Below the pieces are notes generated by a model. It did no database searches. It saw nothing but the letters and a program-made list of their open reading frames with translations, and had not been told where the DNA came from. Made by a program: the position numbers and the translations under genes. A DNA stretch of 64,000 nt from contig JACRGC010000016.1 in NCBI GenBank assembly GCA_016212475.1, positions 9,824 through 73,823 of the forward strand, written 5' to 3'. Source of the DNA: Candidatus Micrarchaeota archaeon (lineage in GTDB: Archaea > Micrarchaeota > Micrarchaeia > Norongarragalinales > SBBD01). This document shows positions 1 through 64,000 of the stretch, piece after piece. Within the stretch, counting starts at the first letter, position 1. Each line of letters opens with the position of its first letter.

Positions 1-120
1 CATTTCTTCTTAGACTTCTTTTTTGCCATCCGTTTCACCCTTCTTCATCTGTGTTTTTTCATATATCTTCTTTTCGGTCAAAAATAAACAATTTTAAACA
101 TTAATGTTAAAATTTGATAC

Positions 121-756
121 ATGCCAAAATCAGTTGCAAGGAAAACCGCCCAATTCTTGGAGTCATCGCCCTACTTTTTGCGCGCAATAGATGGCGGGTT
201 TGCAAACATTTCCGAAATCGCAAGGAAAATTTCTATCGAGTTCAAAGAAAAGGGCCAGACGGCATCATTGGTTGCAATCCGGGCGGCTGTAAAAAGATTT
301 TCTGAAAACAGATCTGCAAATTTTTCACAAAACGAATCAAAAGTAAAACGGCTCCTTAAGGAAACAAAGCTTGAGCTATCTACTGGCATTTCCGTAATTG
401 TAATAAATCCAATGGCGTACGAAAATTTGAAAATCCGCCCCAAAAACGCAATTTCAATTGTAAAAAGCAGATCCGGAGTGACTGTTGTTTGCAGTGATGA
501 TTACCTTCCATTCATTGAATCAAAACTTCATCGACACGACATTTTAATTAAGAATAAAGATTTGGTTTCACTAAGTTTGATAACCCCTGAAAAAATAGAA
601 GATACTCCTGGAGTCGTAGCCTTCATTGCCGATAAAATGGCTGAAAATGGGATCAACCTGAAGGAATTCCTAAGCAGCTACAAAGATACCCTGCTAATCC
701 TTGAAAAAAAGGATTCGTTGAAGGCATACCAGCTGATGGAGCAGCTGATTTCCTAA
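121..756 (+). CDS. ACT-domain-containing protein (putative ligand-binding regulator)
   Basis: 211-aa ORF. The C-terminal ~70 aa (TPGVVAFIADKMAENGINLKEF...LLILEKKD) resemble an ACT fold. The N-terminal part has an HTH-like stretch (ISEIARKIS). Called from recalled motifs only. Confidence 0.5.
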   Translation: MPKSVARKTAQFLESSPYFLRAIDGGFANISEIARKISIEFKEKGQTASLVAIRAAVKRFSENRSANFSQNESKVKRLLKETKLELSTGISVIVINPMAYENLKIRPKNAISIVKSRSGVTVVCSDDYLPFIESKLHRHDILIKNKDLVSLSLITPEKIEDTPGVVAFIADKMAENGINLKEFLSSYKDTLLILEKKDSLKAYQLMEQLIS

Positions 757-777
757 TTTAATTTCAACACAAATTAG

Positions 778-1115
778 AAGGGGTAGGGGCGACTACGAGT
801 AGGGGAAACCTAGTTTCCCCTAGAGGTGTCATGGTAGTGCAGCCCCTTAGAGCGGTTAAAGTCGAATCAAAACCGCTTCTGCAGTTGACCTCCACTATCT
901 CCTCCACGTTGTATCCTGCGAGCATGCGATTTTACGCTTATAGTTGCTCCTTCCGGCCTGGCTCTTTCGCACAAAATCACATAACGCAAGGCAACGCTTC
1001 GACGGAAACAATAAAGACTGCAAAAACGACCCTGACCCTTCCTTAGCCTTTCACTCGCCTCAAAGGGGTTGGCGATTATAGGGCACCCTTATCTCCCCGG
1101 CTATCTAAAAGGCTG
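778..1115 (-). ncRNA. SRP (7S) RNA candidate; ends approximate
   Basis: No credible ORF, and visibly GC-richer than the flanks. The minus strand at 943-962 reads GCCAGGCCGGAAGGAGCAAC, matching the helix-8 GGAA tetraloop with CAGG/AGCA loop nucleotides (cf. E. coli 4.5S CAGGUCCGGAAGGAAGCAGCC). A hand fold gives a long rod. For example, UGUGAUUUUGUGC (981-969) pairs with GCGUAAAAUCGCA (937-925) using 3 G.U pairs that would be C.A mismatches on the + strand. A T-rich tract follows the 3' end. A TATA-like TTTAAAT lies at about 1138-1146. Confidence 0.55.
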
Positions 1116-1270
1116 CGTACATTTTCTGGAAATACTCTGATTTAAAGGTATCCATCGGTTGGGTTGCGGATTTAACTGCTACTTATTACGTAGCCTCTTT
1201 CTTTCACTATCCATCTATCTTTTTTGTTCCAATGCCCTACTTTTTTAAACCGCTTTAGTGTATTCAATTC

Positions 1271-2713
1271 ATGTACTCCGCCCGCGTAGAAGTCGACTAC
1301 CCCTTCTCACATTACATAGTCGATGAAAAGCCGCTTTCAGCAGATCTAGAATACCTGATGAACGATTTTATAAAGCTACTAACCAAAAAAACCGCCCTCA
1401 AGGACTACGCAAGAATATACAAGCTCGATGAAAAGGAGCGCTATTTCAAGGAATTCCTGACAAATTTTGATGAGGAAAAAATTGGAAAGCCGCTGCCTTC
1501 GGAAGAAAAGCTCAAAATGAAAGAGCAGGTGCAGGTGCTTTACTCCCAAATCCTTGCAGATCCTTTATCGCAAAAAATCCTCTCCCAGCAAACGCTTTCG
1601 CAATTATTTGGAATAGCCGTTCTTGAGCCGCTTTTTGAAGATGATGAGCTTGAAGAAATCATGGTCAATGGCCCCGAGCATATCTACGTTTTCCACAGGA
1701 AGGTTGGGATGTGCCAAACCAATCTCAAATTCAAGAATGAAAAGCACATGCTTGAGCTTTTGGCGCAAGTTCTTCCGGACGATCGCAAAATCGCAGTTGA
1801 TTTGCGCCTTCCTGATGGGAGCAGGGCAAATGTGCTATTCCCTCCGGCAGTTGATAACACCTCGATTACAATTAGGAAATTCAAGCAGCAGCCCTTAACC
1901 GTAATCGATCTGATCAAAAACAACACGCTCTCGCTTGACATGACCGCTTTTCTTTGGGTTGTAATTGAAGGATTCAGAATGCATCCGATGAACATCCTAG
2001 TCATCGGAGAAACAGCCTCCGGAAAAACAACAACCCTCAACGCCCTAAGCAGCTTCATCCCCCCATCCGATAGGATAGTTTCAATGGAAGATACGCGGGA
2101 AATCAACCTCTACGGAATGGACAACTGGGTTGCAACCAAAACAACCGATACAATTGATCTTGAAGGGCTTGTCAAAAATTCCCTAAGGATGCGGCCAGAT
2201 AGGCTAATCATCGGCGAAGTTCGTGGCAATGAGGCTCACCCGCTCTTCACTGCAATGAATATTGGCCACCGTGGCTTAATGGCAACCCTGCACGCACAGG
2301 ACGCTCATGATTCAATCCAGCGCCTTAAAAATTACCCAATGAACGTCCCCCCCAACTTAATTCCCTTGGTTGATTTGGCAGTTGTCCAGCACCGCATTTA
2401 CACAAAAAAAGCAGGGGTTGTCCGAAGAGTTACAGAAATTGCAGAATTTGGCTGGCTTGACAATGTCGTCACGCAAAACGAAATTTTCCAATTCGACCTT
2501 GAAAGCCTAACTGCAGAGCGAACAACCCTTCCCTCCCAAACAATTGAAAAGCTTGGGCGGGCAATAGCCAAAACCTCAACTGAAATAAACAACGAAATCC
2601 AGCAGCGAAAAAAACTACTGAACTACCTGCTGGAAAACAAGGTCAACAAGATGGATGACATCAACTTGTTCATGCGCAAATACTACGGCGAAATCGAAAA
2701 TCAGGGGAAATAA
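1271..2713 (+). CDS. FlaI/PilB/VirB11-family secretion (type IV filament) ATPase
   Basis: Walker A GETASGKTTTLNAL. Family-typical LRMRPDRLIIGEVRGNEA and TLHA motifs. 480 aa. Confidence 0.85.
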   Translation: MYSARVEVDYPFSHYIVDEKPLSADLEYLMNDFIKLLTKKTALKDYARIYKLDEKERYFKEFLTNFDEEKIGKPLPSEEKLKMKEQVQVLYSQILADPLSQKILSQQTLSQLFGIAVLEPLFEDDELEEIMVNGPEHIYVFHRKVGMCQTNLKFKNEKHMLELLAQVLPDDRKIAVDLRLPDGSRANVLFPPAVDNTSITIRKFKQQPLTVIDLIKNNTLSLDMTAFLWVVIEGFRMHPMNILVIGETASGKTTTLNALSSFIPPSDRIVSMEDTREINLYGMDNWVATKTTDTIDLEGLVKNSLRMRPDRLIIGEVRGNEAHPLFTAMNIGHRGLMATLHAQDAHDSIQRLKNYPMNVPPNLIPLVDLAVVQHRIYTKKAGVVRRVTEIAEFGWLDNVVTQNEIFQFDLESLTAERTTLPSQTIEKLGRAIAKTSTEINNEIQQRKKLLNYLLENKVNKMDDINLFMRKYYGEIENQGK

Positions 2714-2858
2714 GTTTTTCCAAATGTTTTCCGAATAATTAATAGCCACTAAAATCCATCCTCCCCTCAAATGCTTCTTCCTAATATGGCAAAGCCAAAT
2801 CACAACTCTTATATCCTGCAATCTGCATAAACATAGCTCCAAGCGGGGCAATCTAATT

Positions 2859-5489
2859 ATGATCACTTTTGCAACCAATGAAAACACAAGGGATGAAGTC
2901 CTAAATCTGCTAACCCCCTCAGTTGCATCCTGGTTTTCCAATTTCAAGGAAGTCACCCTTCCCCAAAGATACGGAGTCAAGCTGATTCACGAAGGCAAAA
3001 ACACATTGATTTCAGCCCCAACCGGCTCTGGAAAAACCCTAACCGCTTTTCTTAGCATCCTAAATGAGCTAGTTGGCCTCTCAGAAAAAGGCGAATTGGA
3101 AGAGCGCATCTATTGCATCTATGTTTCCCCACTTCGCGCCCTTGCAGCCGACATTGAAAAAAACCTCAACGGCCCCCTTTCCCAAATCGAGGAGATTTAC
3201 CAGAAAAAAACCGGCAAAACACATGGCATAAAAGTTGCAATGCGATCCGGTGATACCACCCAAGCAGAACGCGCTAAAATGGTAAAGCATCCTCCCCACA
3301 TTTTAATCACAACCCCCGAATCCCTAGCAATCATACTCTCCTCCCCCATTTTCATTGAAAATTTCAAGCAGATCAAATGGCTAATAACCGATGAAATCCA
3401 CGAGCTTGCATCAGGAAAGCGGGGGACCCATCTTTCGCTTACAATTGAGCGTTTGCAGGGGATCAATCCAACCCCATTTGTCCGAATCGGCCTATCTGCA
3501 ACAATTGCGCCTCTTGAAACAATTGCAGAATTCCTTGTAGGCTATGAAAACAACCTCCCAAGGGATTGCATAATTGTGAATGCGCAGTACGCCAAGGAAA
3601 TGAAGCTCGAATTGATTTCCCCCTCAGAGGATCTGATTTACACAACGCAAGATGAAATGCAAAAACGCACTTATAAAATTCTTGATGAACTGATTCAAAG
3701 CCATCGCACAACCCTCATTTTTACCAACACAAGGAGCGGAACCGAGCGGTTGGTCCACCACCTAAAAACACTTTTCCCAAAAAACTATTTGGATAACATT
3801 GAAGCGCACCATTCCTCCCTTTCAAGGGAAGAGCGAAGGGATGTTGAAAACAAATTGAAAAAAGGAGAGCTTAAAGTTGTTGTCAGCTCTACTTCGCTTG
3901 AATTGGGGATCGATATTGGCTTTGTTGATTTGGTTGTTCAAATCGGCTCCCCAAAAAGCGTTTCAAGGGCGCTCCAGCGCACAGGAAGGTCGGGCCATGA
4001 CATCTACAAAATTTCCGAAAGCAAGATGATTGCAACCGATAGGGACGATCTTGTGGAAGTTGGCGTAATGCTCCAAGAAGCCTACAAGGGGCATGTTGAC
4101 AAAGTCCAAATCCCCCAAAACTGCCTAGATGTCCTAGCCCAGCATGTTGTTGGGATGGCAATACAGCAGCAGTGGAAATTTGATGACGCCCTAAAAGTAA
4201 TCCGCCAAAGCTACTGCTACCGCAATCTAACCGATAAGCAATTCAAAAGCGTCCTAATGTATTTATCCGGCTCATTTTCCTCGCTTGAAAAATTCCGCGT
4301 GTATGGCAAAATCTGGTATGATGATCAAAAGCAAGAGTTTGGCAAAAGAGGAAAAATGCTGCGCGTTCTTTACGCAACAAACATTGGCACGATTCCAGAT
4401 GAAGTTTCCGTTTCAGTTAGGCTCCTTCCCCTAAGCAAGCACATCGGCAACATAGAGGAGGAATTTTTGGAGCGTTTGCGCAAGGGCGATAGGTTCGTGC
4501 TTGGCGGCAACATCTACTCCTACGAATATGCCAAAGGGATGAACGCATACGTTTCAATTGCAAGTGGCCAAAAACCCACTATTCCGCAATGGTTTTCGGA
4601 AATGCTTCCCCTAAGTTTTGATCTTTCGGTTGCAATCAGCAAATACCGCGGCGATCTATCCACATTAATGAAAAACAAGAGCAAGCCCGAAGTTCTCGAT
4701 TTCATAAGGAAAAACTCCCATTGCAATGATTTGGCAGCAACCGCAATCTACAACTATTTTTCCGACCAGATGGCCTTCCTTTTGCTCCTTAGGTGCCATG
4801 TTTTCCATTCCGACAAGCAGTTGGTAATTGAGGAATTCCTCTCGGAAGGGAAGAGACATTTCATTTTTCATTCGCTTTTTGGAAGGCGGGTAAATGATGT
4901 GCTTGCAAAAGTTCTAGCTGCCAGAATTTCCCACAAAATCAACCGAAACGTAGTAATTTCATTTAACGACAATGGCTTTGTCCTAACTATGAGCCGCGCT
5001 GTGAACGTTGAAATCAAAAAAGAGCTATTCATGATCACTAATCTGGATTTGGAGGATCAGGCGCGGGAGGCAATAAAGCAAACCGAAACCCTCAAGCGCA
5101 AATTCAGGAATGTTGCGGTCAGGTCTCTTATGATTTTGAAAAATTACATGGGCAAAAAAAGGTCGGTTGGCAGGCAGCACATGGGCGCGCACGTTATGCT
5201 TGGGATTTCAAGCAGATTGGCGGATTTTCCCGTCATTCAAGAAACCTTCAGGGAAATTTTGGAAGATTACATGGACCTTAAGAATGCAAAGCTAATACAA
5301 AAACAGCTAAAGGATGGGGATCTGACCGTCACGGCGCTTCCTCCCTATGATTTGCCCTCGCCCTTTGCGCAGCTATTGATCACTCAGGGAATTTCGGATG
5401 TTGTTTTGGTGGCTGATAGGAAGGCAATTTTGGAGCAGCTCCACACGCTTGTGCTAAAAAGGATTGGGAAGATTAAGGAAAACGCGTAA
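2859..5489 (+). CDS. lhr: Lhr-type DEAD/DEAH-box ATP-dependent helicase
   Basis: Motifs APTGSGKT, DEIHEL, SAT, SSTSLELGIDIG and QRTGRSGH. A long C-terminal extension is typical of Lhr-core proteins. 876 aa. Confidence 0.85.
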   Translation: MITFATNENTRDEVLNLLTPSVASWFSNFKEVTLPQRYGVKLIHEGKNTLISAPTGSGKTLTAFLSILNELVGLSEKGELEERIYCIYVSPLRALAADIEKNLNGPLSQIEEIYQKKTGKTHGIKVAMRSGDTTQAERAKMVKHPPHILITTPESLAIILSSPIFIENFKQIKWLITDEIHELASGKRGTHLSLTIERLQGINPTPFVRIGLSATIAPLETIAEFLVGYENNLPRDCIIVNAQYAKEMKLELISPSEDLIYTTQDEMQKRTYKILDELIQSHRTTLIFTNTRSGTERLVHHLKTLFPKNYLDNIEAHHSSLSREERRDVENKLKKGELKVVVSSTSLELGIDIGFVDLVVQIGSPKSVSRALQRTGRSGHDIYKISESKMIATDRDDLVEVGVMLQEAYKGHVDKVQIPQNCLDVLAQHVVGMAIQQQWKFDDALKVIRQSYCYRNLTDKQFKSVLMYLSGSFSSLEKFRVYGKIWYDDQKQEFGKRGKMLRVLYATNIGTIPDEVSVSVRLLPLSKHIGNIEEEFLERLRKGDRFVLGGNIYSYEYAKGMNAYVSIASGQKPTIPQWFSEMLPLSFDLSVAISKYRGDLSTLMKNKSKPEVLDFIRKNSHCNDLAATAIYNYFSDQMAFLLLLRCHVFHSDKQLVIEEFLSEGKRHFIFHSLFGRRVNDVLAKVLAARISHKINRNVVISFNDNGFVLTMSRAVNVEIKKELFMITNLDLEDQAREAIKQTETLKRKFRNVAVRSLMILKNYMGKKRSVGRQHMGAHVMLGISSRLADFPVIQETFREILEDYMDLKNAKLIQKQLKDGDLTVTALPPYDLPSPFAQLLITQGISDVVLVADRKAILEQLHTLVLKRIGKIKENA

Positions 5490-5544
5490 AAAAACAAACC
5501 TAGCGACTTAACCACTTAATTAATTTGCATTGATTTGTTATTGC

Positions 5545-6315
5545 ATGATGAAACATTTTAAATCAATATTTAGAAAATCCCCAAAGGATTCCAAAATACG
5601 CGTTCTCAAGGAGGGCGGTGTCTATTTTGAATCCCTAAAATTGCTTGCAATTTCCGATCTCCAGCTGGGTCACGAGGCAGTTTTGCACAACCGCGGGATT
5701 TCCGTTCCAATGGAGCAGTTCCCAATCATCATCGAGCGGTTGGAATCCATGCTTAAAGAAACTTCTGCAACCAGGGTTTTGATCAACGGCGATTTAAAGC
5801 ACGAATTTTCAAAGGCAGCTCAGCAGGAATGGGATGAGGTTTTGAAGCTGCTTGACTTTTTCAAATCAAAAAAAGTAGAATTGATTTTAGTCCGAGGAAA
5901 TCATGATAATTACATTGAAAAGATTTTGAAAAACCACCATCTAAAACTCAACGATTATTATTGCGAGGATGGGTTCTTGTTCGTCCATGGCCACAAATCC
6001 CTCAAGGAATACATTGGCATTCCCGAATTCAAAACTCTTGTAATTGGGCATGTGCATCCGGCTGTTTCCATCAAGGATGATGTTGAAATCCCCCACAAAT
6101 ACCACTGCCTTCTTAAAGGCGAATTCCACGGAAAAGAGCTTTTGGTTTTGCCCTCGATTTCCCCGCTAGCTTCCGGCACCGACATGGTTTCCCAAAACTA
6201 CAGCCATGACACACTTTCCCCAATCCTTAATGAATGCGACCTTCCCGACTTCATTCCGGTTGTAATTGACGAGAAAGGCGGAGTCAAGGAATTCCCGAAA
6301 ATCAGGTACCTGTGA
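5545..6315 (+). CDS. Calcineurin-like metallophosphoesterase (Lhr-associated MPE type)
   Basis: Motifs ISDLQLGHE, NGDLKHEF, VRGNHD and GHVHP. Lies directly downstream of lhr. The ATG at 5545 is preferred over the TTG at 5530. Confidence 0.75.
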   Translation: MMKHFKSIFRKSPKDSKIRVLKEGGVYFESLKLLAISDLQLGHEAVLHNRGISVPMEQFPIIIERLESMLKETSATRVLINGDLKHEFSKAAQQEWDEVLKLLDFFKSKKVELILVRGNHDNYIEKILKNHHLKLNDYYCEDGFLFVHGHKSLKEYIGIPEFKTLVIGHVHPAVSIKDDVEIPHKYHCLLKGEFHGKELLVLPSISPLASGTDMVSQNYSHDTLSPILNECDLPDFIPVVIDEKGGVKEFPKIRYL

Positions 6316-6324
6316 TTTCTATTT

Positions 6325-7050
6325 TCAAGTTGCTTTTCTTTCCTTTAGGATTTTAAACTCGTTTTCAATGAATTCGACAAAATGCTTTGGAATTTCCACT
6401 TGTTCGCCCACTTTTCGAAGGTATCTCAATACAATATCTGGTTTTCTTAGGAACCTTTCGATTTGATTATTATGGAGAAGTCCAGAAACCAGAACCGCTT
6501 CCTTGTTGTTTATTCGTTGTGCATGGAGGAGTTGCGCTGCCATGTATGCGGATCTAAAATTGATAATATATCCTATAGAAGTTTTCGAAAACCCAAGCTT
6601 AGATTTTAAGTCTTTTTGCGCTTCCTTTTTTAGTATTGCTTCAGTTTTCTTGGAAAAAGGGAAAAAAACCGGTTCAGTTCTTCTAAAGTATCTTTTTGTT
6701 GAAAAATATGGTGAGAGAATAATTTGTTTGGCTAAATGCGAATATATTTTTGATATTTTAATTTCCTTAATTGCGGGATTATGTTTATGAATTTCAGATT
6801 CGATTGGCAAGGCTATGTTCCTAAACTCTTTTGGTACCATGTTTTGAGTGGATGGGCCTTCGGTTAATATCGCGCCATTTCTTGCATTTATTTCGCCAAG
6901 GTAATTTTTCAAAAATTTATCCGTGCTACGTGGCATAGGTGCCATCAAATCCCCATGGGTCATTCCAACCAAGTGGATTGGCAGATCATGAATTGGCTTA
7001 ACCACAACAATATTTTTAAGTGCTTTTTTTACTTCAGGATTTTGTGCCAT
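6325..7050 (-). CDS. Hypothetical protein (weak TraB/GumN/Tiki-like hint)
   Basis: 241-aa ORF with an ATG start. IHLVGMTHGD resembles the GTxH motif of TraB/GumN proteins. The function call is weak. Confidence 0.5.
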   Translation of the reverse strand: MAQNPEVKKALKNIVVVKPIHDLPIHLVGMTHGDLMAPMPRSTDKFLKNYLGEINARNGAILTEGPSTQNMVPKEFRNIALPIESEIHKHNPAIKEIKISKIYSHLAKQIILSPYFSTKRYFRRTEPVFFPFSKKTEAILKKEAQKDLKSKLGFSKTSIGYIINFRSAYMAAQLLHAQRINNKEAVLVSGLLHNNQIERFLRKPDIVLRYLRKVGEQVEIPKHFVEFIENEFKILKERKAT

Positions 7051-7073
7051 TTAGATTCCTCAAGGTTCAATAA

Positions 7074-7204
7074 GCCCCCGGCGAGGATTGCACTCGCGAC
7101 CTTCTGCTCGCCTTGCCCCTTTCTTTCCAAAAGAAAGGTGCGATGGCACCGCGCCAAAGAAAAGGACGTACAAGGCAGACGCTCTGCTGCTGAGCTACAG
7201 AGGC
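7074..7204 (-). tRNA. tRNA-Thr(UGU) with a 60-nt intron at the canonical 37/38 position
   Basis: The minus strand reads GCCTCTG TA GCTC AGCAGCA GAGC G TCTGC CTTGTA [60-nt intron] A GCAGA AGGTC GCGAG TGCAATC CTCGC CGGGGGC. All four stems pair; the acceptor stem has two G.U pairs. The exons sum to 71 nt. No CCA is encoded. The intron 3' end (CAAGG) pairs with anticodon-loop CCUUG. Confidence 0.72.
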
Positions 7205-7230
7205 ATAGGCTACTATTTGGCAATCAAAGG

Positions 7231-7237
7231 TTTAAAA
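7231..7237 (-). promoter_or_regulatory. TATA-like box (TTTTAAA) upstream of the tRNA
   Basis: The minus strand reads TTTTAAA 27-33 nt upstream of the tRNA 5' end (7204). This is archaeal TATA spacing. Confidence 0.35.
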
Positions 7238-7334
7238 CGATATTCCAAAAAGCAATTCATATGGCTCCTATCGTTTTTGCCCCGATTTTTTCCCAAGGAT
7301 AACTTAATATTCCAATAAAGCATTTTGTTGCAAT

Positions 7335-7898
7335 ATGACAATGTTTTTGCTCTTTGGATTTGAAATAATCGGGGTTGGCTTGGCAATCCTTTTCCTATTC
7401 GTGATTTTGTCCTACAATTCAATTATTTCAAAAAGGAACCAAATCAGCAACGCATTTGCCGGTATTGATACAATTCTCAAGAAAAGGTTTGACTTGATCC
7501 CAAATCTGGTTGAAACCGTCAAGGGATATGCAAAGCACGAGCAGTCCGTATTTGAAAATGTCACAAAGGCAAGGGCTGCAATGCTCGGCGCTGGAACTAT
7601 TTCAGATAAGGTCAAAGCGGATGATATGCTAAGCGGGGCGCTCAAATCCTTATTTGCAGTTGCTGAAAATTATCCCGAACTCAAGGCGAATGAGAATTTC
7701 CTGCATTTGCAACGAACGCTAGCTGAAATAGAAGAGCAAATCTCAGCTGCGAGAAGGTTCCACAATTCATCCGTGTTGGAATACAATAATGCGATCCAAA
7801 CATTCCCCGGAAACTTGTTTGCAACGCTTTTTGGATTCAAATCCGAGGTATTTTTCCAAATCACAAATTCGGAAAGGGAAGTTCCTAAGACATTCTAA
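7335..7898 (+). CDS. lemA: LemA family protein
   Basis: N-terminal TM helix. Strong LemA signature: YNSIISKRNQISNAFAGIDTILKKRFDLIPNLVETVKGYAKHE ... AENYPELKANENF ... ARRFHNSSVLEYNNAIQTFPGNLFA. Confidence 0.9.
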   Translation: MTMFLLFGFEIIGVGLAILFLFVILSYNSIISKRNQISNAFAGIDTILKKRFDLIPNLVETVKGYAKHEQSVFENVTKARAAMLGAGTISDKVKADDMLSGALKSLFAVAENYPELKANENFLHLQRTLAEIEEQISAARRFHNSSVLEYNNAIQTFPGNLFATLFGFKSEVFFQITNSEREVPKTF

Positions 7899-7908
7899 GG
7901 CAATTTAA

Positions 7909-8844
7909 ATGAACGATGCAAAATTCGAGGAAATAATTTCCAGGATGCAAGGGGATTTAATTCTACTTGAGGATGAGCGAAAAAAGGTCAAAAACAAATT
8001 AATAGTACTAATTTGCGCAATTCTTCTGATTTTCATTTTTATTTTGCTTACGATCAACTTTGATTTGATCCTATTCGCAGGAATTATCGGATTTGGCGCT
8101 TATGCAATTGGCTCGGGCATGATAAAGGGAAAATACGTTTCGGCTTTTAAAAGAAACGTCATAGCCAAAATAATTGCCAGCTATAACCCTTTATTTGAAT
8201 ACCTGCCAACAAGCGGGATTGGCGCAGCAGAATTCAATTCCAGCAAAATATTCCAAACAATACCTAATATTTACAGCTCCGAAGATATGATCAAGGGAAC
8301 TGCCGGCAAAACAAAAATGGTTTTTTCCGAAATCGATGCCAAAAAGGAAACCGGATCTGGCAAGCATAGGAAAGTAACCCCTATATTCCACGGTTTATTT
8401 TTCATAGCGGATTTCAACAAGAATTTCAAAACCCCAACTTTTGTTTTTCCCGACTCCGGAAGCTCATTTTTTGGAAATTTGATTTCAGATTTTTTGCAGG
8501 CAACAAACATTGCAAAATCACAATTGGTCAAATTGGAAGATCCCGAATTTGAAAAATATTTTACCGTCTATTGCGCGGACCAAATTGAAGCAAGATACAT
8601 CCTCTCCCCAAGCCTTATGCAAAGAATTGTCGAATTTCGCAAAAAAGTGGGAAAAGAGGTTTTGATTTCATTCATCAACAGCGACATTAACATTGCAATC
8701 CGCATGAATGAAAATTACTTCGAGCCAACAATCTGGTCTCCCCTTGACAAAAACCAAATCAAGCAATATTTCGACCAATTGGAATTGGTTTTTGGGATTG
8801 TGGAGGATTTGGATCTGAACGAGAGGATTTGGGCTAAGAAATGA
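7909..8844 (+). CDS. LemA-associated membrane protein (DUF3137-like)
   Basis: 311 aa. It has two N-terminal TM helices followed by a soluble domain (HGLFFIADFNKNFK). It starts 11 nt after lemA. The family name is recalled and not verified. Confidence 0.5.
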   Translation: MNDAKFEEIISRMQGDLILLEDERKKVKNKLIVLICAILLIFIFILLTINFDLILFAGIIGFGAYAIGSGMIKGKYVSAFKRNVIAKIIASYNPLFEYLPTSGIGAAEFNSSKIFQTIPNIYSSEDMIKGTAGKTKMVFSEIDAKKETGSGKHRKVTPIFHGLFFIADFNKNFKTPTFVFPDSGSSFFGNLISDFLQATNIAKSQLVKLEDPEFEKYFTVYCADQIEARYILSPSLMQRIVEFRKKVGKEVLISFINSDINIAIRMNENYFEPTIWSPLDKNQIKQYFDQLELVFGIVEDLDLNERIWAKK

Positions 8845-8927
8845 TTCCAAAGGCTGTTTTCAAGTTCCACGCTAGGTATTAAAAACTCCAAATTTCAAGG
8901 TTATTTACAGTTTTTGTGGGTGAAAAA

Positions 8928-9263
8928 ATGGAAAAAAAAGCAATCAGCATGACATTGATCTTACTTGGGGTTTTATTCATAATGCTAGCTGCCAGCCAAG
9001 TGAACCAGATGATCATCAGCAACGCGCAATCCGAGCTTGCAAGGCCAATTGCAGAAGGGCAAATAGCCGCCTCAGAAGAACTGGCAAAAAGCTACGGACA
9101 AACTGACGCCCAAATTGCAGCAACTTCAAAGGAAGCAAGGGCGCTTTTGGACAAATCAATTTCAACCATGGGCAATTCCTACATGTTTACCGCCTTGATG
9201 GATGGCATAATCGGCTTGCTATTGCTGATCGCAGGCTTATTCACATTCCCAAAGCAGCATTAG
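8928..9263 (+). CDS. Small membrane protein, hypothetical
   Basis: ATG preceded by GGTGA. Hydrophobic helices at both the N- and C-termini. Confidence 0.5.
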   Translation: MEKKAISMTLILLGVLFIMLAASQVNQMIISNAQSELARPIAEGQIAASEELAKSYGQTDAQIAATSKEARALLDKSISTMGNSYMFTALMDGIIGLLLLIAGLFTFPKQH

Positions 9264-9346
9264 TGTTTTTGCAATCTGGCATTAGGGCTTTTTCAAAGCA
9301 AAATTAGGGCTATTTTTTTACCATTTTTTTATAATTTGTGATAATT

Positions 9347-10945
9347 ATGAGCGAAGCCAGTGACAAAATCATAACTGAAATTTACGAGGAGATGACCGAA
9401 AACCCAAATCTTACCTCGCACGAGCTGATGCTACTTAAAAACAAGCTCGCAAAGCGCTATCATCAAGCGCAGGTTGTTAAAAATCCCCAAATTTATGAAA
9501 AGCTGGAAAAGGATGGCAAACTTACTCCGGAACTAAAAAAAGCCCTCAAAATCAAGCACATCCGCGCGCTTTCAGGCATTTCAAACATTGCAATCATGAC
9601 AGCTCCGCTGCCCTGCCCTGGAAAATGCATCTACTGCCCCGGCGGCCCGGAGTACAATTCCCCAAAAGCCTACACCGGAAAAGAGCCTGCTGCCAGGCGC
9701 GCAGAACAAAACGGATTTTCCTCCTATCGCCAAGTCGAATCGCGCCTTCGGCAATTTGAAATTATCGGCCATAGCGCGGAAAAAAACGAGCTGATCGTGC
9801 AAGGCGGGACAATTAATGCCCTTCCGCTCAATTACCAATTGAATTTCATCAAGGGCGCCTACGATGCATTCAATGACAAAGTTTGCGCAACGCTTGAAGA
9901 ATCAATCAAAATGAACGAAACTTCCAAACACCGTGTAATTGGGCTAACAATTGAAACCCGCCCCGATTATTGCGCGCCTGGCCAGGTCTCAAAGCTATTG
10001 GAATTTGGGACAACCAGAATTGAGCTTGGAGTGCAAAGCCTTGATGATAAGATAATGAAACTAACTAAAAGGGGGCATGATGTTGGGGCAGTTAGAACTG
10101 CAACGCGCACATGCAAAGACGCCCTCCTAAAAGTTTGCTACCACATGATGCCTGGCCTTTTTGCAACCCCAGAAGAAGACATTGGCTATTTCAAGACGCT
10201 TTTTTCGGATCCGGATTTCAAGCCCGACATGCTGAAAATTTACCCAACACTTGTAATGCCCGGAACCGAGCTTTATGAAATGTGGAAAAAGGGAAAATAC
10301 CATCCATACAATGCGGATGATGCAGCCAAGGTCATTGCGCAGGCCAAGCGCTACATCCCCGAATACTGCAGAGTTATGCGTGTAAACCGTGACATCCCAT
10401 CCAACCTCATTGCCGATGGAGTCCTAAAAAGCAACCTGCGCGAATTGGTTGAAAAGGAGGCGAAAAGAAGCGGGATCAAATGCCGCTGCATAAGGTGCAG
10501 GGAAATTGGCATTAAAATGCTAAAGGAGCGAATCAAGCCCGATTTTGATTCGATGGAACTGGTTAGGCGGGACTACGATGCTTCAAAGGGAAAAGAAATT
10601 TTCCTAAGCTTTGAAGACAAAACCAATGACGCACTTGTCGGTTTTATCCGCATAAGAAAGCCATCAAGCAAATTTTTCAGGCCCGAAATGAATGAAAATA
10701 CAATCGGAATCCGCGAACTCCATGTTTATGGCGAACAATTGCCCCTTGGAAAGAAGGAGTGGGAAAAATTCAAGGCAGTCCAGCACGGCGGGGTTGGAGC
10801 AAATCTTCTTCGGGAAGCCGAGCGCATTGCAAAAGAAGAATGGGGCGCCGAAAAGATGCTCATAATTTCAGGAGTTGGGGTTAGGCAATACTACGAAAAA
10901 ACAGGATACAAATTGGAAGGGGTTTACATGTCAAAGAAGCTCTAA
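9347..10945 (+). CDS. elp3: Elp3-type radical-SAM/GNAT tRNA uridine(34) modification enzyme
   Basis: Radical-SAM cluster CPGKCIYCPGGP. C-terminal GNAT motif HGGVGANLLREAERIA. The length is typical of archaeal Elp3. Confidence 0.9.
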   Translation: MSEASDKIITEIYEEMTENPNLTSHELMLLKNKLAKRYHQAQVVKNPQIYEKLEKDGKLTPELKKALKIKHIRALSGISNIAIMTAPLPCPGKCIYCPGGPEYNSPKAYTGKEPAARRAEQNGFSSYRQVESRLRQFEIIGHSAEKNELIVQGGTINALPLNYQLNFIKGAYDAFNDKVCATLEESIKMNETSKHRVIGLTIETRPDYCAPGQVSKLLEFGTTRIELGVQSLDDKIMKLTKRGHDVGAVRTATRTCKDALLKVCYHMMPGLFATPEEDIGYFKTLFSDPDFKPDMLKIYPTLVMPGTELYEMWKKGKYHPYNADDAAKVIAQAKRYIPEYCRVMRVNRDIPSNLIADGVLKSNLRELVEKEAKRSGIKCRCIRCREIGIKMLKERIKPDFDSMELVRRDYDASKGKEIFLSFEDKTNDALVGFIRIRKPSSKFFRPEMNENTIGIRELHVYGEQLPLGKKEWEKFKAVQHGGVGANLLREAERIAKEEWGAEKMLIISGVGVRQYYEKTGYKLEGVYMSKKL

Positions 10946-10979
10946 TGGGGCATTTGCCACTTGAAGAGGTATATATGAA

Positions 10980-11396
10980 TTATCTAATTATTTCAATTCC
11001 CTTGAATTTTGAAAAATCATCATCCCATGTGAAAATTTGCTTCTCTCCGTGCCGATCCATTATTGCGCAAATAAGTGCATCGTTGAAATCAGAGCCGTTT
11101 TCAATTGCCTTGAATATTGCAATCTCGGCATCCTCCTTTTCTGCGGAGGCTATCTCAAAATTTTGTTCTTCGAATAGGCTCCGTATGATTTTATTTGCTG
11201 TTTCCCTTGGGAGTTTTTTCTTTACAAAGTTGGCAAATTCCACGATAACTGGCATTGGCAAAAGAAGCCGTTTCCTTTCTGCAATTAGGGATTTTAGTCT
11301 TATCCTGGTTTTTCCAGCTGTGTTTTTAATGCGCTTATCCGCATCCGGCAAATCCAGGACGTAGTATATAAGGACATTAGTATCTATTGCGACCAT
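10980..11396 (-). CDS. vapC: PIN-domain toxin (VapC-like)
   Basis: N-terminal MVAIDTNVLIYY with conserved acidic residues. Overlaps the upstream antitoxin gene by 13 nt. Confidence 0.85.
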   Translation of the reverse strand: MVAIDTNVLIYYVLDLPDADKRIKNTAGKTRIRLKSLIAERKRLLLPMPVIVEFANFVKKKLPRETANKIIRSLFEEQNFEIASAEKEDAEIAIFKAIENGSDFNDALICAIMDRHGEKQIFTWDDDFSKFKGIEIIR

Positions 11397-11647
11397 AATT
11401 CATCTTCAACCGCTTTTGCTAGAACGCCGTCAATGTCCTCCAAATCCTCCCGATTCAGCTTGACCGTTCCCATATGCTTCATGAATGCGCCCGGTTTTTT
11501 TTGCATTATTTCAATCCTTCCGTCCTCTTTCCTAATCAAAGTGACTGCGTTTGAATAGCCCCTCCTCCATTTTGCCGGAAGCACAATCCTTCCAAGGACG
11601 TCTATGTTTCGGTTTATCACGTTTCCAAATTCTCCCATTTTTACCAC
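11384..11647 (-). CDS. vapB: AbrB/SpoVT-type antitoxin (VapB-like)
   Basis: 87 aa. Swapped-hairpin motif GRIVLPAKWRR. Lies directly upstream of the PIN gene. Confidence 0.8.
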   Translation of the reverse strand: MVKMGEFGNVINRNIDVLGRIVLPAKWRRGYSNAVTLIRKEDGRIEIMQKKPGAFMKHMGTVKLNREDLEDIDGVLAKAVEDELWSQ

Positions 11648-11729
11648 ATATTAGCTATAATTGGCAAAATTAATAAATATTGGCAATTTATGGATTTTTT
11701 ACCAATCCGTGTTCCTTTTGCCCTCCTTC

Positions 11730-12851
11730 CTAAATCCAATACCCGAGTTTCCCTTCGCCGGTGATTTCAGCAGATCCAATCGCATTGTATTTCTTATCCC
11801 CAATCACAACTTCGGCATTGCAAAAGTAAGTCGAATAGTCGATATCCGTTTTCAGGATCATCCTTGCCAGCTTAATCCCCTTGATTGGATGCAAATCTAT
11901 CTCGAATTTTGGGGTGATCTTAAGCTCGATTTTCCCAGTTGTGCTTTTGACCGAAAGCAGGGGCGTTTTTGGCGATTCCCACTTAAGCTTGATGTCGGCG
12001 TCCGTAAAAACCTCGGCTTCACCGCTGTTTGGGTCAAAAGAAATCAATTGCAGATATAGCGGAATATTGATTTTCCCCTTCTGGAAAAAGAAATGCATGA
12101 AGCTGATGATTTTTTCGATCCTTTGCTCATCTTCCGTAAAGCAATCCAAAACGCTCCAATGCCACCCTTCCGAAATCATGGGCGTTTTCAAATGGATATT
12201 CTCATTATAGCAAAAATTGCTCTGGATGTTTTTTCCAATCAGCTCTTCAAGCTCGCCCAAATGAAAAACAGAAATATCCCCCTTCCCTTCGATATTGAGG
12301 GTCCCTTTGCAGGGCGAAATCATCCAAAACGCAAGCAGATGCTCGAATTGCCTGAAAATGCACCTGAACTTGCTCATCTCATCCGAAATCTTTGTAAACT
12401 TGTAGGTGAATTTAATTTCGCCGGATTTTCCCTCATCTGTTTTCCTAAAGGTTGCAACCACTTCATATTCCGAAGGAAGCCCCGCCCATGAAAGTTCGCG
12501 TTTTTCTTCCTTGATTTCAAACTTTCCGCTTGAAAATTTTGCCGAATCATTGCAAAACCCATCCCCGATCCTGTAGGTTTTGCCCTTGTACCTAAGCTCG
12601 TGAAACAAGGATTTTTGCATATCATCAAATCCAATTGTTATGAATGCCGAAAGGTCCTTGGTTGTGATATTTGCATAAATCCAGCCTCGATCATTAGTCT
12701 TTTTTGGATCCGAAAAAAGCTTTTCTTGAGTAAACAAGTTGTCATACTTGTTCGTATCCTCCAATTTCAATTTTGATTTCCCGTCAAAATAATGGACCAT
12801 GATCTGCTTGTTTGTGAGTTTCATCGAATTCAAATCCTCAATAATAGCCAA
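11730..12851 (-). CDS. Hypothetical protein
   Basis: 373-aa ORF with an ATG start. I recognise no motif. Confidence 0.55.
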   Translation of the reverse strand: MAIIEDLNSMKLTNKQIMVHYFDGKSKLKLEDTNKYDNLFTQEKLFSDPKKTNDRGWIYANITTKDLSAFITIGFDDMQKSLFHELRYKGKTYRIGDGFCNDSAKFSSGKFEIKEEKRELSWAGLPSEYEVVATFRKTDEGKSGEIKFTYKFTKISDEMSKFRCIFRQFEHLLAFWMISPCKGTLNIEGKGDISVFHLGELEELIGKNIQSNFCYNENIHLKTPMISEGWHWSVLDCFTEDEQRIEKIISFMHFFFQKGKINIPLYLQLISFDPNSGEAEVFTDADIKLKWESPKTPLLSVKSTTGKIELKITPKFEIDLHPIKGIKLARMILKTDIDYSTYFCNAEVVIGDKKYNAIGSAEITGEGKLGYWI

Positions 12852-12946
12852 AAGTTCGTTTTCTTTGAATCAGAACTATACCTATCTAATTCAAGAAGTT
12901 TTATTATCCTTGCTTTGAATAATTCAATACCAATAAGGTGACAATT

Positions 12947-13267
12947 ATGCAAAAATACGTTTATTCGGTTGAAGGGAAGGATTATGGGAAGCTCAAGGAT
13001 ATAGTCGCAGCTGATCCATACGCAAAGGATTCATTTGTTGTAGCGGGCTACACTCTAAAGGAAAGCAAGCCTCTTGGCCTAAAAGGCGGGCTTTACATAC
13101 TGTTTTTCAAAACCGCAGATGCAGACCTGGCGCAAAAGCTGATCGCAAGAATAAAGCCTCTTCCTTCACTTAAGGAAATGGAAGGAGAAGAAAAGCAAAA
13201 AGTCATCTCCCAAATCGAATCCGAAGAAGATAGCGCAGCATCCGGTTTTGGAAGCATTTTTGGCTAA
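12947..13267 (+). CDS. Hypothetical protein with a ribosomal-stalk-like C-terminal tail
   Basis: ATG preceded by GGTGA. The acidic hinge plus terminal SGFGSIFG resembles the archaeal aP1/aP0 tail (consensus G-[LF]-[GS]-[AS]-[LI]-F-G). Confidence 0.5.
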   Translation: MQKYVYSVEGKDYGKLKDIVAADPYAKDSFVVAGYTLKESKPLGLKGGLYILFFKTADADLAQKLIARIKPLPSLKEMEGEEKQKVISQIESEEDSAASGFGSIFG

Positions 13268-13340
13268 AATAAGGAAACTGGGCAATTGGTTAGATCATTC
13301 TTAAGTCTTTTCCCACTAGCTTTTTTCCCTTAATTCTATC

Positions 13341-13814
13341 CTAGCCTTGATCTAAAATCGCATCCACATTTCCAAACTTTTTCCCATGTTTTTCCATTGC
13401 CTGCATGATTTCCCAAACCTGCTTTTTAGAAATTATTTTCTTCGCCCAAAACGCCTTTAGCAGCATTGGCAAAGTAAAACAGCTGACCCCAAAATCCGTG
13501 CAAGCCTTTTTCACTGATGGTTCGTCTGTTAGCAGAATAAACCCGTTCGCCTTTGCAATTGCAATATTTTGAATTTCAATTTTCGAAAGTAAATGGCCGT
13601 TCTTGCCCTTTATTTTTTTCATCATCAAATATTCTTTTTTTCCAAGTTTTGATATATGCAAATGATACTTTAATTTCATTCCGTTTTTTTTCATCAAATT
13701 ATTCTCAACATTTGCAATATGGAAATTCGGTTCCCCAAAAAGCTCACTCACAGATGTTATAGCATTGGCCTTTTCAAGGAGAATCAAGAAATTCGCATTT
13801 GAAATAATTTCCAT
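13341..13814 (-). CDS. PIN-like nucleic-acid-binding protein (DUF3368-like), putative toxin
   Basis: The N-terminal IISNANFLILLEKANAI pattern resembles DUF3368. Lies 4 nt downstream of the UPF0175-like gene. Confidence 0.6.
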   Translation of the reverse strand: MEIISNANFLILLEKANAITSVSELFGEPNFHIANVENNLMKKNGMKLKYHLHISKLGKKEYLMMKKIKGKNGHLLSKIEIQNIAIAKANGFILLTDEPSVKKACTDFGVSCFTLPMLLKAFWAKKIISKKQVWEIMQAMEKHGKKFGNVDAILDQG

Positions 13815-13818
13815 TCAA

Positions 13819-14127
13819 TCACTTGATTTCCTTTATCCTTTCAAGTTCTTCCTTTTCTCCTTTTGTTTCACGAAAAACTTTGTGGTGCTCCATCAATTTG
13901 TGCAGTTCGTCTACGCTAAGCTCTGCAATTTCAGATGCTTTTCCAATGCTGATTTTTCCCTCTTTTAACAGCTCAATTGCAGCTGCATGCCTAAGGTTTA
14001 CCTTATGTTTGAGCAAATGCCTAAGGGCATCCTTTACAACATCGGATTTGCTCGAATAATGCCCCGCCCTAACAAGGGCGTTTATCTCCTCTTCCATAAG
14101 TCTTGTCAAACTGTATGAAGTTACCAT
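13819..14127 (-). CDS. RHH/UPF0175-like antitoxin
   Basis: CopG/RHH-like SKSDVVKDALRHLL, then UPF0175-like ISIGKASEIAELSVDELHKLM. Confidence 0.6.
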   Translation of the reverse strand: MVTSYSLTRLMEEEINALVRAGHYSSKSDVVKDALRHLLKHKVNLRHAAAIELLKEGKISIGKASEIAELSVDELHKLMEHHKVFRETKGEKEELERIKEIK

Positions 14128-14146
14128 ATTTTCACCTATAAAACAC

Positions 14147-14161
14147 TATTAACTGTTAATA
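14147..14161. promoter_or_regulatory. Perfect inverted repeat TATTAAC-T-GTTAATA (possible antitoxin operator)
   Basis: 7-bp arms, read directly. Lies 20-34 nt upstream of the antitoxin start, in the divergent region shared with the giant gene. Confidence 0.3.
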
Positions 14162-14275
14162 ACAATTAATATATAAAATCATACGTAGCAAGTTGAAAGA
14201 GTTATAAAGGATCTTTGATTGAAAAATATACCCAATTTTCACAGTTTTACTGGTAAGTCCAAGGTTAAATTACCT

Positions 14276-17200
14276 ATGCGCGGAAGAGTCCTCTTACTTG
14301 CCCCATTTGTTCTAGCGGTGCTTTTGCTTTTATCGATTTCCTCAACAATTTCCGGCGATGATTTAAACCAAACGCTTGATTCCAATTCAACAAATTCATC
14401 AATTGGAAATGCAACTATTGTGCCGACTTTTTCCCCAACCCCTTCCGTATCATCAACTCTGGAGCCAACCCCTTCCCCCTCTCCCGCCCCAATCCCTGCA
14501 ATAACCCCCTTACCAACCCCTTCCCCAACAATCGATATTTCTCCTTCACCAACTTTTTCGCCAACACCTACGCAAATATCTGCTCCAACCCCAACAATTG
14601 ATGCATCCCCCTCCCCCACATTTTCACCAACGCCAATTGTTTCAATTATTCCCTCAATTGCACCAACCCCTGCGATTTCGCCATCTCCAGCTGCAACAAT
14701 TTCACCCACTCCAACAAAAGGGCAAAATAATTTGGCAAATTCAGAATTTGGCTCCGGCATATTCCTTCCAATGTCCGGCGATCCAGGCCCAAGCCCGCCA
14801 TCCCCAAACAGCGCTTGTGATGTAGTGACTGCCGATACTACCCTCATTCAAAATATAGCGGCTTCATACACCTGCTACAATATCACTGGAAATAGCTTGA
14901 CATTCGATTGCGCAGGCTACAACATTACCGGAAACGGTTCGGGCTATGCTTTCAACATTTCCTACAAAAACAATATCGTGATAAAAAATTGCATAATCTC
15001 AAATTTCTCGAGGGCAATTTCAGCAGAGAATGCAATCAACCTTGCGTTCATCAACATCACAATTTACAATGTGACCGATTATGGGATTTTCGTAAATGCG
15101 TCGGCCAACACGAACATTTCATCAGTTTCAATCAGTGAATCAAGGCCGGCTGCGATAGCAATTGCAGGCGCAAACCTTACCGGCATTTACCTGCTAAACG
15201 TTTCAAACGGCAACTTTTCCGACATAACAATTCAAAAACTATTCGCCGGTAACACATCGGTAACAAGCCAGCCCGGAGGTTCGGTTGTTGGAATCAGCTA
15301 CCAAGTTTCCCAAAATTCCAATTTCACAAATATTTACATCAGGAATTTAATTCCAGGTAGGGGAATTACCACCCAAACAGCGGCAGCATTTGGGCATTCC
15401 GGAAATGCAACGGGAATATTTGGCTCAAATTTCAATTCTACTATTTTCCAAAACATTTCCATCCATAATCTTTTGGGTTCGCAAGGAAGCAGGGGAAGGA
15501 ACTCAGGAACCGGAGGAGATGGGTCCGAAAGCAGCAATGTAATTGGGTTCTATGCAACAAATGGAGTTAACAGCACCATTTCAAACCTGACAATATCGAA
15601 TCTTTCATCAGGAGTTGGTGGAAATGGCGGGACTGGCAGCTCGGCGGCAGGAGGCGCTGGGGGCAATGCAGGATTTGTATTTGGCATTTACTTCCAAAAT
15701 TCTTTCAACAATTCGATAAAATCCACGACTATTTTGAATTTGACCGGAGAATTTGGTGGAAATGCGGGCGCTGGTGCAACTATTGGGGGTAATGGCGGCA
15801 TAGGCGGCCAGGTATTTTCGATTGGAATTAGGCAATTATCCTACAATATTTCAATCAATGGAATAGATATCCGTTTTGTTCAAGGAGGAACTGGCGGATC
15901 CTTTGGATCTGGTACGCCAGATGGATCCGGCGGATTTGGCGGAAATTCATCTTTCCTCTACATTTCAAATTCTAATGCCACAACTTTTGAAAACGCATAT
16001 GCAAATTCATCCATCGGGGGCGATATGGGTACTTCAGCAGGCGCTGTGCTAGTTCATGGAGGCATTGGCTCAGGAATCTATTTCCACCTTGCAAATTACA
16101 CAAATATCAACAACGCCAGCCTTTACAATATTTCTTCAGGAACGACTGATGTTTTTGGCATGCTTAGGACTTCCGGATTATTTTTTGCAGCAAGCAGTTT
16201 CAACAAAATTACCAATTCAACCATAAAAATCATCGATCACCACCTTGATGCCTTTGATCCACTAACCGATTATTCCATCTATTCCGAAGGAGGTTCAATC
16301 AATAACAACCTTTTGAACTCCAGCTTCAACCGCTCAAACATCGGCTTTTTTGATGCAGCCGGAATCAACAATCTGACAATCTCATGGTTTGCAACTGTAA
16401 ATGTCACCAACGGTTCCGGGCAGGTTGGCAGTGCAAATGTTAGGATTTACAACCAAACAAGCTCAGCAATTCCGATGCTTTTTGCAACAACGGATTCAAA
16501 TGGGCATGTGAATGCAGAAATTGCCGAAATGACTATTTTTGGCTATATCTCATCTGCCAGCTCGTGCAAAGCGCACGTGAACAACACCTGCTTTACAAAC
16601 CATACAATTTCTGTGAATAATTCCGTATATGCTTTTGGAACATCAATTGCCGTCCTGAATTACTCAAAAACCATCCCGATTTTCCTTTGCTCCTCGCTTC
16701 AAAGCAGTACAACCCTCCAAAACAACGTCTCATTCAACGATGTCTGCTTTACCCTGAATGCAAGCAACATAGTTTTGGACTGCGCAAACAATGCAATCAT
16801 CGGCAACCGTTCCGGCTTTTCAATTGGAGTTTATGCGAATTCCAAATCAAATGTAACAATCAAGAACTGTTACATCTCGAATTTTTCAAGCGGCATCATG
16901 GCAAACTATACATCAAGAAGCGTATTTTTAAACAATACCATAATCGATACGGCAATTGTCAAAAATCAGGGAGCAACCGCCTTTGGAATCTACTTCAACA
17001 ATTCCGATTACAACAATCTAACCTCCAATTTCGTCACAAACCTGAATGCAACTGCAATTTCCTCATTAGGATATCCGAACTGCAATACCTCGACAGTGAA
17101 TTCCTTCAGATTCGAAAATTCCTCCCACAATTTTGCAACCAACATAAACGGCTCGCTTTCAAAAGCAAGGGGGTATTCTTCAAGTGAAGGTTCTTGCGCT

Positions 17201-20200
17201 CTTTCATCAACCGGAATTGGGGTCCATGTTATTTATTCAATTAACAATTCGATAAGCTACGGCAAATTTTCCGGGAACAACTACTTAGGCGCATATTTAA
17301 TCTCGACCAATTCGACAATAATTTCGCATTCTGAATTCATGGGGAATCCGACTGCAGGTTTTTCAGCTGAGGATTCCATAAATACAATCATTAATAATGG
17401 AACATTCATGAACAACAATTTTGTCGGAGTTCAGCTAACTGATTTGGCGAATTTCAATATTTCCATCCTCAACAGCAATTTCACTTTTGATAAAGCATCC
17501 ATAACTTCCCCAAACACCACCCTTGACAATAATTTATTCAGTTTTGGGGATCCTGCAATCAAACTCGATAGCGGGTCCAATGGTTTTTGGATTTCCCGAA
17601 ATACAATCCAGCATTCCGTAATAACATCCACAAATTTTGGGAGCCTCTACATCAAAGCGGGAAATTATGGGCATATTATTGACAATTTGATTTACAATAC
17701 AACCAATACCTCTAACATTGAAGTCGGGGCGGTCTATTCCGAGGGGGATTTTAACAATTACACTGGGAACAACATTACGAATTCCTCGGTTTATGGTTTC
17801 TATTTCAGGGGAGCCACAAATAATTTAATTGCAAGCGGGGTAATTTCACAAACAGCTAAAAACGATTCCCATTTTCCAATCCTATCGAGTAATAATGTAT
17901 TCTTGAACATGAGCTTTAATCGCTCAAAAATAACAGCTGCCGGCGGTAGCAATTTAACCATACGATGGTACCTTACATTAAACATTACAAATTCATCCGG
18001 TGGACCAATTCCTGCAGCTTCTGTAAACATAACCAATAATTCCTTCGGTCCAATGTACGCAATTTCAACTAATGCCGATTCAACCGGATATTTGCGGAAC
18101 CAAATCATTACCGAATACATCGTAAACGGTTCCCATGGCTACGATGCGATGTGCCTCAACCAAAACACCGTAAATTGCTACAACCCGCACACATTCCTAA
18201 TCCAAAACCGCTCATTCAACGACAACCAAACCTCATTCAACATAACCTCTTCTTCAACGCTCCAAATAATACTTTACCCTGATTCAACATTCCCATCAAA
18301 TATTACACTTGTTTCCCCAACTCCATTGAATGGTTCTGGCCAGACAGTAAACTGGTTCATTGTCAATTTCACATTCAATGAAACCTACCCCCAAACCTGC
18401 TGGGTTTCCCTAACCAATACAAGCAACCACAACTTGACAATGGCAATGGATGGCAATAGCTGCTACCTAAATGTCACCGGCCAATCCGATGGCTCTTGGA
18501 ATTACACGGTTTTTGTAAACGATTCCGTTGGAAATACCGCATCAAATGGCACGTTTTTCATTGCATTTGATTCAAATGTGCCAACCAACATCCAAACCGT
18601 TTTCCCAACCCTAAATAATGCAACTTATACCTCCCAAAACTGGGTCATTGTAAACACTACCTTTACCGAACTCAACCCCAACAATTGCATTTTGCAATGG
18701 GGCAATGGCACATTCCAAAACCTTTCCATGGCAAGAAGTGGCAATAGCTGCTATCTCAATGTTACCGGCCAAACACAAGGCGTGCATAATTATACTATAA
18801 TTGTAAATGATACCGCCGGCAACTTCGCCCAGAATGGCACGTTTTACATTACAATTGACTTAACCGCCCCGTCCACAATCGAAATAGTTTCTCCAACCCT
18901 TTCAAACGCATCATACACAATTCATAACTGGGTTTACTTCAATGCCACGTTCACGGAAACAAACCCAAACAACTGCATCCTCCAATACAGCAACGGCTCC
19001 CTTGCCAACTATTCGATGACGAGAAGCAATAATAATTGTTATTTGAATCTGACCGGCCAACCAAACGGTGCGCACAATTACACAATAATCGTCAACGATT
19101 CAGCTGGCAACCTTGCCCAAAACGGAACCTTCTTCATCACACTTGACTCAACTCCTCCCTCTGCAATACAAACCGTTTTCCCGACCCTAAATAATGCAAC
19201 TTATACCTCCCAAAACTGGGTCTTCATCAATTCAACTTTCACAGAACTCAACCCCAACAATTGCATTTTGCAATGGGGCAATGGCACATTCCAAAACCTT
19301 TCCATGCAAAGGAGTGCAAACACCTGCTTCCTAAACATCACAACACAACCCGAAGGCATCCACAACTACACAATAATTGTCAACGATTCAGCCGGCAACT
19401 TCGCCCAGAATGGCACATTTTACATTACAATTGACTTAACCGCCCCGTCCACAATCGAAACAGTTTCTCCAACCCTTTCCAATTCATCAGTTACAATTCA
19501 AAATTGGGTTTTCATAAATGCCTCATTCACGGAAACCAACCCCAATAATTGCATCTTGCAATACAGCAACGGCTCACTTGCAAACTATTCCATGGCAAGG
19601 AGCGGAAATAACTGTTATGCAAACCTTACAAACCAGCCCCAAGGAGCACACAATTACACAATTATTGTAAACGACACCTCAGGCAACCTTGCCCAAAACG
19701 GCACATTCTTCATAACAATTGATCAAACCGCCCCATCCCAAATAACTCTTGTTCCTCCATCCCCATCAAACAATTCCCGGATTTACAACGGCTCAGCAAC
19801 AATCAATGCAACCTTCACGGAAGCAAATCCCAACAACTGCCTTCTCCAATACAGCAACGGCTCACTTGCAAATTATTCCATGGCAAGGAGTGGGAACAGC
19901 TGCTATTTTGATTTGACAAATCAGCCAAATGGCAACTGGAACTACACAATAATTGTAAACGATTCCGTTGGCAATCTTGCCCAGAACGGAACTTTCTTCA
20001 TAAGCTTTTGGATCAACACCTCCCTGAATTATTTGCAATCAAACCAATCCTACGATAACAACGGCAAAGTCAACATAACCGCAATATTTTCAAGGAACGA
20101 TAGGCTGAATTTGACCATAGACACAACTCTTGCCAATTTCATCCTTGGAAATGGCACAAACATAACAATAAATGCAAACAACATATCCCTCAACTTTACC

Positions 20201-23200
20201 GACCAGCCAACCAACACCACATATTTTGCATCGGGCCTTTTTGAACGAACAATTGATGCGGGCTATCCAAATGCGCACTGGAAAATCAATTGGAATGCAA
20301 ACGAATTTTCAAATGCATCCCTGACTGTGCAAGCCGCTGTTTCTGGCGACAATTCGACATTCACAGCTTTTGAAAACCTGACAAACCCGCTTGGCACAAT
20401 CCTTAACCTAACTCCGGCTAGATACCTGAAATATAGGCTGGTTTTCAATTCAAACGGCTCTTCAAGCGCCTTCCTTAATGAAATCAATGCAACTGCCCTG
20501 TTTGGCATAAACGGCTCGGCTTCATTTGTTTTAACCAACCTGCAAACCGGAGCAACTGCAACCAAATCCTGCACTGCAATCAATGGCAATTGTTCCGTCC
20601 CATTCCTATTCCCTTCAGACCTCCCATCCGGCAATTACTCGGTAAATATTTCCGCTTCAAATTCAGCCGAAGGGTATGAATCCGCCTTTTTAATTTACAA
20701 TTCCACTTTTGAAGAATCCCTCTCAAATGCATCCGTATTTTCACCATCAAAAACCGTAACCAATTTCATTGCCGGATCAACATGGTATCTCCACAATGTA
20801 ACCGTTACGGCAAATTCCAACGGCTCGATTTTCAATGTTTCAATCAATTATACATCAAAGCCCGCCTCTTGGGAAATTGCAACGCTTAGCACTTCCTGTT
20901 CCGGCAAGCTTTTTCCCTCCCAAACATGCAATTCAACATTCAATGTCACGGTTGGATCCGATGCCACTCCAAATACCTATGTAATCACATGGAATGCCTC
21001 TTGGCTAACCAACAACAACACGAATTTTGGCAATTCCACTCCTTCAAATGTGGTTATCCAATCCTCCCCTGCAATTTCCGCTAACATTTCCGAAATAAAC
21101 GTTTCTTCAAACCTAAGCCAAAGCAATGTCACAATTGTGCGCATCTCAAACATTGGAAACGTCCAGCTCCAAAACGTTACCGCCTCATTCATCCCAACGA
21201 ATGCAAATTCAAGCTGGTTTTCATTCAATCCCCAAATCAGGACAACCCTTTCAGCTGGAAATAATTATGATTTAACCATAAACATTACAGTCCAATCCCC
21301 CTTCACAGCCGGAACTTACACTGGAAAAATAAACATAACCGCAGACGATGCAACAAATGGGGTAAATTCTACTTCAACATACATCAACGTGACAATTATT
21401 CTTGCTCCCCAAATTCTAGCCGCTCCCTTTGCAGTTACCGCAAACCAATCCCTTTCCTCCCCCCAAACATTCAATGCAACTATTTCAGCCCCCGGCAATT
21501 CGCCCCTGACAAATGTATCCGTTTCCATAATCAACTCAACAATTCCGCTGACCTGGATTGCCATTAATTCATCTTCAAGCAATTGGAACACCTCCACAAA
21601 TACATGGACGGTTATTTCCGAGGGCTCCGGCGCTGTTTTGCAGATAATTGTTTCCATCCTTGATTTCATTTCCGGAATCTTTTCTGCGCTGATCAAAATT
21701 ACCTCTAATGAAGGGGTCGCAACCTACGTAAATGTAACCGTAAATGTTTCTCCCTCCCTTGCTGCTCAAAATGTAATCAACCTGACTACAACCCATGGCC
21801 AAACAAACCAAACCTCCTTCCTGATCAACTCAACTGGCAATTCCAAGCTGGTAAACCTTACAATTTCCTTGATTGAAGGATCCCTACCAACCAGCTGGGT
21901 ATCATTTTCGCCCTCATTTGTTTCAAACATCACCGAAGGGCTCAACTATTCGATTTCAATGAATGTTTCAGTGCCATTTGGCCAGCCTCCTGGCAATTAC
22001 TCCGGCCAAATCAACATTTCCGGATATAATTCAAACAAAACAATTGGCATAACAATCGAAGTTCCAACCAACCGTTCCTGGTATTACCTTCCATATGGCA
22101 ACCAATTCACGCAATTTGGAATCAGTGAAGCCGGCCCCCTTGGAACCGTTACAATCAACAACACCGGAAATGTGAACCTCACATTTGATTTGGCCTATGC
22201 GGACTACGATGGCCGTGCAAGCTGCCTATCCCCCACAAATTTCTGCGGAGCTGGCATAGGTTCGCCTGCAAACCCTTCACTAATCAATGCCACCAAGAAT
22301 TCAACAACCTCGTTTACCATAAGGAAAACAATTTCCGGAAATGGGAACAATACGGATGGATACGCCCTCCAAATTACAATTGCCAACACTTCCGCTATCC
22401 CCTCAACAAATTCAACAATTTTCTTCTTCAACATAACCAATGCGTATCCCAAATTCCTCGAAAATATAATTTACCAAGGAACCATCAACACATCAATCAT
22501 TGAAATAGGCCAGCCTGCAAGATTCAATGTGATTGCAACCGATGATCAGATATTTGGATTAGATCCATCCACTGCAATTTACAACATCTCAAGGCCAAGC
22601 GGCCAAAATGAATCCTTCTTTGCTGTAAACCAAACCCTTGACAAGGATGTAGTGTGCGGCGGCAATTGCCAGGACGCCCAAAATTACACGTTGCAATACA
22701 ACGGAACCAATGTAACTGGCGTTTTCAATATTACTTTCCAAGTAAAGGATTATTTGAGCCAGCAGAACATGACCTCTTTGCAATTCCAAGTGGTTGCAAC
22801 AACCAACCTGACAATCAGCGGAAACAATTCGCAGGTTTTCAATGTTTCCAGCTCGCAAAATTCCCCCCTTCTGCTCAACGTTTCTATCAGGAACACCGGC
22901 CAAGTAAACGCCTACTCTATCAATTTCTCAGGAATGATCACAAGGCTTTCCAATTCGACAAACACGCTTGCAAATTGGAGCTTTAATCCAATTCCAGCAA
23001 TTGCCTTCCTGAATTCTTCAACCCAAAATCTAACTACTTTCAATATCTCAATTGCCCAAAAATCATACGGCACATATTATTTCACTCCCAATGCAACCTA
23101 CCGCCAGCCAAACGGGACAATTGAAGTTATTTGGGGCCCAAACCTAACAATTGAAGTTCCTGAAAACGCCAACTTTTCGCTAACCCCATCAAACCAATCG

Positions 23201-26200
23201 CTTGCAATACACCACAGCCTATTGCAATCCGAATGGTTTACCATAAACTCGAATGGCAATGCAAATCTCACAAATTACAACATCTCCTACTCCACCTTAT
23301 TTTCGAACTTCACTGTAAATTTCAGCCAAACAACAGGCTCTTTGAATGTTGGCGAATCTGCAAACATCACTTTCAACGTATCCGTTTCAACAGGGGCAGT
23401 TTCCGGCAACAGGAATTTTACCATCAATGTCACAACAAGCAGCTATTCCCGCACTTTCAACGTGAACCTAACCGTTCCCTTCAACAACACCTGGTCTATC
23501 AGCTCAAATACATTGGCAATTGAAGGAATAGCCTCAGATAACCAAGTCAATTCCCAAATCATCATCAACAATTCCGGAACCTCCGATGCCAATCTTAATT
23601 TCACTTTCAATCTGACGGGGAATATGACCCAATTCTCCAACCTTCTCAATTCATCAAATTACCTGAATTATTCCCAAGGCTTTGCAATCCCAATCAACTA
23701 TTCCGCCCCCGATGTGAACGCATATTACATAGGCGTTTTGAACATAACCGAATCAAACTCGAGCATTTCCAGATTGGTAAATATCACATTCAGGGCAGTA
23801 ACCGTCCAGCTTGTTGTCCAAAGCTTCTTTGCCCCTGCCCAAACAATTGCCGGGGATGCAATCAACACCTCCCTTCTGTTAATTTTCGGAGGGCAAAATT
23901 CAACTGTCAACTCCACTTGGAGCCTATATTTGGGAACGAATGCATGCGCATTAACCAGCAATTCAACAGTTGGAAATCTTACCTCCCTTGGATGCAATGC
24001 CCCAACAATTAGCGATGGCAGGTTTTACAATTTCACAATTTCCGTTAATTATTCAACCGGCAACACTTACCTGACAAAAAACACAACCAACAATTCGGCA
24101 ATTTTCTACCGCGATGTTTCAGCCCCAACGGTTTTGAATGAAATCACAAACGATACTTCGCAATATTCGAATATCACAATTATCCTTAACGCCTCCGACA
24201 ACGTCCAAGTGGCGAATACCACATTGCTCTTAACCTATCCCAACGGAACCTCTTCCAATTTCTCCCTTCCCTTCGATTCCACCTTGCAATATTTCAAAGC
24301 CCCCTTCAATTTCACAGGCCTTGGCCTTTACAACATCACTTTTGTTGTGAATGATACTTCGGGAAACAACAATGCATCGGTGAATGGATCGTTTGAAATT
24401 TACTCGACAAGATTTTTCAATGGGTCAATACTCAATCTGGAGGGCAATCCAATCAACACGACCTTCATAGTTGCAAATTCCACTGAAGGCAACCTTGAAG
24501 CATTCGCAACCAACGCCTCTGGCTATTACAACGTGACCCTTAGATCCAAATGGTATTTCCTATCCGCAAAGTTCCTCAATTTCAATTTCACGATTTCAAA
24601 AGTCGATTTCACAACCATCAACCAAAGCTTCATTTCAATTGACAATTTTTCCGGTTCCGACATAATTTCCCAAGTCAGCGGAGCCAAATCCGGCTTTGCC
24701 GTTATAATCGATGCGCCCAACAATGCAACAATTTCAGTTGACTATTCCTCCCTTCTTTCATCAATCACCGACGAATCCGCTCTTAGGATTTACCGATGCT
24801 CAAACTACACTTATGCGTCAAGGTCATGCGTTACTAGCTGGTCTGCGCTATCCGAATTTACAACCAATACGGTTCTGAACATAATCACTTCCAATGCAAC
24901 TTCCTTTGCAAACTCAACTAATGCGTACGCGCTTGTTCAAGTGCCAGCTTCAAGCACTCCCGCCCCAACACCAGCCCCTTCGGGCGGTGGCTCAAGCGGA
25001 GGTGGCGGAGGTGGTTTAGCTCCTGCAGCTACGCCAACCCCAACAGCCACTCCAAAAGCCGACAATGTTTCCGCGCAAATAGACGAGCTCAAAAAACTCC
25101 TTGAAAAGAACGAATCAAAACAAATCGGAGTCGAGCCCGGAGTCCAGAGCATAACAATTGAACTTTTGCCAGGAGAGGATTCGCAAACCCCCTTCCATCT
25201 GAAAAACAATTTGAATATCTCGTCAAACATTTCCATAACAATTGCCGGCACTGCAAAACAATTTGTGACTCCTAGCGTTTCTTCCATCAAATTAATTCGG
25301 CTTCATGAAACCGACATTTTGCTTTTTGCAAGCATTCCCGAAGGCACTCGCCCAAGCACCTACTATGGCGAGCTTCAACTTTCAAATGAAGTTGGGAAAG
25401 TTTCCATCCCCCTTGTTGTTCGCGTACTTGAAAAGCGGGAAAATCGGGCAATTGATCTTCGGCTCCAGCCCCTCGTTGAAAGCCTAGATCCCGGCGAAAC
25501 GCTTCGGGTCGAAGTCAATTTGTACAATTTGGCGGATCCAAAGGATTACAAGGGTGCATTCACGCTTGAACTGGTCGATCCCGTAACCGATACAATTATT
25601 GTCCAAAATCCTCCCGAAGAAATAACTTTCCAAACCACACTAAATAGCATAAAACCGCTCAAAATACCTCGTGATACCCGCACAGGCAGATTCGTAGTAC
25701 GGGGAATTTACGAGTACAATTTGGGATCTGGCAAGCGCGAAATTTCAGCTGTTGCCTACGTTCGCATCCAAACCTCCATTTGGAGCAGCAAGCTTTTTGG
25801 CACATTATCGCTTTGGCAATTATTCCCAATTCTGATAGTTCTAGCCGCCAGTGCAATCACCTACTACCGCCAATACTCCTACCAAAAGAGCAAGCGCAGG
25901 TACGTATCAAAAACCGATTTCACAAAATTGCCAGAACCCGGCTCAAGATCCGGATACCTTGGCCTAATTGCAGAAACAAAAGTGCGCGCATTCGTCCCAA
26001 TTGACAAGCTCCAAACCCACACCCTGATTGCAGGCGCAACGGGCTCTGGAAAAACCGTTGCAGCGCAGGTAATTGTTGAAGAAGCGCTCCAAAAGAACAC
26101 CTCTGTTTTGGTGTTCGACCCAACTGCCCAATGGACCGGATTTTTGCGATCTCAAAAGAATAGGGACATGCTAGCAACCTACAAGCGTTTTGGCATGAAT

Positions 26201-27064
26201 GCCGATGAAGCAAAAGCTTTCAAGGGAAATATTTTTGTTGTTCGGGATCCAAACATGCCCCTTGACATCAAAAAATACATGAAACCTGGCGAAATCACGA
26301 TTTTTGTCATGAACAAGCTTTCCCTTTCAGATCACGAAACATTCATTTCAAATACAGTAAAGCAAGTATTTGCAACCGGACTCCCAGAATCCCCCGAGCT
26401 AAAAATGCTCCTGGTTTATGATGAAGTCCACCGCCTGCTTCCAAAATTCGGTGGCAAAGGAGAAGGTTTTGTGCAAATAGAGCGGGGCGCGCGTGAATTC
26501 AGGAAATGGGGGGTTGGAATGGTCCTAATTTCGCAGGTGCTTTCGGATTTCATAGGCGAAATCAAGGCAAACATTGGAACCGAGCTCCAGCTTAGGACAA
26601 AATACGAAGGCGATTTGGAGCGCTTGAAATTGAAATACGGAGAGGATGCTGCGCGCTCAATAGTTAAGGAAAGCATCGGCTCTGGAATGGTCCAAAACTC
26701 CGAATACAACAACGGCCAGCCATACTTTGTATCCTTTAGGCCCTTGCTCCACAATGTTGTTAGGCTTTCGGATGCCGAGCTATCCTCATATGAAACCTAC
26801 AATGAAAAGCTCGAAAAGCTCGACTTTGAAATGGAGCAGCTTCGGCAATCCGGGTCCGATGTTTTGGATTTGGAGCTCGAAATCAACCTTGCCAGGGATA
26901 AGATTAAGAAGGGCTCGTTCAATATAGTTGAAATATACCTCGAATCCTTGCAAAGCAAAATAGAGGGCATGAAAAAAGCCGTCCAAAAGAAGGCAATGGA
27001 AACGGATTTGGAGGAAATTGGGATGGGCAGTGGGAAATTGAAGGATGGGAAGGAAGATAAATGA
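14276..27064 (+). CDS. Giant surface protein (~4260 aa) with a C-terminal TM helix and a cytoplasmic HerA/DUF87-like ATPase domain
   Basis: One uninterrupted ORF. The ATG at 14276 gives a signal-like start, MRGRVLLLAPFVLAVLLLLSISS. The ectodomain has beta-helix-like and Ig/CARDB-like repeats. TM helix at 25811-25867. Walker A GATGSGKT and Walker B LLVYDEVH, then REFRKWGVGMVLISQ. Confidence 0.9.
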   Translation: MRGRVLLLAPFVLAVLLLLSISSTISGDDLNQTLDSNSTNSSIGNATIVPTFSPTPSVSSTLEPTPSPSPAPIPAITPLPTPSPTIDISPSPTFSPTPTQISAPTPTIDASPSPTFSPTPIVSIIPSIAPTPAISPSPAATISPTPTKGQNNLANSEFGSGIFLPMSGDPGPSPPSPNSACDVVTADTTLIQNIAASYTCYNITGNSLTFDCAGYNITGNGSGYAFNISYKNNIVIKNCIISNFSRAISAENAINLAFINITIYNVTDYGIFVNASANTNISSVSISESRPAAIAIAGANLTGIYLLNVSNGNFSDITIQKLFAGNTSVTSQPGGSVVGISYQVSQNSNFTNIYIRNLIPGRGITTQTAAAFGHSGNATGIFGSNFNSTIFQNISIHNLLGSQGSRGRNSGTGGDGSESSNVIGFYATNGVNSTISNLTISNLSSGVGGNGGTGSSAAGGAGGNAGFVFGIYFQNSFNNSIKSTTILNLTGEFGGNAGAGATIGGNGGIGGQVFSIGIRQLSYNISINGIDIRFVQGGTGGSFGSGTPDGSGGFGGNSSFLYISNSNATTFENAYANSSIGGDMGTSAGAVLVHGGIGSGIYFHLANYTNINNASLYNISSGTTDVFGMLRTSGLFFAASSFNKITNSTIKIIDHHLDAFDPLTDYSIYSEGGSINNNLLNSSFNRSNIGFFDAAGINNLTISWFATVNVTNGSGQVGSANVRIYNQTSSAIPMLFATTDSNGHVNAEIAEMTIFGYISSASSCKAHVNNTCFTNHTISVNNSVYAFGTSIAVLNYSKTIPIFLCSSLQSSTTLQNNVSFNDVCFTLNASNIVLDCANNAIIGNRSGFSIGVYANSKSNVTIKNCYISNFSSGIMANYTSRSVFLNNTIIDTAIVKNQGATAFGIYFNNSDYNNLTSNFVTNLNATAISSLGYPNCNTSTVNSFRFENSSHNFATNINGSLSKARGYSSSEGSCALSSTGIGVHVIYSINNSISYGKFSGNNYLGAYLISTNSTIISHSEFMGNPTAGFSAEDSINTIINNGTFMNNNFVGVQLTDLANFNISILNSNFTFDKASITSPNTTLDNNLFSFGDPAIKLDSGSNGFWISRNTIQHSVITSTNFGSLYIKAGNYGHIIDNLIYNTTNTSNIEVGAVYSEGDFNNYTGNNITNSSVYGFYFRGATNNLIASGVISQTAKNDSHFPILSSNNVFLNMSFNRSKITAAGGSNLTIRWYLTLNITNSSGGPIPAASVNITNNSFGPMYAISTNADSTGYLRNQIITEYIVNGSHGYDAMCLNQNTVNCYNPHTFLIQNRSFNDNQTSFNITSSSTLQIILYPDSTFPSNITLVSPTPLNGSGQTVNWFIVNFTFNETYPQTCWVSLTNTSNHNLTMAMDGNSCYLNVTGQSDGSWNYTVFVNDSVGNTASNGTFFIAFDSNVPTNIQTVFPTLNNATYTSQNWVIVNTTFTELNPNNCILQWGNGTFQNLSMARSGNSCYLNVTGQTQGVHNYTIIVNDTAGNFAQNGTFYITIDLTAPSTIEIVSPTLSNASYTIHNWVYFNATFTETNPNNCILQYSNGSLANYSMTRSNNNCYLNLTGQPNGAHNYTIIVNDSAGNLAQNGTFFITLDSTPPSAIQTVFPTLNNATYTSQNWVFINSTFTELNPNNCILQWGNGTFQNLSMQRSANTCFLNITTQPEGIHNYTIIVNDSAGNFAQNGTFYITIDLTAPSTIETVSPTLSNSSVTIQNWVFINASFTETNPNNCILQYSNGSLANYSMARSGNNCYANLTNQPQGAHNYTIIVNDTSGNLAQNGTFFITIDQTAPSQITLVPPSPSNNSRIYNGSATINATFTEANPNNCLLQYSNGSLANYSMARSGNSCYFDLTNQPNGNWNYTIIVNDSVGNLAQNGTFFISFWINTSLNYLQSNQSYDNNGKVNITAIFSRNDRLNLTIDTTLANFILGNGTNITINANNISLNFTDQPTNTTYFASGLFERTIDAGYPNAHWKINWNANEFSNASLTVQAAVSGDNSTFTAFENLTNPLGTILNLTPARYLKYRLVFNSNGSSSAFLNEINATALFGINGSASFVLTNLQTGATATKSCTAINGNCSVPFLFPSDLPSGNYSVNISASNSAEGYESAFLIYNSTFEESLSNASVFSPSKTVTNFIAGSTWYLHNVTVTANSNGSIFNVSINYTSKPASWEIATLSTSCSGKLFPSQTCNSTFNVTVGSDATPNTYVITWNASWLTNNNTNFGNSTPSNVVIQSSPAISANISEINVSSNLSQSNVTIVRISNIGNVQLQNVTASFIPTNANSSWFSFNPQIRTTLSAGNNYDLTINITVQSPFTAGTYTGKINITADDATNGVNSTSTYINVTIILAPQILAAPFAVTANQSLSSPQTFNATISAPGNSPLTNVSVSIINSTIPLTWIAINSSSSNWNTSTNTWTVISEGSGAVLQIIVSILDFISGIFSALIKITSNEGVATYVNVTVNVSPSLAAQNVINLTTTHGQTNQTSFLINSTGNSKLVNLTISLIEGSLPTSWVSFSPSFVSNITEGLNYSISMNVSVPFGQPPGNYSGQINISGYNSNKTIGITIEVPTNRSWYYLPYGNQFTQFGISEAGPLGTVTINNTGNVNLTFDLAYADYDGRASCLSPTNFCGAGIGSPANPSLINATKNSTTSFTIRKTISGNGNNTDGYALQITIANTSAIPSTNSTIFFFNITNAYPKFLENIIYQGTINTSIIEIGQPARFNVIATDDQIFGLDPSTAIYNISRPSGQNESFFAVNQTLDKDVVCGGNCQDAQNYTLQYNGTNVTGVFNITFQVKDYLSQQNMTSLQFQVVATTNLTISGNNSQVFNVSSSQNSPLLLNVSIRNTGQVNAYSINFSGMITRLSNSTNTLANWSFNPIPAIAFLNSSTQNLTTFNISIAQKSYGTYYFTPNATYRQPNGTIEVIWGPNLTIEVPENANFSLTPSNQSLAIHHSLLQSEWFTINSNGNANLTNYNISYSTLFSNFTVNFSQTTGSLNVGESANITFNVSVSTGAVSGNRNFTINVTTSSYSRTFNVNLTVPFNNTWSISSNTLAIEGIASDNQVNSQIIINNSGTSDANLNFTFNLTGNMTQFSNLLNSSNYLNYSQGFAIPINYSAPDVNAYYIGVLNITESNSSISRLVNITFRAVTVQLVVQSFFAPAQTIAGDAINTSLLLIFGGQNSTVNSTWSLYLGTNACALTSNSTVGNLTSLGCNAPTISDGRFYNFTISVNYSTGNTYLTKNTTNNSAIFYRDVSAPTVLNEITNDTSQYSNITIILNASDNVQVANTTLLLTYPNGTSSNFSLPFDSTLQYFKAPFNFTGLGLYNITFVVNDTSGNNNASVNGSFEIYSTRFFNGSILNLEGNPINTTFIVANSTEGNLEAFATNASGYYNVTLRSKWYFLSAKFLNFNFTISKVDFTTINQSFISIDNFSGSDIISQVSGAKSGFAVIIDAPNNATISVDYSSLLSSITDESALRIYRCSNYTYASRSCVTSWSALSEFTTNTVLNIITSNATSFANSTNAYALVQVPASSTPAPTPAPSGGGSSGGGGGGLAPAATPTPTATPKADNVSAQIDELKKLLEKNESKQIGVEPGVQSITIELLPGEDSQTPFHLKNNLNISSNISITIAGTAKQFVTPSVSSIKLIRLHETDILLFASIPEGTRPSTYYGELQLSNEVGKVSIPLVVRVLEKRENRAIDLRLQPLVESLDPGETLRVEVNLYNLADPKDYKGAFTLELVDPVTDTIIVQNPPEEITFQTTLNSIKPLKIPRDTRTGRFVVRGIYEYNLGSGKREISAVAYVRIQTSIWSSKLFGTLSLWQLFPILIVLAASAITYYRQYSYQKSKRRYVSKTDFTKLPEPGSRSGYLGLIAETKVRAFVPIDKLQTHTLIAGATGSGKTVAAQVIVEEALQKNTSVLVFDPTAQWTGFLRSQKNRDMLATYKRFGMNADEAKAFKGNIFVVRDPNMPLDIKKYMKPGEITIFVMNKLSLSDHETFISNTVKQVFATGLPESPELKMLLVYDEVHRLLPKFGGKGEGFVQIERGAREFRKWGVGMVLISQVLSDFIGEIKANIGTELQLRTKYEGDLERLKLKYGEDAARSIVKESIGSGMVQNSEYNNGQPYFVSFRPLLHNVVRLSDAELSSYETYNEKLEKLDFEMEQLRQSGSDVLDLELEINLARDKIKKGSFNIVEIYLESLQSKIEGMKKAVQKKAMETDLEEIGMGSGKLKDGKEDK
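14423..14716 (+). repeat. Pro/Thr/Ser-rich low-complexity linker with an internal ~72-nt direct repeat
   Basis: PTPSPTIDISPSPTFSPTP is followed by APTPTIDASPSPTFSPTP. Confidence 0.8.
15476..16085 (+). repeat. Gly-rich periodic segment (~45-aa period) inside the beta-helix-like region
   Basis: Recurrent NxS-I-xNL-xG-xGGNGGxG...GGxGG...G(I/F)YF blocks, read from the translation. Confidence 0.5.
18293..20020 (+). repeat. Six tandem 288-nt (96-aa) domain repeats with a 576-nt higher-order duplication
   Basis: Unit starts are 18293, 18581, 18869, 19157, 19445 and 19733, all in frame. Long identical runs sit 576 nt apart, for example at 18593/19169 and 18860/19436. Confidence 0.9.
25955..26760 (+). 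other. HerA/DUF87-like P-loop ATPase domain of the giant protein (cytoplasmic side)
   Basis: THTLIAGATGSGKTVAAQVIVEEAL...VLVFDPTAQW (Walker A at 26033-26056). MLLVYDEVHRLLP (Walker B at 26408-26431). GAREFRKWGVGMVLISQVLSDF. Confidence 0.75.
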
Positions 27065-27084
27065 TTTTTGATTAGTGGTAATTG

Positions 27085-28833
27085 ATGAAAGTATTCGATA
27101 AGATGCTAAAAAAAGAACTAACCGAAGAAGAGCTCCAGGCAAAGGAGGATTCGATGATGAAATCCTCGGAGGAAAAATACGAGGAAGATCAGGTTCTTTC
27201 TGAAAATGCTTCCCCAAAAAAATCTTCCTCTCCAAGCACTTCCGATCGGGCGTACGTCCAGCTTGAAAAGGATGTGGAACTTTTGAAAATCCAGCTTGAG
27301 CTGATAAAGCAGCAAAAAACCGTTTCGGATGAGAAATTTTCCCATTTTTCCGAGCAGATTGGGGAAATACGCGCAACCGTATTGGATTCCGAGCGCGACG
27401 GCGCAACAATCAAGATGCAGGCTGAAAAATCAATCGAACTAATCCAGATGGTCCAGCCCGAAAAAGTGATGCAAAACATCAAAAAGCTCGAGCTGAAGGT
27501 CGAGGAGGCAAAAGCAGTCGAGGAAAAATTCTCTGCAATGCAGCAAAAACTTATCGATGAGCTAAAAGAGCTTCGGCAGCGAACCGATGCAATCCGCGGC
27601 TCTGAAACCATCCTCAAATTGAACGAGCAGGTAAAAGAGGAGCTTTCATCCGCCCTTTCCGTCCAGGCCAAAATGGAAGCAAAAGCCGACAAGGTCGAGG
27701 CAATGTTTGCGGATTTCCAGCAGCACTACTATGAATACCAAAAAGTTTTCGATCGCATGAAGGAGCTAAACCTAAGCTTCAATGACATTTCAAAGGATTT
27801 CAACGTATTCAAGGTAAAAGTTGAAAGCTCCGCTTCCAAGTCCGATTTTGTCAAGCTAAAGGAGGAAATCAAGGGCTATGGCAACGAACTTGACTTGAAA
27901 TTGGTCGAGCTAGAAAAAGCCGGCGCAAAAACCGCAATGATCCGCGATGATTTGATGAAGGACCTGAACGATGAGATGGATTCCGTGAAAAAGGAAATAC
28001 TCCAAAAAGTTTCCGATGTTTCGGATGCAAAGCAAAAAATCGATTCCATGAAATCCGACCTCCAAAAATCCCTCCAATCCGAAAATGCAATTCTTAGGAA
28101 AGATGTAGACTCCAAAATCAATTCGGTTCAAAATGATGCCAATTCCCGCCTCTTGAATCTTGAAAAAGATGTGGACGAACGGATTTCCAAAATAGAGGCC
28201 ATTTCTGAATCCTTGCCAAAGCTTTCAAAAACAGTTGCCGGCCTCGAGGAAGATTCAACCGAACTTGCCGAACTTAAGGCGTTTTTTGAAAAATCATCAA
28301 AAGATCTTTCATCCCTAAAAGAAACCGTAAGGCAAATCGAAAGCTCCCTTAGCAAATTCGAAAAAATTGCAGACCAGCTTGAAACCCTAACTTCAGAATC
28401 AAAAGATGCAAAAGGAATCCGTTTTGAATTGGAAAAACGCCTAAAATCCGTCGAGGCAAAATCCGAGGAGCTGGTAAACAAGGCAAATAGGAAACTTGAC
28501 TCGGTTGTTTCCGACACCCAAGACAATACAACCGTGCTTCGCGACCTCCTAAAGGACCTATATTCGCTCAAAACCCATTCGGCCAATTCCATAACCAAAA
28601 ATGATCTTAATGCGACCCAAAAATCCATCAATGAAAAGCTGATTGCATTTGACATGATGCTAATAAAACTAGAGCATCGGATTACGGATGCGGATTCCAC
28701 AATGCGCGCAGTCCAAAAGGAATTTTCAACGGAATTGAAGGAATACAAAAAGGAAAACGATTCCAAAATCAGGGAACTTGAAAAATCCAAAAAATTCCAA
28801 GATTCCAAAGCGGAAAGCACGGACATAAAATAG
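27085..28833 (+). CDS. Long coiled-coil protein, likely co-transcribed with the giant gene
   Basis: 582 aa. Rich in K, E, L, S and D with heptad-like periodicity throughout and no TM helix. The ATG lies 20 nt after the giant gene stop codon. Confidence 0.7.
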   Translation: MKVFDKMLKKELTEEELQAKEDSMMKSSEEKYEEDQVLSENASPKKSSSPSTSDRAYVQLEKDVELLKIQLELIKQQKTVSDEKFSHFSEQIGEIRATVLDSERDGATIKMQAEKSIELIQMVQPEKVMQNIKKLELKVEEAKAVEEKFSAMQQKLIDELKELRQRTDAIRGSETILKLNEQVKEELSSALSVQAKMEAKADKVEAMFADFQQHYYEYQKVFDRMKELNLSFNDISKDFNVFKVKVESSASKSDFVKLKEEIKGYGNELDLKLVELEKAGAKTAMIRDDLMKDLNDEMDSVKKEILQKVSDVSDAKQKIDSMKSDLQKSLQSENAILRKDVDSKINSVQNDANSRLLNLEKDVDERISKIEAISESLPKLSKTVAGLEEDSTELAELKAFFEKSSKDLSSLKETVRQIESSLSKFEKIADQLETLTSESKDAKGIRFELEKRLKSVEAKSEELVNKANRKLDSVVSDTQDNTTVLRDLLKDLYSLKTHSANSITKNDLNATQKSINEKLIAFDMMLIKLEHRITDADSTMRAVQKEFSTELKEYKKENDSKIRELEKSKKFQDSKAESTDIK

Positions 28834-28984
28834 CACCCAATCCCAAGCATTCCAATACTATGCGATCCAAGATTCAAACCCCCCCAAAAAGCCCATTCCC
28901 TAATCAAATCCTTAAATTCAACTTTCCCAAAGCATCCCAAGCAATTTTTAACCAATTCTTCCATATAGTTTGCGTGGGTTTTAG

Positions 28985-30319
28985 ATGAAAAAAGTTTTAC
29001 TCGTAGCGCTTGGATCAACCGCACGGGCAGATTGCCTAGCGCATGCAATACATAAAAGCCATGATTCCGAGCTCCACTCCTTCATCCAAAGCAAAAACCC
29101 ATCCGTGATGCATCTTTCAAAATCCCACCAAATAGGGAAATTGGATGATTTTTCCGCAATCAAAAAATATGCCAAGCAAGTCAAGCCTGATTTAGCAATC
29201 ATTTCGCCCGACTACGCAATTGCAATTGGGGTTGCTGATATCCTCTCAGAACTTAACATTCCAGTTTTTGCACCCAAAAAATCACTTGCCCGTCTAGAAA
29301 GCTCAAAATCATTCACACGCAGGCTTTTGGAAAAATACCAAATTGCCGGATCTCCCGAGCACAAGGTTTTCGAATCCCTTGAAGGCATACGCGATTACAT
29401 GCTCTACCTGAAGGATTTTGTCGTAAAGCCAGATGGGCTAACCGGCGGAAAAGGCGTAAAAGTTTTTGGCGAGCACATGAAAACAATTGATGAGGCAGTT
29501 GATTACTGCACGGAAATTTTCAGCTCCAAAGGGATCGTAGTAATTGAGGAAAAATTAATCGGCGAAGAATTTAGCATTCAATTCTTTACGGATGGAAAAG
29601 TGTGCCTCCCTTCCCCAATAGTTCAGGATCACAAACGCGCATTTGATGGCGATTTGGGGCCAAATACCGGTGGAATGGGTTCCTATTCTTCCTCAAACCA
29701 TCTTTTGCCCTTCTTAACAAAAGAACATTTGCAAGACGCCCAGCACATAACCAACAAGGTCGCCTTTGCACTAAAAGAAGAGTTCCATGAATACTTCTGC
29801 GGAATCATGTACGGCGGATTCATGCTAACTGCTGATGGAGTTAAGCTAATAGAATACAACGCAAGGTTTGGGGACCCCGAAATTATGAACATTTTGCCAA
29901 TTCTTAAAAATGATTTTGTGGAAGTTTGCGAGGCTGCAACGCAAGGAAGGCTCGATAAGATAAAACTAATATTTGAGGAAAAAGCAACAGTTGTAAAATA
30001 CGCAGTCCCCGAAGGCTACCCTGAAAACCCCAAAAAAGGAGAGGTAATTGACATTTCCGAGTTTGCCAACACCACAGCCAAATACTATTTAGGCGCAGTT
30101 GAGGAATTCGATTCCCATTACCCCTGGAAGCTAAAAATGGGAACTTCGAGGGCAATTGCAACGGTTGGAATTGCCAACACGGTTGAGGAAGCAGAAGCCA
30201 TTGCCGAGCATTCCGTCCGGATGATCCGCGGGCCGGTTTTCCATAGGAAGGACATTGGCACAAAAGAGCTGCTGCAAAGAAGGGTTGATCACATGGCGCA
30301 AGTTAGGTTAAAAAAATGA
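28985..30319 (+). CDS. purD: Phosphoribosylamine--glycine ligase
   Basis: ATP-grasp GARS motifs VVKPDGLTGGKGVKVF, GPNTGGMGSY and IEYNARFGDPE. Confidence 0.92.
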   Translation: MKKVLLVALGSTARADCLAHAIHKSHDSELHSFIQSKNPSVMHLSKSHQIGKLDDFSAIKKYAKQVKPDLAIISPDYAIAIGVADILSELNIPVFAPKKSLARLESSKSFTRRLLEKYQIAGSPEHKVFESLEGIRDYMLYLKDFVVKPDGLTGGKGVKVFGEHMKTIDEAVDYCTEIFSSKGIVVIEEKLIGEEFSIQFFTDGKVCLPSPIVQDHKRAFDGDLGPNTGGMGSYSSSNHLLPFLTKEHLQDAQHITNKVAFALKEEFHEYFCGIMYGGFMLTADGVKLIEYNARFGDPEIMNILPILKNDFVEVCEAATQGRLDKIKLIFEEKATVVKYAVPEGYPENPKKGEVIDISEFANTTAKYYLGAVEEFDSHYPWKLKMGTSRAIATVGIANTVEEAEAIAEHSVRMIRGPVFHRKDIGTKELLQRRVDHMAQVRLKK

Positions 30320-30518
30320 TAAATTCCAAAGAAAAGGCTTTCGAAGAAATGGCAAAATGGGGGACCGCACATGTCAAAGCAAAAGGGCTGAAGCCTTCCC
30401 CAAAAGAAATAGTTAGGAAGCAGCATGGGAAAAAGTGATTTTTTAAGGGTTTAAATGCACCAAAACCTTTTAGTTGCTTTGTGCCTATATTGATTCGGAG
30501 GCATAGCGAGGGAGTAAA

Positions 30519-30713
30519 ATGAGCAAGAATTTTGAATGGTACATAAATGCCAATTTGGAGCATGACGCTGGCAATTGGATAGTTATAATTGACGAAAAAA
30601 TTGTGGCAAGTGGAATTGACTTGAAAAGCCTGCTTGAAGAAACCGACAGGAAATTCCCGCATAAGGAATCCTTGATTGCAAGGATCCCAACCAAGGACAC
30701 ACTAATTCTCTAA
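30519..30713 (+). CDS. DUF5678-like small protein
   Basis: 64 aa. The GNWIVIIDEKIVASG...LLEE...KFP pattern is paralogous to 38979..39194. Lies upstream of an aspartic protease gene. Confidence 0.6.
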   Translation: MSKNFEWYINANLEHDAGNWIVIIDEKIVASGIDLKSLLEETDRKFPHKESLIARIPTKDTLIL

Positions 30714-30726
30714 GCTGGGTGATTGC

Positions 30727-31161
30727 ATGCGTTTTACATTCAAATACAGGAAGGCTAATGATAAATCGGGAAACAAAATCCTTCGCCCCGAAATAGAGGT
30801 AAAATTGGCAAATGGCTCAAAATCCCAAAAAGCAGTTGCCTTGCTTGATTCAGGAGCGGATACCTGCTTTATCCCAAGGGTTTTAGCAGAAAGGCTGGGC
30901 CTTGGGCTTGATGGCAAACCAACAATTACCAAAGGTGTTGGGGGCAAAATAGGGGTTTTTGAATCAACAATTAACATAGAAATTTCAGGAGGGCATGAAA
31001 AAGCAATACTGGAAAATGTTCCGGTTACAATCCCAAAAGAAGATGGTGAAACCGCCTGGATATTGCTTGGCAGGGCTGTTTTTTTCGAATATTTTGAAAT
31101 CAATTTCAGGCAGGCTGCCGACCAGATTGTCCTTAAGAAAGCGGAAGCGTCGCCTTACTGA
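30727..31161 (+). CDS. Retropepsin-like (clan AA) aspartic protease
   Basis: Catalytic LLDSGADTCFIP, and ILLGRAVF near the C-terminus. 144 aa. Confidence 0.8.
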   Translation: MRFTFKYRKANDKSGNKILRPEIEVKLANGSKSQKAVALLDSGADTCFIPRVLAERLGLGLDGKPTITKGVGGKIGVFESTINIEISGGHEKAILENVPVTIPKEDGETAWILLGRAVFFEYFEINFRQAADQIVLKKAEASPY

Positions 31162-31213
31162 AAAAATTAAAAACTTCTTTTTAATGGCAATTATTAGTTT
31201 ATCTTTGAAAAAA

Positions 31214-31840
31214 CTATTTTACTTCCTTATTCCTTTTTTTAAGTGCAAGCTTCTGGACTTCCAATAGGAATTTCCTTACGTGCTCTTTTTGTTCAACTTT
31301 TTTCAGGTTTGATGGAAAATTCATATCTGCCTGCTCTTCAACCCAGTTTAAATTTTTCCTGCTCAATTTTTTATCATTAACATAGTCGGCGATGATTTTT
31401 TCATGTTTTGGAGAATGTGTTTTGAATAAGTTGGATCCGGATTTTGGGGTGAATTTTTTTACGAGTGCGTTGAACTTAGGGTTTGATTTTGCAACCTTTA
31501 GCCAATTCTCAAATGGCGCCCTGCGATCCGCATACCTCCCTTCTTTTTTGTATGTCCGTCTGTCTTTTGTTATTTCTGCTTCTTTTAATTCTTCTTGGAT
31601 AAAATAATCCCTAACTCCTTTTACCGAATCCATATGAACCGCCGTATCCTTTCGTTCTTTTGGCGAGCCATACTCGAATTTCCTCCTTTCACTTGGCAAG
31701 TCATGGATGGTAAGATGATAAACATGTGCTCCAATCTGCTCGAGCTCTTGAGGTAGTTGCCTTGGAAACCTAAATCCCCCCATTGGATGTAATTTCATGA
31801 CTTGTTCAATGCGCTTTGTTTCCACAGGTTTTACTGGCAT
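31214..31840 (-). CDS. Hypothetical basic protein
   Basis: 208-aa ORF with an ATG start. Lys/Arg-rich. I recognise no motif. Confidence 0.55.
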   Translation of the reverse strand: MPVKPVETKRIEQVMKLHPMGGFRFPRQLPQELEQIGAHVYHLTIHDLPSERRKFEYGSPKERKDTAVHMDSVKGVRDYFIQEELKEAEITKDRRTYKKEGRYADRRAPFENWLKVAKSNPKFNALVKKFTPKSGSNLFKTHSPKHEKIIADYVNDKKLSRKNLNWVEEQADMNFPSNLKKVEQKEHVRKFLLEVQKLALKKRNKEVK

Positions 31841-31901
31841 ATAATCGCCTCAATTAATTGTTATTCGGAATAAATATACGCCCTTATATGAGTTTAACCC
31901 G

Positions 31902-32021
31902 TCAAGGCTGCTTCCACTCAATCTCATATATGCAAATTCAAATAGAGGGGGATCAGGAAGACCTTCAAACTGAGGGGGATACTTCCCCCGCGGTTCAGGG
32001 TTGTTTCCACTCAATCTCATA
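31902..32021 (-). repeat. Direct duplication of the endA 3' end (27 nt, 93-nt offset) bracketing a 66-nt insert
   Basis: 31995-32021 and 31902-31928 match at 24 of 27 nt. Both encode YEIEWKQP-stop, and all 3 differences are synonymous. The insert carries GAGGGGGAT twice (31945, 31972) and the hairpin GGGGGA-TACT-TCCCCC (31974-31989). Confidence 0.8.
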
Positions 32022-33161
32022 GTATTCGTATTTGCTTTTCGGCAGCTCAATCCGTTTTACTCTGTAGTAGGTGATGCTGGTTTCCCTATCGCAAATTGCC
32101 AAAATTAAGTCCAATCCAAAGCTCTTTGCCTTCTGGATGGATTCTGCTAGTTCTTCGCCACCGATTTCCTCCTCTTCACTAAGAGCTAGCATCAAAAATT
32201 TGGGTTTATCCTCCTTTGGATTTTCAATTAGCCCTCCTTTCTTCCGGTGATACAAAACAAAATCCAATTCGCCCGCCTGCTGCTTTTTTTCCCCAGGAAT
32301 TGCCAAAATAAATGTCTTCTTGACTCCGTGCGCAACCCTAATTGCCCTGCTCCACTCCGAAATCAGCATTTTTGCATCCCTTGGAAAAACATGGATCACA
32401 TGCTTTGAGTGCATCCACTCCTCAATTGCAAGGGTTGGAGCGGCCCCCGGGAAATACAACCTGAAATGCGTTCCAAACTTAAATCCGCTTTTAACAACAA
32501 ACCCCCGAAGCCTCCAATCCTCATAAACCTCATAAAGCGCAAGGAAATCATTCCTTCGTTTCGAGCATTCCTTGATCAGCTTCTTATCCGAAATATTCGC
32601 CTTCATATTTCCATGCTTAATCAGGAATAGCGTCTCATACGCATCCAATTTCAAAAGCCTTCCATGCTTTTTTGCCTTATACGTTCCATGCTGGCCAAAC
32701 CAGGTTGCCTCATAAATCACTTTCCCTTCCTCATCATCATCAATTATGGACATCAAATCATCGCTGAAAAAAAGCGCCCTTGCCTTCACATCAATTGGCG
32801 CAAATTCCTTGTATGGGTATTTTATTACCGGCGATCTTCCATAGTTCTCTTTAGCTTCCTCAATTCCCCTTGCAATAATTCCCCTATCCCTCCAATCCCT
32901 ATAGCAAAAATAGCGCGCTAAAAATTTCTTATTATCAATGAATTGTCTGGCCACCATATTGAATGAAATTTCCTTCCCATTCTTTGTTACAGTAGCATTC
33001 CTAACATCCATCAAATAAAGCGCCTCTTCTGGCATTAGAATCAGCTGTGTTTTCTTGCCTTGGTATTCCTTCCCAAAAAAGCCCCGATCAAGCGCCTGCA
33101 CGGAAATTAGATCCCGAACAATTATGGATCCATCATTTTCCAATTCTAGTGTAACTGCCAT
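31995..33161 (-). CDS. endA: tRNA-splicing endonuclease, multi-unit single polypeptide
   Basis: The catalytic unit is YEDWRLRGFVVKSGFKFGTHFRLYFPG...HSKHVIHV...AHGVKKTF, carrying the Y/H/K triad. A degenerate N-terminal unit (YRDWRDRGIIARG) and an extra C-terminal unit flank it. The ATG at 33161 is preceded by GGAGGAG. Confidence 0.85.
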   Translation of the reverse strand: MAVTLELENDGSIIVRDLISVQALDRGFFGKEYQGKKTQLILMPEEALYLMDVRNATVTKNGKEISFNMVARQFIDNKKFLARYFCYRDWRDRGIIARGIEEAKENYGRSPVIKYPYKEFAPIDVKARALFFSDDLMSIIDDDEEGKVIYEATWFGQHGTYKAKKHGRLLKLDAYETLFLIKHGNMKANISDKKLIKECSKRRNDFLALYEVYEDWRLRGFVVKSGFKFGTHFRLYFPGAAPTLAIEEWMHSKHVIHVFPRDAKMLISEWSRAIRVAHGVKKTFILAIPGEKKQQAGELDFVLYHRKKGGLIENPKEDKPKFLMLALSEEEEIGGEELAESIQKAKSFGLDLILAICDRETSITYYRVKRIELPKSKYEYYEIEWKQP

Positions 33162-33308
33162 ATTGCAAATCTCCTCCAAGCTGCTTCCAAAGGGAGGCAA
33201 GTGCTTGTTTAAAGTTATAACTAGAATATGAATTAAATGCTAATAAACGCTTCGGGCAATCAAAACAGACTAGCGGTTTGGGTTCTAAATGCCTTCCTAA
33301 AAAAAGCT

Positions 33309-33677
33309 TCAATTGTTCTTCTTCCTTGAGTTTTTGCCCTTTTTGGAAGCAACTTCATTATCCGCGTGGGATAACTCCTTTGCAATGTTCCTAAGCCCCA
33401 AGAAGAACTCCCCTTCAAAAATCATCCCAATTGAAATGATCCCAAAAAGCGAACCTATCATGAACCAGTGGAAAAGCTTATCACTTAGGAAAAAATCATA
33501 CTGCTGGACATAATAGCCAAATTGGCTCCCCAAATACCAGTAAATAAAACCAATGAAAAATGTTGAGAGCAAAACAATCATTCCCCTCCATTTGATGTTA
33601 TACCACTCCTCGCGGTATTTGTGCGCAACTTTGTACGCCCTCATAAGCTCTTTTACTTGTCCCATGTTCTCAACCAA
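33309..33677 (-). CDS. Small membrane protein, hypothetical
   Basis: 122 aa with 2-3 hydrophobic helices and a basic C-terminus. Confidence 0.5.
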   Translation of the reverse strand: MVENMGQVKELMRAYKVAHKYREEWYNIKWRGMIVLLSTFFIGFIYWYLGSQFGYYVQQYDFFLSDKLFHWFMIGSLFGIISIGMIFEGEFFLGLRNIAKELSHADNEVASKKGKNSRKKNN

Positions 33678-33812
33678 ATATGTTAATTTATCCCTCCTTA
33701 TTAAAGATTATGTGTGAATGCCCGAATTCCTACTCCTTGCTCCTTTTCATTTCCAATCCAAGTTGGCTCTATTTCCAATTCCTAATCATTCCCAATCCAC
33801 TTATCCATTCCT

Positions 33813-34094
33813 CTACCTCTTCTTGAAAAACGGCAAAACCAAAGGCAGCAAGTAAAGCAAACCGCCGTAAACAAGCATGTAAAGAATAAAGATTGCGCCT
33901 CCTGCAATCGGGTATTGGAACACAAGATAATAGATCAGGATGCCGGCAACCGACATTGTAAGAATTGGGGAAAACGCCAGATGATCCCTTGCCCACTGGT
34001 AGAAGAAATAAGCCAAAACAAAAAGCCAAAGGAACCAGAAGGTGGACGCCCAAAACACAATATCATCAATTATCCCAAGCATAGCCAATTCCAT
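33813..34094 (-). CDS. Small polytopic membrane protein, hypothetical
   Basis: 93 aa, almost entirely hydrophobic helices. Confidence 0.5.
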   Translation of the reverse strand: MELAMLGIIDDIVFWASTFWFLWLFVLAYFFYQWARDHLAFSPILTMSVAGILIYYLVFQYPIAGGAIFILYMLVYGGLLYLLPLVLPFFKKR

Positions 34095-34176
34095 ATTCCA
34101 ACCACTTGAAAATCATTCGTTTATCCTGCATTCAGAAAATCAATTATTTTCCATTATTCCTTTTCATTTCCGTGCC

Positions 34177-34644
34177 TTATATGTAATGCCTTTGCATCCT
34201 CTCTTGCATCTTCTTATTGTAATTCGCATCCTTCTTTTGCTGCGCTTCCAGCCATCTTTCCTCCATCTCCTCCAATTCCAGCCCATTTTGCAATTTCTTC
34301 TGGATCTCCTGCATCTTCTTTTGCTCGGCAACCTCCGGATGCTCAAGCTCGATTCCAAATATCCTAAGCAATGGGTATAATCCGAATTGGATAAGAAACT
34401 GCAAGTGCGCGCCCATTGTGAAGAATATCACAAATATGACCACAAGGAAAATCGTAGGTATCGGCTGGTAGAGCAAGAAGTATGCTGCAATCAATGTGGC
34501 TATTCCAAAAAGGAGCTGGGATTCTCTTAGCTGCATATAAAGATAGAATTCGATGTAGGCAAACACGAATACCTTGATTACGAAATCAAAATCTTCCAGT
34601 ATCCCAAGAAGCGGCAAAACGGAAAATAAGGAAAACGGCTCCAT
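34177..34644 (-). CDS. Membrane protein with a charged C-terminal tail, hypothetical
   Basis: 155 aa. It has 3-4 TM helices followed by a K/E/Q-rich tail. Confidence 0.5.
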   Translation of the reverse strand: MEPFSLFSVLPLLGILEDFDFVIKVFVFAYIEFYLYMQLRESQLLFGIATLIAAYFLLYQPIPTIFLVVIFVIFFTMGAHLQFLIQFGLYPLLRIFGIELEHPEVAEQKKMQEIQKKLQNGLELEEMEERWLEAQQKKDANYNKKMQERMQRHYI

Positions 34645-34699
34645 GTTTGTTCGTTAACAGATAGGATTTACGGGTTAAAAAGGTTCACTTAAAGCGAAT

Positions 34700-35698
34700 C
34701 TAAGTGTAATCCTTTGGTTGCTTTAATTTGATTTTCGAGGGCAATTTCCCAGCAATTTGGCGCACTACATAATCTGCATCTGACCTGCGTATAGCCTGCG
34801 GCCCCCTGTAAATCGATTTTAATATCTTTAGTCCTTCTTCCCTTGTAATGTGCTGTCTAGTGTTTCCTTGAAGGTCGTGAGCCAATATCCATAACGGATT
34901 AAGTTTTGCGCTTCTATTAAGGATTCCGCGGCTGTTTCCAGGAAAATTTACATGCTCACTAGGATCCAAATAGGGCATTTGAATATGTTTGTAATACTTG
35001 TTGAAGACAAGCAGCCTATTTCTTTTCAAGGATAACTCCGCTAACTCTTTTTGCTGATCCAATGAAAGTTCCTTAGTGGATGATTTTAGGCTTTGCCATT
35101 TTTTTAGCGCTGAAGAATTGAACGGATCCACTTCAGCAACAATATATTTTGAACCGCTTGCCTTGGCTAGTTCTTGCCTTTTTTGGAAAAGGAGGTCGTA
35201 AATTCCCTTTTCCCTGTAATCTTTCCTAACCGCGGCATATTCGGCAAGTGCAATTGGTGTAGGCAAATCTTTCCTTTGTATGGATGCTTGCATTGTTGCA
35301 TATCCGACCAACTCCGGTTTTGCCTGATTTCCTTTATATGCTGCAATAAAATGATAATCCGATGATTTCCTTCCTCCCCTATTCTGACCAAAGGAACCTT
35401 TCCATGCGGCAAATTCCTGCCTTTCTTCAGCTGGAAAATCCTTTTTCCAACTGCGAAGAGTTTGAGCTAATAAATTACGTTCAAGTTTTTTTTGAGGGGA
35501 GAGGGATTGCATAAGGTTTCTTCGTTGGAGTGCTGTAAATTTCCCCCATTGCTTTGAACTTCGCGAAATAAAATCAGGATGCAATAAGACATTTCTAAAA
35601 TTGATTATTTCCCCGTCCCTAAGTTTAACCTTCTCTTCGAATTCCTTAAGGTTTTTCTTCACTTGGCCAAGTCTTGGTCTCCTTCCTTGTTCTTGCAT
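34700..35698 (-). CDS. GNAT-like protein, paralog A
   Basis: Starts MQEQGRRPRLG, parallel to paralog B. The core DYHFIAAYKG...LVGYATM...ALAEYAAV..YREKGIY..L.QKRQELAKASGSKYIVAEVD looks like acetyl-CoA-binding motif A of the GNAT fold. Confidence 0.55.
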   Translation of the reverse strand: MQEQGRRPRLGQVKKNLKEFEEKVKLRDGEIINFRNVLLHPDFISRSSKQWGKFTALQRRNLMQSLSPQKKLERNLLAQTLRSWKKDFPAEERQEFAAWKGSFGQNRGGRKSSDYHFIAAYKGNQAKPELVGYATMQASIQRKDLPTPIALAEYAAVRKDYREKGIYDLLFQKRQELAKASGSKYIVAEVDPFNSSALKKWQSLKSSTKELSLDQQKELAELSLKRNRLLVFNKYYKHIQMPYLDPSEHVNFPGNSRGILNRSAKLNPLWILAHDLQGNTRQHITREEGLKILKSIYRGPQAIRRSDADYVVRQIAGKLPSKIKLKQPKDYT

Positions 35699-35740
35699 TT
35701 TTACCGCTTTTTTATTCAAAATTGATAATTGTCGCAAACT

Positions 35741-36781
35741 TCACTCAATTTTCAATCTTTCAATTTTTTTCGGATCGAGCTTTCGAAATCGATCCCTGAT
35801 GCTTTTTTCAAGTTCAGGGTATTCGTGGAATAACGTCATCAATCCGGGATAAGCCTGAACCTCTACCAAAGCCATATCGAACCTTTTTGTTTTGGGATTC
35901 CAGGCAGGTGCCAAATCAACTGCCCAGCCGTGCCGAAGGAATGTCTTTTCCCTATCCCTAATGAAAGGATCATTTGCAGCCAAGCCTTCCTGGATGGACG
36001 CTGCCGAAAATGGTTTCCTAATTAAATGCGAAGTAAAGCGATGCAAGTTTGTGCTTAATCTTCCTGCAATTTTTGCCGCTGCCTCTTTCCATTCAAGTGC
36101 AAGCCGCATGGCTTCTTTTTCAGTATGGCCGCCATATTGGATGTAAAGTTTTGCCATCGAATCCTCAACCTTGCTTTTTTGGGCATTCGTATAGCCAACC
36201 GATCTTGTAAGATTGTGCCCAATTAGTGCAACCGATCCAACTATTTCCCTCCTTCCTTTGGTAAAAGGAACGTAAAAATGGCGGGTTTCAACAACGTTGC
36301 GCCCATCCAATTTTGCAGGATTGTAATTTGTTTCTATTATCCATTGGCGGTCATGTGGTTTTGGGACCCATTCCTCCTTTACCGTCCTTCGCCTAAGGGC
36401 TTTAATCCTATCCAAAGCAGTTTTTCCCGTCCAGGTATTGTTAGTTGAAGGATGCTTCAAAACATATTGGCCGTCCTTTTTTGATAAGAAAAATGTTTGG
36501 GTTCCATATGTTGCGTATGGAAAAGAATGCTTTAGGACAAGCATTTTGCCATTTTCCAGGACATTATGCATTTCCTTAGGGATGTTTTTCAAAGACCCTT
36601 TGAATTCAGCAAATTCGGGCTGGACTAAACTATACCTATTCCCATTTACCTTTGAATTGATTTTAGATCCTTTTGAAATGAATTCCCTAAGCTCAAGCTT
36701 GCTAAGAAACCCACCTTCCCTGAACAATTCGTGTTGTTTGAGTTTTTCCCTAAGAGGCAATTCCATGAAAATCAGCTTCAA
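35741..36781 (-). CDS. Hypothetical protein, possibly ATP-grasp-like
   Basis: 346 aa. The C-terminal GWAVDLAPAWNPKTKRFDMALVEVQAYPGL resembles the ATP-grasp G.D....vlEvN..PG motif, with Q in place of N. The call is weak. Confidence 0.5.
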   Translation of the reverse strand: MKLIFMELPLREKLKQHELFREGGFLSKLELREFISKGSKINSKVNGNRYSLVQPEFAEFKGSLKNIPKEMHNVLENGKMLVLKHSFPYATYGTQTFFLSKKDGQYVLKHPSTNNTWTGKTALDRIKALRRRTVKEEWVPKPHDRQWIIETNYNPAKLDGRNVVETRHFYVPFTKGRREIVGSVALIGHNLTRSVGYTNAQKSKVEDSMAKLYIQYGGHTEKEAMRLALEWKEAAAKIAGRLSTNLHRFTSHLIRKPFSAASIQEGLAANDPFIRDREKTFLRHGWAVDLAPAWNPKTKRFDMALVEVQAYPGLMTLFHEYPELEKSIRDRFRKLDPKKIERLKIE

Positions 36782-36820
36782 TTCCTTCGGAGGTTTTAAT
36801 TTGGGTTAACCCCTATAAAT

Positions 36821-37852
36821 TTACCTTTTCCTAAACGGCCTAAGCAAATCCCTTGGATCATGAAATCTTACTTCTTGGGGTATTTTGCCTTTGAAAAATT
36901 TATCCATTATGTACTTTACGTCCATCCTTTGCACATCCTGTGGGCCGGAATACATGCTATAAAGAACGTTCGAAACCTGTTTTTGATTTAGCTTATCAAT
37001 TGGTTTTTTTGTAAGGTTTATCATATACAAATCCAAAGGGTTCAATTTGCCGTCCCTATTCAATTTTCCCTGCCCCTCTCCCGGAAAACTTACGTGTTCA
37101 CTTGGATCAAGATAAGGTGCATTGGCTGGCAAATCAATTCTCCTATAGCCCAATTTAGTCATGAGTCCAACCCTTGTCCTTTTTTCATTCAAACCTGCAA
37201 GTTCCTCCTTTTCCGACTGTGAAGGATTTGTTGTATTTTTCAATTGTTGCCATCTTCCATTTTCACGGTTTCCGTATTTATCAATTTCGGCAACTAGGTA
37301 TTTTGAACCGGATTTCCTTGCTAATTCGATCCTTTTTTGCAATAATGCCTTGTAAACGCCTGCTTTCCTGGACTCTGGCAAAACCGCCCCATATTCTGCA
37401 AGAGCAAGTGGAACTGGCAATCCTTGGGATGGCCTTGAAGCATGCATGGTGGAATAGCCAACTAATTGCGGATTGGATTTTGGGCCTTTGTATGCCGCAA
37501 CAAAATGATAATCCGCTTTTCCGCTGCCTTTGCGGTTTTGGGAAAAAGAATCAAGCCATGCGCTGAACTCCTGCCTTTCTTCGGAAGGGAATTGTTTTCT
37601 CCATTGCCTAAACGCTTGAGATAGCAAATTCCTTTGGAATTTAATTTCTGGGTGCAAATTCTGTATCAAACCTTTCCTTTGGGTGCCGGTGAGTTTCCCC
37701 CATCTTTCAGATTCCCTTGAAAGAATATCCGGATGCATTTTGATGTTCGCAATATTGTATTTTCCGCCGGTTTTGAATTGCCTGCCTTCTTCAAACTGTT
37801 GAATTCCTGCCCTTGTTTTTCCAAGCCTTGGCATCCTTCCTTGTTCTGGCAT
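36821..37852 (-). CDS. GNAT-like protein, paralog B
   Basis: Starts MPEQGRMPRLG. Collinear with paralog A over its full length (DYHFVAAYKG...LVGYSTM...ALAEYGAV...KAGVY..LLQKRIELARKSGSKYLVAEID). Confidence 0.55.
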   Translation of the reverse strand: MPEQGRMPRLGKTRAGIQQFEEGRQFKTGGKYNIANIKMHPDILSRESERWGKLTGTQRKGLIQNLHPEIKFQRNLLSQAFRQWRKQFPSEERQEFSAWLDSFSQNRKGSGKADYHFVAAYKGPKSNPQLVGYSTMHASRPSQGLPVPLALAEYGAVLPESRKAGVYKALLQKRIELARKSGSKYLVAEIDKYGNRENGRWQQLKNTTNPSQSEKEELAGLNEKRTRVGLMTKLGYRRIDLPANAPYLDPSEHVSFPGEGQGKLNRDGKLNPLDLYMINLTKKPIDKLNQKQVSNVLYSMYSGPQDVQRMDVKYIMDKFFKGKIPQEVRFHDPRDLLRPFRKR

Positions 37853-37857
37853 CAAAA

Positions 37858-38478
37858 TCACCTTGTTTTTTTCTTCGAATCTTCCAATACTTTTGCGAAT
37901 CCAATTTTTGATATATTCCTAATTGCTTGCCTAAGGCCCCGCTCCTGTTTGACATTAACTGTATTTTTCTTTAAATTGCTGTCAAGATACCTAAGCCAGA
38001 TCTTTCCGGGTTCATATGATATTCGAATCCCCGGTGAATATGTGAGAGGTAATGCGAGTTTTCCATCCTGATTTCTTAATCCTTCAGAAAGCTTTAGTCC
38101 TAACCTTTGCAGCATCTGGGCATTTTCGAATTCTTTCTTTGTTTTTTTGTTATATTGGCTTTTCATAATCCTTGGCAGCCTTTCCTTTGGGTATTCCAAA
38201 TAATTTGCCAAGGAGTCCCGTGCACTTTTCAAATCTCCCATAGTGGCTGGAACTTTCCTGATTTTACCGTTTGCATCAGAATATCTGTTGAATTTCATGT
38301 GGAAAACGATTTCAGTTGGGCTTTTCCTCTCAACCCTTACCGGATCGATTTTTCTTGCATCCATTTCAAGTATTTTAACTGCTTTTTGGAATGCCACTAG
38401 TTTTTGGGATTCAATTTCTGCCCGCCTATCCCTTGCAATTGACATATATGGGCGACCAACTGGTTTTTCTCTTGGCAT
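37858..38478 (-). CDS. Hypothetical basic protein (first gene of the 4-gene operon)
   Basis: 206-aa ORF. Its stop lies 5 nt upstream of the paralog B start. Confidence 0.55.
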   Translation of the reverse strand: MPREKPVGRPYMSIARDRRAEIESQKLVAFQKAVKILEMDARKIDPVRVERKSPTEIVFHMKFNRYSDANGKIRKVPATMGDLKSARDSLANYLEYPKERLPRIMKSQYNKKTKKEFENAQMLQRLGLKLSEGLRNQDGKLALPLTYSPGIRISYEPGKIWLRYLDSNLKKNTVNVKQERGLRQAIRNISKIGFAKVLEDSKKKTR

Positions 38479-38571
38479 AAAATCACCTATCTCTTAACCT
38501 AATTTAGATTTATTAATCGCTTCCTTAGCAACTCCTAATCCCTCCTTAGCACTAAATGCTTTCCGTTTTCC

Positions 38572-38964
38572 TCAAACTTCCGTAACAATCAGTTCCCTTT
38601 TCCTCTCGCGGAATAAAATCTCATGCCGATCAAAAAAATCCTCCCTTCCAATTATGTTAAGCGGAAAGCTAAATGGCCGGACAAAAGCAACTTTGCATTG
38701 GAAGAAATCATCAAATAAACGCATTTCAAGGGAATATTCGTGCCCTTCCGAAACCGAGCTAAGCCCAGTTATTGGCTTTTTTGGCGAGCGTTCAAGTGGT
38801 ATTCCAAGTTCATTTGCAATTTCATGCCTAAGCAAAGTTACCGTTGAACCTGAATCAACCAGCGCATCAAAAGAAACCGATTTATTCAATCGTTTAACAG
38901 TTACCGGAAGCGTCGGGTATAGCTTGCCATTATGTTCCCTGTAAATGAAGGTTTGGGAAGCCAT
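38572..38964 (-). CDS. Retropepsin-like (clan AA) aspartic protease
   Basis: ALVDSGSTVTLL and NIIGREDFF. 130 aa. Confidence 0.8.
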   Translation of the reverse strand: MASQTFIYREHNGKLYPTLPVTVKRLNKSVSFDALVDSGSTVTLLRHEIANELGIPLERSPKKPITGLSSVSEGHEYSLEMRLFDDFFQCKVAFVRPFSFPLNIIGREDFFDRHEILFRERKRELIVTEV

Positions 38965-38978
38965 CGGAAATCAGCTCC

Positions 38979-39194
38979 TTAAAAAGTTAAGCTATAATTG
39001 TCAACTTTGCTTGGTATTGCAGTAAACAAAGGTTCCTTTGCATTTTTTACTGCCGGAAGCAATTTTAGTTCTTTGAGGGAATTGGCAACCCCTAATAGTT
39101 TGGATTCTCCAACAGCAATCCATTTGCCGGCATACTTATCCATTCTCTTGCTATTCTTTGCAAGCCAGTTGTGTGCAGTAATAAGATGGTTCAT
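38979..39194 (-). CDS. DUF5678-like small protein
   Basis: 71 aa. YAGKWIAVGESKLLGVANSLKEL. Lies directly upstream of the protease gene, the same order as the 30519-31161 module. Confidence 0.6.
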   Translation of the reverse strand: MNHLITAHNWLAKNSKRMDKYAGKWIAVGESKLLGVANSLKELKLLPAVKNAKEPLFTAIPSKVDNYSLTF

Positions 39195-39256
39195 ATATTC
39201 CGCCTATACTTTGTTATCCCATCCAACCTATTTAAATCATTCAGCCGAAATGACCC

Positions 39257-40516
39257 CTATGCTTTGCTTTTATTAATCGCATCTTTAGCAATCCTCATCC
39301 CAACCTTAGCTTTTTGCATATCTTCCCCTTCCGAATTGATCCTAACCTTTGGCTCCGTTGTGGATTGCCGGATCAGCAAGGTGTAATCTTCAAAAATCGC
39401 CTTGATCCCATCAATTGTTTCTATTTTTTCCGCATCTTCTTCTAGCAGTTCCTTTAGCTTTTCAAAATCAACCCGGTGCCAAATCTCCTCCTTTATTGTG
39501 ATGTTCTTGAATTGCTGTGAAAATTCCAAGAATTCGCCGTTTTCATGGGTTGAAAGTGCAGCAGAAGCGTAAATGCCATCCGAATTTGAGCTATGGTTGT
39601 AAAATGTGAAATGGCCGGATCTTTCAGCTGAAAAAATAGCGCCAACTTGCAGGGCTTTTTCAACAACATATGCATCCCCAACTTTGCTGGTAATTGCCTT
39701 AAGCCCAAGATCGGAAACTTTTTCAAAAACCTCCTGCCGGCAATCAATGCTAAGAACAATTGCATCCCCCCTTTTGAGGTGATATTCGGCAACAAATGCA
39801 GCAGTAATATCCCCTTCAATCAATTTTCCGGAATCGCAAATCTGCAATCTATCCCCATCCCCATCGAATGCAAACCCTAACTGCCTATCCTTGATGGTTA
39901 ATTTTCTCAGATCAACCAAAGTATCCTCCTTTGGCTCGGGTGAATGCAATTTGAATTCCGGATCCGGAGCATTGTAAATGGATTTTGGGAATAATTCCTT
40001 AAGCCCGCAAACAGCTCCGCCAGCCAAATCAAATATTCCCGATCCAATTTCAGGGATTGAATCCAAATAGTTATCAACATGCTCTTTTGCACTCTCTGCA
40101 TTGATGTTGTATTTTAGCGGCCTTTCTTCTTTTGGATGTTTAATTCCATCCTTCATATCCTTTTCAATTTTTTCGTATTCTTTTTTGATCCCTTGCATTT
40201 CATCCTTAGTGATGTAAGTCCCTTTCCGGAAAAATTTAGCCCCTGAATAATCCGATGGGTTATGTGAAGCAGTTAGCATCATCCCAAAGCCAACAGAAGA
40301 ATAAGCAACTAGGGGAGTTGGCACAGCTCCAAGAAAAAGCATATCCTTTTGGAAGCCATAAGAAAAAGACTTAAGCAAAGCTCCATTGTTCTTCCTAAAA
40401 TCCATCCCGGCAATTACTCCATCCTCCTTTTTGGAAACGGCTTTCCCAAGAAGGAACATTTTCTCCTCATTTATTTCGGATGGATATTTCCCGCGGATGT
40501 CGAGTTCCTTGAACAT
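39257..40516 (-). CDS. glmM: Phosphohexomutase (phosphoglucosamine/phosphomannomutase family)
   Basis: Active-site LTASHNPSDYSGAKF, Mg site FDGDGDRL, sugar-binding loop SGHF. The exact substrate cannot be resolved from the sequence. Confidence 0.85.
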   Translation of the reverse strand: MFKELDIRGKYPSEINEEKMFLLGKAVSKKEDGVIAGMDFRKNNGALLKSFSYGFQKDMLFLGAVPTPLVAYSSVGFGMMLTASHNPSDYSGAKFFRKGTYITKDEMQGIKKEYEKIEKDMKDGIKHPKEERPLKYNINAESAKEHVDNYLDSIPEIGSGIFDLAGGAVCGLKELFPKSIYNAPDPEFKLHSPEPKEDTLVDLRKLTIKDRQLGFAFDGDGDRLQICDSGKLIEGDITAAFVAEYHLKRGDAIVLSIDCRQEVFEKVSDLGLKAITSKVGDAYVVEKALQVGAIFSAERSGHFTFYNHSSNSDGIYASAALSTHENGEFLEFSQQFKNITIKEEIWHRVDFEKLKELLEEDAEKIETIDGIKAIFEDYTLLIRQSTTEPKVRINSEGEDMQKAKVGMRIAKDAINKSKA

Positions 40517-40519
40517 AAT

Positions 40520-41305
40520 TTATCCTAATTTTTTTACCCTGCGGTTAACCCTTGCAAATATTTCCTTTCGAGCGCTTTGTGGGATGTTTCCCATGCCCAG
40601 TCTAGCTGCAAGTATATCGAATTTTTCCTTGTTGTGTCCATCTTGCAAAGCATGCAGGATTGTGTAGAAATTTTTATCATATTTCTGGATCTTAACCATT
40701 GTCCCTTCATTCATTCCCTTCATCATTTTTTCAATATGGGGGGCGGTATCCGGATTTTTTGCAGCCTCCTTTACAAGGCCGTTTAGGATCCGAGCCTCTT
40801 TTTTTGGATGATCCAAATTCGTAAATGGAAACGTCGCCAATATGTTGTACATTTTTTCCGTTCCCCTAACCGCCAAGGGTGCATGTTCGCCCCTAATAGC
40901 AGCCCCAAGTAATTTGCCAAATATCATCTGAGCTGGAATCGTGTGCCTAAGGGTTGCGCCAAGTTCGTTTTTCCTTCTTTGGGCCATTTCCTTCAGGGCT
41001 CCAATTTGCAAGTTGGAGTGTGTATTTGTTTTTGCTTTTTCTAAATCGGCCCTGGAGGGCTTGCCTGAAAGTGAATCCAGATGCCCATTTAAGACTCTAT
41101 TTTCCAACTGATCCAAATAGGATATAATATGATTGAGCGCAATTCTTCTATTTTCCACAGTAGTTGCATTCCGATGCAAATTCGCCAATTTTCCAGCTAA
41201 ATTCGAATGTTCCAATCCCCTAGCTTTCCAAAGCCCCTCCCCAATTTCATTGATTGTTTTTCTTTCAAGGATGCTTGCTTTTGATGCTTCTGAAAGTTTT
41301 GCCAT
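40520..41305 (-). CDS. Hypothetical protein
   Basis: 261-aa ORF, predicted helical. I recognise no motif. Confidence 0.55.
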   Translation of the reverse strand: MAKLSEASKASILERKTINEIGEGLWKARGLEHSNLAGKLANLHRNATTVENRRIALNHIISYLDQLENRVLNGHLDSLSGKPSRADLEKAKTNTHSNLQIGALKEMAQRRKNELGATLRHTIPAQMIFGKLLGAAIRGEHAPLAVRGTEKMYNILATFPFTNLDHPKKEARILNGLVKEAAKNPDTAPHIEKMMKGMNEGTMVKIQKYDKNFYTILHALQDGHNKEKFDILAARLGMGNIPQSARKEIFARVNRRVKKLG

Positions 41306-41363
41306 AATCAGTTTATCCCATTAACTGTTTAAAAAACCGTCCGCTTGGCCGAACAAATTCATG

Positions 41364-44300
41364 TTAAGCGTATTCTGCAAGGCTGAATTGCTTCACCTTC
41401 TGATCCTCGAAAATGCTCTGGATCTCGCGCTCAATTAGCATCAGCCTCTGCTTTAGATAGTTTGGAAGCTCGTATTTGTCGACCAGCGATTTGGAAAGTT
41501 CCAAATATTTGATGATCCCTCCCTTATTCACCGTCAGGAGCAGTTTGCCTCCGCATCTTGAGCATTTCCCAACCAATGGCACCCTCCTGAATTTAGCGGT
41601 GCAATCAACGCACCTGAACTTTTGCTTTGAAAACCTTCTCAAGTTGCCATAAAGATCCGGGAAGAAGTGTGAAAGAATGATTCGCTCGCAGGCATTTCGC
41701 ACATCAACTGCATTGATTCTTCCCATCAATTCAAGCTCCTCATCCACCTTCTCCTTCATGTTTGTCAGCTGAACGTACCTAGTTTCCGTTGGTCCTTCCA
41801 ATTTGGCAAAATGCGTATAGTTGATGTTCTCATATTGGGCGTTCGTTTCAAGCCTATCCCCTATTTTTTCAATTTTAACCTCGGATGGTGCGACCATTCG
41901 TTGCGTTGCCTCATAAAATTCAAGCGGATAGCTAGGAACACAATCCATCGCATGCGCCTCATCATCAATTTCATTCGGGTCCAAAATTGTTGTCAAAACC
42001 AAAAGCGCATCCATCTGCCCGCCCCGAGTCTGCGGCAAATAGAATTTGGAAAAGTTGATCAGCGCGTCCATGAGCAGAATATATGAAAGCTCATCCCCAT
42101 CGCAATTCCTTCTAGCTGCGCAGTGCAAGAACGGATGCGCAATAACTCCTCGGATATCCGAAAACCCAATAATCCTGCACAAAATCCCAGCTGAAGTGTG
42201 CGGAGCAATTCCAATTGCAAGTTTTCCAATCATATCCTTTCTGGTTTCCGCCTTGTAATACGCTTTCATCCCGTACTGGTAAACCAAAAGATCATCCATG
42301 AATTTTGAAATCCTGACAAAATAATCCCCAGCGTACTCCGAAAGTATGATGTCTTGCGCTTTCATCTCAACTACCTGATCTAGGGAAACAATCGCCTTTC
42401 CATCAACATCAATTTCATACCCAAGCTCCCTGACCTGTTCGAGGGCGATTCCAATTTCAGATGGGATGAAATGCGTTGTTGGAATTTCCGTTGCATCAAA
42501 CCTGCAAGTCCCATCTCGAAACACTGAAAGCCCATGCTTTGCGCGAAGCAATCCCTTCTCAATTGATTCGGGAGTTCTAGTTGCCGAAATCAATCCCTGA
42601 ACGCCCTTGATTTCCTCGCCCCTATATTCGGTCTTCAAAACCGCTTTTTCAAATTCTTCTGAAAAATTAATCACAGCCTTTTCATATTTTTGCATGGTCG
42701 AGTGGCATTTATAGCACATATTCTCATCCGCTCCTCCAACCCTTCCGCATTTTTCATTCATGCAACGCGACCTTCTTTCGGCTATTTCATTGCACGTCCT
42801 GCAAATCCTCCCAAACACTTTTTTTCCGCAAATTGGGCAGATGGAAATTTCAGTTTCAATTTCAATCATCCCATTCCCCTTTTCCTTAAGCATCTTGTTT
42901 GCCTTCATAAGGCCCCTAAGCTTTCCTCCCCACTCCCCAATTGGAAAAAGGGACTGGACAGGCGGCTTCATTTTCCTCTCCTTTGCTTTTTCGGGCCTTC
43001 CAAGGCTTGCCCCGATGTAAATCCCAACCTTCTTTTGAATTTTGATTCCGGATAGCAAATTGACAAGCTCCATTGCATCCATCCCTTCCTTGTAAATTTC
43101 ATTGAACCGGTTCATGGATAAATTATCCTGGTAAATCCCAAGCGTTTTCAGAAGGGCTAGCGCGTTGTTTTTTTCAATAATGATGGTATTATTTTCAAAT
43201 TTGTGCGGAATGCAAAGCTTTTCCAAAAGATCCTTCCTATTTGGCTTCCCATCCAAAATTCCAAGCCTAAATCCCTTGAAATCAAACCATTCCTTTTGCA
43301 CTTTTCCTTCAGTTAAAAACTGTGCAAGATTCTTCATTTCCTCAGAAGTCAAATCATGCCAATGGAACGTGTATTTTGGGGCAAGCGCAATCTGGTGTTT
43401 TTTTGCAAGTGAAAACGCCTCATCATAGCTCATTGCTTTTAGCTGTGCATCAGTTTTTTTATCCCCCTTCGATTCAAGCTCGGCTCCATACCACTCATCG
43501 CACCAAGCCGATAGGACAAGAGGATGGTTGCTTTTCAAAAAATCGCCATAGTTTACCAAAAGATCGCCCAAAAACAATATTTTGTCAACTTGCGAGTGCA
43601 TTTCAATTGCTTCCTTTTCAGTTTCTAGCTGCCTGACCTCCCCTGATTTCAATTTCACAATCGGCCCATCAATTGAACTGCAAGGAGTTACTATGCATCC
43701 CTTCCCGGGCCGCTCGATTTTCATCTGCGTCCCAAATGCCAAAAAACTGTTCAATAGCCGCATGGTTGCCGGATGCACCGCCTTGCTTGCAATCCCTGTA
43801 AATCTGGTCCTGCCATAGCGCATCCTAAAGCCCCCAGCCTGCATTGGGTATGCAAAAATCGGCCTTCCTGCAACGATTTCATCAATGTATTTTGTCATGG
43901 GCTTCATTTCCATGGTGGTTGCTGCTTTCTTTGCAACCTTGATGAGCGCTTCAAGCCATTCCCATTGAAGATGGAATTTTTTTGAAAGCTTCAAAACTTT
44001 TGCAGCTTTTAGGCAAATCCCTTCGGAGACAACAAGGCACATTCCCCCCCTTACGCGATTGCTTTCGACATTATATGTGTCCTTGTTCACGTTTACCTCA
44101 TAATCCTCGGTTGGCTCTCCGGCTATGCAAACCGCGCAATTGGAAATGATGTGGCGGATTTCATCAGAGGTTGGCACGTACTGCCCCGCCCGCGTTTTAA
44201 TCGCATAAAGGTTGCTCTCTTCAATGTACCTTTCAATTTCAGTTTCCGATGGGCGGTAATTTGGGATTTTCAAAACCTGCCTTGCATAGTCGGCAAGCAA

Positions 44301-44792
44301 AACCGTAAATGCCTGTCCTGTCCCTCCGGCTCCCCTGATTGGTCCTGCAAAATAAACAGCTGCAAAATCCGTCCCGTCCTGGTTTTTCTTAAGTTTTACC
44401 TGCGAAATCCCTTCGATTGGCGCGCTCACAACCCCTTCAGTAAATATTGCAAGCCCTGTCCTAACCGCTTGCTCTAGGAGTTTTTCCTTCCGCTCGATTT
44501 CGGATGTGTATTTTGGATGGTACGCGCTCTCCTCGCAAATTTCGCGAACTATTTGGAAAATGATCTCCTCCCTGGTTTTTCCCTCGTTTATCTGCTCAAT
44601 CCTAGCCGCAATCCCAACCGGACCAACAAGTCCTTCAACCCTTGAGAAAATATCCTTTGCAGGCCGTGTTTCGATATGATCCGCGGGGTCGAGATGCTTT
44701 TCCCTAGCTTTGCTGGCTATATTCCAGCTCTCTGAAAATTTGAGCTCCAGCTCGGAAAAATATTCCTGCATTTTTTCGCTTGCTTGTGGCAT
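41364..44792 (-). CDS. polC: DNA polymerase D (Pol II) large subunit DP2
   Basis: The N-terminus (YFSELE...AREKHLDPADHIETRPAKDIFSRVEGLVGP) and Cys-cluster zinc fingers are typical of DP2. The ATG at 44792 lies 5 nt after the DP1 stop. No intein. Confidence 0.92.
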   Translation of the reverse strand: MPQASEKMQEYFSELELKFSESWNIASKAREKHLDPADHIETRPAKDIFSRVEGLVGPVGIAARIEQINEGKTREEIIFQIVREICEESAYHPKYTSEIERKEKLLEQAVRTGLAIFTEGVVSAPIEGISQVKLKKNQDGTDFAAVYFAGPIRGAGGTGQAFTVLLADYARQVLKIPNYRPSETEIERYIEESNLYAIKTRAGQYVPTSDEIRHIISNCAVCIAGEPTEDYEVNVNKDTYNVESNRVRGGMCLVVSEGICLKAAKVLKLSKKFHLQWEWLEALIKVAKKAATTMEMKPMTKYIDEIVAGRPIFAYPMQAGGFRMRYGRTRFTGIASKAVHPATMRLLNSFLAFGTQMKIERPGKGCIVTPCSSIDGPIVKLKSGEVRQLETEKEAIEMHSQVDKILFLGDLLVNYGDFLKSNHPLVLSAWCDEWYGAELESKGDKKTDAQLKAMSYDEAFSLAKKHQIALAPKYTFHWHDLTSEEMKNLAQFLTEGKVQKEWFDFKGFRLGILDGKPNRKDLLEKLCIPHKFENNTIIIEKNNALALLKTLGIYQDNLSMNRFNEIYKEGMDAMELVNLLSGIKIQKKVGIYIGASLGRPEKAKERKMKPPVQSLFPIGEWGGKLRGLMKANKMLKEKGNGMIEIETEISICPICGKKVFGRICRTCNEIAERRSRCMNEKCGRVGGADENMCYKCHSTMQKYEKAVINFSEEFEKAVLKTEYRGEEIKGVQGLISATRTPESIEKGLLRAKHGLSVFRDGTCRFDATEIPTTHFIPSEIGIALEQVRELGYEIDVDGKAIVSLDQVVEMKAQDIILSEYAGDYFVRISKFMDDLLVYQYGMKAYYKAETRKDMIGKLAIGIAPHTSAGILCRIIGFSDIRGVIAHPFLHCAARRNCDGDELSYILLMDALINFSKFYLPQTRGGQMDALLVLTTILDPNEIDDEAHAMDCVPSYPLEFYEATQRMVAPSEVKIEKIGDRLETNAQYENINYTHFAKLEGPTETRYVQLTNMKEKVDEELELMGRINAVDVRNACERIILSHFFPDLYGNLRRFSKQKFRCVDCTAKFRRVPLVGKCSRCGGKLLLTVNKGGIIKYLELSKSLVDKYELPNYLKQRLMLIEREIQSIFEDQKVKQFSLAEYA

Positions 44793-44797
44793 AATTT

Positions 44798-46294
44798 TTA
44801 TCCATCCCTGAAGTTCAAATGATTCAATTTTCCGGTTTTCAAATTGTAATATGGGAAAATGCAAGGCGTTGGCATGTGCCCAAGCCTTACCTGGTAATCC
44901 GTCCTATCCTGCCAAGTTCCCGAGTTTACAATCATGGTTCCGTTGTAATTTTCAATGTAGCCGTTCTTGTGAACGTGCCCGAAATGGAACATATCCGGGG
45001 TTTCTTCAATTACCATGTAATCGTTTGATTCGGGGACCAGCGGATCCTCCCCATAAAGCGGAGATAAGTGCCTCCTTTGCAAAAGCCCAACCGCGACTTT
45101 TTCAGGATGGTCGTAACCGTCCTTGTACATTTGCGTGTGGGAAATTATCCCATCAAGCGAAGTTCCGTGATACATCAAAAGCTCAAGCCCGTGGACCTTA
45201 TGCGCAGAAGGATTGCCAACAAAATGCAAATTCTTGTAATCCTTAACGCTTTCCCAAAACTCCTGCGGAAGCGCCGGCTGCGGCTCAGCAACCCTAACCG
45301 CGTCATGATTTCCTGGCGCAATAATGCATTCAATGTGCTCGGGGATATTTTTCAAGAACTCGCAAAAAATCTCATACTGCGTGTGGATGCTTTTCGTTAC
45401 CAGCTGCTTTTCCTGCGATGGGTAGACCCCAATCCCATCCACCAAATCGCCGGCAATGCTGATGTATTTGATTTTCCCTGCAATTTCTTGCTGCTCGGCA
45501 GTCCCCTTTCCATTAATGAACTCTAGGAATTTTTGGAATTGCCCTTGGAGGAAATATTTTGATCCGATATGCAAATCCGACAAGAAGCCGATGTAAACTT
45601 CCTCATCTGCAAGCCTTTTTGTCCTCTCCTGAAGCAATCTTCCGGGCCTAAGGAAATTCTTTCCAATCAATAGCGATGATTCGGCGTGGTAGACATCGAA
45701 TGCGACAACCTCATCATTTAGGATTTGCGAAGCATCGTAGAAAAGTTTCGAATCCTTTGGAATTAGCAGGTTGGCTGTAGTTTCATCATCCTCGATTTCA
45801 AAAAGCAGATGCCCGTTTTTTGTGACCCTCTTGTCATACACCATCGCAATAACGCGGCTCTCCTTGTTTTTGAGGAGGTTTTTCACATCCCTAATGGAAG
45901 AGAGCCCAACATTGCTTGCCATCCCGCGCAAATTCCTCCGATGCTTGTCAAATCTTGAGTTGAAATACCTAACAAAATCCTCAACGCTTCCGGTGCACCT
46001 TGAATTGCCGGTTATGTCATTTCGAATTGATAGCTCAAGCCTTGGTTTTATGCTTTTTGCAATCGGATCGTAAGAGGTTTGAGCAATCACTTCCACTTGC
46101 GTGACGTTTTGCGAAACCCGATTGCTTTCAATGATATCGACAATTTGCTCTTTTGTTGCAACAAGGACATTGCGCCTTGAGAGTTCATCAATTATTTCAT
46201 TTGGGGAATCCAATTGCAAAAGTTCCATTAGCCCTTCGGGTGAAACCATCAGTTCCTTTTCCTTCAAAATTTTCAGGAGCTTTGATTTTTCCAT
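44798..46294 (-). CDS. polB: DNA polymerase D small subunit DP1 (exonuclease)
   Basis: Calcineurin-like motifs SDLHIGS, GDLVDGIG, GNHD and GHVH, with an N-terminal OB-like region. Confidence 0.9.
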   Translation of the reverse strand: MEKSKLLKILKEKELMVSPEGLMELLQLDSPNEIIDELSRRNVLVATKEQIVDIIESNRVSQNVTQVEVIAQTSYDPIAKSIKPRLELSIRNDITGNSRCTGSVEDFVRYFNSRFDKHRRNLRGMASNVGLSSIRDVKNLLKNKESRVIAMVYDKRVTKNGHLLFEIEDDETTANLLIPKDSKLFYDASQILNDEVVAFDVYHAESSLLIGKNFLRPGRLLQERTKRLADEEVYIGFLSDLHIGSKYFLQGQFQKFLEFINGKGTAEQQEIAGKIKYISIAGDLVDGIGVYPSQEKQLVTKSIHTQYEIFCEFLKNIPEHIECIIAPGNHDAVRVAEPQPALPQEFWESVKDYKNLHFVGNPSAHKVHGLELLMYHGTSLDGIISHTQMYKDGYDHPEKVAVGLLQRRHLSPLYGEDPLVPESNDYMVIEETPDMFHFGHVHKNGYIENYNGTMIVNSGTWQDRTDYQVRLGHMPTPCIFPYYNLKTGKLNHLNFRDG

Positions 46295-46477
46295 ATATTC
46301 TTACACCAAAATAAACGCAAAAAGAGCACTAGAGTTGAACGATTTTTCCCTCCCCCACTATTTATGGTTTCCCAAGTAATTTACAGTTTAGGTGTTTAAT
46401 TTGGCAAGTTTATTAAAACTAGCTAGCAGCAAAGCATTATATTAAGGGTTTTTCGCATCAAATTTGCGATAGTTTAT

Positions 46478-47500
46478 ATGCTAATACTTGGATTCGAAAG
46501 CACCGCCCATACCTTTGGCGCAGCAGTTGCCCTAAGCAATGCAAAAAAGGGCGAGGAGCTTTCCCCTAAAAATACGAAAATAATTGCAGAAAACGACAAA
46601 AAATACCCCTCCCTAAAGGAAGGCTTCATCCCAAGGAAACTAGCGGATTTCCATGCCAAAAATTTCGATGAAATACTTGGAAATACCCTAAAAACCGCAG
46701 GAGCTGCAATTTCAGATCTTGATGCGGTTTGCTACTCCTACGGCCCTGGAATTGGGCATTCGCTCCATGTTGGCTATGTTGCTGCAAAATCCATTTCGGT
46801 TTCAAGGAATATTCCGCTAATTCCGGTCAACCACGCCCTTTCACACATTGAAATTGCAAGGTTCCACTCCGGCTACAAAGATCCCCTTGCAATTTATGTT
46901 TCAGGAGGCAACACCCAGCTTTTGATTTTGGAAAAGTTCGGATCGCATGCCAAATATCGAGTGCTTGGGGAGACACTCGACATTGGTGTTGGCAATTTTT
47001 TGGACCATGTCGGAAGGCACTTCATGCTAACCCCTCCAGACGCTGTTGGCGTACTAAAGGAAGCCCAAAAAGGGACCCAACTGGTCGATATGCCCTATTC
47101 AATCAAAGGAATGAACACCTCCTATACCGGGCTGCTTACAACCGCAACAAAAATGGACCCAAAAAAAATCCCAATTGAAAATATCTGCCTCTCATCGCAG
47201 GAATATGCCTTTTCAATGCTGCTTGAAGCTTCCGAGCGCGCGCTTGCACTTACCGGCAAAAAACAAATTGTTGGGGTTGGCGGAAATTACAGGAATAAAC
47301 GGCTGCAGGAAATGACCCTTGAACTTGCAAAAGAGCAAAATGCGGTTTGCCATTTCCCCTCATTTGAGCTCCTTGGCGATAATGCCGGAATGATCACAAT
47401 AACCGGAGCTTTGCAGTTCCATTCGAATTGCTTTGATGAAACGCTTCTTCCAAATCAAAAAGCAAGGGCGGATGCGGAAAAGGTTGGCTGGTGGCTTTGA
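46478..47500 (+). CDS. kae1: tRNA N6-adenosine threonylcarbamoyltransferase Kae1
   Basis: ILGFESTAHTFGAAV, YGPGIGHSLHVG, SGGNTQLL and GDNAGMI. Not fused to Bud32. Confidence 0.92.
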   Translation: MLILGFESTAHTFGAAVALSNAKKGEELSPKNTKIIAENDKKYPSLKEGFIPRKLADFHAKNFDEILGNTLKTAGAAISDLDAVCYSYGPGIGHSLHVGYVAAKSISVSRNIPLIPVNHALSHIEIARFHSGYKDPLAIYVSGGNTQLLILEKFGSHAKYRVLGETLDIGVGNFLDHVGRHFMLTPPDAVGVLKEAQKGTQLVDMPYSIKGMNTSYTGLLTTATKMDPKKIPIENICLSSQEYAFSMLLEASERALALTGKKQIVGVGGNYRNKRLQEMTLELAKEQNAVCHFPSFELLGDNAGMITITGALQFHSNCFDETLLPNQKARADAEKVGWWL

Positions 47501-47700
47501 TTCATGCAAAAAATTAATAAAATTCCAAACCACCCGAAAGCACCCCTCGAATCGAATTAAAGCCTATTTTCCAATTTTTCTTAGTGTTGATAAAACCGGA
47601 GGTATTCCTCCAACTCCTAAAAAATAAAAGCAGAAAATTACGGTTTACTTCATAAGGGTGGTTCGGGGCAATCCGAAGAATATCTGTAAATTTCTTCATA

Positions 47701-47830
47701 GTTATAAGTAATCTTATAACAAAATATAACTATGTTGCTGGATATAGTTATACTTAATTACATAACTATAATGAAATGCATAATTTTAAATAGTTATAGG
47801 TATTTTCATATATGAGGGGTTATAACTATG
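47701..47830. promoter_or_regulatory. Array of five alternating TATAACTAT/ATAGTTATA 9-mers plus a GTTATAAG/CTTATAAC inverted repeat
   Basis: 9-mers sit at 47725(+), 47744(-), 47762(+), 47790(-) and 47821(+). The last overlaps the ATG of the AAA ATPase gene. The inverted repeat is at 47701-47720. Read directly. Confidence 0.55.
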
Positions 47831-49111
47831 GTCGAATTAGATGGGATTTGGGAATTGTATGGTTTTAAGACCGATCCGTTTTCAACATCGCCGCTTTTGT
47901 TGTATGGTGGGCAATTGCCAATAACTAGCTTCTATGGAAGAAGGAAGGAAATTGAAACTCTGCTTAAAAACTTCTCTTCTAGCGGCGGAAGTCGCCAATT
48001 AGTTTGTGGTGATGTTGGAGTCGGAAAAACTACTTTGGTAAATTATGCTAGGTACAAGGCGATCCAAAAAGGTCATTTTACAACTTTTAAAGAAATTGCA
48101 GTTCAAAGTAATTGGTCCGCAGATACCTTTATTTTAAATACGCTTTATGCCTTTTATTCAACTATCAAATTACAGAAAGGCGACTTTGTAAAGAAGGAAA
48201 CGTATGAAAAATTACAAGCCCTAGTTGATTTGAAGGTTGATTCGAAAGCCTTCGGAGTGACCGTTGGACCGATTGGTTTCAACTACGAAAATCAAACCAA
48301 AATACAAACTACCTCAATTATGGCGCTAATGGAATTTGTTCAGGAAATCGTTACCGAAATTCGCCAAAAGACCGGGAAGGATGTTATTATCCATTATAAT
48401 AATCTTGAAAGATTGCCGGAAAAAGTTCTTAGAGTTCTATTTGAAGACTTACGTGATTTTTTCCAGACAGAACATATTCATTTTGTTTTTGTCGGTAACT
48501 TAACCGTTTATGCGACAATCCAAAGTATCCCGCGAGTATCATCTATTACTTCATCTGGCTCTGCAATTATTCTAAGTGAATTGTCATTTGATGAAATTGA
48601 CCATATTTTAAGTATCCGAATGAAGGAATTGCGGATAAAGGCATTTGAATATACAATACCATATACAAATGACGCATTAAAAACTATTTTTGATCTCTAT
48701 GGGGGGAATATTCGAAATATCTTAAACAGCCTTTCAACAGCAGTAAAAGCAATAACCAATGAAAAACCCGTTGTTTTGGACAAACAATTATTATCCGATA
48801 CACTTAGGAATGTAATTGATTCGAGATATGACGGGCAAATAGCTCCTAGGGCGAAAGATGTATTGATAGCTGCCGTAAAAAACGATGAAGTAACAAATCG
48901 CCAAATTGCAAAAAATACGGGAATTGCTCGTTCTAACGTATCTACTTATCTTAAAGATTTAGAAAAATGCGGCTGTATTTATCTAAGGCGGAAAGATGGT
49001 AAAGATAAGTTTTGGAGTGTGGAGCCTGCACTTAAATGGTTGCTCCTAAAAACAACCCAGGACATACGGTCGAGGGATCCGAATCAACGTGGTTTAGAAA
49101 ACTATCAATGA
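47828..49111 (+). CDS. AAA (ExeA/AAA_22-like) ATPase with a C-terminal winged-helix domain
   Basis: LYGFKTDPFS...FYGRRKEIETLL...LVCGDVGVGKTTLVNY fits the ExeA-like N-terminal pattern plus a P-loop. The Walker B is degenerate (IIHYNNLE). The C-terminus is MarR/wHTH-like (TNRQIAKNTGIARSNVSTYLKDLEKCGCI). Visibly more A/T-rich than its neighbours. Confidence 0.7.
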   Translation: MVELDGIWELYGFKTDPFSTSPLLLYGGQLPITSFYGRRKEIETLLKNFSSSGGSRQLVCGDVGVGKTTLVNYARYKAIQKGHFTTFKEIAVQSNWSADTFILNTLYAFYSTIKLQKGDFVKKETYEKLQALVDLKVDSKAFGVTVGPIGFNYENQTKIQTTSIMALMEFVQEIVTEIRQKTGKDVIIHYNNLERLPEKVLRVLFEDLRDFFQTEHIHFVFVGNLTVYATIQSIPRVSSITSSGSAIILSELSFDEIDHILSIRMKELRIKAFEYTIPYTNDALKTIFDLYGGNIRNILNSLSTAVKAITNEKPVVLDKQLLSDTLRNVIDSRYDGQIAPRAKDVLIAAVKNDEVTNRQIAKNTGIARSNVSTYLKDLEKCGCIYLRRKDGKDKFWSVEPALKWLLLKTTQDIRSRDPNQRGLENYQ

Positions 49112-49214
49112 CTTTAGAAACAATTTTCAGAAATAGTGGGCAAGGTTTACTTTAGCAAGAAATCAAATGTAATGCGAACAAATAAAAACCTGCAAAAGCT
49201 AATGGGTGAAATAG

Positions 49215-49544
49215 ATGATAAATTTGATAAATTACGACGCTGAAGCGGACGCACTCTACGTGGGTCTTAGCTCAAAGAAGGCATATTTTTCGATCGAACT
49301 TAGCCCCCGCATAATAGTTGATTTAACACAATCCAATAAGGCAATTGGTGTTGAACTTTTGGATGCTAGCAAATTAATAAGCGAACTTTTTGGCTTCAAG
49401 GTCGGAAGGGAAGATTTAAACAATCTTGACTGCCAAGTAGACGATAAGGATGAATTGCTTTTAAGGTTCGAGCTGAACAAGAAGCATCAAAGCCTATTGA
49501 TACCAAAGGCATATGCCAGCCCGATTTTATCTGCAAAAGAATAA
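49215..49544 (+). CDS. DUF2283-family protein
   Basis: The YDAEADALYVGL...IVDL...IGVELLDAS pattern is typical of DUF2283. Confidence 0.65.
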   Translation: MINLINYDAEADALYVGLSSKKAYFSIELSPRIIVDLTQSNKAIGVELLDASKLISELFGFKVGREDLNNLDCQVDDKDELLLRFELNKKHQSLLIPKAYASPILSAKE

Positions 49545-49558
49545 TGTGGGGGATAATT

Positions 49559-50014
49559 ATGGAACAATTTGAAAAAAGGGAATCTTGGGACCATTATTTC
49601 ATGCGGCTTGTGGAAGCTGTTGCTTCAAGGGCGACTTGCACAAGGCGGAAATTCGGGGCGCTTCTAACAAGGGAAAACATGATCCTCTCAACCGGCTACA
49701 ACGGATCCGCAAGGGGGCTTGCCCACTGCACCGAAGTTGGATGCAAAATCATCAATAATCATTGTGTCAGGACAATCCATGCCGAGCAAAATGCCATAAT
49801 TTCGGCTGCAAGGAATGGAATAAACGTGAATGGCGCAACAATTTACACCCTTGGTTTTCCGTGCCTTATTTGCGCAAAACTCCTAATAAATTTGGGCATC
49901 AAGCGCGTTGTTTTTAGGGAGCTTTATTTCAAGCCCGAATACAAGGAAGAGTTGGAATTTACTCAAGAGCTGTTTAGGGATACGGGTGTTGAAACCGTTC
50001 ATTTGAAGGATTGA
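49559..50014 (+). CDS. dCMP (deoxycytidylate) deaminase
   Basis: Zinc motifs HAEQNAI and PCLICAKLL. N-terminal SWDHYFMRLVEAVASRATC. An alternative ATG at 49544 overlaps the previous stop. Confidence 0.88.
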   Translation: MEQFEKRESWDHYFMRLVEAVASRATCTRRKFGALLTRENMILSTGYNGSARGLAHCTEVGCKIINNHCVRTIHAEQNAIISAARNGINVNGATIYTLGFPCLICAKLLINLGIKRVVFRELYFKPEYKEELEFTQELFRDTGVETVHLKD

Positions 50015-50124
50015 TTTGAATTGATGCGCAATAATCCTTCCTATTTTTCATATCCTGCTTGCCATGCATTTTTCAAATGGCTTTTTTCATTTACCCCTGC
50101 TTTTCTGTCATTCCCGGGATTTTT

Positions 50125-51357
50125 TCATTTCCCAAATAGCGCCTCAATTTTACCCCTGATTTTGCTTTTTTGGTAATTTTTAAAGTTCATCGCCAACTCA
50201 TTGCTATTTTCATCCAATTCAAATATCTTGAATGGAATCCCGCCATCAATTTCGCAAATCTCCAAAACCCCCCTCCTTTCGGCCATTTTGCCGTCCCGAA
50301 TTTCCGGCATCCTTTTGCAAACAATCAACAAATCTAGCGATTCGATATCCGTTTCCAGAATTCCCATGCTTAAAATCCGGTTGATTGCCTCCCTTGCGCT
50401 CTTTGCGTGGAATGTTGCGTAGCATCCCCGAGCCTGGCCAGCTTCCATTGATAAAAACAATGCCTTAAGCTCGTTATCCGTCCTGACCTCCCCAATTATC
50501 AGCCTATCGGGCCGCATGCGGAGCGTATTTTCCGAAAGTTCCTTCATGCCAAGGCCGCCGCTGCCTGCAACAAGTCTTATTGCATGCGGGTGCGGTATTG
50601 CAATTTCTTGCGTTTCCTCAATTGCAATTACCCTATCCTCCAAAGGCACATGCGAAAAAAACGCATTCAATAAGGTTGTTTTTCCGGATCCCGTGTTGCC
50701 GCAAAACAGAATTGAAGCATCAGTTTTGGAGATTTTTTCAAGGAAATTTGCCGCATCATTTGAAATCATCCCGTTTTTTTCAAGATCAATCAGTCCAAGG
50801 GGTTTTTTTGGGAAATTCCTTATGGTAATTTCGACCTGCGCCTCATCCATAAGCGATATGCTAGCGTGCATCCTCGACCCGTTTTCGATTTGCGCATTGA
50901 TCATCGGATTTGCGTGGCTGATCCTTCTTCCGGAGGGCCTGGCCAGCTTGTTGATTAGTCCAATTGCAAAATCCCTAGAGGTTATGCATGCGTTCGTGTC
51001 CAGCCATCCGCATCCTCGCCTATATACCCTGATCCGCTCCCCGATCCTTGAATGCGCAATTTCCTCAAGGTTCTCATCCAAAAGCAAAAACCCAATTGCC
51101 CCAAACTCCAAGCTTGCAATTGCTGCCCTTTCAATTTGCTGCGCCCTATCCTTAAGCATTAAAATGCCCATATCAATGCAGATTTCCTTAAGGAGGCCGT
51201 GCAGCGTTGATTCCATTGGCCCATCCGCTCCTGCAAATTTGGAATACTTCTCAAGCAATAGGCTGCAAATGCCTCTATCCTCCAAAGTCAGGCTGAAATT
51301 TTGCGGCAAATAATAATCAGATCCGATTTCCCTATCAATTTTCCATCCAAAATCCAT
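50125..51357 (-). CDS. FlaI/PilB/VirB11-family secretion ATPase (second copy)
   Basis: Walker A GNTGSGKTTLLNAF, LRMRPDRLIIGEVR and TFHA. Confidence 0.85.
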   Translation of the reverse strand: MDFGWKIDREIGSDYYLPQNFSLTLEDRGICSLLLEKYSKFAGADGPMESTLHGLLKEICIDMGILMLKDRAQQIERAAIASLEFGAIGFLLLDENLEEIAHSRIGERIRVYRRGCGWLDTNACITSRDFAIGLINKLARPSGRRISHANPMINAQIENGSRMHASISLMDEAQVEITIRNFPKKPLGLIDLEKNGMISNDAANFLEKISKTDASILFCGNTGSGKTTLLNAFFSHVPLEDRVIAIEETQEIAIPHPHAIRLVAGSGGLGMKELSENTLRMRPDRLIIGEVRTDNELKALFLSMEAGQARGCYATFHAKSAREAINRILSMGILETDIESLDLLIVCKRMPEIRDGKMAERRGVLEICEIDGGIPFKIFELDENSNELAMNFKNYQKSKIRGKIEALFGK

Positions 51358-51452
51358 GCGGCAAGCACCCCTTATTGTTTAGTGCCTCCACATTCTTTGA
51401 AAATTGGGGAAAAAATCCCCCAAATTCCCAATCAACAAAAAAAATAAAAAAA

Positions 51453-53858
51453 TTATTTCCTCTTCTTCCTTCCCCGTTTTGGTTTTTCATCCTCCTCTTC
51501 AGAGTCATCTCCATCGAATTCTTCGGATTCATCTTCTTGGCTATTCTCTTCATCGGAGCCATCGCGCTTGAGGACAAAATAAAGCGCCGCAACAATGATT
51601 AGGAATGCAATCAAGAGCATCGGGAGCGAATCCATGCTGCCTTGTGCTCCAAAGCCCCCAATTCCGGTTTGGTTCCCCGTGACGTTTACCTGCATTGTAA
51701 GGGGTTTGTATCCGGATTTTGACAGTGTAACCAGGAAAGTTCCAGAGCTTAGGGGCGCATCAAGTTTTCCCTCCTCGTTTGATTTTGCCTCAATGGTTTT
51801 TTCGCCAACAATTAGCACATCCGTTCCCGGCAATGTCTTGATCATGAGGGTATCATTTGTGTAATTAATTTGTGCAACAATAGTATCCCCGATCCGGGCG
51901 GATGGCAAAGCAGTTGCCTTGGCAGTCGCTGACGGAACCGGTGTTATTTCCTCGGGATCCATATCAATTGCAAATCCCTTGGTTGCCGTGGTTCCCCTTC
52001 CTTCCGCTTTCATTTCAACATTGAATTTGGTCCCGCACCTTGAGGGCGATGGGAATATCACAAGGAAGACTTCCTTGCTCTCCCCCGGCTGCAAAAGCAG
52101 ATTATCCGGGGTAACTTTCGAACCAAGGTTGGCAGAAAGCGAAACAGCCGTTTCCCTGCTCCCCCTATTTATCACGTTTACGGACTGGCTCTTTATTTCG
52201 CAGGCCGAATGGATGTCGGTTGATTTTGGCTTAAGCTCGATCCCATAGCACTGGTTTACGCTCTTAACCTTCACATCCAATTTGAGCGAATCGCTTTTTC
52301 CCGATTGGGATTTTGCGGTTATCACGCCGTTTATTTTTTCCTCGGCAGTCCCAAGGGTCTTCAATCCGCAAGTGTCGATTTTTGCCGTCAGGGATATTTT
52401 TTCCTTGCTCTTGACAAACGCGGTTGTTTCCTTAAGGCTGACAAATCCGCTTTCGCTTTTAAGGCTGAACATATCGTCCTTAAGGCCGAAGTTTATCAGC
52501 TCGTATTGGACCTGCTTTTCCTCGCATGAGCACATTTCAACGGATGGGCCGGTCAAACGAAAATCAAAGCACTTATCTATTGCAAAGTTCCTAGCAATCG
52601 CGTCCGTGCCTGTTTTTGAGGCAGCTGAAATTTTTGCATTGTAATTGCCGGTTTCAAAATCCTTTGGAATTATCACTTTTACGGTCTTTGTTTCGCCCTT
52701 TCCAAGGCTCAAGGTGTTTTGCGATAATGACGCATCGATCCCCGAAATCGAAAGCTTGTAATCATTTGGAGTTTCCCTATTATTCAAAACCAAATCGAAT
52801 GATGCCCCATCCTCCGAGCAAATTGTCTTGTCGGATTCAAGATCCATCCTAACCCCCTGGCATTCCCTTGCATTGATTTCAATTTCCTTTTCAACGCTCT
52901 TCAAATCCGATTTTGCAAAAAGCTTTGCGGTTTGCGATCCGGCCTGCGCATTTATTGCAATTTCCAGCGGAGCAGTTTCGGCCTCATGCAAAAGCCCAGC
53001 ATCCGGGGTGATTTTGACGTTTTGCGAATTTGTTGTCAACCTGACATTGGCCGGAGTTCCTGAATTCACAAGGCTTGCCTTGATGATTGTTGGCGTGCCT
53101 GCGCACACATCCGCTTTTGCAGGCGCAATCAAATCGAATGCCTCGCAATTCTTAACCTCTATTTTAAGATTTGTCGTATCCACATCCGTTGTTGGTATGC
53201 TTGTTGCCTCATATAGCGCCTGCGCCTTTATTTGCGCAACATAATTTCCTACATTCAAAAGTTTGCCATCCACGGCCAATTCCAAATCCTTTTGCGTGTT
53301 TATTCCAACAGTCATCTTTGTAGGGGCGGTTATTGCCTTCGAGCTCCCATCCTTTGAAGATAGGCTTATTGCATAGATTCTTTCCTCATCCCGTGCAATG
53401 TTTTTTATTGGGATTTTTGCCTTGAATGCCTCTCCCTTGCAAATTGAAATTTCCGCTATATCCTCCATCACAACGCAAGTCGAAACCTCAACCCCGATTT
53501 TTGATGTGGCTGAACTTGTTGCGGTTTTTGCAGTCACTGCAACGCTGTATTTGCCTGGCAGTGCAAAGCAATCCGGGGTCACAAATGCGGTAATTTCCTT
53601 GGACCCGCCGCTTCCAATGTTGAATTCCTTAGGCCCGGGGATTACCCATGGCTTATCCCCGCTAGAGCTCATTATTACGGATTCCAAATTATTAGTTGGG
53701 TTCCTAGCAATTATTTTTACAAGATTAGTTTCGCAAATGCATGAATTGATTGATGTGCTTTGGGGCTCAAGGGTTATGCCGGAGCTTAATTGTATCAAAA
53801 AAACCATCATCAAAATAGCAGAAAAAAGCTTGCCATTTGCCACTTGATCAAACCGCAT
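51453..53858 (-). CDS. S-layer-like/CARDB-repeat surface protein with a C-terminal TM anchor
   Basis: Signal-like N-terminus. Repeated beta-sandwich-like modules with paired Cys. C-terminal LPMLLIAFLIIVAALYFVL, then an acidic stretch and a KRGRKKRK tail. Confidence 0.7.
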   Translation of the reverse strand: MRFDQVANGKLFSAILMMVFLIQLSSGITLEPQSTSINSCICETNLVKIIARNPTNNLESVIMSSSGDKPWVIPGPKEFNIGSGGSKEITAFVTPDCFALPGKYSVAVTAKTATSSATSKIGVEVSTCVVMEDIAEISICKGEAFKAKIPIKNIARDEERIYAISLSSKDGSSKAITAPTKMTVGINTQKDLELAVDGKLLNVGNYVAQIKAQALYEATSIPTTDVDTTNLKIEVKNCEAFDLIAPAKADVCAGTPTIIKASLVNSGTPANVRLTTNSQNVKITPDAGLLHEAETAPLEIAINAQAGSQTAKLFAKSDLKSVEKEIEINARECQGVRMDLESDKTICSEDGASFDLVLNNRETPNDYKLSISGIDASLSQNTLSLGKGETKTVKVIIPKDFETGNYNAKISAASKTGTDAIARNFAIDKCFDFRLTGPSVEMCSCEEKQVQYELINFGLKDDMFSLKSESGFVSLKETTAFVKSKEKISLTAKIDTCGLKTLGTAEEKINGVITAKSQSGKSDSLKLDVKVKSVNQCYGIELKPKSTDIHSACEIKSQSVNVINRGSRETAVSLSANLGSKVTPDNLLLQPGESKEVFLVIFPSPSRCGTKFNVEMKAEGRGTTATKGFAIDMDPEEITPVPSATAKATALPSARIGDTIVAQINYTNDTLMIKTLPGTDVLIVGEKTIEAKSNEEGKLDAPLSSGTFLVTLSKSGYKPLTMQVNVTGNQTGIGGFGAQGSMDSLPMLLIAFLIIVAALYFVLKRDGSDEENSQEDESEEFDGDDSEEEDEKPKRGRKKRK

Positions 53859-53979
53859 ACAAAATCCCCTCTTAAAATTTGATAATACTTGATGGTGGTA
53901 ATTAATGGGTGAATATTAAAAAACCTTTTTGCTACTCTGGGTTGGCAAAAATCCGCAAAATTACCGAAAAAAGCCGTTG

Positions 53980-54744
53980 TCATTTCTTCTTTTTCCGGAA
54001 TTTAAGCTTGTCAATCAGGGATCCGGAGCTTTTCTTTTCCTCAAGTTTTTTTGGAATTTCCAAAATAACCGCAGAATTGGTTTCTTCCTTTGGCGCTTCA
54101 ACTGGCTTGATTGAGCCTGCAATAAACATTGATTGCATTTTGGGCGACTTGTCCGATTCTTCCTTTTCCAGCGCTTGGAGCGTTGCAATAACCAGCCTTC
54201 CATTGACCTCGGCATCGTGCTCTTCTTCGAATATCACCTTGACTTGCGTGGACCCATTCTTCAAATCATAAATCCTAATGACGATGAAGGGGCTTTTGCT
54301 TATGAAATTAGTCGGGTAATTGAATTTTGTGCCTGTAAGATACCTTTGCATGACGGATACCAAATACCTCTCAACACCAAGCTCAAAATTGTCAAGCTTT
54401 GTGAAGTTCACGTTCCTATCGAGCAAAAGCTTTGCGACCCGCGCCTTGGCCTTTTCATAGTTGACCTTATACGTATAAGTGGTGTTGGCGGAAAAGTTGA
54501 TTGAAATATCCAATGCCAAAAGCAGCAAAAGCACAATTGCCTTCAATATCAAATACGGCAAAAATACCAATAGTATGATCCCCGCAGCCTCCCTTTTCGT
54601 TACCCCATCAAAAATCGCCTGAGGAGCAAATAATGCAACGCCCCCAATTCCAACCAAAAAAAGCAAAATAGTGAATGCCCGCTGGTTCAATAGCCCAAGC
54701 GCTGCGGTCGATCCCTTGACGAATTTTCCAATCATGATTCTCAC
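53980..54744 (-). CDS. Membrane protein, paralog of 54741..55391
   Basis: N-terminal TM helices plus a soluble domain. NTTYTYKVNYEKAKARVAKLL aligns with NTDYDKVYEVDMEKVRARVLKVM of its neighbour. The two genes overlap in a 4-nt ATGA. Confidence 0.6.
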   Translation of the reverse strand: MRIMIGKFVKGSTAALGLLNQRAFTILLFLVGIGGVALFAPQAIFDGVTKREAAGIILLVFLPYLILKAIVLLLLLALDISINFSANTTYTYKVNYEKAKARVAKLLLDRNVNFTKLDNFELGVERYLVSVMQRYLTGTKFNYPTNFISKSPFIVIRIYDLKNGSTQVKVIFEEEHDAEVNGRLVIATLQALEKEESDKSPKMQSMFIAGSIKPVEAPKEETNSAVILEIPKKLEEKKSSGSLIDKLKFRKKKK

Positions 54745-55391
54745 TTTGATTCCATTCCCTCCTCTGCGCCTTCTTCCTTGTTTAGGAATTCGAGGGAATT
54801 TATTATTACTTTGGCAAGCACTTTTGCCTCCGCGTTTTCCTCTGTGAAGATCCTAATCCCAACCCGGTCCTTGTTTTCCACTTGCCTAACAATGCTTGCT
54901 ACTTTTGCGGAATCAATTGTCCGAAATATCTTGATCACAACAAAGGGCCTATCTGTTGCAACATAAATCAGGGGGAATTTCAAATGCAGGAAGCTGCGCA
55001 TTTTTTTTAGGAACTCTTTTTCAAATCCAAGCGCAATTGCCTCAAGAGACTGGTACCTGACCTTGCGCTCTTCCATTACCTTTAGCACCCGCGCCCTCAC
55101 TTTTTCCATGTCTACTTCGTAAACCTTGTCATAATCCGTGTTTGCAATCAAAATGAAGTCAAATAGCGTCAAGAGGAAATACAGGAACATCTTATACATG
55201 AGGAACGGCAGCAATACGACTATGCTGACAAGCGTTATGCGGTGCGCAACATCTGGCCTATTTATCAGGTCCCAAAAAATCGCAAGTGAAATGACAGACC
55301 CAATTAGAATTACCAAAAAAAGCGAACTGCTCTTGTTTACCACTTTGAAAATTCTTGCCAGTAACTTTAGAACCTTGTCCCAAAATTGCAT
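54741..55391 (-). CDS. Membrane protein, paralog of 53980..54744
   Basis: The internal ATG at 55391 (MQFWDKV...) gives a length comparable to the paralog and removes the overlap with the divergent gene. Confidence 0.5.
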   Translation of the reverse strand: MQFWDKVLKLLARIFKVVNKSSSLFLVILIGSVISLAIFWDLINRPDVAHRITLVSIVVLLPFLMYKMFLYFLLTLFDFILIANTDYDKVYEVDMEKVRARVLKVMEERKVRYQSLEAIALGFEKEFLKKMRSFLHLKFPLIYVATDRPFVVIKIFRTIDSAKVASIVRQVENKDRVGIRIFTEENAEAKVLAKVIINSLEFLNKEEGAEEGMESK

Positions 55392-55544
55392 ATGTCCATC
55401 ATAACGGTCAGACACTATAAAAACATATTTCCCAAACCCGCAAATGGTTTTGAGGGAAAAATCAGGCAATTTGGGGCGGTTAAAGCCCCTGAGCCGCGCC
55501 GCCATTGCTCCTGTTTTAAAAACCAAAATCCCAATAATGTTAAT

Positions 55545-56330
55545 ATGGCAACTTTTCTTGAGCGCAGGCGCAGGGAGCCTGGATGGGAAGTGAAGGAGAA
55601 AATACTTGGCCAAACCGGCAAATCCGCAGATAAATTGCTCGTTGAACTTAAGCAGGCGGGTTATTTGCACAATAAACGGTTCGTCCAACTATACCGCTCA
55701 GCGCTAAAAAAACAAGGAAAGCCGATTTTTACCGGCGGATTGCCAGTTGAGGAAATCGCAGGTAGAATCGAGGCAAAATTCGGAAGGCCAAGGGCGGAAA
55801 AATTTTTGGAGCTTGGAAATTTCCATCCTCTAGCCCGGCTTTACGTGCTTTTCCCAAACCTAAATGCCACAAAAATTTCCAAAATTGCCGGCCAGCATCC
55901 TGCAACAGTTATCCGGCAATTATCAAAATTCAAGAAAATATACCCGACGCAAATGGACTTGTTTGGGAGGGAAACTTTTGATCGGGTAATTAGCCAGAGC
56001 GGAAAAACCTCAAAGCAAATTCAAACAGAGCTAAACTCCCTTGGGTTCAAGAAATCAATCAGTTCGATTGAAAGCACGCGGTTTGCACTGAAAGGAAAGG
56101 GAGTTCCAATTTTTGCAGGAGGCGACCCAATTCAAGCCATTGCCAAAAGAATCGAAAAACAATTCGGAAAAAAGCTTGCGGTCAAATTCATGGCCAACGG
56201 GGCGGACCATCCGATCCTTCGTGCATTTTCAATACTTCCAAGGCAAAGCCTAGCTTCCCTATCAAGAATTACTGGCTTTTCAGAAAATACAATTTCAAAA
56301 TACAAATCAAAGTTCCTTTCTTCCAAATAG
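55545..56330 (+). CDS. Hypothetical HTH-like protein with an internal two-fold duplication
   Basis: Two ~125-aa halves align: GKPIFTGGLPVEEIAGRIEAKFG...ATKISKIAGQHPATVIRQLSKFKK with GVPIFAGGDPIQAIAKRIEKQFG...LASLSRITGFSENTISKYKSKF. Confidence 0.5.
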   Translation: MATFLERRRREPGWEVKEKILGQTGKSADKLLVELKQAGYLHNKRFVQLYRSALKKQGKPIFTGGLPVEEIAGRIEAKFGRPRAEKFLELGNFHPLARLYVLFPNLNATKISKIAGQHPATVIRQLSKFKKIYPTQMDLFGRETFDRVISQSGKTSKQIQTELNSLGFKKSISSIESTRFALKGKGVPIFAGGDPIQAIAKRIEKQFGKKLAVKFMANGADHPILRAFSILPRQSLASLSRITGFSENTISKYKSKFLSSK

Positions 56331-56419
56331 CCAATCATACTGCGCGCAAATTCGAATTCTTGGAATTTCATCACAACCTATTTAAACAGGAATCCGCATT
56401 AACTACTTCCGAATGCTTT

Positions 56420-57604
56420 ATGCAAACTAATCCTTTAGCGGATGGCACGAATCAAACGGGCTCTTATTCTAAAATTTTCCAGTCGGATTTCAAAAATCCA
56501 AAAACCCCGAATGCAATCCTTGTGCTAAAGGATGGATCCCATTTCCTTGGCGGGCAAATTGGGGCTGTTAAGGAAATCCTTGGCGAGCTCGTATTCAACA
56601 CCTCTATGGTCGGATACCAAGAAGCCCTAACGGATCCTTCCTATGCCGGGCAGATTTTGACCTTTTGCTATCCATTGATTGGCAATTATGCAACAAATCT
56701 TGATGACGCCGAATCCGAAAAAGTGCATGTTAGGGCGGCGGTAGTCCGAGAAAACTGTGAATCAGGAAAATTCTACCACTTCAAAGCAAAGCTTGGGCTA
56801 AGCGAATACCTAAAGGAAAACGATGTTCCGGGGATTTCAGGAGTCGATACCCGCTCAATTGTCAGGAAGGTGCGCGAATCGGGGGTCATGCCATCGATCC
56901 TTTCCCCGCTCGAACCCAATTTGTCCGAAAAGCAATTGCAGGAAAAAATCTCCGAGCTAAAAAGCAAAATATCCGGGTTCGATTACGGCTCCGTAAATTT
57001 TGTTTCGGAAGTCAGCATCAAGCAAAAGAAAATCTTCTCCCCAAAAAAAATCGACAAAAAAGTCGCGCTGATCGATTGCGGAGTAAAGCTAAATATAATC
57101 CGTGAACTAAATCTTAGGAACATCGAAGCAACTGCTTTTCCCTATGACATATCCGCCAACACAATCCTTAAGGGGGATTTTGACGGCGTTTTGATTTCAA
57201 ACGGGCCGGGGGATCCGGCGCTTATGAAGGAAACCATATCGACAACAAAAAAACTGATCCAAAGCCTTCCAACCCTTGGTATTTGCCTTGGCCATCAATT
57301 GATTGCACACGCACTTGGCGGAACAACCTACAAATTGAAATTCGGCCATCGTGGAAGCAACCATGCAGTTCTCAACCCGGAAACTGGGAAAATCTACATT
57401 ACAACACAAAACCATGGATACGCTGCAAAGGACATTCCGCAAAATTTGGCGCAAACCCTCTTCATCAACTGCAACGACAAGACAAACGAGGGCATACGCC
57501 ACAAAACATTGCCGGTGATTTCAGCCCAATTCCATCCCGAAGGGTCAAATGGGCCAAAGGATGCGAATTTCCTATTCGATGAGTTTTTGAAAATGATGAA
57601 ATAA
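56420..57604 (+). CDS. carA: Carbamoyl-phosphate synthase small (glutaminase) subunit
   Basis: GICLGHQL catalytic Cys, NHGYA and QFHPE. The N-terminal domain has LVLKDGSHFLG. Confidence 0.92.
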   Translation: MQTNPLADGTNQTGSYSKIFQSDFKNPKTPNAILVLKDGSHFLGGQIGAVKEILGELVFNTSMVGYQEALTDPSYAGQILTFCYPLIGNYATNLDDAESEKVHVRAAVVRENCESGKFYHFKAKLGLSEYLKENDVPGISGVDTRSIVRKVRESGVMPSILSPLEPNLSEKQLQEKISELKSKISGFDYGSVNFVSEVSIKQKKIFSPKKIDKKVALIDCGVKLNIIRELNLRNIEATAFPYDISANTILKGDFDGVLISNGPGDPALMKETISTTKKLIQSLPTLGICLGHQLIAHALGGTTYKLKFGHRGSNHAVLNPETGKIYITTQNHGYAAKDIPQNLAQTLFINCNDKTNEGIRHKTLPVISAQFHPEGSNGPKDANFLFDEFLKMMK

Positions 57605-57617
57605 GACTAGTGATTTT

Positions 57618-58664
57618 ATGAATATGGCGAATTTAGGAATTAAAAATGAAATCGGAGCACCCGAACACAGCCTCCGAAATCCTTATACCTTGTTTTCAAA
57701 CAAATTAATGCGTTTTCAAGAAATGGGGCAGGAAACCATGGAGTTGCATCTTTCAGACCTACCAGGGGAATTTATAGTAAAGCTTAGTGATCAAGGCAGA
57801 AGCTTGCTGTTTTTCGACCTTGATTCTAATCTAGCACCATCAAAATTAGGAATTTCAAGGTCATTTTTTTATCATCTAAAAAACAATCGGCATGGATTTC
57901 GGCTTTCTACACTTAAAAGATTTGCAGAATATAAAAAAATACCATTAAACGAATTCGAGCCCTTTGTTTCCTGTCTTATTTCTAATCGTGGTGGAAGGGT
58001 GTGTTTTATTTTTCCAATAAAAGAATCAGCATCCTTAGCAAGGCTTGTTGGGCACTGCTTTGGCGATGGTAATATAAGTTCAAAAAAGGGCGAATTTGAT
58101 TATGTCAATTGTGATTTGGGGCTAATTGATGAGGTAACCCGAGAAGTTAATTTTCTTTTCAATTCCAAGCCCACGTACAGTGGCCATAATCCGGATGGGT
58201 CCTATAAGATTACTTTTTCTAATTTGGTTGGAAAAATACTTGAGCTTGCAGGCGCTCCAAGGGGGGGCAAAGTTCATTATAAGGGTTCTTTGCCAAATTG
58301 GATAATGCATGGTTCGCTTGAAATAAAAAAAGCATTTCTTCAATCACTATTCGATGATGATGGCTCTGCACTATATTCCGAAAATTACAGGGCAAAAAAT
58401 GTAAACCTCCATTTTACCCGGGTGTTGGTTAATGACTCGTTTTTTGTTAATTATCTTCAAGACATTCGTGTTTTGCTTAATGCTTTTGGGATACGCTCAA
58501 CAAACCCCTATATTGCGCGGCGATATTTTGTTCAAAATTCCGAAAGGATAGTAAGGGGAATTTTGATTTCAAGAAAGTCCGGAATAACTGCCTTTCACGA
58601 CTCAATAAATTTTACCCAATTAATAAAAAAGAATAGGTTGGAACGGATCATTAAAAAGGGGTGA
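57618..58664 (+). mobile_element. Free-standing double-motif LAGLIDADG homing-endonuclease-like gene between carA and carB
   Basis: Two LAGLIDADG motifs ~100 aa apart: LARLVGHCFGDGNIS and KKAFLQSLFDDDGSA. N-terminal HTH-like region. It has its own ATG and stop, so it is not in frame with carA or carB and is not an intein. Visibly more A/T-rich than the car genes. Confidence 0.8.
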
Positions 58665-58668
58665 TAAT

Positions 58669-61600
58669 TTGCTAAAGGACAAAATCAAAAAAGTATTGGT
58701 AATAGGCAGCGGCCCCATAGTAATCGGTCAGGCAGCCGAACCCAAATAAGCTTGCTTATTTGGCGGAAATTCGACTACTCAGGGACGCAATGCTGCAAAG
58801 CGCTGAAGGAAGAAGGCATAGATATCATATTGGTAAACAGCAACCCCGCAACCATCCAAACGGATTTCGAATTTGCGGATAGGATTTACATAGAGCCCCT
58901 AACCGTTGAAACCATAACAAGAATAATTGAAATTGAAAAACCTCAGGCAGTAATTGCAACAATGGCCGGCCAAACCGGCCTTAATTTGGCAACAAAGCTA
59001 AAATCCACGTTTCAATTGCATGGCGTTGCCGTTCTTGGCACATCAATTGAAACTATCGAACTGGCTGAAGATCGCGAAAAGTTTGCCCAGCTTATGGAAA
59101 AAATAAATGAGCCTATTCCCAAAAGCATGCGTGCAACAAACCTTGAGGACGCAAAAAAAGCGCTTTCTTTGCTTGGGCTTCCATTGATCGTACGGGCGGA
59201 TTTTGCCCTTGGCGGCGCAGGCTCATCAATTGTAAGATTGGAGGAAAATTTCATTTCGGCTGTTGAAACCGCATTAAATTCTTCCGGGACAAGTTCATGC
59301 CTGATTGAAAAATCCGTTGAAGGCCTATCCGAACTCGAATACGAGGTCATTCGCGATTCAAATGACAATTGCATAACAATTTGCAACATGGAAAATATCG
59401 ACCCCATGGGCGTGCATACCGGCGAGAGCATTGTAGTTGCGCCCTCCCAAACCCTAACCGACAAGGAATACCACATGCTCCGTGCCGCCGCAATCCGCGT
59501 TATCCGCGCGCTTGATGTGAGGGGCGCTTGCAACATCCAATTCGCGCTTGATCAGCAAAACGGAAAATACTACATCATAGAAGTAAACCCAAGGACCTCC
59601 AGATCATCCGCGCTTGCCTCGAAGGCAACCGGCTACCCAATTGCTTGGGTTTCGACTAAAATCGCCCTTGGCTACCAATTGCATGAAATCCCAAACAAGA
59701 TCACGGGAAAATCAGCAGCATTTGAGCCTGCGCTTGATTATTGCGTTGTTAAGATGCCAAAATGGCCATTCGACAAGCTCTATTCGCAAAAAATACTTGG
59801 GACGCAGATGAAATCCACCGGCGAAGTGATGGCAATTGGCAGGACTTTCGAAGAGGCGCTCCAAAAAGCGATTCATTCCCTTGAGCTAAAGCAAAAAATA
59901 GAATTTGATTTCACATCCCAAACCGCAATCGAAAAATCCCTATTGCCAAATGAGCTGAGGCTGTTTGCAATAAAGGACATATTGCGCCAAAAAATGCTAA
60001 CCGTCGATGAAATTTCCCGCATCTCGAAAATCCACAAATGGTTCATAGCAAAAATCGATGGAATCGTTGCAATGGAATCGCAAATAGAAAAAATAGATGT
60101 AACCAATTCCAAAACAGCCCCAATTCTTCTTGAGGCAAAAAGAATGGGCTTTTCCGACAACCAAATTTCCTTCAAATCCGCCCTATCCAACGATGCAATT
60201 TCACATTTCAAGGCAAGGAATTCGATTGCCCCGACCTACAAAATGGTTGACACGTGCTCTGGCGAATTCGAAGCGCTTACCCCTTATTATTATTCCACAT
60301 TCGAGCAGGAGGACGAATCGCATCTTCTAAGGGGCTCTTCAAAAAAGAAAGTGGTCATACTTGGATCCGGGCCCATTCGGATCGGGCAGGGAATCGAATT
60401 TGACTATTGCACAGTCCACGCGGTCCTTGCGCTAAAAGAACTGGGGTACGAATCAATAATCATAAACAGCAACCCCGAAACCGTATCAACTGATTTTGAT
60501 GTCTCTTCAAAGCTTTATTTCGAGCCTTTAACTGCAGAAAATGTTTTGGATGTGATAAAAAAGGAAGGGGAAATAGAAGGGGTTGTGGTGCAATTCGGCG
60601 GGCAAACCTCCGTCAACCTTTCAATCCCTCTTGAAAACAACGGCGTAAAAATACTTGGCACCTCGGTTGCCTCAATTGACGCTTCCCAAAACCGCAAAAA
60701 ATTCAAAGCGCTGATGGGCAGGCTAAAAATTCCCCTGGTGGAAAGCGGGGTTGCATTCTCAAAAGAAGAAGCGCTTGAAATTGCAAGGTCGATTTCCTAT
60801 CCCCTCCTGATCCGGCCCTCGTACGTGCTTGGCGGAAGGGCAATGGAAATTGTCTACACGGAAAAGCAGCTCCTCAAAAAAATAGACGAGGCGATATTCA
60901 TTTCCGGCTCTTATGCGATCATCATGGATAGGTTCCTTGAGGATGCAGTTGAAGTGGATGTTGATGCCCTAAGCGATGGCGAAAAGGTAAAACTTGCCGG
61001 AATCATGGAGCAAATCGAGGAAGCCGGGATACATTCCGGCGATTCAAGCTGCGTGACTCCTGCAATTGGGTTTTCCGATATTGCAATTAAAAAAATCCGC
61101 GACTACACAAAAAGGATCCTCCTTGAGCTTCAAATAATTGGCCTAGCAAACATCCAAATGGCAATCAAGGGCGATGATGTGTATGTTTTGGAGGTAAATC
61201 CAAGGGCCAGCAGGACCGTTCCATACCTAAGCAAGGCAATGGGCGTTCCGATTGCAAAAATCGCCTCAGCTTTGCAGGTTGGGAAAAAATTAACCGATTA
61301 TTTCGATTCATTTGAAAAAGAACTGATACCAAAGCACGGCTATTTTGCAGTCAAATCGCCGGTTTTCCCATTCATCAAGTTCAGGGATGTTGATCCGATC
61401 CTATCCCCAGAAATGAAAAGCACCGGCGAAGTGATGGGGATTGCAAAAACCTTCGAGGAAGCCTACCTTAAGGCGCAACTAGCTGCCGGCAACAAATTCG
61501 GGAGCACGGTATTCCTTGGCTCTTGCGGCAAATGGAAAAAAATTCTTGCCGACAAGTTCAAGAAAGCAGGCATTCAAATATTTGATTCGGATAAGATTTC

Positions 61601-61847
61601 CGAAAAAGACGCCCTTTTGATGGTTAAGCAAAACAAAATCTCCTTCCTGATCGATGGGATCAAGGGATCCGCCAAATCGGAAGAGGAAATCCGGCCAACC
61701 GAAGCTATCCGCAAATCCGCAGTCCAGTTCAGGCTTCCGGTAATCAGCAGCTATTTTGCAGCCCTTAAAATTGCGGATTCGCTTGAAAAAACCAAAGGCA
61801 GGAACGGCAAATTGTTTGCGCCAGTTGCCTTAAACGAGCTTGCATGA
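58669..61847 (+). CDS. carB: Carbamoyl-phosphate synthase large subunit, reading frame interrupted by a 29-nt insert
   Basis: 58669-58740 encodes [23 protein letters not shown]. From 58770 onward, in a different frame, it encodes FDYSGTQCCKALKEEGIDIILVNSNPATIQTD... and the rest of a full two-lobe CarB. Joined, the two parts match the conserved CarB N-terminus. Confidence 0.88.
58741..58769 (+). other. 29-nt hairpin insert splitting carB (mini-intron, bypass element or inactivating insertion)
   Basis: The insert is CCCAAATAAGCTTGCTTATTTGGCGGAAA. It has a perfect 9-bp stem, CCAAATAAG/CTTATTTGG, with a CUUG loop. It carries an in-frame TAA at 58747-58749. Confidence 0.8.
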
Positions 61848-61886
61848 TTCAAAACCTATTTTAAACTTCATCAACAACAAACTGCC

Positions 61887-62285
61887 ATGCCTGAAGGGAT
61901 CGTTGAATATTTCCACCATTTTGTTGAAAAGAAAATAGCACTTGGCGATTTTCAAATCACTATTAAAAATCCCATTCACATGCCTGGAAAAAGCATAGTT
62001 GCAGTGGAATTTGCTAATTCCCCAAATCTGATTTCGGAGTTAAGGAACCTCAAATTCAAGGAATATTCCGACAATGGGAATGAAATTTTATTGAAAAATG
62101 GAAATCACGATGTTGCAATTTACCGGCACGAATACAAAGCGGCAATTTACAGGGTTGTGGATTTTGACAAATTGCATGAAACAGTTGATAAAATAAAATC
62201 CATTCTATTGAAAGATTTCAATCTAAGAACCAATCAAACCCCCCTGATTATCCGTTACAACGGAACTCCTTTTTACAAAAAATAG
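61887..62285 (+). CDS. Hypothetical protein
   Basis: 132-aa ORF with an ATG start. I recognise no motif. Confidence 0.5.
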   Translation: MPEGIVEYFHHFVEKKIALGDFQITIKNPIHMPGKSIVAVEFANSPNLISELRNLKFKEYSDNGNEILLKNGNHDVAIYRHEYKAAIYRVVDFDKLHETVDKIKSILLKDFNLRTNQTPLIIRYNGTPFYKK

Positions 62286-62289
62286 CAAT

Positions 62290-63387
62290 TTAATGTTCAA
62301 AAAACTTATTCCTGTTGCTAAGCTTTTCAATTCCGTTCTTTTTTACTACAACATCATCTTCCAGCCGAACTCCCCCAACTCCTTTGACATAAACCCCAGG
62401 TTCGACTGTCAAAACCATGTTTTCCTTAAGTTCGAAGCTCTCTCCTCCAAGCCCTTTTCCATCATGCACTTGCAAACCAATCGTGTGCCCGGTTGCATGT
62501 ATGAATTTTCCCTTGAATTCTGTTCTATCGATGAATTCCTTTACAGCTGCGTGCACTTTCCCAGCGTCAATCCCTTCAACCATCAAATCAAACCCTACTT
62601 CCTGCGCATCCTTGACAACTTCTAGCATCCTCTGCTGCGGCTTGCTCATTTTCCCAAAAACAAACGCCCTAGTCATATCCGAGCAATATCTTTGCGATTT
62701 TGCGCCCCAATCAATCAAAACCATCTCATTTGCTTTAAGTTTTGCATTTCCCGCGGAATAATGAGGCTCCGCAGCATTTTTCCCAAATGCCACTATTGAT
62801 GGAAAGGAAGCGGTTCCGCCAAGTTTTTGCATCTCATATCCAATTTCAGCTGCAACATCAATTTCCATTGCGCCAATTCTTACAATCCTGTTGTCGATTA
62901 TCCTCTCAAATGCCTTTTCAGCTATTTCAACTGCCCTTTTGATCCTCTTGATTTCGATTTCATCCTTAACCGCCTTGACTTCCCGCATCTCCTTGCTAAT
63001 GTCAACAAACTTCAAATGCGAAAATTCCTTTTTTAGCCTATCCAAACTCGCAACACTAAGCGCAGAATAATCAATTCCCAATTTTCCAACTCCCTTTAAT
63101 TCTTTTTTCATAAGTTCCAAATACTCCTTTGCGCCGCTATAAATGTGCAAATCGTTTTGAAGCTTATTTTGCGAATTTTCCCGGCTGGCAGTATTTCCTT
63201 CCAGCTGTGGAACTATTGCCGAGCAATTACCATCCGGGAATGCAACGGCTACCGATCCTTCAAAAGACCCTCCGATAAATCCGGTTGCATAGAAAAACGA
63301 ATAGTCGCGGACAGCTGCGTAACTGAAAAGCGCCGCATCGCATTTCCCATCGATTTCAGAAAATATCCTCCTGATTCTTGATTTCAT
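62290..63387 (-). CDS. M24-family Xaa-Pro aminopeptidase/dipeptidase
   Basis: Pita-bread fold metal ligands: DWGAKSQRYCSDMTR, HATGHTIGLQVHD, LTVEPGVY and VRLEDDV. Confidence 0.88.
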   Translation of the reverse strand: MKSRIRRIFSEIDGKCDAALFSYAAVRDYSFFYATGFIGGSFEGSVAVAFPDGNCSAIVPQLEGNTASRENSQNKLQNDLHIYSGAKEYLELMKKELKGVGKLGIDYSALSVASLDRLKKEFSHLKFVDISKEMREVKAVKDEIEIKRIKRAVEIAEKAFERIIDNRIVRIGAMEIDVAAEIGYEMQKLGGTASFPSIVAFGKNAAEPHYSAGNAKLKANEMVLIDWGAKSQRYCSDMTRAFVFGKMSKPQQRMLEVVKDAQEVGFDLMVEGIDAGKVHAAVKEFIDRTEFKGKFIHATGHTIGLQVHDGKGLGGESFELKENMVLTVEPGVYVKGVGGVRLEDDVVVKKNGIEKLSNRNKFFEH

Positions 63388-63402
63388 TGAATTTTCACCG
63401 CT

Positions 63403-64000
63403 CTAAGCCGCTTTCCAGCCAACAGATCCATCCTTGTTGTCCTCGAGCAAAATTCCCTTCCCCTTCAGTTCATTCCTTATGGCATCCGCATGCTTGAAAT
63501 CCTTCTTTGCTTTGGCGTGTTGCCTCTCATCGATCAATTCCTTGATTTCAGCTTCTGAAATAGCCCCCTTTTCATTTTTCTTTGCACTCTTATTCAGCAG
63601 CCCCAAAACATTTGCAAGTTCCTTCAAAACCAAATGGATTTCAACCAATCTCTTCCCATCCGCATTTGCTTCCAGCTCTTTGAACGCATAGTCCCTAATT
63701 CCAAACAGCACTGAAATTGCCTCCGGCGTATTGATGTCATTTTCCATGGCTGAAATGAATTTTTCCCTGAATTGGATCAAATCCGCATCCGATATTTTTG
63801 CTTTATTAAAATTGTTCAACTTCTTTTTCTCAATTTTTCCCTCATTTTCCCTTCCATCCCCTTTTTCCTTTCGATCGTAAATTTCCTCCAACTTTTGCGC
63901 TCCTATTTTTTGCTCCAGCCTCCAAGCGGCATTTTTCAGGCTCTCAAAGCTTTCAGTGGAATTTTTCAGCGCCAATTCCGAATAATCAAGCGGCTGCCTG
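63403..64000 (-). CDS. cysS: Cysteine--tRNA ligase, C-terminal part (gene runs off the window)
   Basis: AMENDINTPEAISVLF and the C-terminal LIDERQHAKAKKDFKHADAIRNELKGKGILLEDNKDGSVGW are typical of CysRS. The frame stays open to position 64000. Confidence 0.85.
   Translation of the reverse strand, partial: RQPLDYSELALKNSTESFESLKNAAWRLEQKIGAQKLEEIYDRKEKGDGRENEGKIEKKKLNNFNKAKISDADLIQFREKFISAMENDINTPEAISVLFGIRDYAFKELEANADGKRLVEIHLVLKELANVLGLLNKSAKKNEKGAISEAEIKELIDERQHAKAKKDFKHADAIRNELKGKGILLEDNKDGSVGWKAA

Follow-up and report, generated by a model that had tools for sequence, protein, structure and literature searches.

Does a single archaeal protein run from an adhesin-like outer surface through the membrane to an ATPase in the cytoplasm, and if so, to which family does it belong and what might it do? 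The question is raised by a locus in a stretch of 64,000 nucleotides (the window) from Candidatus Micrarchaeota archaeon (GCA_016212475.1, JACRGC010000016.1:9824-73823). The host of the gene is a Micrarchaeota-like DPANN archaeon and the gene is chromosomal; the giant gene with all its parts and the partner gene lie on the + strand. An initial annotation of the locus had described an adhesin ectodomain fused to a HerA/DUF87-type ATPase, followed by a coiled-coil gene, and had found no described family to which it could be assigned.

Architecture of the giant protein

The giant gene is a single, stop-free open-reading frame of 12.8 kb, starting at 14276 (ATG) or 14219 (TTG) and ending at 27064, which encodes 4262 aa counted from the ATG. 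From N- to C-terminus it comprises a signal peptide, a Pro/Thr/Ser linker, two beta-helix modules, six Ig modules, NEW3/CARDB-like modules, a PT/Gly linker, a membrane-proximal module, one transmembrane (TM) helix, a P-loop ATPase and a helical tail. Every part that the initial annotation had listed was recovered in this uninterrupted frame, and each of its coordinates was confirmed.

The protein opens with a Sec-type signal peptide (aa 1-27, 14276-14356) predicted from hydropathy, in which MRGR precedes a hydrophobic core (Kyte-Doolittle peak of 2.63 at aa 5-23). This is followed by a linker (aa ~48-167, 14417-14776) in which proline, serine and threonine make up 0.53-0.73 of 30-aa windows. 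Two parallel beta-helix modules come next (aa ~177-800 and 801-1336, 14804-18283), together ~1160 aa of beta-helix-like repeat as had been proposed, and these form an internal duplication, with aa 177-298 resembling aa 801-932 and aa 674-785 resembling aa 1204-1314. The Pfam Beta_helix/NosD profiles matched the second module above cutoff (33.4 bits against 25.9) and the first more weakly. Six tandem Ig-like modules (aa 1337-1912, 18284-20011) then repeat with the exact 96-aa period of the initial annotation, they match Pfam Big_13 (85 bits, E = 4e-24) and share 46-84% identity with one another in an ABAB pattern; TRF run on the DNA of this array found no nucleotide-level repeat.

Beyond the Ig array lies a conserved stalk of ~1500 aa (aa ~2040-3558, 20393-24949), composed of NEW3/CARDB-like beta-sandwich modules. 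The earlier reading of this region as CARDB/S-layer-like was upheld in part: NEW3/NPCBM_assoc matched at aa ~2174-2243 (E = 4e-12), plus one weak match further along, and no other support for that reading was obtained. In tblastn searches the stalk was matched in giant loci from several DPANN phyla, whereas the beta-helix modules were poorly conserved beyond close relatives.

A second linker, rich in PT/Gly, was located at 24950-25054, where composition shifts sharply and where the N-terminal extension borders the family core. What follows this linker is the counterpart of the short family members, which carry a signal peptide of their own. The membrane-proximal module (25055-25810), a short helix with two beta-sandwich-like domains, is conserved in short and giant forms alike and aligns with the ectodomain of members of ~700-790 aa; from this alignment we infer a beta-sandwich fold for the two domains. 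Outside the cell the protein thus has a rapidly evolving tip of beta-helix and Ig modules and two conserved elements, the ~1500-aa stalk and the membrane-proximal module. The conservation of the stalk across DPANN phyla, as judged from these alignments, and the equivalence of the short ~700-aa forms to the part behind the linker are additions of the present analysis.

Could the abrupt compositional change at the PT/Gly linker mark a seam, at which an adhesin gene and an ATPase gene were joined by mis-assembly, or is the open-reading frame a pseudogene that is not expressed as one chain? Such a suspicion could also draw on a relative (L002) with a frameshift within the giant gene, of which only the last 366 aa are annotated, and on the recovery of ectodomain and TM-cytoplasmic parts in separate size fractions, possibly through processing (Hamm et al. 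2019, PMC6642349). Against this, orthologues in other Micrarchaeota MAGs span the junction in single tblastn HSPs, colinear from ectodomain into ATPase, at 60% identity over aa 1317-4256 (L007) and 57% over aa 1336-4262 (L005). A Logan assembly contig of SRR12113407, which may derive from the window's own reads, is 99.99% identical to window positions 23045-34077, across the junction, and dozens of giant family members of 2000 to >6000 aa share the same order of parts. Here the core lacks a separate signal peptide after the linker, so its beta-sandwich modules depend on the N-terminal signal. A chimera or pseudogene is, on this evidence, exceedingly improbable and already largely refuted; cleavage at the PT/Gly linker after export is possible.

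Membrane topology

A single TM helix (aa 3846-3864, 25811-25867) stands out as a Kyte-Doolittle peak at the position first described and is followed by a basic, positive-inside patch, KSKRRY (25886-25903). Among 120 family representatives, 113 show a TM-like peak 30-130 aa upstream of Walker A. N-X-S/T sequons number 277 upstream of the helix and 1 downstream; between aa 181 and 3558 there are 269, against 114 ± 8 in shuffles, the stalk itself has about twice the shuffled expectation, and the family medians are 5.2 per 100 aa outside and 0.3 inside. Hydropathy, basic patch and sequons together point to ~3840 extracellular, sequon-dense residues and ~400 cytoplasmic residues at the C-terminus, the topology that the initial annotation had drawn. 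The ectodomain is presumably glycosylated.

A HerA-like cytoplasmic ATPase

The cytoplasmic part holds a P-loop ATPase of the HerA/FtsK superfamily (25928-26773), with Walker A GATGSGKT (26033-26056), Walker B LLVYDEVH (26408-26431) and the HerA-like block REFRKWGVGMVLISQ (REFRKWG..ISQ, 26492-26536), all found where they had been reported. Pfam DUF87 matched well above cutoff (49.4 bits against 23.2, E = 8e-13). An AF2 monomer model of the cytoplasmic part (pLDDT 94, pTM 0.90) found Sulfolobus HerA (4d2i, E = 2e-11) as its best Foldseek match, with HerA structures first, then TcpA and FtsK, at TM-scores of ~0.5, and a PDB sequence search returned HerA and YjgR. Across 121 family sequences no variation occurs at the Walker A glycines and lysine, the Walker B glutamate or Arg206/209/212, and conservation is 90% or more at the Walker A threonines and the Walker B aspartate. 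Profile, model and motifs agree that the domain is a HerA-like ATPase with intact catalytic motifs. The protein ends in a helical tail (26774-27037) with AF2 helices at model residues 302-327, 333-347 and 351-389, in keeping with the terminal coiled coil already noted.

Class assignment did not extend to any single family. The initial annotation had named HerA/DUF87, VirB4/CedB, FtsK and TraG as profiles for comparison; DUF87 was above cutoff, but the curated HerA, VirB4, VirD4/TraD, CedD and FtsK models were far below theirs and aligned only with P-loop or Walker B stretches. HerA is the motor of archaeal HerA-NurA end resection and, in bacteria, of the anti-phage Sir2-HerA and DUF4297-HerA systems. 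The domain shares with it the best profile and fold matches (DUF87; 4d2i, 9x1m, 8wod), the RecA-like core, both Walker motifs and the conserved arginines, but it is membrane-anchored, the ~55 residues between TM helix and Walker A leave no room for an N-terminal HAS-barrel, and no NurA, Sir2 or DUF4297 partner gene lies nearby. HerA helicase proper was rejected on this account, there being no adjacent nuclease gene and the NCBIfam HerA equivalogs giving partial matches of 20-29 bits against cutoffs of 800-970.

With the type IV coupling proteins (VirD4/TrwB/TraD/TcpA) and VirB4 the protein shares its superfamily and an N-terminal membrane anchor ahead of a cytoplasmic ring-type ATPase; TcpA is among the Foldseek matches and TrwB/TraD profiles match weakly. 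It differs in having one TM helix with a giant ectodomain ahead of it and no relaxase or T4SS genes nearby. Scores were below the family cutoffs (TraD, 33 against 366 bits; VirB4, 19 against 643; TraC, 28 against 567) and no T4SS component was seen among the window genes scanned, so it was not placed with the T4SS ATPases. FtsK/SpoIIIE and the Ced ATPases belong to the same superfamily of membrane-tethered DNA pumps, and FtsK motors are among the fold matches, but the gamma domain and multi-pass membrane domain are absent here, as is a CedA-like gene nearby. Both fell below their model cutoffs and were rejected: Pfam FtsK_SpoIIIE reached 21.4 bits (gathering score 24) over 31 residues around the P-loop, and CedD 32.8 bits (cutoff 600) over 50 residues. 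Halomucin and bacterial RTX/Bap-type adhesins resemble the ectodomain in size, in repetitive Ig and beta-helix modules and in a low-charge, N/S/T-rich, presumably glycosylated composition, but no TM helix links them to a cytoplasmic ATPase.

Pfam ResIII also matches the DUF87 stretch (E = 1.5e-7), and this match was the basis of the original annotation of such proteins as restriction enzymes. ResIII is the helicase-type P-loop subunit and is not a nuclease. Here it is outscored by DUF87/HerA, the fold is HerA-like, no nuclease structure occurs among the top 50 Foldseek matches of the ATPase model, and profile searches found no nuclease, protease or toxin family in any segment of the protein. 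A type III restriction-enzyme-like module that degrades DNA coming in from the host behind a protease and pore-forming ectodomain (Hamm et al. 2019, PMC6642349) is on these grounds very improbable, as was likewise concluded for the nanohaloarchaeal proteins by Reva et al. 2023 (PMC10266531).

Relationship to the SPEARE family

That no described family fits the protein proved wrong. In BLASTP its C-terminal 717 aa shared 43% identity over 635 aa (E = 9e-172) with RLG14629.1, listed as a SPEARE match by Hamm et al. 2019 (PNAS, PMC6642349), and by this homology it is a member of the already described SPEARE family of DPANN giant proteins. Homologues of the SPEARE cytoplasmic domain in Micrarchaeota were already part of that study (PMC6642349), whose SI Table S3 includes a protein of the Micrarchaeota CG1_02_47_40 MAG; a contig of this MAG was found by our own search as a homologous locus (L014). 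The family is extensive, with 361 clusters matching at E <= 1e-30. Among the best 150 representatives, 56 are at least 2000 aa long, and for nearly all giant representatives among the matches listed the matched stretch sits close to the C-terminus.

Described SPEAREs share with the giant protein a signal peptide, a multi-thousand-residue NEW3/Ig adhesin-like ectodomain, a very long and mostly extracytoplasmic chain with one TM helix near the C-terminus, a homologous intracellular P-loop domain and a terminal coiled coil, and short versions of ~650-720 aa exist too. Reva et al. 2023 (Front Microbiol, PMC10266531) re-read the cytoplasmic domain as a VirB4/TraG-like ATPase with a coiled coil behind it, and long AF2 helices (residues 302-389) after the ATPase place such a coil here also. 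The founders are however nanohaloarchaeal, one homologue having been detected by proteomics (PMC6642349), and are 6000-9400 aa long, whereas the present protein is 4262 aa and Micrarchaeota-like in lineage. Their ectodomains are listed as carrying at least one laminin-G domain, other adhesion domains and a protease domain (PMC6642349), and a nanohaloarchaeal relative, P0122, carries Laminin_G_3. Here the adhesion-type domains are Big_13, NEW3 and Beta_helix, the tip is a duplicated beta-helix with six Big_13 modules, and the searches detected neither laminin-G nor any protease-like or toxin-like region, Laminin_G giving no Pfam match at E <= 0.05 anywhere in the protein. We treated the missing laminin-G as descriptive rather than defining because within the family it is the ectodomain that varies. 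The name SPEARE itself refers to serine protease and restriction endonuclease activities, domains that are disputed for the founding members (PMC10266531).

A conserved helical partner gene

A gene of 582 aa begins 20 or 17 nt after the giant-gene stop (27085, ATG, or 27082, TTG, to 28833), confirming the coiled-coil gene initially described, and a model of its first 302 aa is helical throughout. Two nanohaloarchaea differ at this point, a second VirB4/TraG ATPase being reported for them (PMC10266531) where the present locus has a coiled-coil gene. Its conserved domain is the N-terminal ~210 aa (aa ~50-262, nt ~27232-27870). A homologue of this domain lies near the giant or ATPase gene in 54 of 70 evaluable loci, adjacent and on the same strand in 41, whilst shuffled and reversed controls gave 0 matches. 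Searches of Pfam, PDB and Foldseek gave no specific match for the partner, and its homologues are labelled 'hypothetical protein' or generically in the source annotations. Because it is kept beside the ATPase gene across DPANN phyla, the downstream gene is a real partner. Its conservation next to SPEARE-type genes across these phyla, a matter of sequence comparison, is new here; no mention of the link was found in the accessible SPEARE literature.

The giant gene's neighbours are an RHH antitoxin-like gene, the partner and purD, none with a nuclease-family match, and among the window genes scanned none next to it encodes another component of type IV secretion, of Ced or of a NurA system. The order giant-partner-purD is kept in loci L004-L009 (L008 stops within purD), and endA is also present in L004, L005, L006 and L009.

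A possible contact-site machine

The probable explanation of the locus as a whole is a SPEARE gene with a conserved partner, in which a ring ATPase, host binding and polymer movement would be combined. As the curated family models are all far below cutoff, this mechanism is argued from superfamily analogy alone. By analogy with every characterised member of the superfamily, the ATPase would assemble into a probably hexameric ring on the inner membrane face, which would bundle six stalks; the coiled-coil protein would probably bind the ring or its tail; the ectodomain would bind the host cell surface; and, where the two cells touch, the ATP-driven ring would move a polymer, DNA or protein, at or across the membrane of the symbiont. 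That this organism lives as a symbiont is an assumption taken from its relatives. The initial suggestion that such a protein could couple attachment to ATP-driven translocation is in essence the hypothesis already published.

For a channel that conducts DNA, six single TM helices are a small number, and the window has no other T4SS, Ced or NurA component next to the gene. The single TM helix of each chain and the lack of nearby channel or secretion partner genes would suit a device through which nothing is pumped, an ATP-dependent ring, scaffolded by the partner, that clusters, tensions or releases six glycoprotein stalks and so gives inside-out control of adhesion or envelope architecture. 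The partner, being long, helical and free of enzymatic domains, is scaffold-like, and the conservation of stalk and membrane-proximal modules speaks for an ectodomain with a structural role. This cargo-free arrangement is nonetheless unlikely, as the characterised FtsK/HerA-superfamily rings are polymer translocases; HerA, FtsK, TrwB and VirB4 are established examples. The strict conservation of the catalytic motifs across the family fits translocase and cargo-free device alike.

Returning to the translocase, we tentatively suggest, as a rather doubtful extension, that the SPEARE core and its helical partner form a DPANN-wide two-gene machine, a minimal and lineage-specific envelope translocase. 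Its core would consist of the membrane-proximal beta-sandwich modules, one TM helix, the HerA-like ring ATPase and the helical tail, and at the base of a giant host-binding stalk it would move host nucleic acid or symbiont effectors through the contact. If this were true, it would provide a molecular basis for exchange between DPANN archaea and their hosts, distinct from the bacterial T4SS and from Ced.

Family membership and size

The giant gene is an open-reading frame on the forward strand that runs without a stop from 14276 (ATG, counted from which it encodes 4262 aa) or 14219 (TTG) to 27064, uninterrupted as the initial annotation had it. That annotation also held that no described family fits the protein, a claim that did not survive: on sequence similarity, the giant protein is a member of the SPEARE family, described before, because the ORF at one related locus is exactly RLG14629.1, an accession in Hamm et al. 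2019 (PMC6642349), which shares 43% identity over 635 aa with the C-terminal 717 aa of the window protein (E 9e-172), and because another related locus comes from a contig of the Micrarchaeota MAG CG1_02_47_40, which is entered in their SI Table S3. Hamm et al. 2019 (PMC6642349) described the SPEARE proteins of Nanohaloarchaeota as mostly extracellular, up to 8553 aa long, with a TM helix at the C-terminal end and an intracellular domain that is conserved; this domain they took for a type III restriction enzyme. The same study reported 655- and 717-aa versions, detection of SPEARE by proteomics, and homologues in Woesearchaeota, Aenigmarchaeota, Micrarchaeota and Altiarchaeales. In a later re-interpretation, Reva et al. 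2023 (PMC10266531) saw in this domain a VirB4/TraG-like ATPase with a coiled coil after it, and they proposed a secretion 'straw'. Named SPEARE proteins include NAR1_1133, AOV94740.1 and SVXNc_0300. No further literature on this family was found under DPANN or nanohaloarchaeal HerA/VirB4.

When the C-terminal 454 aa were first searched against proteins, the matches listed were all ≤791 aa, and the ~770-aa DPANN relatives found there consisted of a signal peptide, two beta-sandwiches, a TM helix, the ATPase and a coiled coil. The word-indexed protein database seems to carry giants as fragments or too rarely, and family lengths were misjudged from it. The idea that the window protein is a unique giant form of a ~770-aa family was rejected, as giants are common. 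Searching for the same fusion in DPANN genomes, as had been proposed, revealed that giant ectodomain-TM-ATPase relatives are widespread: a scan of GTDB species genomes gave 534 confirmed relatives, and among the best 80 of these loci many ORFs were 2400–3700 aa, whilst more than 25 overran the 10-kb upstream flank (~3900 aa or more). Exhaustive searching across 1.84 billion representatives returned 361 clusters at E ≤ 1e-30; of the best 150, 56 were at least 2000 aa and 20 at least 4000 aa, with a maximum of 6253 aa, and for almost all giants among the matches listed the matched stretch was close to the C-terminus.

Architecture of the giant protein

All motifs named in the initial annotation were found in the translation where it had placed them, each on the forward strand: Walker A GATGSGKT (26033-26056), Walker B LLVYDEVH (26408-26431) and the HerA-like block REFRKWGVGMVLISQ (26492-26536). 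Upstream of these, also on the forward strand, lie the PT/Gly linker (24950-25054) and the hydrophobic helix (25811-25867) with a basic patch, KSKRRY, after it. The proposed ectodomain modules held up as well. Six Ig-like modules (aa 1337-1912) repeat with a period of exactly 96 aa, share 46–84% identity in an ABAB pattern and are matched by Pfam Big_13 at 85 bits; no DNA-level tandem repeat was found beneath them by TRF. The parallel-beta-helix-like region has Beta_helix/NosD matches and consists of two modules that arose by internal duplication, and the region first called CARDB/S-layer-like is supported through matches to NEW3/NPCBM_assoc. The two membrane-proximal modules are predicted to be beta-sandwich-like from their alignment with short family members.

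These short members correspond to the part of the giant beyond the PT/Gly linker, where the amino-acid composition also shifts; size-fraction data from nanohaloarchaea hint that the chain may be cleaved at this linker. In tblastn searches conservation was detectable across phyla in the stalk, from aa ~2040 to 3558, but not in the N-terminal ~2000 aa. This sharpens the picture of the giant forms, which consist of the short core plus an N-terminal extension made of a stalk that is conserved and a tip that varies. At one related Micrarchaeota locus (L002; GCA_026396285.1, JAPLXB010000045.1) the giant gene is frameshifted at locus nt ~5363-5378, parting a Kelch/beta-propeller ORF (30-5486) from the ATPase ORF (5042-11101), and the annotation covers the last 366 aa only, as a 'DUF853 family protein'; other SPEARE-type genes in public MAGs may be similarly under-annotated.

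Membrane topology

Kyte-Doolittle peaks exceeded the threshold in three places: N-terminally, around aa ~3840-3864 and over aa 2457-2475. The peak at aa 2457-2475 sits within the sequon-rich ectodomain and was not counted as a TM helix. The giant protein carries 277 N-X-S/T sequons before the TM helix and one after it; in aa 181-3558 there are 269, against 114 ± 8 in shuffled sequences and 122 for the reversed motif. The same asymmetry recurs across the family, with medians of 5.2 sequons per 100 aa outside and 0.3 inside, and 113 of 120 family representatives have a TM-like peak ahead of Walker A. This places the P-loop domain in the cytoplasm and supports the single TM helix with the ATPase inside, as first proposed. 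Judging from the sequons, the giant ectodomain is probably heavily N-glycosylated.

Contiguity and genomic context

A fusion of this size could arise if an assembly had wrongly joined separate adhesin and ATPase parts, and we consider such a chimera very unlikely on several counts. A Logan contig of SRR12113407, which may share reads with the window assembly, is 99.99% identical to window 23045-34077 and therefore spans the linker, TM helix and ATPase. In other Micrarchaeota MAGs, tblastn shows orthologues that are colinear across the ectodomain-ATPase junction, with single HSPs covering aa 1317-4256 at 60% identity (L007) and aa 1336-4262 at 57% identity (L005). The gene order giant-partner-purD is kept at six related loci (L004-L009; the L008 sequence ends within purD), and endA is likewise present at L004, L005, L006 and L009. 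Finally, a separate signal peptide is lacking past the linker, and the extracellular modules there therefore need the N-terminal signal. The ectodomain-ATPase fusion is thus genuine.

The synteny with purD and endA also marks an ordinary chromosomal locus; neither a tRNA gene nor any obvious marker of a mobile element was found flanking the giant gene. The organism is an archaeon. The window further encodes a PolD large subunit, a tRNA-splicing endonuclease and an Elp3-like gene, and the closest relatives of the locus all carry Micrarchaeota labels, one of them Norongarragalinales. The tRNA-splicing endonuclease (31995-33200, reverse strand; 401 aa) contains the N-terminal and catalytic domains twice each, a two-unit fusion, and shares 83–85% identity with its counterparts in four of the syntenic Micrarchaeota MAGs (L004, L005, L006 and L009). 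Immediately upstream of the giant gene and divergent from it (13341-14127, reverse strand) lie two ORFs: one resembles an RHH/UPF0175 antitoxin (13819-14127), the other encodes 157 aa, and neither turned up in the retrieved flanks of any related locus.

Elsewhere in the window, a 348-aa ORF with a weak LAGLIDADG_3 match (E 8e-4) lies at 57618-58664 on the forward strand between carA (56360-57604) and carB (58752-61847), and could have inserted into the carAB operon as a free-standing homing endonuclease. On the reverse strand, three paralogous ORFs of ~345 aa each stand in tandem (34700-35737, 35741-36781 and 36821-37861), two of them with weak GNAT acetyltransferase matches. Two PilB/FlaI-type T2SSE ATPases are encoded at 50125-53858 (reverse) and 1271-2713 (forward), one adjoining an 801-aa ORF with weak Ig-like matches; a locus for a type IV pilus or for adhesion is probably present here, as a second surface system of the window.

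The ATPase domain

The ATPase belongs to the FtsK-HerA superfamily and is HerA-like, in line with its initial reading as a HerA/DUF87-type enzyme. Pfam DUF87 (the HerA central domain) scores 49 bits over a cutoff of 23, with weaker partial matches to HerA_C, TrwB, ResIII, T4SS-DNA_transf, AAA_10 and FtsK, and a PDB sequence search retrieved anti-phage HerA, YjgR and archaeal HerA. An AF2 model of aa 3865-4262, built from an alignment of 121 sequences (pLDDT 94, pTM 0.90), matched Sulfolobus HerA (4d2i, E 2e-11) first in Foldseek, then HerA-NurA and Sir2-HerA, and then TcpA, a coupling protein, and FtsK. Despite the partial ResIII match, we regard the earlier view of the cytoplasmic domain as a restriction enzyme as very unlikely. 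Assignments to HerA proper, VirB4, VirD4, FtsK or Ced were also rejected; NCBIfam matches to TraD, CedD, HerA, TraC and VirB4 were fragmentary and far under cutoff. Invariant residues across the family are the glycines and lysine of Walker A, the glutamate of Walker B, three arginines, and the serine and glutamine of ISQ; conservation is at least 90% for the threonines of Walker A and the aspartate of Walker B.

A conserved partner gene

The expected coiled-coil gene (27085-28833, 582 aa) starts 20 nt past the giant's stop, and its first 302 aa are all-helical in the model. Its co-occurrence with the ATPase gene extends well beyond the window: in tblastn, 54 of the 70 loci with enough downstream sequence carry a homologue of partner aa ~50-262, 41 of them adjacent to the ATPase gene on the same strand, in Micr-, Woese-, Pace-, Nano-, Aenigmat-, Alti- and Nanohaloarchaeota, whilst control searches with 20 shuffled and one reversed partner queries gave no matches. 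Operon-like pairing of the ATPase gene and partner is conserved across DPANN phyla, a new result of this work. Conservation of the C-terminal half is restricted to close relatives. The homologues are labelled 'hypothetical protein' or generically, with YoxC and chromosome segregation ATPase as examples. Among 44 homologues searched with Pfam, and in a PDB profile search, nothing appeared beyond generic coiled-coil matches and one weak match to PspA_IM30 in one homologue, and Foldseek with the AF2 model of the partner (pTM 0.25) gave no significant match (best E 6.1).

Reva et al. 2023 (PMC10266531) reported a second ATPase downstream in two nanohaloarchaea. No second ATPase paralogue was found within the window, and the third gene downstream in a nanohaloarchaeal locus (L026) resembles another surface protein. 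By sequence, this 638-aa ORF (14851-16767), past the partner homologue, has a hydrophobic segment near its N-terminus, a body with internal repeats and a TM-like segment near its C-terminus; a copy with 72% identity occurs in an unclassified archaeon MAG (isolate GLR71; L042, 9364-11148), and no homologue was found in the window.

Implications for DPANN symbiosis

Beyond the architecture, topology, ATPase class, conserved catalytic residues and partner pairing established here, analogy with the FtsK-HerA superfamily suggests that the ATPase would form a ring at the membrane and translocate a polymer at the host contact, with the partner acting as a scaffold or adaptor. A structural role, in which nothing is pumped across the membrane, is a plausible though less likely alternative. 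SPEARE-type proteins are a leading candidate for how DPANN archaea attach to hosts and take up host material. The window gene is no new kind of protein; it preserves the SPEARE architecture intact and syntenic in a Micrarchaeota lineage, and the linkage of the ATPase gene with its partner is a useful new lead on a family whose function matters for DPANN symbiosis.

What the first reader, a model, noticed from the sequence alone, without database searches (positions are those of the whole stretch)
57618..58664. Free-standing LAGLIDADG endonuclease gene wedged between carA and carB, 76 nt upstream of the carB hairpin insert
carA ends at 57604 and carB starts at 58669. The whole gap is filled by a 348-aa ORF with two LAGLIDADG motifs and an N-terminal HTH-like region. 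The ORF has its own start and stop, so it is neither an intein nor intron-encoded. It is visibly more A/T-rich than the car genes. Free-standing homing endonucleases, best known from phage intronless homing, usually cut a conserved site in a neighbouring gene, and the host allele must be immune. The 29-nt insert disrupts one of the most conserved nucleotide stretches of carB right next door. It may therefore be the immunity determinant, or a co-mobile partner of the endonuclease. That link is speculative.
Basis: partly seen in the sequence, partly recalled or inferred. Interest (0 to 1): 0.65.

Follow-up and report, generated by a model that had tools for sequence, protein, structure and literature searches.

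The report
Homing endonuclease plus carB mini-intron cassette
A selfish DNA-cutting enzyme gene sits between carA and carB of this tiny archaeon and always occurs with a 29-base spliceable insert in carB; the two probably spread as one mobile cassette, a likely route by which introns enter archaeal protein genes.

Summary
ORF 57618-58664 (348 aa) fills the carA-carB gap. It has low GC (37% against 45%) and models confidently as a two-motif LAGLIDADG endonuclease. Both catalytic Asp residues (D150, D248) are invariant in 13 homologs.

The speculative link to the carB insert is supported by comparison:
- All 21 loci with a homolog of this gene and a readable carB 5' end have a 19-42 nt insert at the same GQA(A/G)E|FDYSG junction. 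They span Micrarchaeota, Iainarchaeota, Woese/Nanoarchaeota and others.
- Of 30 carB-bearing genomes in the window's order, 3 have both features and 27 have neither, including sister taxa.
- The reverse does not hold. At least 73 metagenome contigs, mostly ammonia oxidisers, have the intron without the endonuclease.
- The insert is a bulge-helix-bulge splicing substrate with strong covariation, including between the exon Ala/Gly codon and the intron 3' end.
- Five loci keep a truncated old carB start fused upstream of the endonuclease. It ends 1-9 codons before the intron site, which places the cut there.

The closest analogue is the phage T4 MobA/gene 60 bypass cassette.

The parts
56360..57604 (+). 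carA (carbamoyl-phosphate synthase small subunit). This is the usual, but not obligatory, left neighbour of the cassette.
   Evidence: Pfam CPSase_sm_chain 2e-46 and GATase 3e-48; TIGR01368 3.7e-127. In L180, L081 and L184 the endonuclease is not directly after carA.
57618..57737 (+). N-terminal leader of the endonuclease ORF (residues 1-40). It is unconserved and modelled as disordered. Its ATG lies 14 nt after the carA stop, behind GTGAT. In relatives this position holds a truncated old carB exon 1.
   Evidence: pLDDT below 50 for residues 1-37. Alignment A1. Old exon 1 remnants in L009, L048, L052, P0003 and L184. No significant remnant is detectable in the window itself.
57738..58028 (+). 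Conserved N-terminal helical, HTH-like domain of the endonuclease (residues 41 to about 137), a presumed extra DNA-binding module.
   Evidence: Pfam HTH_19 weak hit at residues 75-112. Homologs carry HTH_3, HTH_24 or HTH_31 hits. Invariant YHLKN.RH motif. pLDDT above 90.
58029..58664 (+). Two-motif LAGLIDADG endonuclease core (residues 138-348). Catalytic D150 is at 58065-58067 and D248 at 58359-58361. The stop codon is TGA 58662-58664.
   Evidence: A1 invariant columns G149 D150 and D246 D247 D248 G249. Foldseek matches to PI-PfuI, I-Tsp061I, I-DmoI and PI-SceI. NCBIfam intein endonuclease region 2e-12.
58658..58671 (+). Shine-Dalgarno-like GGGGTGAT, embedded in the endonuclease 3' end, followed by the carB TTG start codon (58669).
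   Evidence: Read from the sequence. The same GGGGTGAT precedes carB in L008, L009 and L010.
58669..58740 (+). carB exon 1 (24 codons, [24 protein letters not shown]). This is the copy that travels with the cassette. Its N-terminus differs from the xxWKG(R/K)K start of the same-genus genomes that lack the endonuclease.
   Evidence: Synonymous sites cluster among endonuclease-positive alleles (within 0.818 against between 0.774, permutation p=0.013).
58741..58769 (+). 29-nt bulge-helix-bulge mini-intron. It has an AA^C bulge, a 10-bp hairpin CCAAATAAGC/GCTTATTTGG, CGGA pairing with the exon sequence GCCG, and an AA^T bulge. It carries an in-frame TAA and shifts the frame.
   Evidence: Covariation over 39 introns: 90.6% of cells paired against 65.9% in shuffles, 0 of 500 shuffles as high, slid controls 26-50%.
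58770..61847 (+). carB exon 2 (FDYSGTQ... to the stop codon).
   Evidence: NF003671 and TIGR01369 at E=0. The spliced protein is 1049 aa.
31995..33200 (-). Multi-unit tRNA splicing endonuclease (EndA), the host enzyme presumed to excise the mini-intron.
   Evidence: Pfam tRNA_int_endo 1.2e-29 (two stretches) and tRNA_int_endo_N 7e-14 (two stretches).

Best explanation
ORF 57618-58664 is an intact, probably active, free-standing LAGLIDADG homing endonuclease with an N-terminal HTH-like DNA-binding domain. It forms one mobile cassette with the carB exon 1 copy that follows it (58669-58740) and the 29-nt bulge-helix-bulge mini-intron (58741-58769).

Proposed mechanism:
1. The enzyme cuts uninterrupted carB DNA at or a few bases from the highly conserved [10 protein letters not shown] coding junction.
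2. The break is resected and repaired from a cassette-bearing allele. This copies the intron, exon 1 and the endonuclease gene together, because they lie within about 1.1 kb.
3. In the new host the intron splits the recognition site, so the chromosome is immune.
4. The host tRNA-splicing endonuclease (EndA, 31995-33200) and the RtcB ligase remove the intron from the mRNA, so CarB is still made.
5. The endonuclease is translated from the former carB start region, just after carA. carB is translated from a Shine-Dalgarno sequence inside the endonuclease 3' end.

Shown here:
- the gene, its fold, its catalytic residues and purifying selection in the family;
- the one-way linkage of endonuclease to intron;
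- presence/absence differences between sister taxa;
- old exon 1 footprints;
- intron structure with covariation;
- presence of the EndA and RtcB genes.

Inferred: the cleavage site, immunity conferred by the intron, splicing in this organism, and gain rather than loss in any given lineage.
For: **1. Real endonuclease.**
- The model has pLDDT 88 and matches PI-PfuI, I-Tsp061I, I-DmoI and PI-SceI.
- D150 and D248 are invariant in 13 homologs.
- dN/dS is 0.10-0.20 in the four pairs below 0.2, 0.22 in a fifth (L046/L104), and dS is saturated in the rest.

**2. One-way linkage.**
- All 21 loci with the endonuclease and a readable carB 5' end have an insert at the same junction. These are the window, L008, L009, L010, L044, L046-L056, L081, L104, L180, L181, L182 and L184.
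- In the window's order, 30 of 61 genomes have carB. Three (G000, G315, G412) have both endonuclease and intron. The 27 others, including 6 of the same genus, show an unbroken carB N-terminus; 12 of them were fetched and show carA directly followed by intron-less carB.

**3. Scattered on the host tree.**
- Seven endonuclease-positive rows need 6-7 changes on the carA plus carB tree.
- L182(+) is sister to G147(-), L008(+) to G172(-), and G412(+) to G018(-).
- The filled-versus-empty comparison of L182 and G147 shows the endonuclease replacing a 117-nt spacer and the intron appearing 75 nt downstream.

**4. Footprints of insertion into carB.**
- In G412 the endonuclease N-terminus is [15 protein letters not shown]. 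This is 40 of 45 nt identical to the carB start of its endonuclease-free genus-mate G018. G412's working exon 1 has a different start.
- Similar truncated old exon 1 copies occur in L048, L052, P0003 and L184. They end 1-9 codons before the intron site.
- In L184 the two copies differ at most synonymous sites, so they have different origins.

**5. The intron is a splicing substrate.**
- 90.6% of cells pair, and 0 of 500 shuffles reach that value.
- The exon codon covaries with the intron 3' end: GCCG with CGGN, GGCG with CG(C/T)N, and in L055/L056 a 1-nt shifted intron with CTGA:TCAG.
- EndA and RtcB genes are present.

**6. Consistent side evidence.**
- No uninterrupted target-like site exists elsewhere in the genome except the diverged second-half motif GQGIEFDY.
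- Introns without the endonuclease are fixed in ammonia oxidisers (73 evaluable contigs). This fits immune alleles that offer no site to home into.
- L056 has a frameshifted endonuclease with the intron kept.
- L101 has the intron but no endonuclease, and is closest to the endonuclease-positive L049.

**7. Known analogue.** The MobA/gene 60 cassette has the same logic and the same replacement-copy feature.
Against: - There is no biochemical evidence of cleavage or of its site.
- Endonuclease identity falls roughly in step with host divergence: 58-60% within the genus-level clade, 55% within the family and about 50% across families. Old vertical descent with repeated loss is therefore not excluded.
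- No clear co-conversion tract was found in exon 2. The exon 1 signals are modest: 75 nt in one trio, and p=0.013.
- If the break is exactly at the intron site, intron-only conversions should arise. None was seen among the 27 cassette-free Micrarchaeota genomes.
- The window's own leader shows no significant exon 1 remnant.
- The window protein falls just under the Pfam cut-off.
Confidence: 0.62

Rival explanations
1. The endonuclease homes to the region just upstream of carB (the carA-carB spacer or the carB start), and its own insertion destroys that site. The intron is only a hitch-hiker, dragged along by co-conversion because it lies 76 nt away. It is not the immunity determinant.
For: In the closest filled/empty pair (L182 and G147) the endonuclease exactly replaces the spacer between the carA stop and the carB ATG. 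Ordinary homing endonuclease logic makes the insertion itself disrupt the target.
Against: - The left neighbour varies: carA, TauE, unknown genes or an extra ORF.
- Spacers are not conserved across phyla, whereas the GQA(A/G)E|FDYSG site is.
- Old exon 1 footprints end 1-9 codons before the intron site, not at the carB start.
- A mere hitch-hiker should sometimes be missing, yet 21 of 21 endonuclease-positive loci carry it.
- In the MobA precedent the distal insert, not the local polymorphisms, blocks cleavage.
Confidence: 0.17
2. The protein is a domesticated LAGLIDADG/HTH protein serving the host. It could be a regulator of carAB like WhiA, or a helper (maturase-like) for splicing the carB mini-intron. 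On this reading it is kept by host selection rather than by mobility.
For: - The position next to carB is fixed over deep divergence.
- Selection is purifying (dN/dS 0.10-0.20).
- An HTH-like domain is present.
- Foldseek also matches WhiA and the bI3 maturase.
- Strict co-occurrence with the intron would fit a splicing helper.
Against: - Both catalytic Asp residues are invariant, unlike WhiA.
- The gene is absent from 6 same-genus species and from sister taxa that keep carAB.
- At least 73 contigs carry similar introns with no such gene, so no helper is needed.
- GC3 is low, at 32% against about 50%.
- L056 carries a frameshifted copy.
Confidence: 0.1
3. The gene is an inactive relic of an old invasion, an intact-looking ORF that no longer cuts or moves. 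The cassette in this genome is simply inherited.
For: - Endonuclease identity to relatives roughly tracks host divergence.
- The leader shows no recognisable exon 1 remnant, which suggests some age.
- The homing-cycle model predicts such stages.
Against: - The ORF is full length with all 65 invariant family positions of alignment A1 kept, including the catalytic residues.
- The model is confident.
- Selection in the family is purifying.
- Composition is still strongly deviant.
Confidence: 0.06

Closest known systems
Phage T4-type MobA / gene 60 bypass cassette (Bonocora et al. 2011 PNAS, as described in bioRxiv 10.1101/2022.08.31.505936 and PMC2988022)
   Same: - A free-standing homing endonuclease is inserted in a conserved essential gene.
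- Immediately downstream lies a short untranslated insert that interrupts a conserved coding stretch and protects the carrier from its own nuclease.
- The element brings its own replacement copy of the host segment it displaces (HomR there, carB exon 1 here).
- The insert is found in every genome with the nuclease and in some that have lost it.
   Different: - The nuclease is LAGLIDADG plus HTH, not HNH.
- The hosts are cellular archaeal chromosomes, not phages.
- The insert is removed from the RNA by the host tRNA-splicing machinery, not skipped by the ribosome.
- The host gene is not split into two polypeptides.
- Nothing has been tested biochemically here.
Collaborative / trans homing of an ORF-less group I intron with a free-standing endonuclease (F-CphI with the cyanophage psbA intron; T4 mobE with the nrdB intron; PMC2988022, PMC2790892, PMC6083498)
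   Same: The endonuclease gene lies outside but next to an intron that carries no ORF. It targets the intron insertion site of intron-less alleles, and the two move together.
   Different: The intron here is a 19-42 nt protein-spliced bulge-helix-bulge intron with no ribozyme. The setting is archaeal cellular genomes. An exon copy is carried between the endonuclease and the intron.
Archaeal intron-encoded LAGLIDADG endonucleases (I-DmoI, I-Tsp061I, I-PorI) in rRNA bulge-helix-bulge introns
   Same: The fold is the same (Foldseek hits 2dch and the I-DmoI entries). They also associate with introns cut by the tRNA splicing endonuclease.
   Different: In those, the ORF lies inside the intron and the host gene is an rRNA. 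Here the ORF is 76 nt upstream of a 29-nt intron in a protein-coding gene, so the membership feature 'ORF within intron' was tested and not met.
cbf5 pre-mRNA bulge-helix-bulge intron of Crenarchaeota (Yokobori et al. 2009, PMC2738675)
   Same: It is a short intron in an archaeal protein-coding gene, removed by the tRNA splicing endonuclease.
   Different: No endonuclease gene is described with it in that paper's title and abstract, which is all I read. It is in a different gene and lineage. My two full-text searches found no paper on a carB intron.

Membership tests
LAGLIDADG homing endonuclease (single-chain, two-motif) | Two LAGLIDADG motifs, each ending in a catalytic acidic residue | tested here: met
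   LVGHCFGDG (D150) and LQSLFDDDG (D248). Both are invariant in 13 homologs.
LAGLIDADG homing endonuclease (single-chain, two-motif) | Pseudo-dimeric alpha-beta-beta-alpha-beta-beta-alpha fold | tested here: met
   AlphaFold pLDDT 88, pTM 0.83. Foldseek probability 1.00 to PI-PfuI, I-Tsp061I, I-DmoI, PI-SceI and TliVMA.
LAGLIDADG homing endonuclease (single-chain, two-motif) | Profile match above the curated threshold | tested here: inconclusive
   Pfam LAGLIDADG_3 scores 20.1 bits against a cut-off of 22.5. Homologs carry PF14528. NCBIfam intein endonuclease region matches at 2e-12. The PDB sequence search found nothing.
LAGLIDADG homing endonuclease (single-chain, two-motif) | Site-specific double-strand cleavage of an allele that lacks the element | not testable with these tools
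   Needs expression and a cleavage assay.
LAGLIDADG homing endonuclease (single-chain, two-motif) | Sporadic distribution at a fixed genomic site | tested here: met
   2 of 401 genomes in the phylum sample. 3 of 30 carB-bearing genomes in the order. 6-7 changes on the host-gene tree. The gene is always immediately upstream of carB.
Endonuclease plus protective-insert cassette (MobA/gene 60 type; collaborative homing) | The endonuclease gene lies outside but adjacent to a short insert that interrupts a conserved coding site | tested here: met
   The endonuclease stop is at 58664 and the insert at 58741-58769, inside [10 protein letters not shown].
Endonuclease plus protective-insert cassette (MobA/gene 60 type; collaborative homing) | The endonuclease never occurs without the insert, while the insert may persist without the endonuclease | tested here: met
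   21 of 21 endonuclease-positive loci have the insert. At least 73 contigs have the insert with no room for an endonuclease gene.
Endonuclease plus protective-insert cassette (MobA/gene 60 type; collaborative homing) | The insert is removed without harm to the gene product | tested here: inconclusive
   Bulge-helix-bulge structure with covariation, and EndA and RtcB genes present.
Endonuclease plus protective-insert cassette (MobA/gene 60 type; collaborative homing) | The element carries a replacement copy of the displaced host segment | tested here: met
   A truncated old exon 1 lies upstream of the endonuclease in L009/G412, L048, L052, P0003 and L184, while a complete exon 1 follows it. 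This is not detectable in the window itself.
Endonuclease plus protective-insert cassette (MobA/gene 60 type; collaborative homing) | The nuclease cuts the insert-less allele and the insert blocks cutting | not testable with these tools
   Inference only.
Intron-encoded archaeal homing endonuclease | The ORF is located inside the intron | tested here: not met
   The intron is 29 nt. The ORF ends 76 nt upstream.
Intein | Hint splicing domain, in frame within a host protein | tested here: not met
   No Hint or intein splicing domain hit. The ORF has its own start and stop.
Domesticated LAGLIDADG (WhiA-like) | Loss of catalytic acidic residues and uniform vertical conservation | tested here: not met
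   Catalytic Asp residues are invariant. Distribution is patchy.

The most novel reading that the evidence does not exclude
Free-standing LAGLIDADG endonucleases paired with a bulge-helix-bulge mini-intron form a general archaeal class of mobile cassette that creates introns in protein-coding genes. On this reading the carB intron fixed in ammonia-oxidising archaea is the immune relic of such an invasion. The same process would act on other conserved genes: rtcB in this very genome carries a similar 32-nt insert.
Probability: 0.4. Interest if true: 0.85.

Novelty: new variant of a known kind. Interest (0 to 1): 0.74.

Why it matters
Protein-coding introns of the tRNA type were, in the papers I could search, on record only for cbf5, and their origin is unexplained. 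This locus offers a concrete and testable mechanism. A homing endonuclease would drive a host-spliced mini-intron, and a replacement exon, into the most conserved stretch of an essential gene, with the intron serving as the immunity device.

- It would extend the nuclease-plus-protective-insert logic, known from T4-like phages, to archaeal chromosomes and to a different removal mechanism.
- It would explain why genome annotation pipelines call carB broken or truncated in these genomes.
- It points to a family of long-site nucleases with a predictable target.

Tried and rejected
- **G042 and G147.** In the phylum pattern scan, a hairpin-bearing match in G042 looked like an intron without the endonuclease. 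It lies at the end of an unrelated gene, not in carB. The G147 match is on another contig than its carB.
- **Upstream copy reaching into exon 2.** I suspected the upstream carB remnant extends into exon 2 ('PLDTGH' against 'EFDYSG' in the Woese-type leaders). Shuffle controls give no significant support beyond K(V)LV(L/I)GSG, so I dropped it.
- **Co-conversion tract in exon 2.** Neither G412 against G018 nor L182 against G147 and G315 shows one. Only exon 1 shows a reversal.
- **Window leader 'EIGAPE' as a decayed 'VIGQAAE'.** Not significant, and the alignment suggests another register.
- **Whether the whole HTH-LAGLIDADG family is carB-linked.** It is not. There are 112 representative clusters at E<=1e-30, and P0160 sits beside unrelated genes.
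- **Ribosomal bypass or read-through of the insert.** Rejected. Insert lengths range from 19 to 42 nt, there are in-frame stops and no matched take-off and landing codons, and the covariation fits a splicing substrate.
- **PDB search by sequence.** No hits.
Full report
**1. The observation**

- The window has carA at 56360-57604 and a 348-aa ORF at 57618-58664.
- carB starts at TTG 58669. Its frame breaks after GQAAE at a 29-nt insert (58741-58769) and resumes with FDYSG at 58770.
- The ORF carries two LAGLIDADG motifs. D150 is encoded at 58065-58067 and D248 at 58359-58361.
- The Pfam match is just under threshold (LAGLIDADG_3, 20.1 against 22.5 bits). NCBIfam matches the endonuclease part of intein-containing RtcB at 2e-12.
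- An AlphaFold model built on 13 homologs is confident (pLDDT 88, pTM 0.83).
  - Residues 1-37 are disordered.
  - A helical N-terminal domain is followed by two alpha/beta LAGLIDADG half-domains.
- Foldseek places the model with PI-PfuI, the TliVMA and PI-SceI intein endonucleases, and the archaeal intron enzymes I-Tsp061I and I-DmoI.
- GC is 37.2% (GC3 32%) against 44.5% and 45.6% (GC3 about 50%) for carA and carB. That is in the lowest 3.2% of equal-size windows.

**2. The organism and its splicing machinery**

- The genome is 1.37 Mb in 17 contigs. The one named close homolog of the endonuclease comes from Micrarchaeota, a DPANN lineage.
- The window holds an intron-bearing tRNA at 7073-7204, minus strand (Rfam).
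- It also holds a multi-unit tRNA splicing endonuclease at 31995-33200, minus strand.
- RtcB is present elsewhere in the genome.

**3. Linkage of endonuclease and insert**

Close homologs:
- Homologs at 46-60% identity were looked up on four contigs, and all lie directly upstream of carB.
- Each of those carB genes has a 30-nt insert at the same place as the window's. The hairpin covaries and the tail CGGNAA is conserved.

Species representatives:
- A scan of species-representative genomes found 13 more loci with 31-55% identical homologs. They come from Iainarchaeota, Woesearchaeota/Nanoarchaeota and a bin labelled Methanosarcinales.
- All 13 sit upstream of carB, and all have an insert of 20-42 nt at GQA(A/G)E|FDYSG.

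Total:
- With further contigs, 21 of 21 loci with a readable carB 5' end carry the insert.
- The left neighbour is usually carA. It can also be a TauE gene (L184), an extra ORF (L009) or unrelated genes (L180, L081). The constant partner is therefore carB, not carA.

The window's own order:
- 30 of 61 genomes have carB.
- G000, G315 and G412 have both the endonuclease and the insert.
- The other 27 show an unbroken carB N-terminus, including six species of the window's genus; the 12 that were fetched have carA directly followed by uninterrupted carB.

**4. The reverse does not hold**

It gave more than 120 contigs, of which 80 were fetched.
- In 73 of the 80, carA ends only 19-227 nt before the insert, so there is no room for an endonuclease gene. 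Only two carry one.
- Most have one recurring 21-22 nt intron type. For the single contig checked (L075), the carA protein is 95-97% identical to Nitrosopumilus proteins.
- L101 is closest to the endonuclease-positive L049 among the endonuclease-positive loci (73% nt in carB) but lacks the endonuclease.
- L056 keeps the intron next to a frameshifted endonuclease.

The association is therefore asymmetric: the endonuclease implies the intron, but not the reverse. This is what one expects if the intron makes the allele immune. Populations where the intron is fixed offer no target, so the nuclease gene decays and disappears.

**5. The insert is a splicing substrate**

All inserts fit the tRNA-type bulge-helix-bulge layout, read 5' to 3':
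- Four exon bases (GCCG or GGCG).
- A three-base bulge, AA^N.
- An inner hairpin.
- Four intron bases pairing back to the exon.
- A bulge, NA^T.

Cutting after the second bulge base gives exactly GAR|TTC.

On 39 distinct introns:
- 90.6% of cells pair, against 65.9% in shuffles. None of 500 shuffles is as high, and slid controls give 26-50%.
- All five inner pairs show double changes.
- The exon Ala/Gly codon covaries with the intron 3' end (8 GC-to-CG swaps).

In L055 and L056 the intron sits one base further downstream, and the pairing is CTGA:TCAG.

No convincing outer helix was seen, so this is a relaxed motif.

**6. Evidence that the unit moves, and where it inserts**

The host tree:
- On a carA plus carB tree, the seven Micrarchaeota-type endonuclease-positive rows need 6-7 changes of state.
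- Positive and negative genomes are sisters: L182 with G147, L008 with G172, G412 with G018.

The filled site L182 against the empty site G147 (82-84% nt identity in the flanks):
- The endonuclease replaces a 117-nt spacer.
- A 34-nt intron appears 75 nt downstream.
- The 75-nt exon 1 between them is the only segment where L182 is closer to another endonuclease-positive genome (G315, 0.80) than to its sister (0.72).

Exon 1 across alleles:
- Over 8 positive and 11 negative alleles that, with two single-residue exceptions (L008, G145), encode [10 protein letters not shown], synonymous sites cluster by cassette status (0.818 against 0.774, permutation p=0.013).

The most telling point is five loci that keep a truncated old carB start fused to, or just upstream of, the endonuclease:
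- G412/L009 reads [15 protein letters not shown]|SEG. This is 40 of 45 nt identical to the carB start of its endonuclease-free genus-mate G018 ([15 protein letters not shown]...). G412's working exon 1 begins differently, with MSIPKIPNMRK....
- L048 and L052 read KPKKVLVLGSGS|.
- P0003 reads ...VIGSGPVVIGQA|DD.
- L184 reads KKVLLLGSGALKIG|TG. Its two exon 1 copies differ at most synonymous sites, so they have different origins.

From these footprints:
- The left junction varies from 1 to 9 codons before the intron site.
- The right end of the foreign DNA is the intron itself.
- This is the footprint expected from a break at or near the [10 protein letters not shown] junction, variable resection, and repair from a donor that supplies the endonuclease gene, a fresh exon 1 and the intron.

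In the window itself no remnant is statistically detectable. However, its exon 1 (LLKDKIKK...) differs from the xxWKG(R/K)K start shared by its genus-mates.

**7. State of the gene**

- In the four pairs below 0.2, dN/dS is 0.10-0.20; a fifth pair gives 0.22 and the rest have saturated dS.
- Both catalytic Asp residues and 63 other positions are invariant.
- The genome has no other uninterrupted target-like site. The only near match is the diverged internal repeat GQGIEFDY of carB.
- The endonuclease ATG lies 14 nt after the carA stop, behind GTGAT.
- carB is served by GGGGTGAT inside the endonuclease 3' end. The same arrangement is seen in L008, L009 and L010.
- In G315 and L180 the endonuclease frame even runs into exon 1 and stops in the intron.

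**8. Comparison with known systems**

The nearest described system is the MobA/gene 60 cassette of T4-like phages:
- It has a free-standing nuclease and a replacement copy of the displaced host segment (HomR).
- Its 50-nt insert protects against the element's own nuclease.
- That insert is present in every genome with the nuclease and in some that have lost it.

Collaborative or trans homing of ORF-less group I introns with neighbouring free-standing nucleases follows the same idea.

The differences here are the nuclease family, cellular archaeal hosts, and removal of the insert by the host tRNA-splicing enzymes.

Two full-text searches found no paper describing a carB intron or such a cassette in archaea. 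cbf5 is the published protein-coding precedent (PMC2738675).

Earlier notes of this scan reached similar readings for other genomes and for the insert in this window. I tested their claims independently and add three things: the one-way nature of the linkage, the old-exon footprints, and the sister-taxon filled/empty comparison.

**9. Weak points**

- Nothing biochemical has been done, and no RNA data could be reached.
- Endonuclease divergence roughly follows host divergence, so long vertical persistence with repeated loss is not excluded.
- Exon 2 shows no conversion tract.
- The broader HTH-LAGLIDADG family (112 clusters at E<=1e-30) is not all carB-linked.

I put about 0.62 on the full cut-and-immunity mechanism. 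I put well over 0.9 on 'real LAGLIDADG homing endonuclease gene forming a co-inherited unit with the carB mini-intron'.

Noticed in passing
G000:C17:50332-51668 (outside the window; locus L185): rtcB, the RNA ligase needed for bulge-helix-bulge splicing, is itself broken inside GGVGY|DINCGVR. The insert is about 32 nt (ACGTTTAATTGAGTTTCAAATAAACGGACTAA) with an 11-bp hairpin and an in-frame stop, and looks like a second protein-coding mini-intron. No homolog of the carB-linked endonuclease lies next to it. Earlier scan notes report the same in other genomes.
   Followed up: partly
G000:C14:128955-129858 (outside the window; L058 4899-5858, minus strand): A second free-standing LAGLIDADG ORF (Pfam LAGLIDADG_3 3.6e-11; motifs LTDGHLAG and AFSCEGS) sits at the very end of the contig, next to what reads like a tRNA-derived stretch. 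Its target and context are unknown.
   Followed up: partly
window 7073-7204 (-): Rfam finds a 132-nt tRNA (46.9 bits) that ARAGORN misses. It is presumably a tRNA gene with a long or non-canonical intron.
   Followed up: no
window 31995-33200 (-): A 400-aa tRNA splicing endonuclease with two catalytic-domain stretches and two N-domain stretches in one polypeptide. I did not test which EndA type it is.
   Followed up: partly
L009 5474-6004 (genome G412): An extra 176-aa ORF with no Pfam match lies between carA and the old carB start fused to the endonuclease. It is absent from the genus-mate G018, so it may be a second insertion at the same spot.
   Followed up: partly
L056 3001-3887: The endonuclease homolog in a bin labelled Methanosarcinales is split by a frameshift (two overlapping tblastn segments). 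The 20-nt carB intron, shifted 1 nt downstream with CTGA:TCAG pairing, is intact. This looks like a decaying endonuclease stage.
   Followed up: partly
L184 1735-2490: A TauE-family membrane protein gene sits between carA and the endonuclease cassette in one contig, so carA-carB adjacency is not universal in cassette hosts.
   Followed up: no
G000:C12 and C7 (one search places): Five further LAGLIDADG-like matches lie inside very long open frames (968-1848 aa). They are presumably inteins in large proteins of this small genome.
   Followed up: no

Follow-up and report, generated by a model that had tools for sequence, protein, structure and literature searches.

The carB gene in the 64-kb stretch of archaeal DNA analyzed here (the window) is interrupted by a 29-nt insert that we interpret as a bulge-helix-bulge (BHB)-type mini-intron, probably removed from the carB mRNA by the archaeal splicing endonuclease EndA; we put the probability of this reading at roughly 0.75. 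Introns hardly ever occur within the protein-coding sequences of archaea. In the searchable literature, the only coding-sequence introns that we found are those in cbf5 of Crenarchaeota, to which a single case in a 5′ untranslated region (UTR) in Haloferax can be added (PMC7714728), and no report of a carB intron was found in the literature searched. If the interpretation is true, a core metabolic gene of DPANN archaea would contain an intron, and mRNA splicing would reach a new phylum and the epsilon2 endonuclease. The gene order around the insert is carA first, then a putative nuclease gene, and then carB, with the gene for the proposed splicing enzyme elsewhere in the window:

56360..57604, plus strand: carA (carbamoyl-phosphate synthase small subunit; Pfam CPSase_sm_chain 2e-46, GATase 3e-48)
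57618..58664, plus strand: free-standing helix-turn-helix plus double-motif LAGLIDADG homing-endonuclease gene, assigned by Pfam and fold match
58669..58740, plus strand: carB exon 1, by translation a TTG start (58669) plus 23 codons, with C-terminal ...GQAAE
58741..58769, plus strand: candidate mini-intron of the relaxed BHB type, 29 nt (CCCAAATAAGCTTGCTTATTTGGCGGAAA), with an in-frame TAA at 58747-58749
58770..61847, plus strand: carB exon 2, a 1025-codon frame that begins FDYSG... (FDYSGTQCCKALKEEG...), with its stop at 61845-61847
31995..33200, minus strand: EndA, three-unit (epsilon2, ARMAN-2-type) RNA-splicing endonuclease, the proposed cutter, 401 aa, assigned by Pfam

Translation of the window sequence confirmed that carB runs from exon 1 through the 29-nt insert to exon 2, and with it the starting observation of the earlier note, that the insert splits the GQAAE|FDYSG motif and that deleting it restores the frame. 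The exon 1 frame, when run into the insert, encodes PK and then meets the TAA. Once the 29 nt are deleted, CarB is 1049 aa long and contains the joined motif GQAAE-FDYSG, and its exon 2 part shares 75-100% identity with CarB proteins of Micrarchaeota. The insert splits the palindrome CGAA|TTCG down the middle, and the position of the junction has an ambiguity of up to 2 nt leftward (AA|).

A comparison with carB in related genomes, which the earlier note had proposed, revealed that 10 further carB lineages of archaea, most of them Micrarchaeota, have inserts of 21-34 nt at exactly the same GAA|TTC position. The CarB proteins of the 11 insert-bearing lineages are 55-75% identical. Assemblies with an identical insert, either of 33 nt (L125 and L130) or of 34 nt (L132, L133, and L134), were counted as one lineage each. 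Insert lengths across the 11 lineages are 29, 30, 31, 33, 30, 30, 34, 22, 31, 32, and 21 nt, five of them divisible by 3 and the other six not, with the shortest in L138 (21 nt) and L135 (22 nt). All three frame classes are present, and every insert contains an in-frame stop after 2-4 codons. Since lengths are mixed and stops occur in every lineage, only removal at the RNA level would yield functional CarB throughout. The same exon 1 lies upstream of the insert in the 10 other lineages; exon 1, the ribosome-binding sequence, the start codon, and the protein sequence are conserved in all of them, and the exon 2 open reading frames (ORFs) of ~1000 codons are intact wherever contigs allow. The carB of one lineage (L135) is closest to Nitrososphaerales-labelled proteins. 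A metagenome scan with the pattern GCCGAR-N16-30-GGCGGAAATTYGAYTA recovered a single genuine new locus (L125) alongside four chance matches; this pattern was too strict for the variant tails CGGTAA, CGGCAA, and CAGTAC, which were detected later by other routes. A genome contig scan with TGGCGGAAATTYGAYTA was unspecific, with chance bacterial matches among the matches listed.

Finding a perfect palindrome within a pair of conserved codons, at a site that is itself palindromic, might suggest an assembly or sequencing artefact or a miniature palindromic transposable element that inserted recently, and both an assembly error and a recent inactivating insertion had been considered in the earlier note. 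The chance of either now appears negligible. Because such inserts are found in many independent assemblies, including identical ones in L132/L133/L134 and in L125/L130, assembly error is excluded. A recent inactivating insertion is contradicted by the conservation of site, structure, and ORF across such divergent carB genes, in which ten other divergent versions occupy the same site. Further copies of the palindrome, for which a search had also been suggested, were absent from the 64-kb window at up to 3 mismatches, and this single copy does not match the dispersed copies of a MITE- or REP-like element.

As in the T4 gene 60 system, a hairpin is present and a stop immediately follows a possible take-off codon. 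A translational bypass of this kind, in which the ribosome would hop from the AAA before UAA to the AAA before UUC and leave Pro-Lys in the protein, was another early suggestion; we consider it, or programmed frameshifting, very improbable. In the window and L002, AAA both precedes the stop and ends the insert, with the hairpin following the take-off site, whereas 9 of the 11 lineages have unequal take-off and landing codons, and the would-be landing codon is UAA in L131 and L136. All three frame classes and stops in all inserts are seen, and hence no single recoding event suffices. Bypassing would also add 2-5 residues within the near-invariant GQAxEFDYSG motif (the window peptide would be GQAAEPKFDYSG), and it does not explain the conserved CGG tail of the insert or the covariation of this tail with exon 1.

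In public gene calls, carB is N-terminally truncated (P0001, P0286, P0005, P0020), or else exon 1 is joined to the nuclease ORF. The truncated proteins given by gene callers could also be taken at face value, in which case carB would be a pseudogene or would have two products, namely, a 24-26-aa peptide from exon 1 and a large fragment whose translation restarts within or beyond the insert. A TTG at 58752 does open the exon 2 frame in the window. However, 6 of the 11 lineages have no start codon between the last stop in the exon 2 frame and FDYSG, and the first one lies 12-62 codons downstream. The conservation of exon 1 with its ribosome-binding sequence, start codon, and protein, and the intact exon 2 ORFs, likewise argue against such a scenario, which provides no role for the covariation of the hairpin; overall, we regard it as distinctly improbable. 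If the insert is instead a spliced intron, the systematic misannotation of carB in public genomes, both as truncations and as fusions of the nuclease to exon 1, would be explained.

Folding bore out the initial description of the insert as a 9-bp stem with a CUUG loop and an in-frame TAA. In the window, the hairpin is present in the minimum-free-energy fold alongside a helix of CCG with CGG and an AAC bulge of 3 nt, with the following elements:

58735..58738, plus strand: 5′ strand of helix H, GCCG in exon 1, paired with 58764-58767 in the minimum-free-energy fold
58739..58741, plus strand: 5′ bulge A A|C, unpaired in the minimum-free-energy fold, predicted cut 58740|58741
58742..58763, plus strand: intron hairpin h′, 9-bp stem of 58742-50 with 58755-63, loop CUUG
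58764..58767, plus strand: 3′ strand of helix H, CGGA, the intron tail, recognized by its conservation across lineages
58768..58770, plus strand: 3′ bulge or loop A A|U, placed by geometry, predicted cut 58769|58770, which restores the frame exactly

Helix H is a predicted 4-position central helix (G58735-G58738 with C58764-A58767) with a 3-nt bulge on either side. The 3-nt bulge at the 5′ site, between helix H and h′, recurs in the same layout in 11 of 11 lineages. Cleavage between bulge residues 2 and 3 is the rule for BHB motifs (PMC2738675), and for all 11 inserts, cuts at these positions coincide with the junctions that restore the protein. The fold energy by itself is not unusual (z = -1.07); the insert stands above chance because of the comparative data, that is, the 10 further lineages with an insert at the identical codon boundary.

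Sequence variation among the lineages preserves much of this structure. The three Watson-Crick pairs of helix H (CCG/CGG) are kept in all 11 lineages, and the fourth position is G.A in five lineages including the window, G-U in three, and G-C in two distinct rows. The consensus of the insert tail is CGG-N-AA, with CGG followed by A, U, or C in 10 lineages; L138 has CAGU with a matching change in exon 1, which is the single compensatory event in helix H (C-G to U-A). The hairpin is also maintained by compensatory changes, as all four basal pairs covary with double changes in each, and unguided RNAalifold recovered the hairpin with nine covarying pairs. In an alignment that was trimmed and laid out with the structure in mind, double changes occur at five pairs, and paired cells amount to 94%, compared to 84% in shuffles (0 of 500 shuffles were as high). 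A competing exon-1 hairpin (UCGGN/NCCGA) beats helix H in 6 of the 11 unconstrained minimum-free-energy folds and in the RNAalifold consensus.

At the 3′ site, the outer closing helix of a strict hBHBh′ motif was not found. Beside A58768 A58769 U58770, the sole possible adjacent pair is N34-U71, and a distal UCGG/UCGA helix has a 7-nt loop opposite and a pairing that is fixed by coding constraints. As the outer helix is weak, the motif is of a relaxed kind (HBh′ or bulge-helix-loop class), a class that by analogy is like many crenarchaeal and ARMAN substrates. The remark in the earlier note that its hand fold gave no canonical BHB appears too pessimistic, since a 4-position helix and two 3-nt bulges can form and the weakness is confined to the outer closing helix. 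When the window was scanned for further ORFs interrupted by the bulge-helix-hairpin geometry, ~1000 matches came up, carB among them, and the scan was nondiscriminating; its top matches sat within continuous ORFs, such as one of 4281 aa. The window also contains an intron-containing tRNA, the identity and intron position of which were ambiguous when read for BHB calibration.

A multi-unit EndA is encoded in the window as had been claimed, although its ORF spans 31995-33200 on the minus strand and not 31995-33161. Pfam identified the tRNA_int_endo and N-terminal domains, with two stretches of each, and the protein matches PDB entries 4fz2/9w2k from end to end (E = 4e-127). The Tyr-Lys pair of the ARMAN-specific loop (Y160/K161 in ARMAN-2) is conserved in the window EndA as Y174/K175; relaxed substrates require this pair. 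By this match to the ARMAN-2 epsilon2 enzyme (4fz2), the host has an endonuclease of the type able to cut relaxed motifs; the epsilon2 enzyme of ARMAN-2 cleaves both BHB and bulge-helix-loop RNAs (PMC12397907).

We propose that in the carB transcript, exon GCCG (58735-38) would pair with the intron tail CGGA (58764-67), and the intron hairpin would stack on helix H, which leaves two bulges, AA|C and AA|U, with four pairs between them. The ARMAN-2-type EndA would then cut each bulge between bases 2 and 3, and the exons would be joined by an RNA ligase, presumably RtcB, to give ...GQAAE-FDYSG..., while translation of unspliced carB RNA would terminate after two extra codons. No RtcB ligase gene was found among the part of the window's ORFs that was scanned. 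An RNA-level mini-intron, which was already one of the options in the earlier note, thus appears favored by the conserved site, the structure, the predicted cuts that follow the BHB rule, and the presence of EndA. Removal of the insert from the RNA by an agent other than EndA, either a different RNase and ligase or a maturase activity of the neighbouring LAGLIDADG protein, is unlikely. Two lineages (L002 and L125/L130) carry the intron without the LAGLIDADG gene, which argues against a maturase even though LAGLIDADG maturases exist and one of them, bI3, is among the fold matches of the nuclease. The shortness of helix H and the lack of a closing helix at the 3′ site could speak for such an agent, but the cut positions fit the BHB rule exactly, and the genome encodes a broad-specificity EndA.

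The pre-mRNA intron of cbf5 in Crenarchaeota is similarly short, lies in the coding sequence, and has a relaxed BHB (Watanabe 2002; Yokobori 2009, PMC2738675). In both genes, cutting each bulge after its second residue is predicted to yield the exon borders, the host endonucleases are of broad specificity, and the intron is patchily distributed among relatives. The carB intron differs in residing in another gene and another phylum (Micrarchaeota/DPANN, possibly others), in its endonuclease, which is epsilon2 rather than (alpha-beta)2, and in its linkage to a homing-endonuclease gene. Furthermore, splicing of cbf5 was shown by cDNA, whereas that of carB is inferred from sequence. The experimentally verified BHB intron of Haloferax volcanii HVO_1309 (PMC7714728, 2020) is also an mRNA substrate of the archaeal splicing endonuclease, beyond tRNA and rRNA; it lies in the 5′ UTR, however, and hence no reading frame is restored. 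The carB inserts could provide natural minimal substrates of 21-34 nt for studies of relaxed BHB recognition. Unconventional splicing of XBP1 and HAC1 involves a very short, frame-changing mRNA intron (26 nt in XBP1) that is defined by structure and followed by RtcB-type ligation; that intron is cut by IRE1, and the system is eukaryotic and regulatory, while no sign of regulation was seen for carB.

The homing-endonuclease gene next door to carB was overlooked in the earlier note. This gene sits between carA and carB, its likely start is the ATG at 57738 (308 aa), and its stop, TGA at 58662-64, falls within the carB ribosome-binding sequence GGGGTGAT. The Pfam LAGLIDADG_3 match is weak in the window (8e-4) and reaches 5.8e-8 in the 60%-identical L001 homolog. 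A sequence search against PDB gave no match and a fold search was required, for which the AlphaFold2 model has a pLDDT of 95. The best Foldseek PDB matches are the intein-associated homing endonucleases TliVMA, PI-PfuI, and PI-SceI and the archaeal intron enzymes I-Tsp061I and I-DmoI. The FGDG (D110) and FDDDG (206-209) motifs are invariant across 16 nuclease homologs. With both motifs, the acidic residues, and a modeled alpha-beta-beta-alpha-beta-beta-alpha double-domain fold, the window protein is a two-motif LAGLIDADG protein that is predicted to cleave DNA. LAGLIDADG folds are also found in maturases, as with the bI3 match, and in WhiA regulators. No other member of the nuclease family was found in the window, and aligned spacers between carA and the nuclease gene contained no clear conserved element.

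In the window and in L001, L128, L131, L132 (as well as L133 and L134), L135, L136, L137, and L138, the nuclease gene directly precedes carB exon 1, and all nine nuclease-bearing lineages examined have the insert. Intron without the nuclease gene is seen in two lineages (L002; L125 = L130), and neither is present in L127, the closest carB relative of the window (about 91% identical), where the intron-less site reads GGCCAGGCCGCCGAATTCGATTATTCC; the nuclease gene alone was never seen. For each intron-bearing carB, the nearest intron-less relative is closer than any intron-bearing one. Over its final 51 nt, the window's exon 1 is 94% identical to that of nuclease-bearing L001 versus 78% to L127, whereas the order is reversed for exon 2 (67% to L001 versus 82% to L127), a reversal that is suggestive of co-conversion of the flanking exon over a comparison of 51 nt only. 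In L131, a 15-codon scar of the resident carB start remains upstream of the nuclease gene. The identity reversal, the relatives, and the L131 scar together fit the patchy distribution and flanking-exon co-conversion of collaborative homing.

In collaborative homing, as described for F-CphI with the psbA group I intron of cyanophage S-PM2 and for T4 mobE with I-TevIII, the intron interrupts the nuclease target and is co-converted with the nuclease (PMC6083498, PMC2790892). The endonuclease gene is likewise beside, not within, the intron-bearing conserved gene, and the carB allele classes, as read from the genomes, fit this pattern. In those phages the intron is a self-splicing group I ribozyme, whereas here a 21-34-nt BHB-type intron in cellular archaea would be spliced by the host, and the carB cassette apparently carries its own copy of the 5′ exon. 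The archaeal rRNA introns with I-DmoI and I-Tsp061I also combine a BHB-type intron with a LAGLIDADG enzyme of the same fold; in contrast, their nuclease ORF is inside a long rRNA-gene intron and not outside a tiny mRNA intron. One speculative origin is an ancestral large carB intron that once contained the nuclease gene.

We lean slightly toward the view that the intron is part of a mobile cassette composed of the LAGLIDADG gene, the carB 5′ exon, and the mini-intron. The nuclease would cleave carB alleles that lack the intron, in or close to the palindrome CGAA|TTCG, repair would copy the intron, and often the nuclease gene too, into the cut allele, and the carrier would be protected by the intron splitting the nuclease target. 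The location of the insertion site at the centre of this palindrome is the sole hint to that target. The chances are about even that the whole represents an undescribed archaeal mobile element, in which a LAGLIDADG endonuclease is combined with a replacement 5′ exon and a 21-34-nt intron that is removed by the host tRNA-splicing endonuclease and splits the recognition site in an unmutatable part of carB. The link to a homing endonuclease offers a concrete model for the origin and movement of such introns. If the cassette is real, it would constitute a rare instance of a mobile intron within a protein-coding gene of archaea and would reveal a route for BHB introns into such genes and from one lineage to another, possibly even between phyla (compare L135). 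A distant clade of the nuclease (P0137, P0174), for which the exon end is GGN-GAA, abuts a different carB type.

The window's carB is split as the earlier note had described: sequence and translation give an exon 1, a 29-nt insert and a frame-shifted exon 2, and a 1049-aa CarB results once the 29 nt are deleted. An AA repeat allows the junction to slide 2 bases leftward.

Features of the window around carB, and its splicing endonuclease gene
31995-33200 (-): EndA splicing endonuclease, 401 aa; two catalytic and two N-terminal domain matches
56360-57604 (+): carA, 5' neighbour of the nuclease ORF
57618-58664 (+), start probably 57738: LAGLIDADG nuclease ORF between carA and carB; helix-turn-helix region and two LAGLIDADG motifs
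58669-58740 (+): carB exon 1, TTG start, 24 codons, GGGGTGAT just 5'
58741-58769 (+): insert CCCAAATAAGCTTGCTTATTTGGCGGAAA, 29 nt; reads Pro-Lys-stop in the exon-1 frame
58770 to stop 61845-61847 (+): carB exon 2, 1025 codons, different frame, begins FDYSGTQCCKALKEEG

The closest CarB proteins belong to Micrarchaeota (DPANN), at no more than 75% identity except for one partial protein at 92%. Two public assemblies annotate the window's carB solely as proteins truncated at the N terminus (P0001 and P0286); annotation pipelines overlook exon 1. The truncated forms are 1031 aa from a TTG inside the intron (58752-61847) and 1005 aa from a TTG further downstream. No second copy of the insert palindrome occurs within the 64-kb window.

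The comparison of carB across related genomes that the earlier note had proposed uncovered inserts at the same site in 10 more lineages. The first lead was two CarB homologs from a protein search that start with MLVWRKFDYSG, a translated insert tail, and led to their contigs; further loci came from CarB calls truncated at the N terminus, one metagenome pattern match and the neighbours of the LAGLIDADG nuclease gene. Altogether, 11 distinct inserts lie precisely at GAA|TTC.

Insert lengths in the window and at carB loci on other contigs (L handles)
Window: 29 nt
L001: 30 nt
L002: 31 nt
L125 (= L130): 33 nt
L128: 30 nt
L131: 30 nt
L132 (= L133, L134): 34 nt
L135: 22 nt
L136: 31 nt
L137: 32 nt
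L138: 21 nt

At a twelfth locus, L129, the contig end interrupts the insert. The insert-bearing carB genes of other lineages are 55-75% identical to the window's and have unbroken long ORFs, and every such lineage keeps exon 1, its start codon and a ribosome-binding sequence. An assembly error, also considered at the outset, is excluded because identical inserts recur in independent assemblies (L125/L130 and L132/L133/L134).

Insert lengths cover all three frame classes, and in all 11 inserts the exon-1 frame runs into a stop after 2 to 4 codons. Such early stops exceed chance for AT-rich sequence (roughly 0.34 per independent insert), which suggests selection for quick termination on unspliced mRNA. 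A translational bypass had been proposed from matched take-off and landing codons; these are real in the window and recur in L002, but no other lineage of the 11 has them, and L131 and L136 carry TAA right before TTC, which argues against a ribosomal hop. Exon 2 cannot be translated separately as a general rule, since 6 of the 11 lineages have no start codon between the last exon-2-frame stop and the FDYSG motif. Exact excision from the RNA would thus be the sole mechanism by which every lineage obtains the near-universal GQAxEFDYSG motif.

The inserts share one plan (11/11): one variable base, a hairpin of 4 to 11 bp without sequence conservation, and a tail CGG-N-AA that pairs with exon-1 GCCG (helix H). 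The L138 tail departs from this as CAG-U-AC and pairs with exon GCUG, an exon-intron compensatory change from C-G to U-A. As the fourth pair of helix H (G35/N67, last digits of positions 587xx), five lineages, the window among them, have G.A, three have G-U and two distinct rows have G-C. Folding 58715-58800 to minimum free energy yields a 9-bp hairpin capped by a CUUG loop, a CCG/CGG helix joining exon 1 to the tail of the intron, and an AAC bulge of 3 nt; the energy by itself is unremarkable (z = -1.07). When the alignment, drawn up structure-aware, is cut back to the paired regions, 94% of cells pair, compared with 84% in shuffles (0/500 reach it), five pairs show double changes, and slid controls drop to 14-49%. 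Unguided on full sequences, RNAalifold recovered the hairpin with nine covarying pairs and favoured an exon-1 hairpin (UCGGN/NCCGA) over helix H; single-sequence folds of the 11 lineages split five to six between helix H and the competing hairpin. The competitor lies at 58724-58739 in the window and in the same region of all loci; since the L127 allele, which lacks the intron, can form it too, it may act as a folding switch or simply reflect the Ile-Gly...Ala-Glu codons. Covariation firmly supports the predicted insert hairpin, whereas helix H, which is short and has this competitor, is supported but not proven by conservation, one covariation and geometry.

Given helix H, three unpaired bases, A39 A40 N41, bulge out between it and the hairpin to form the 5' site, and the 3' site is A68 A69 U70, on the opposite strand four pairs away. 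Cleavage of bulge-helix-bulge (BHB) motifs falls between bulge residues two and three (PMC2738675), which predicts cuts in the window at 58740|41 and 58769|70, the frame-restoring junctions, and likewise in 11/11 lineages. An outer helix closing the 3' bulge is missing, its place taken by a single adjacent pair or a distal UCGG/UCGA pairing held constant by coding constraints anyway. The earlier judgement that no canonical BHB forms therefore stands for the strict hBHBh' definition but not for a relaxed BHB (HBh' or bulge-helix-loop), whose predicted cuts match the junctions; we assign the motif to this relaxed class because only the outer helix is wanting. Relaxed BHB motifs are substrates of (alpha-beta)2 and epsilon2 endonucleases.

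The multi-unit EndA recognized earlier in the window is, by domain matches and structure-database alignment, of the three-unit epsilon2 type: it aligns over its full length with the whole ARMAN-2 enzyme (PDB 4fz2/9w2k, E = 4e-127), and the Tyr-Lys pair in the ARMAN-specific loop is retained (Y174/K175; Y160/K161 in the ARMAN-2 protein). According to a structural study of 2025, this loop is essential, and the ARMAN-2 enzyme cleaves both BHB and bulge-helix-loop substrates (PMC12397907). Conservation, hairpin covariation, cut geometry and the presence of EndA together favour the first of the earlier proposals, that the carB insert is an endonuclease-spliced mini-intron, at a probability of roughly 0.75. 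The splicing endonuclease would cut both bulges of the transcript, at 58740|41 and 58769|70, and the 29 nt would leave the RNA. The window also holds a tRNA gene at 7073-7204 (-) whose anticodon loop is interrupted by a 60-nt intron (Rfam match 46.9 bits; missed by default ARAGORN). With introns enabled, ARAGORN assigns Ala(UGC) and places the intron at position 34; acceptor stem and loop, as read here, favour Thr(UGU) and the canonical 37/38 site for the intron, and the bulge-adjacent helix may end in G.A, like that of carB.

Pfam evidence for the window's nuclease is weak and for its 60% identical L001 homolog clear. Its AlphaFold2 model (pLDDT 95) matches best TliVMA, I-Tsp061I, PI-PfuI, PI-SceI and I-DmoI, which are intein-associated or archaeal intron-encoded LAGLIDADG endonucleases, with WhiA and a maturase ranking lower, and the acidic motif residues are invariant among 16 homologs. 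The close family is small (18 clusters). Its gene lies directly 5' of an exon 1 whose carB bears the mini-intron in 9/9 lineages examined; two lineages (L002, L125/L130) have the intron and no nuclease gene. In L127, whose carB is closest to that of the window (amino-acid identity about 91%), both are absent: carA adjoins carB directly and the insertion site reads GCCGAATTCGAT. Several nuclease ORFs read in frame into exon 1, ending just past the Glu codon, and because even the distant homologs P0137 and P0174 (about 34% identity) do so, the association is old; these two adjoin another carB type (..GSG(S/A)LKIGEAGE). The ORFs of L136 (726-1775), P0127, P0132, P0137 and P0174 lack their own stop and run through exon 1 to the stop in the mini-intron, hence mis-annotated fusion proteins in public databases. 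The wider helix-turn-helix plus LAGLIDADG family (126 representatives at E<=1e-30, 1215 at E<=1e-10) often has a C-terminal winged-helix tail (..NRSxxW..); most members lack carB-like ends and may have other target genes.

Each intron-bearing carB has an intron-less nearest relative, nearer than any intron-bearing one and in most cases 76-94% identical over 250 aa. Over its final 51 nt, exon 1 of the window matches nuclease-bearing L001 at 94% identity and L127 at 78%, whereas exon 2 shows the opposite order (67% and 82%), a reversal that, over so short an exon stretch, is only suggestive of mobility. In L131 the resident carB's first 15 codons (2501-2545) remain 5' of the nuclease gene, fused in frame to its call, with a functional exon 1 also present downstream; this remnant looks like a cassette insertion scar, and P0123 and P0146 carry similar N-terminal remnants. 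It follows an extra 176-aa ORF (no Pfam match) between carA and the nuclease gene; ORF and remnant lie in L131 1974-2666. Among the carB loci examined, alleles have both nuclease and intron, the intron alone, or neither of the two, and none has the nuclease gene without the intron. This is the set of classes to be expected if the nuclease cleaves intron-less alleles at the insertion site, the midpoint of the palindrome CGAA|TTCG, and the intron makes its allele immune; we infer both the activity of the nuclease and its target. That the mini-intron belongs to a homing-endonuclease cassette is about as likely as not, or slightly likelier.

The allele classes fit the scheme of collaborative homing, known from cyanophage F-CphI/psbA and T4 mobE/I-TevIII (PMC6083498, PMC2790892), with a presumed nuclease action at carB; the phage cases involve a ribozyme intron, whereas the carB intron is predicted to be host-spliced and BHB-type. 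Functionally it would work like the crenarchaeal cbf5 mRNA intron, but in another gene and phylum, with another endonuclease type and linked to a homing endonuclease. Unlike in archaeal rRNA introns, the nuclease ORF sits outside the tiny intron. By 2020, reported mRNA BHB introns comprised only cbf5 and one Haloferax 5' UTR (PMC7714728), and the open-access literature searched, with incomplete coverage, held no report of a carB intron.

L135 (JGI 3300043569) combines a 22-nt intron with a nuclease gene, and among the closest intron-less relatives of its carB (79% and 74%) are proteins with a Nitrososphaerales label; the cassette may range more widely than Micrarchaeota. Elsewhere in the window, one ORF of 4281 aa fills 14219-27064 (+); it combines Ig-like repeats (Big_13, NPCBM_assoc, FlgD_ig) with a HerA/DUF87-like ATPase region at the C terminus and is predicted to be a giant surface or secretion-type protein, of a kind unusual in a small DPANN genome.
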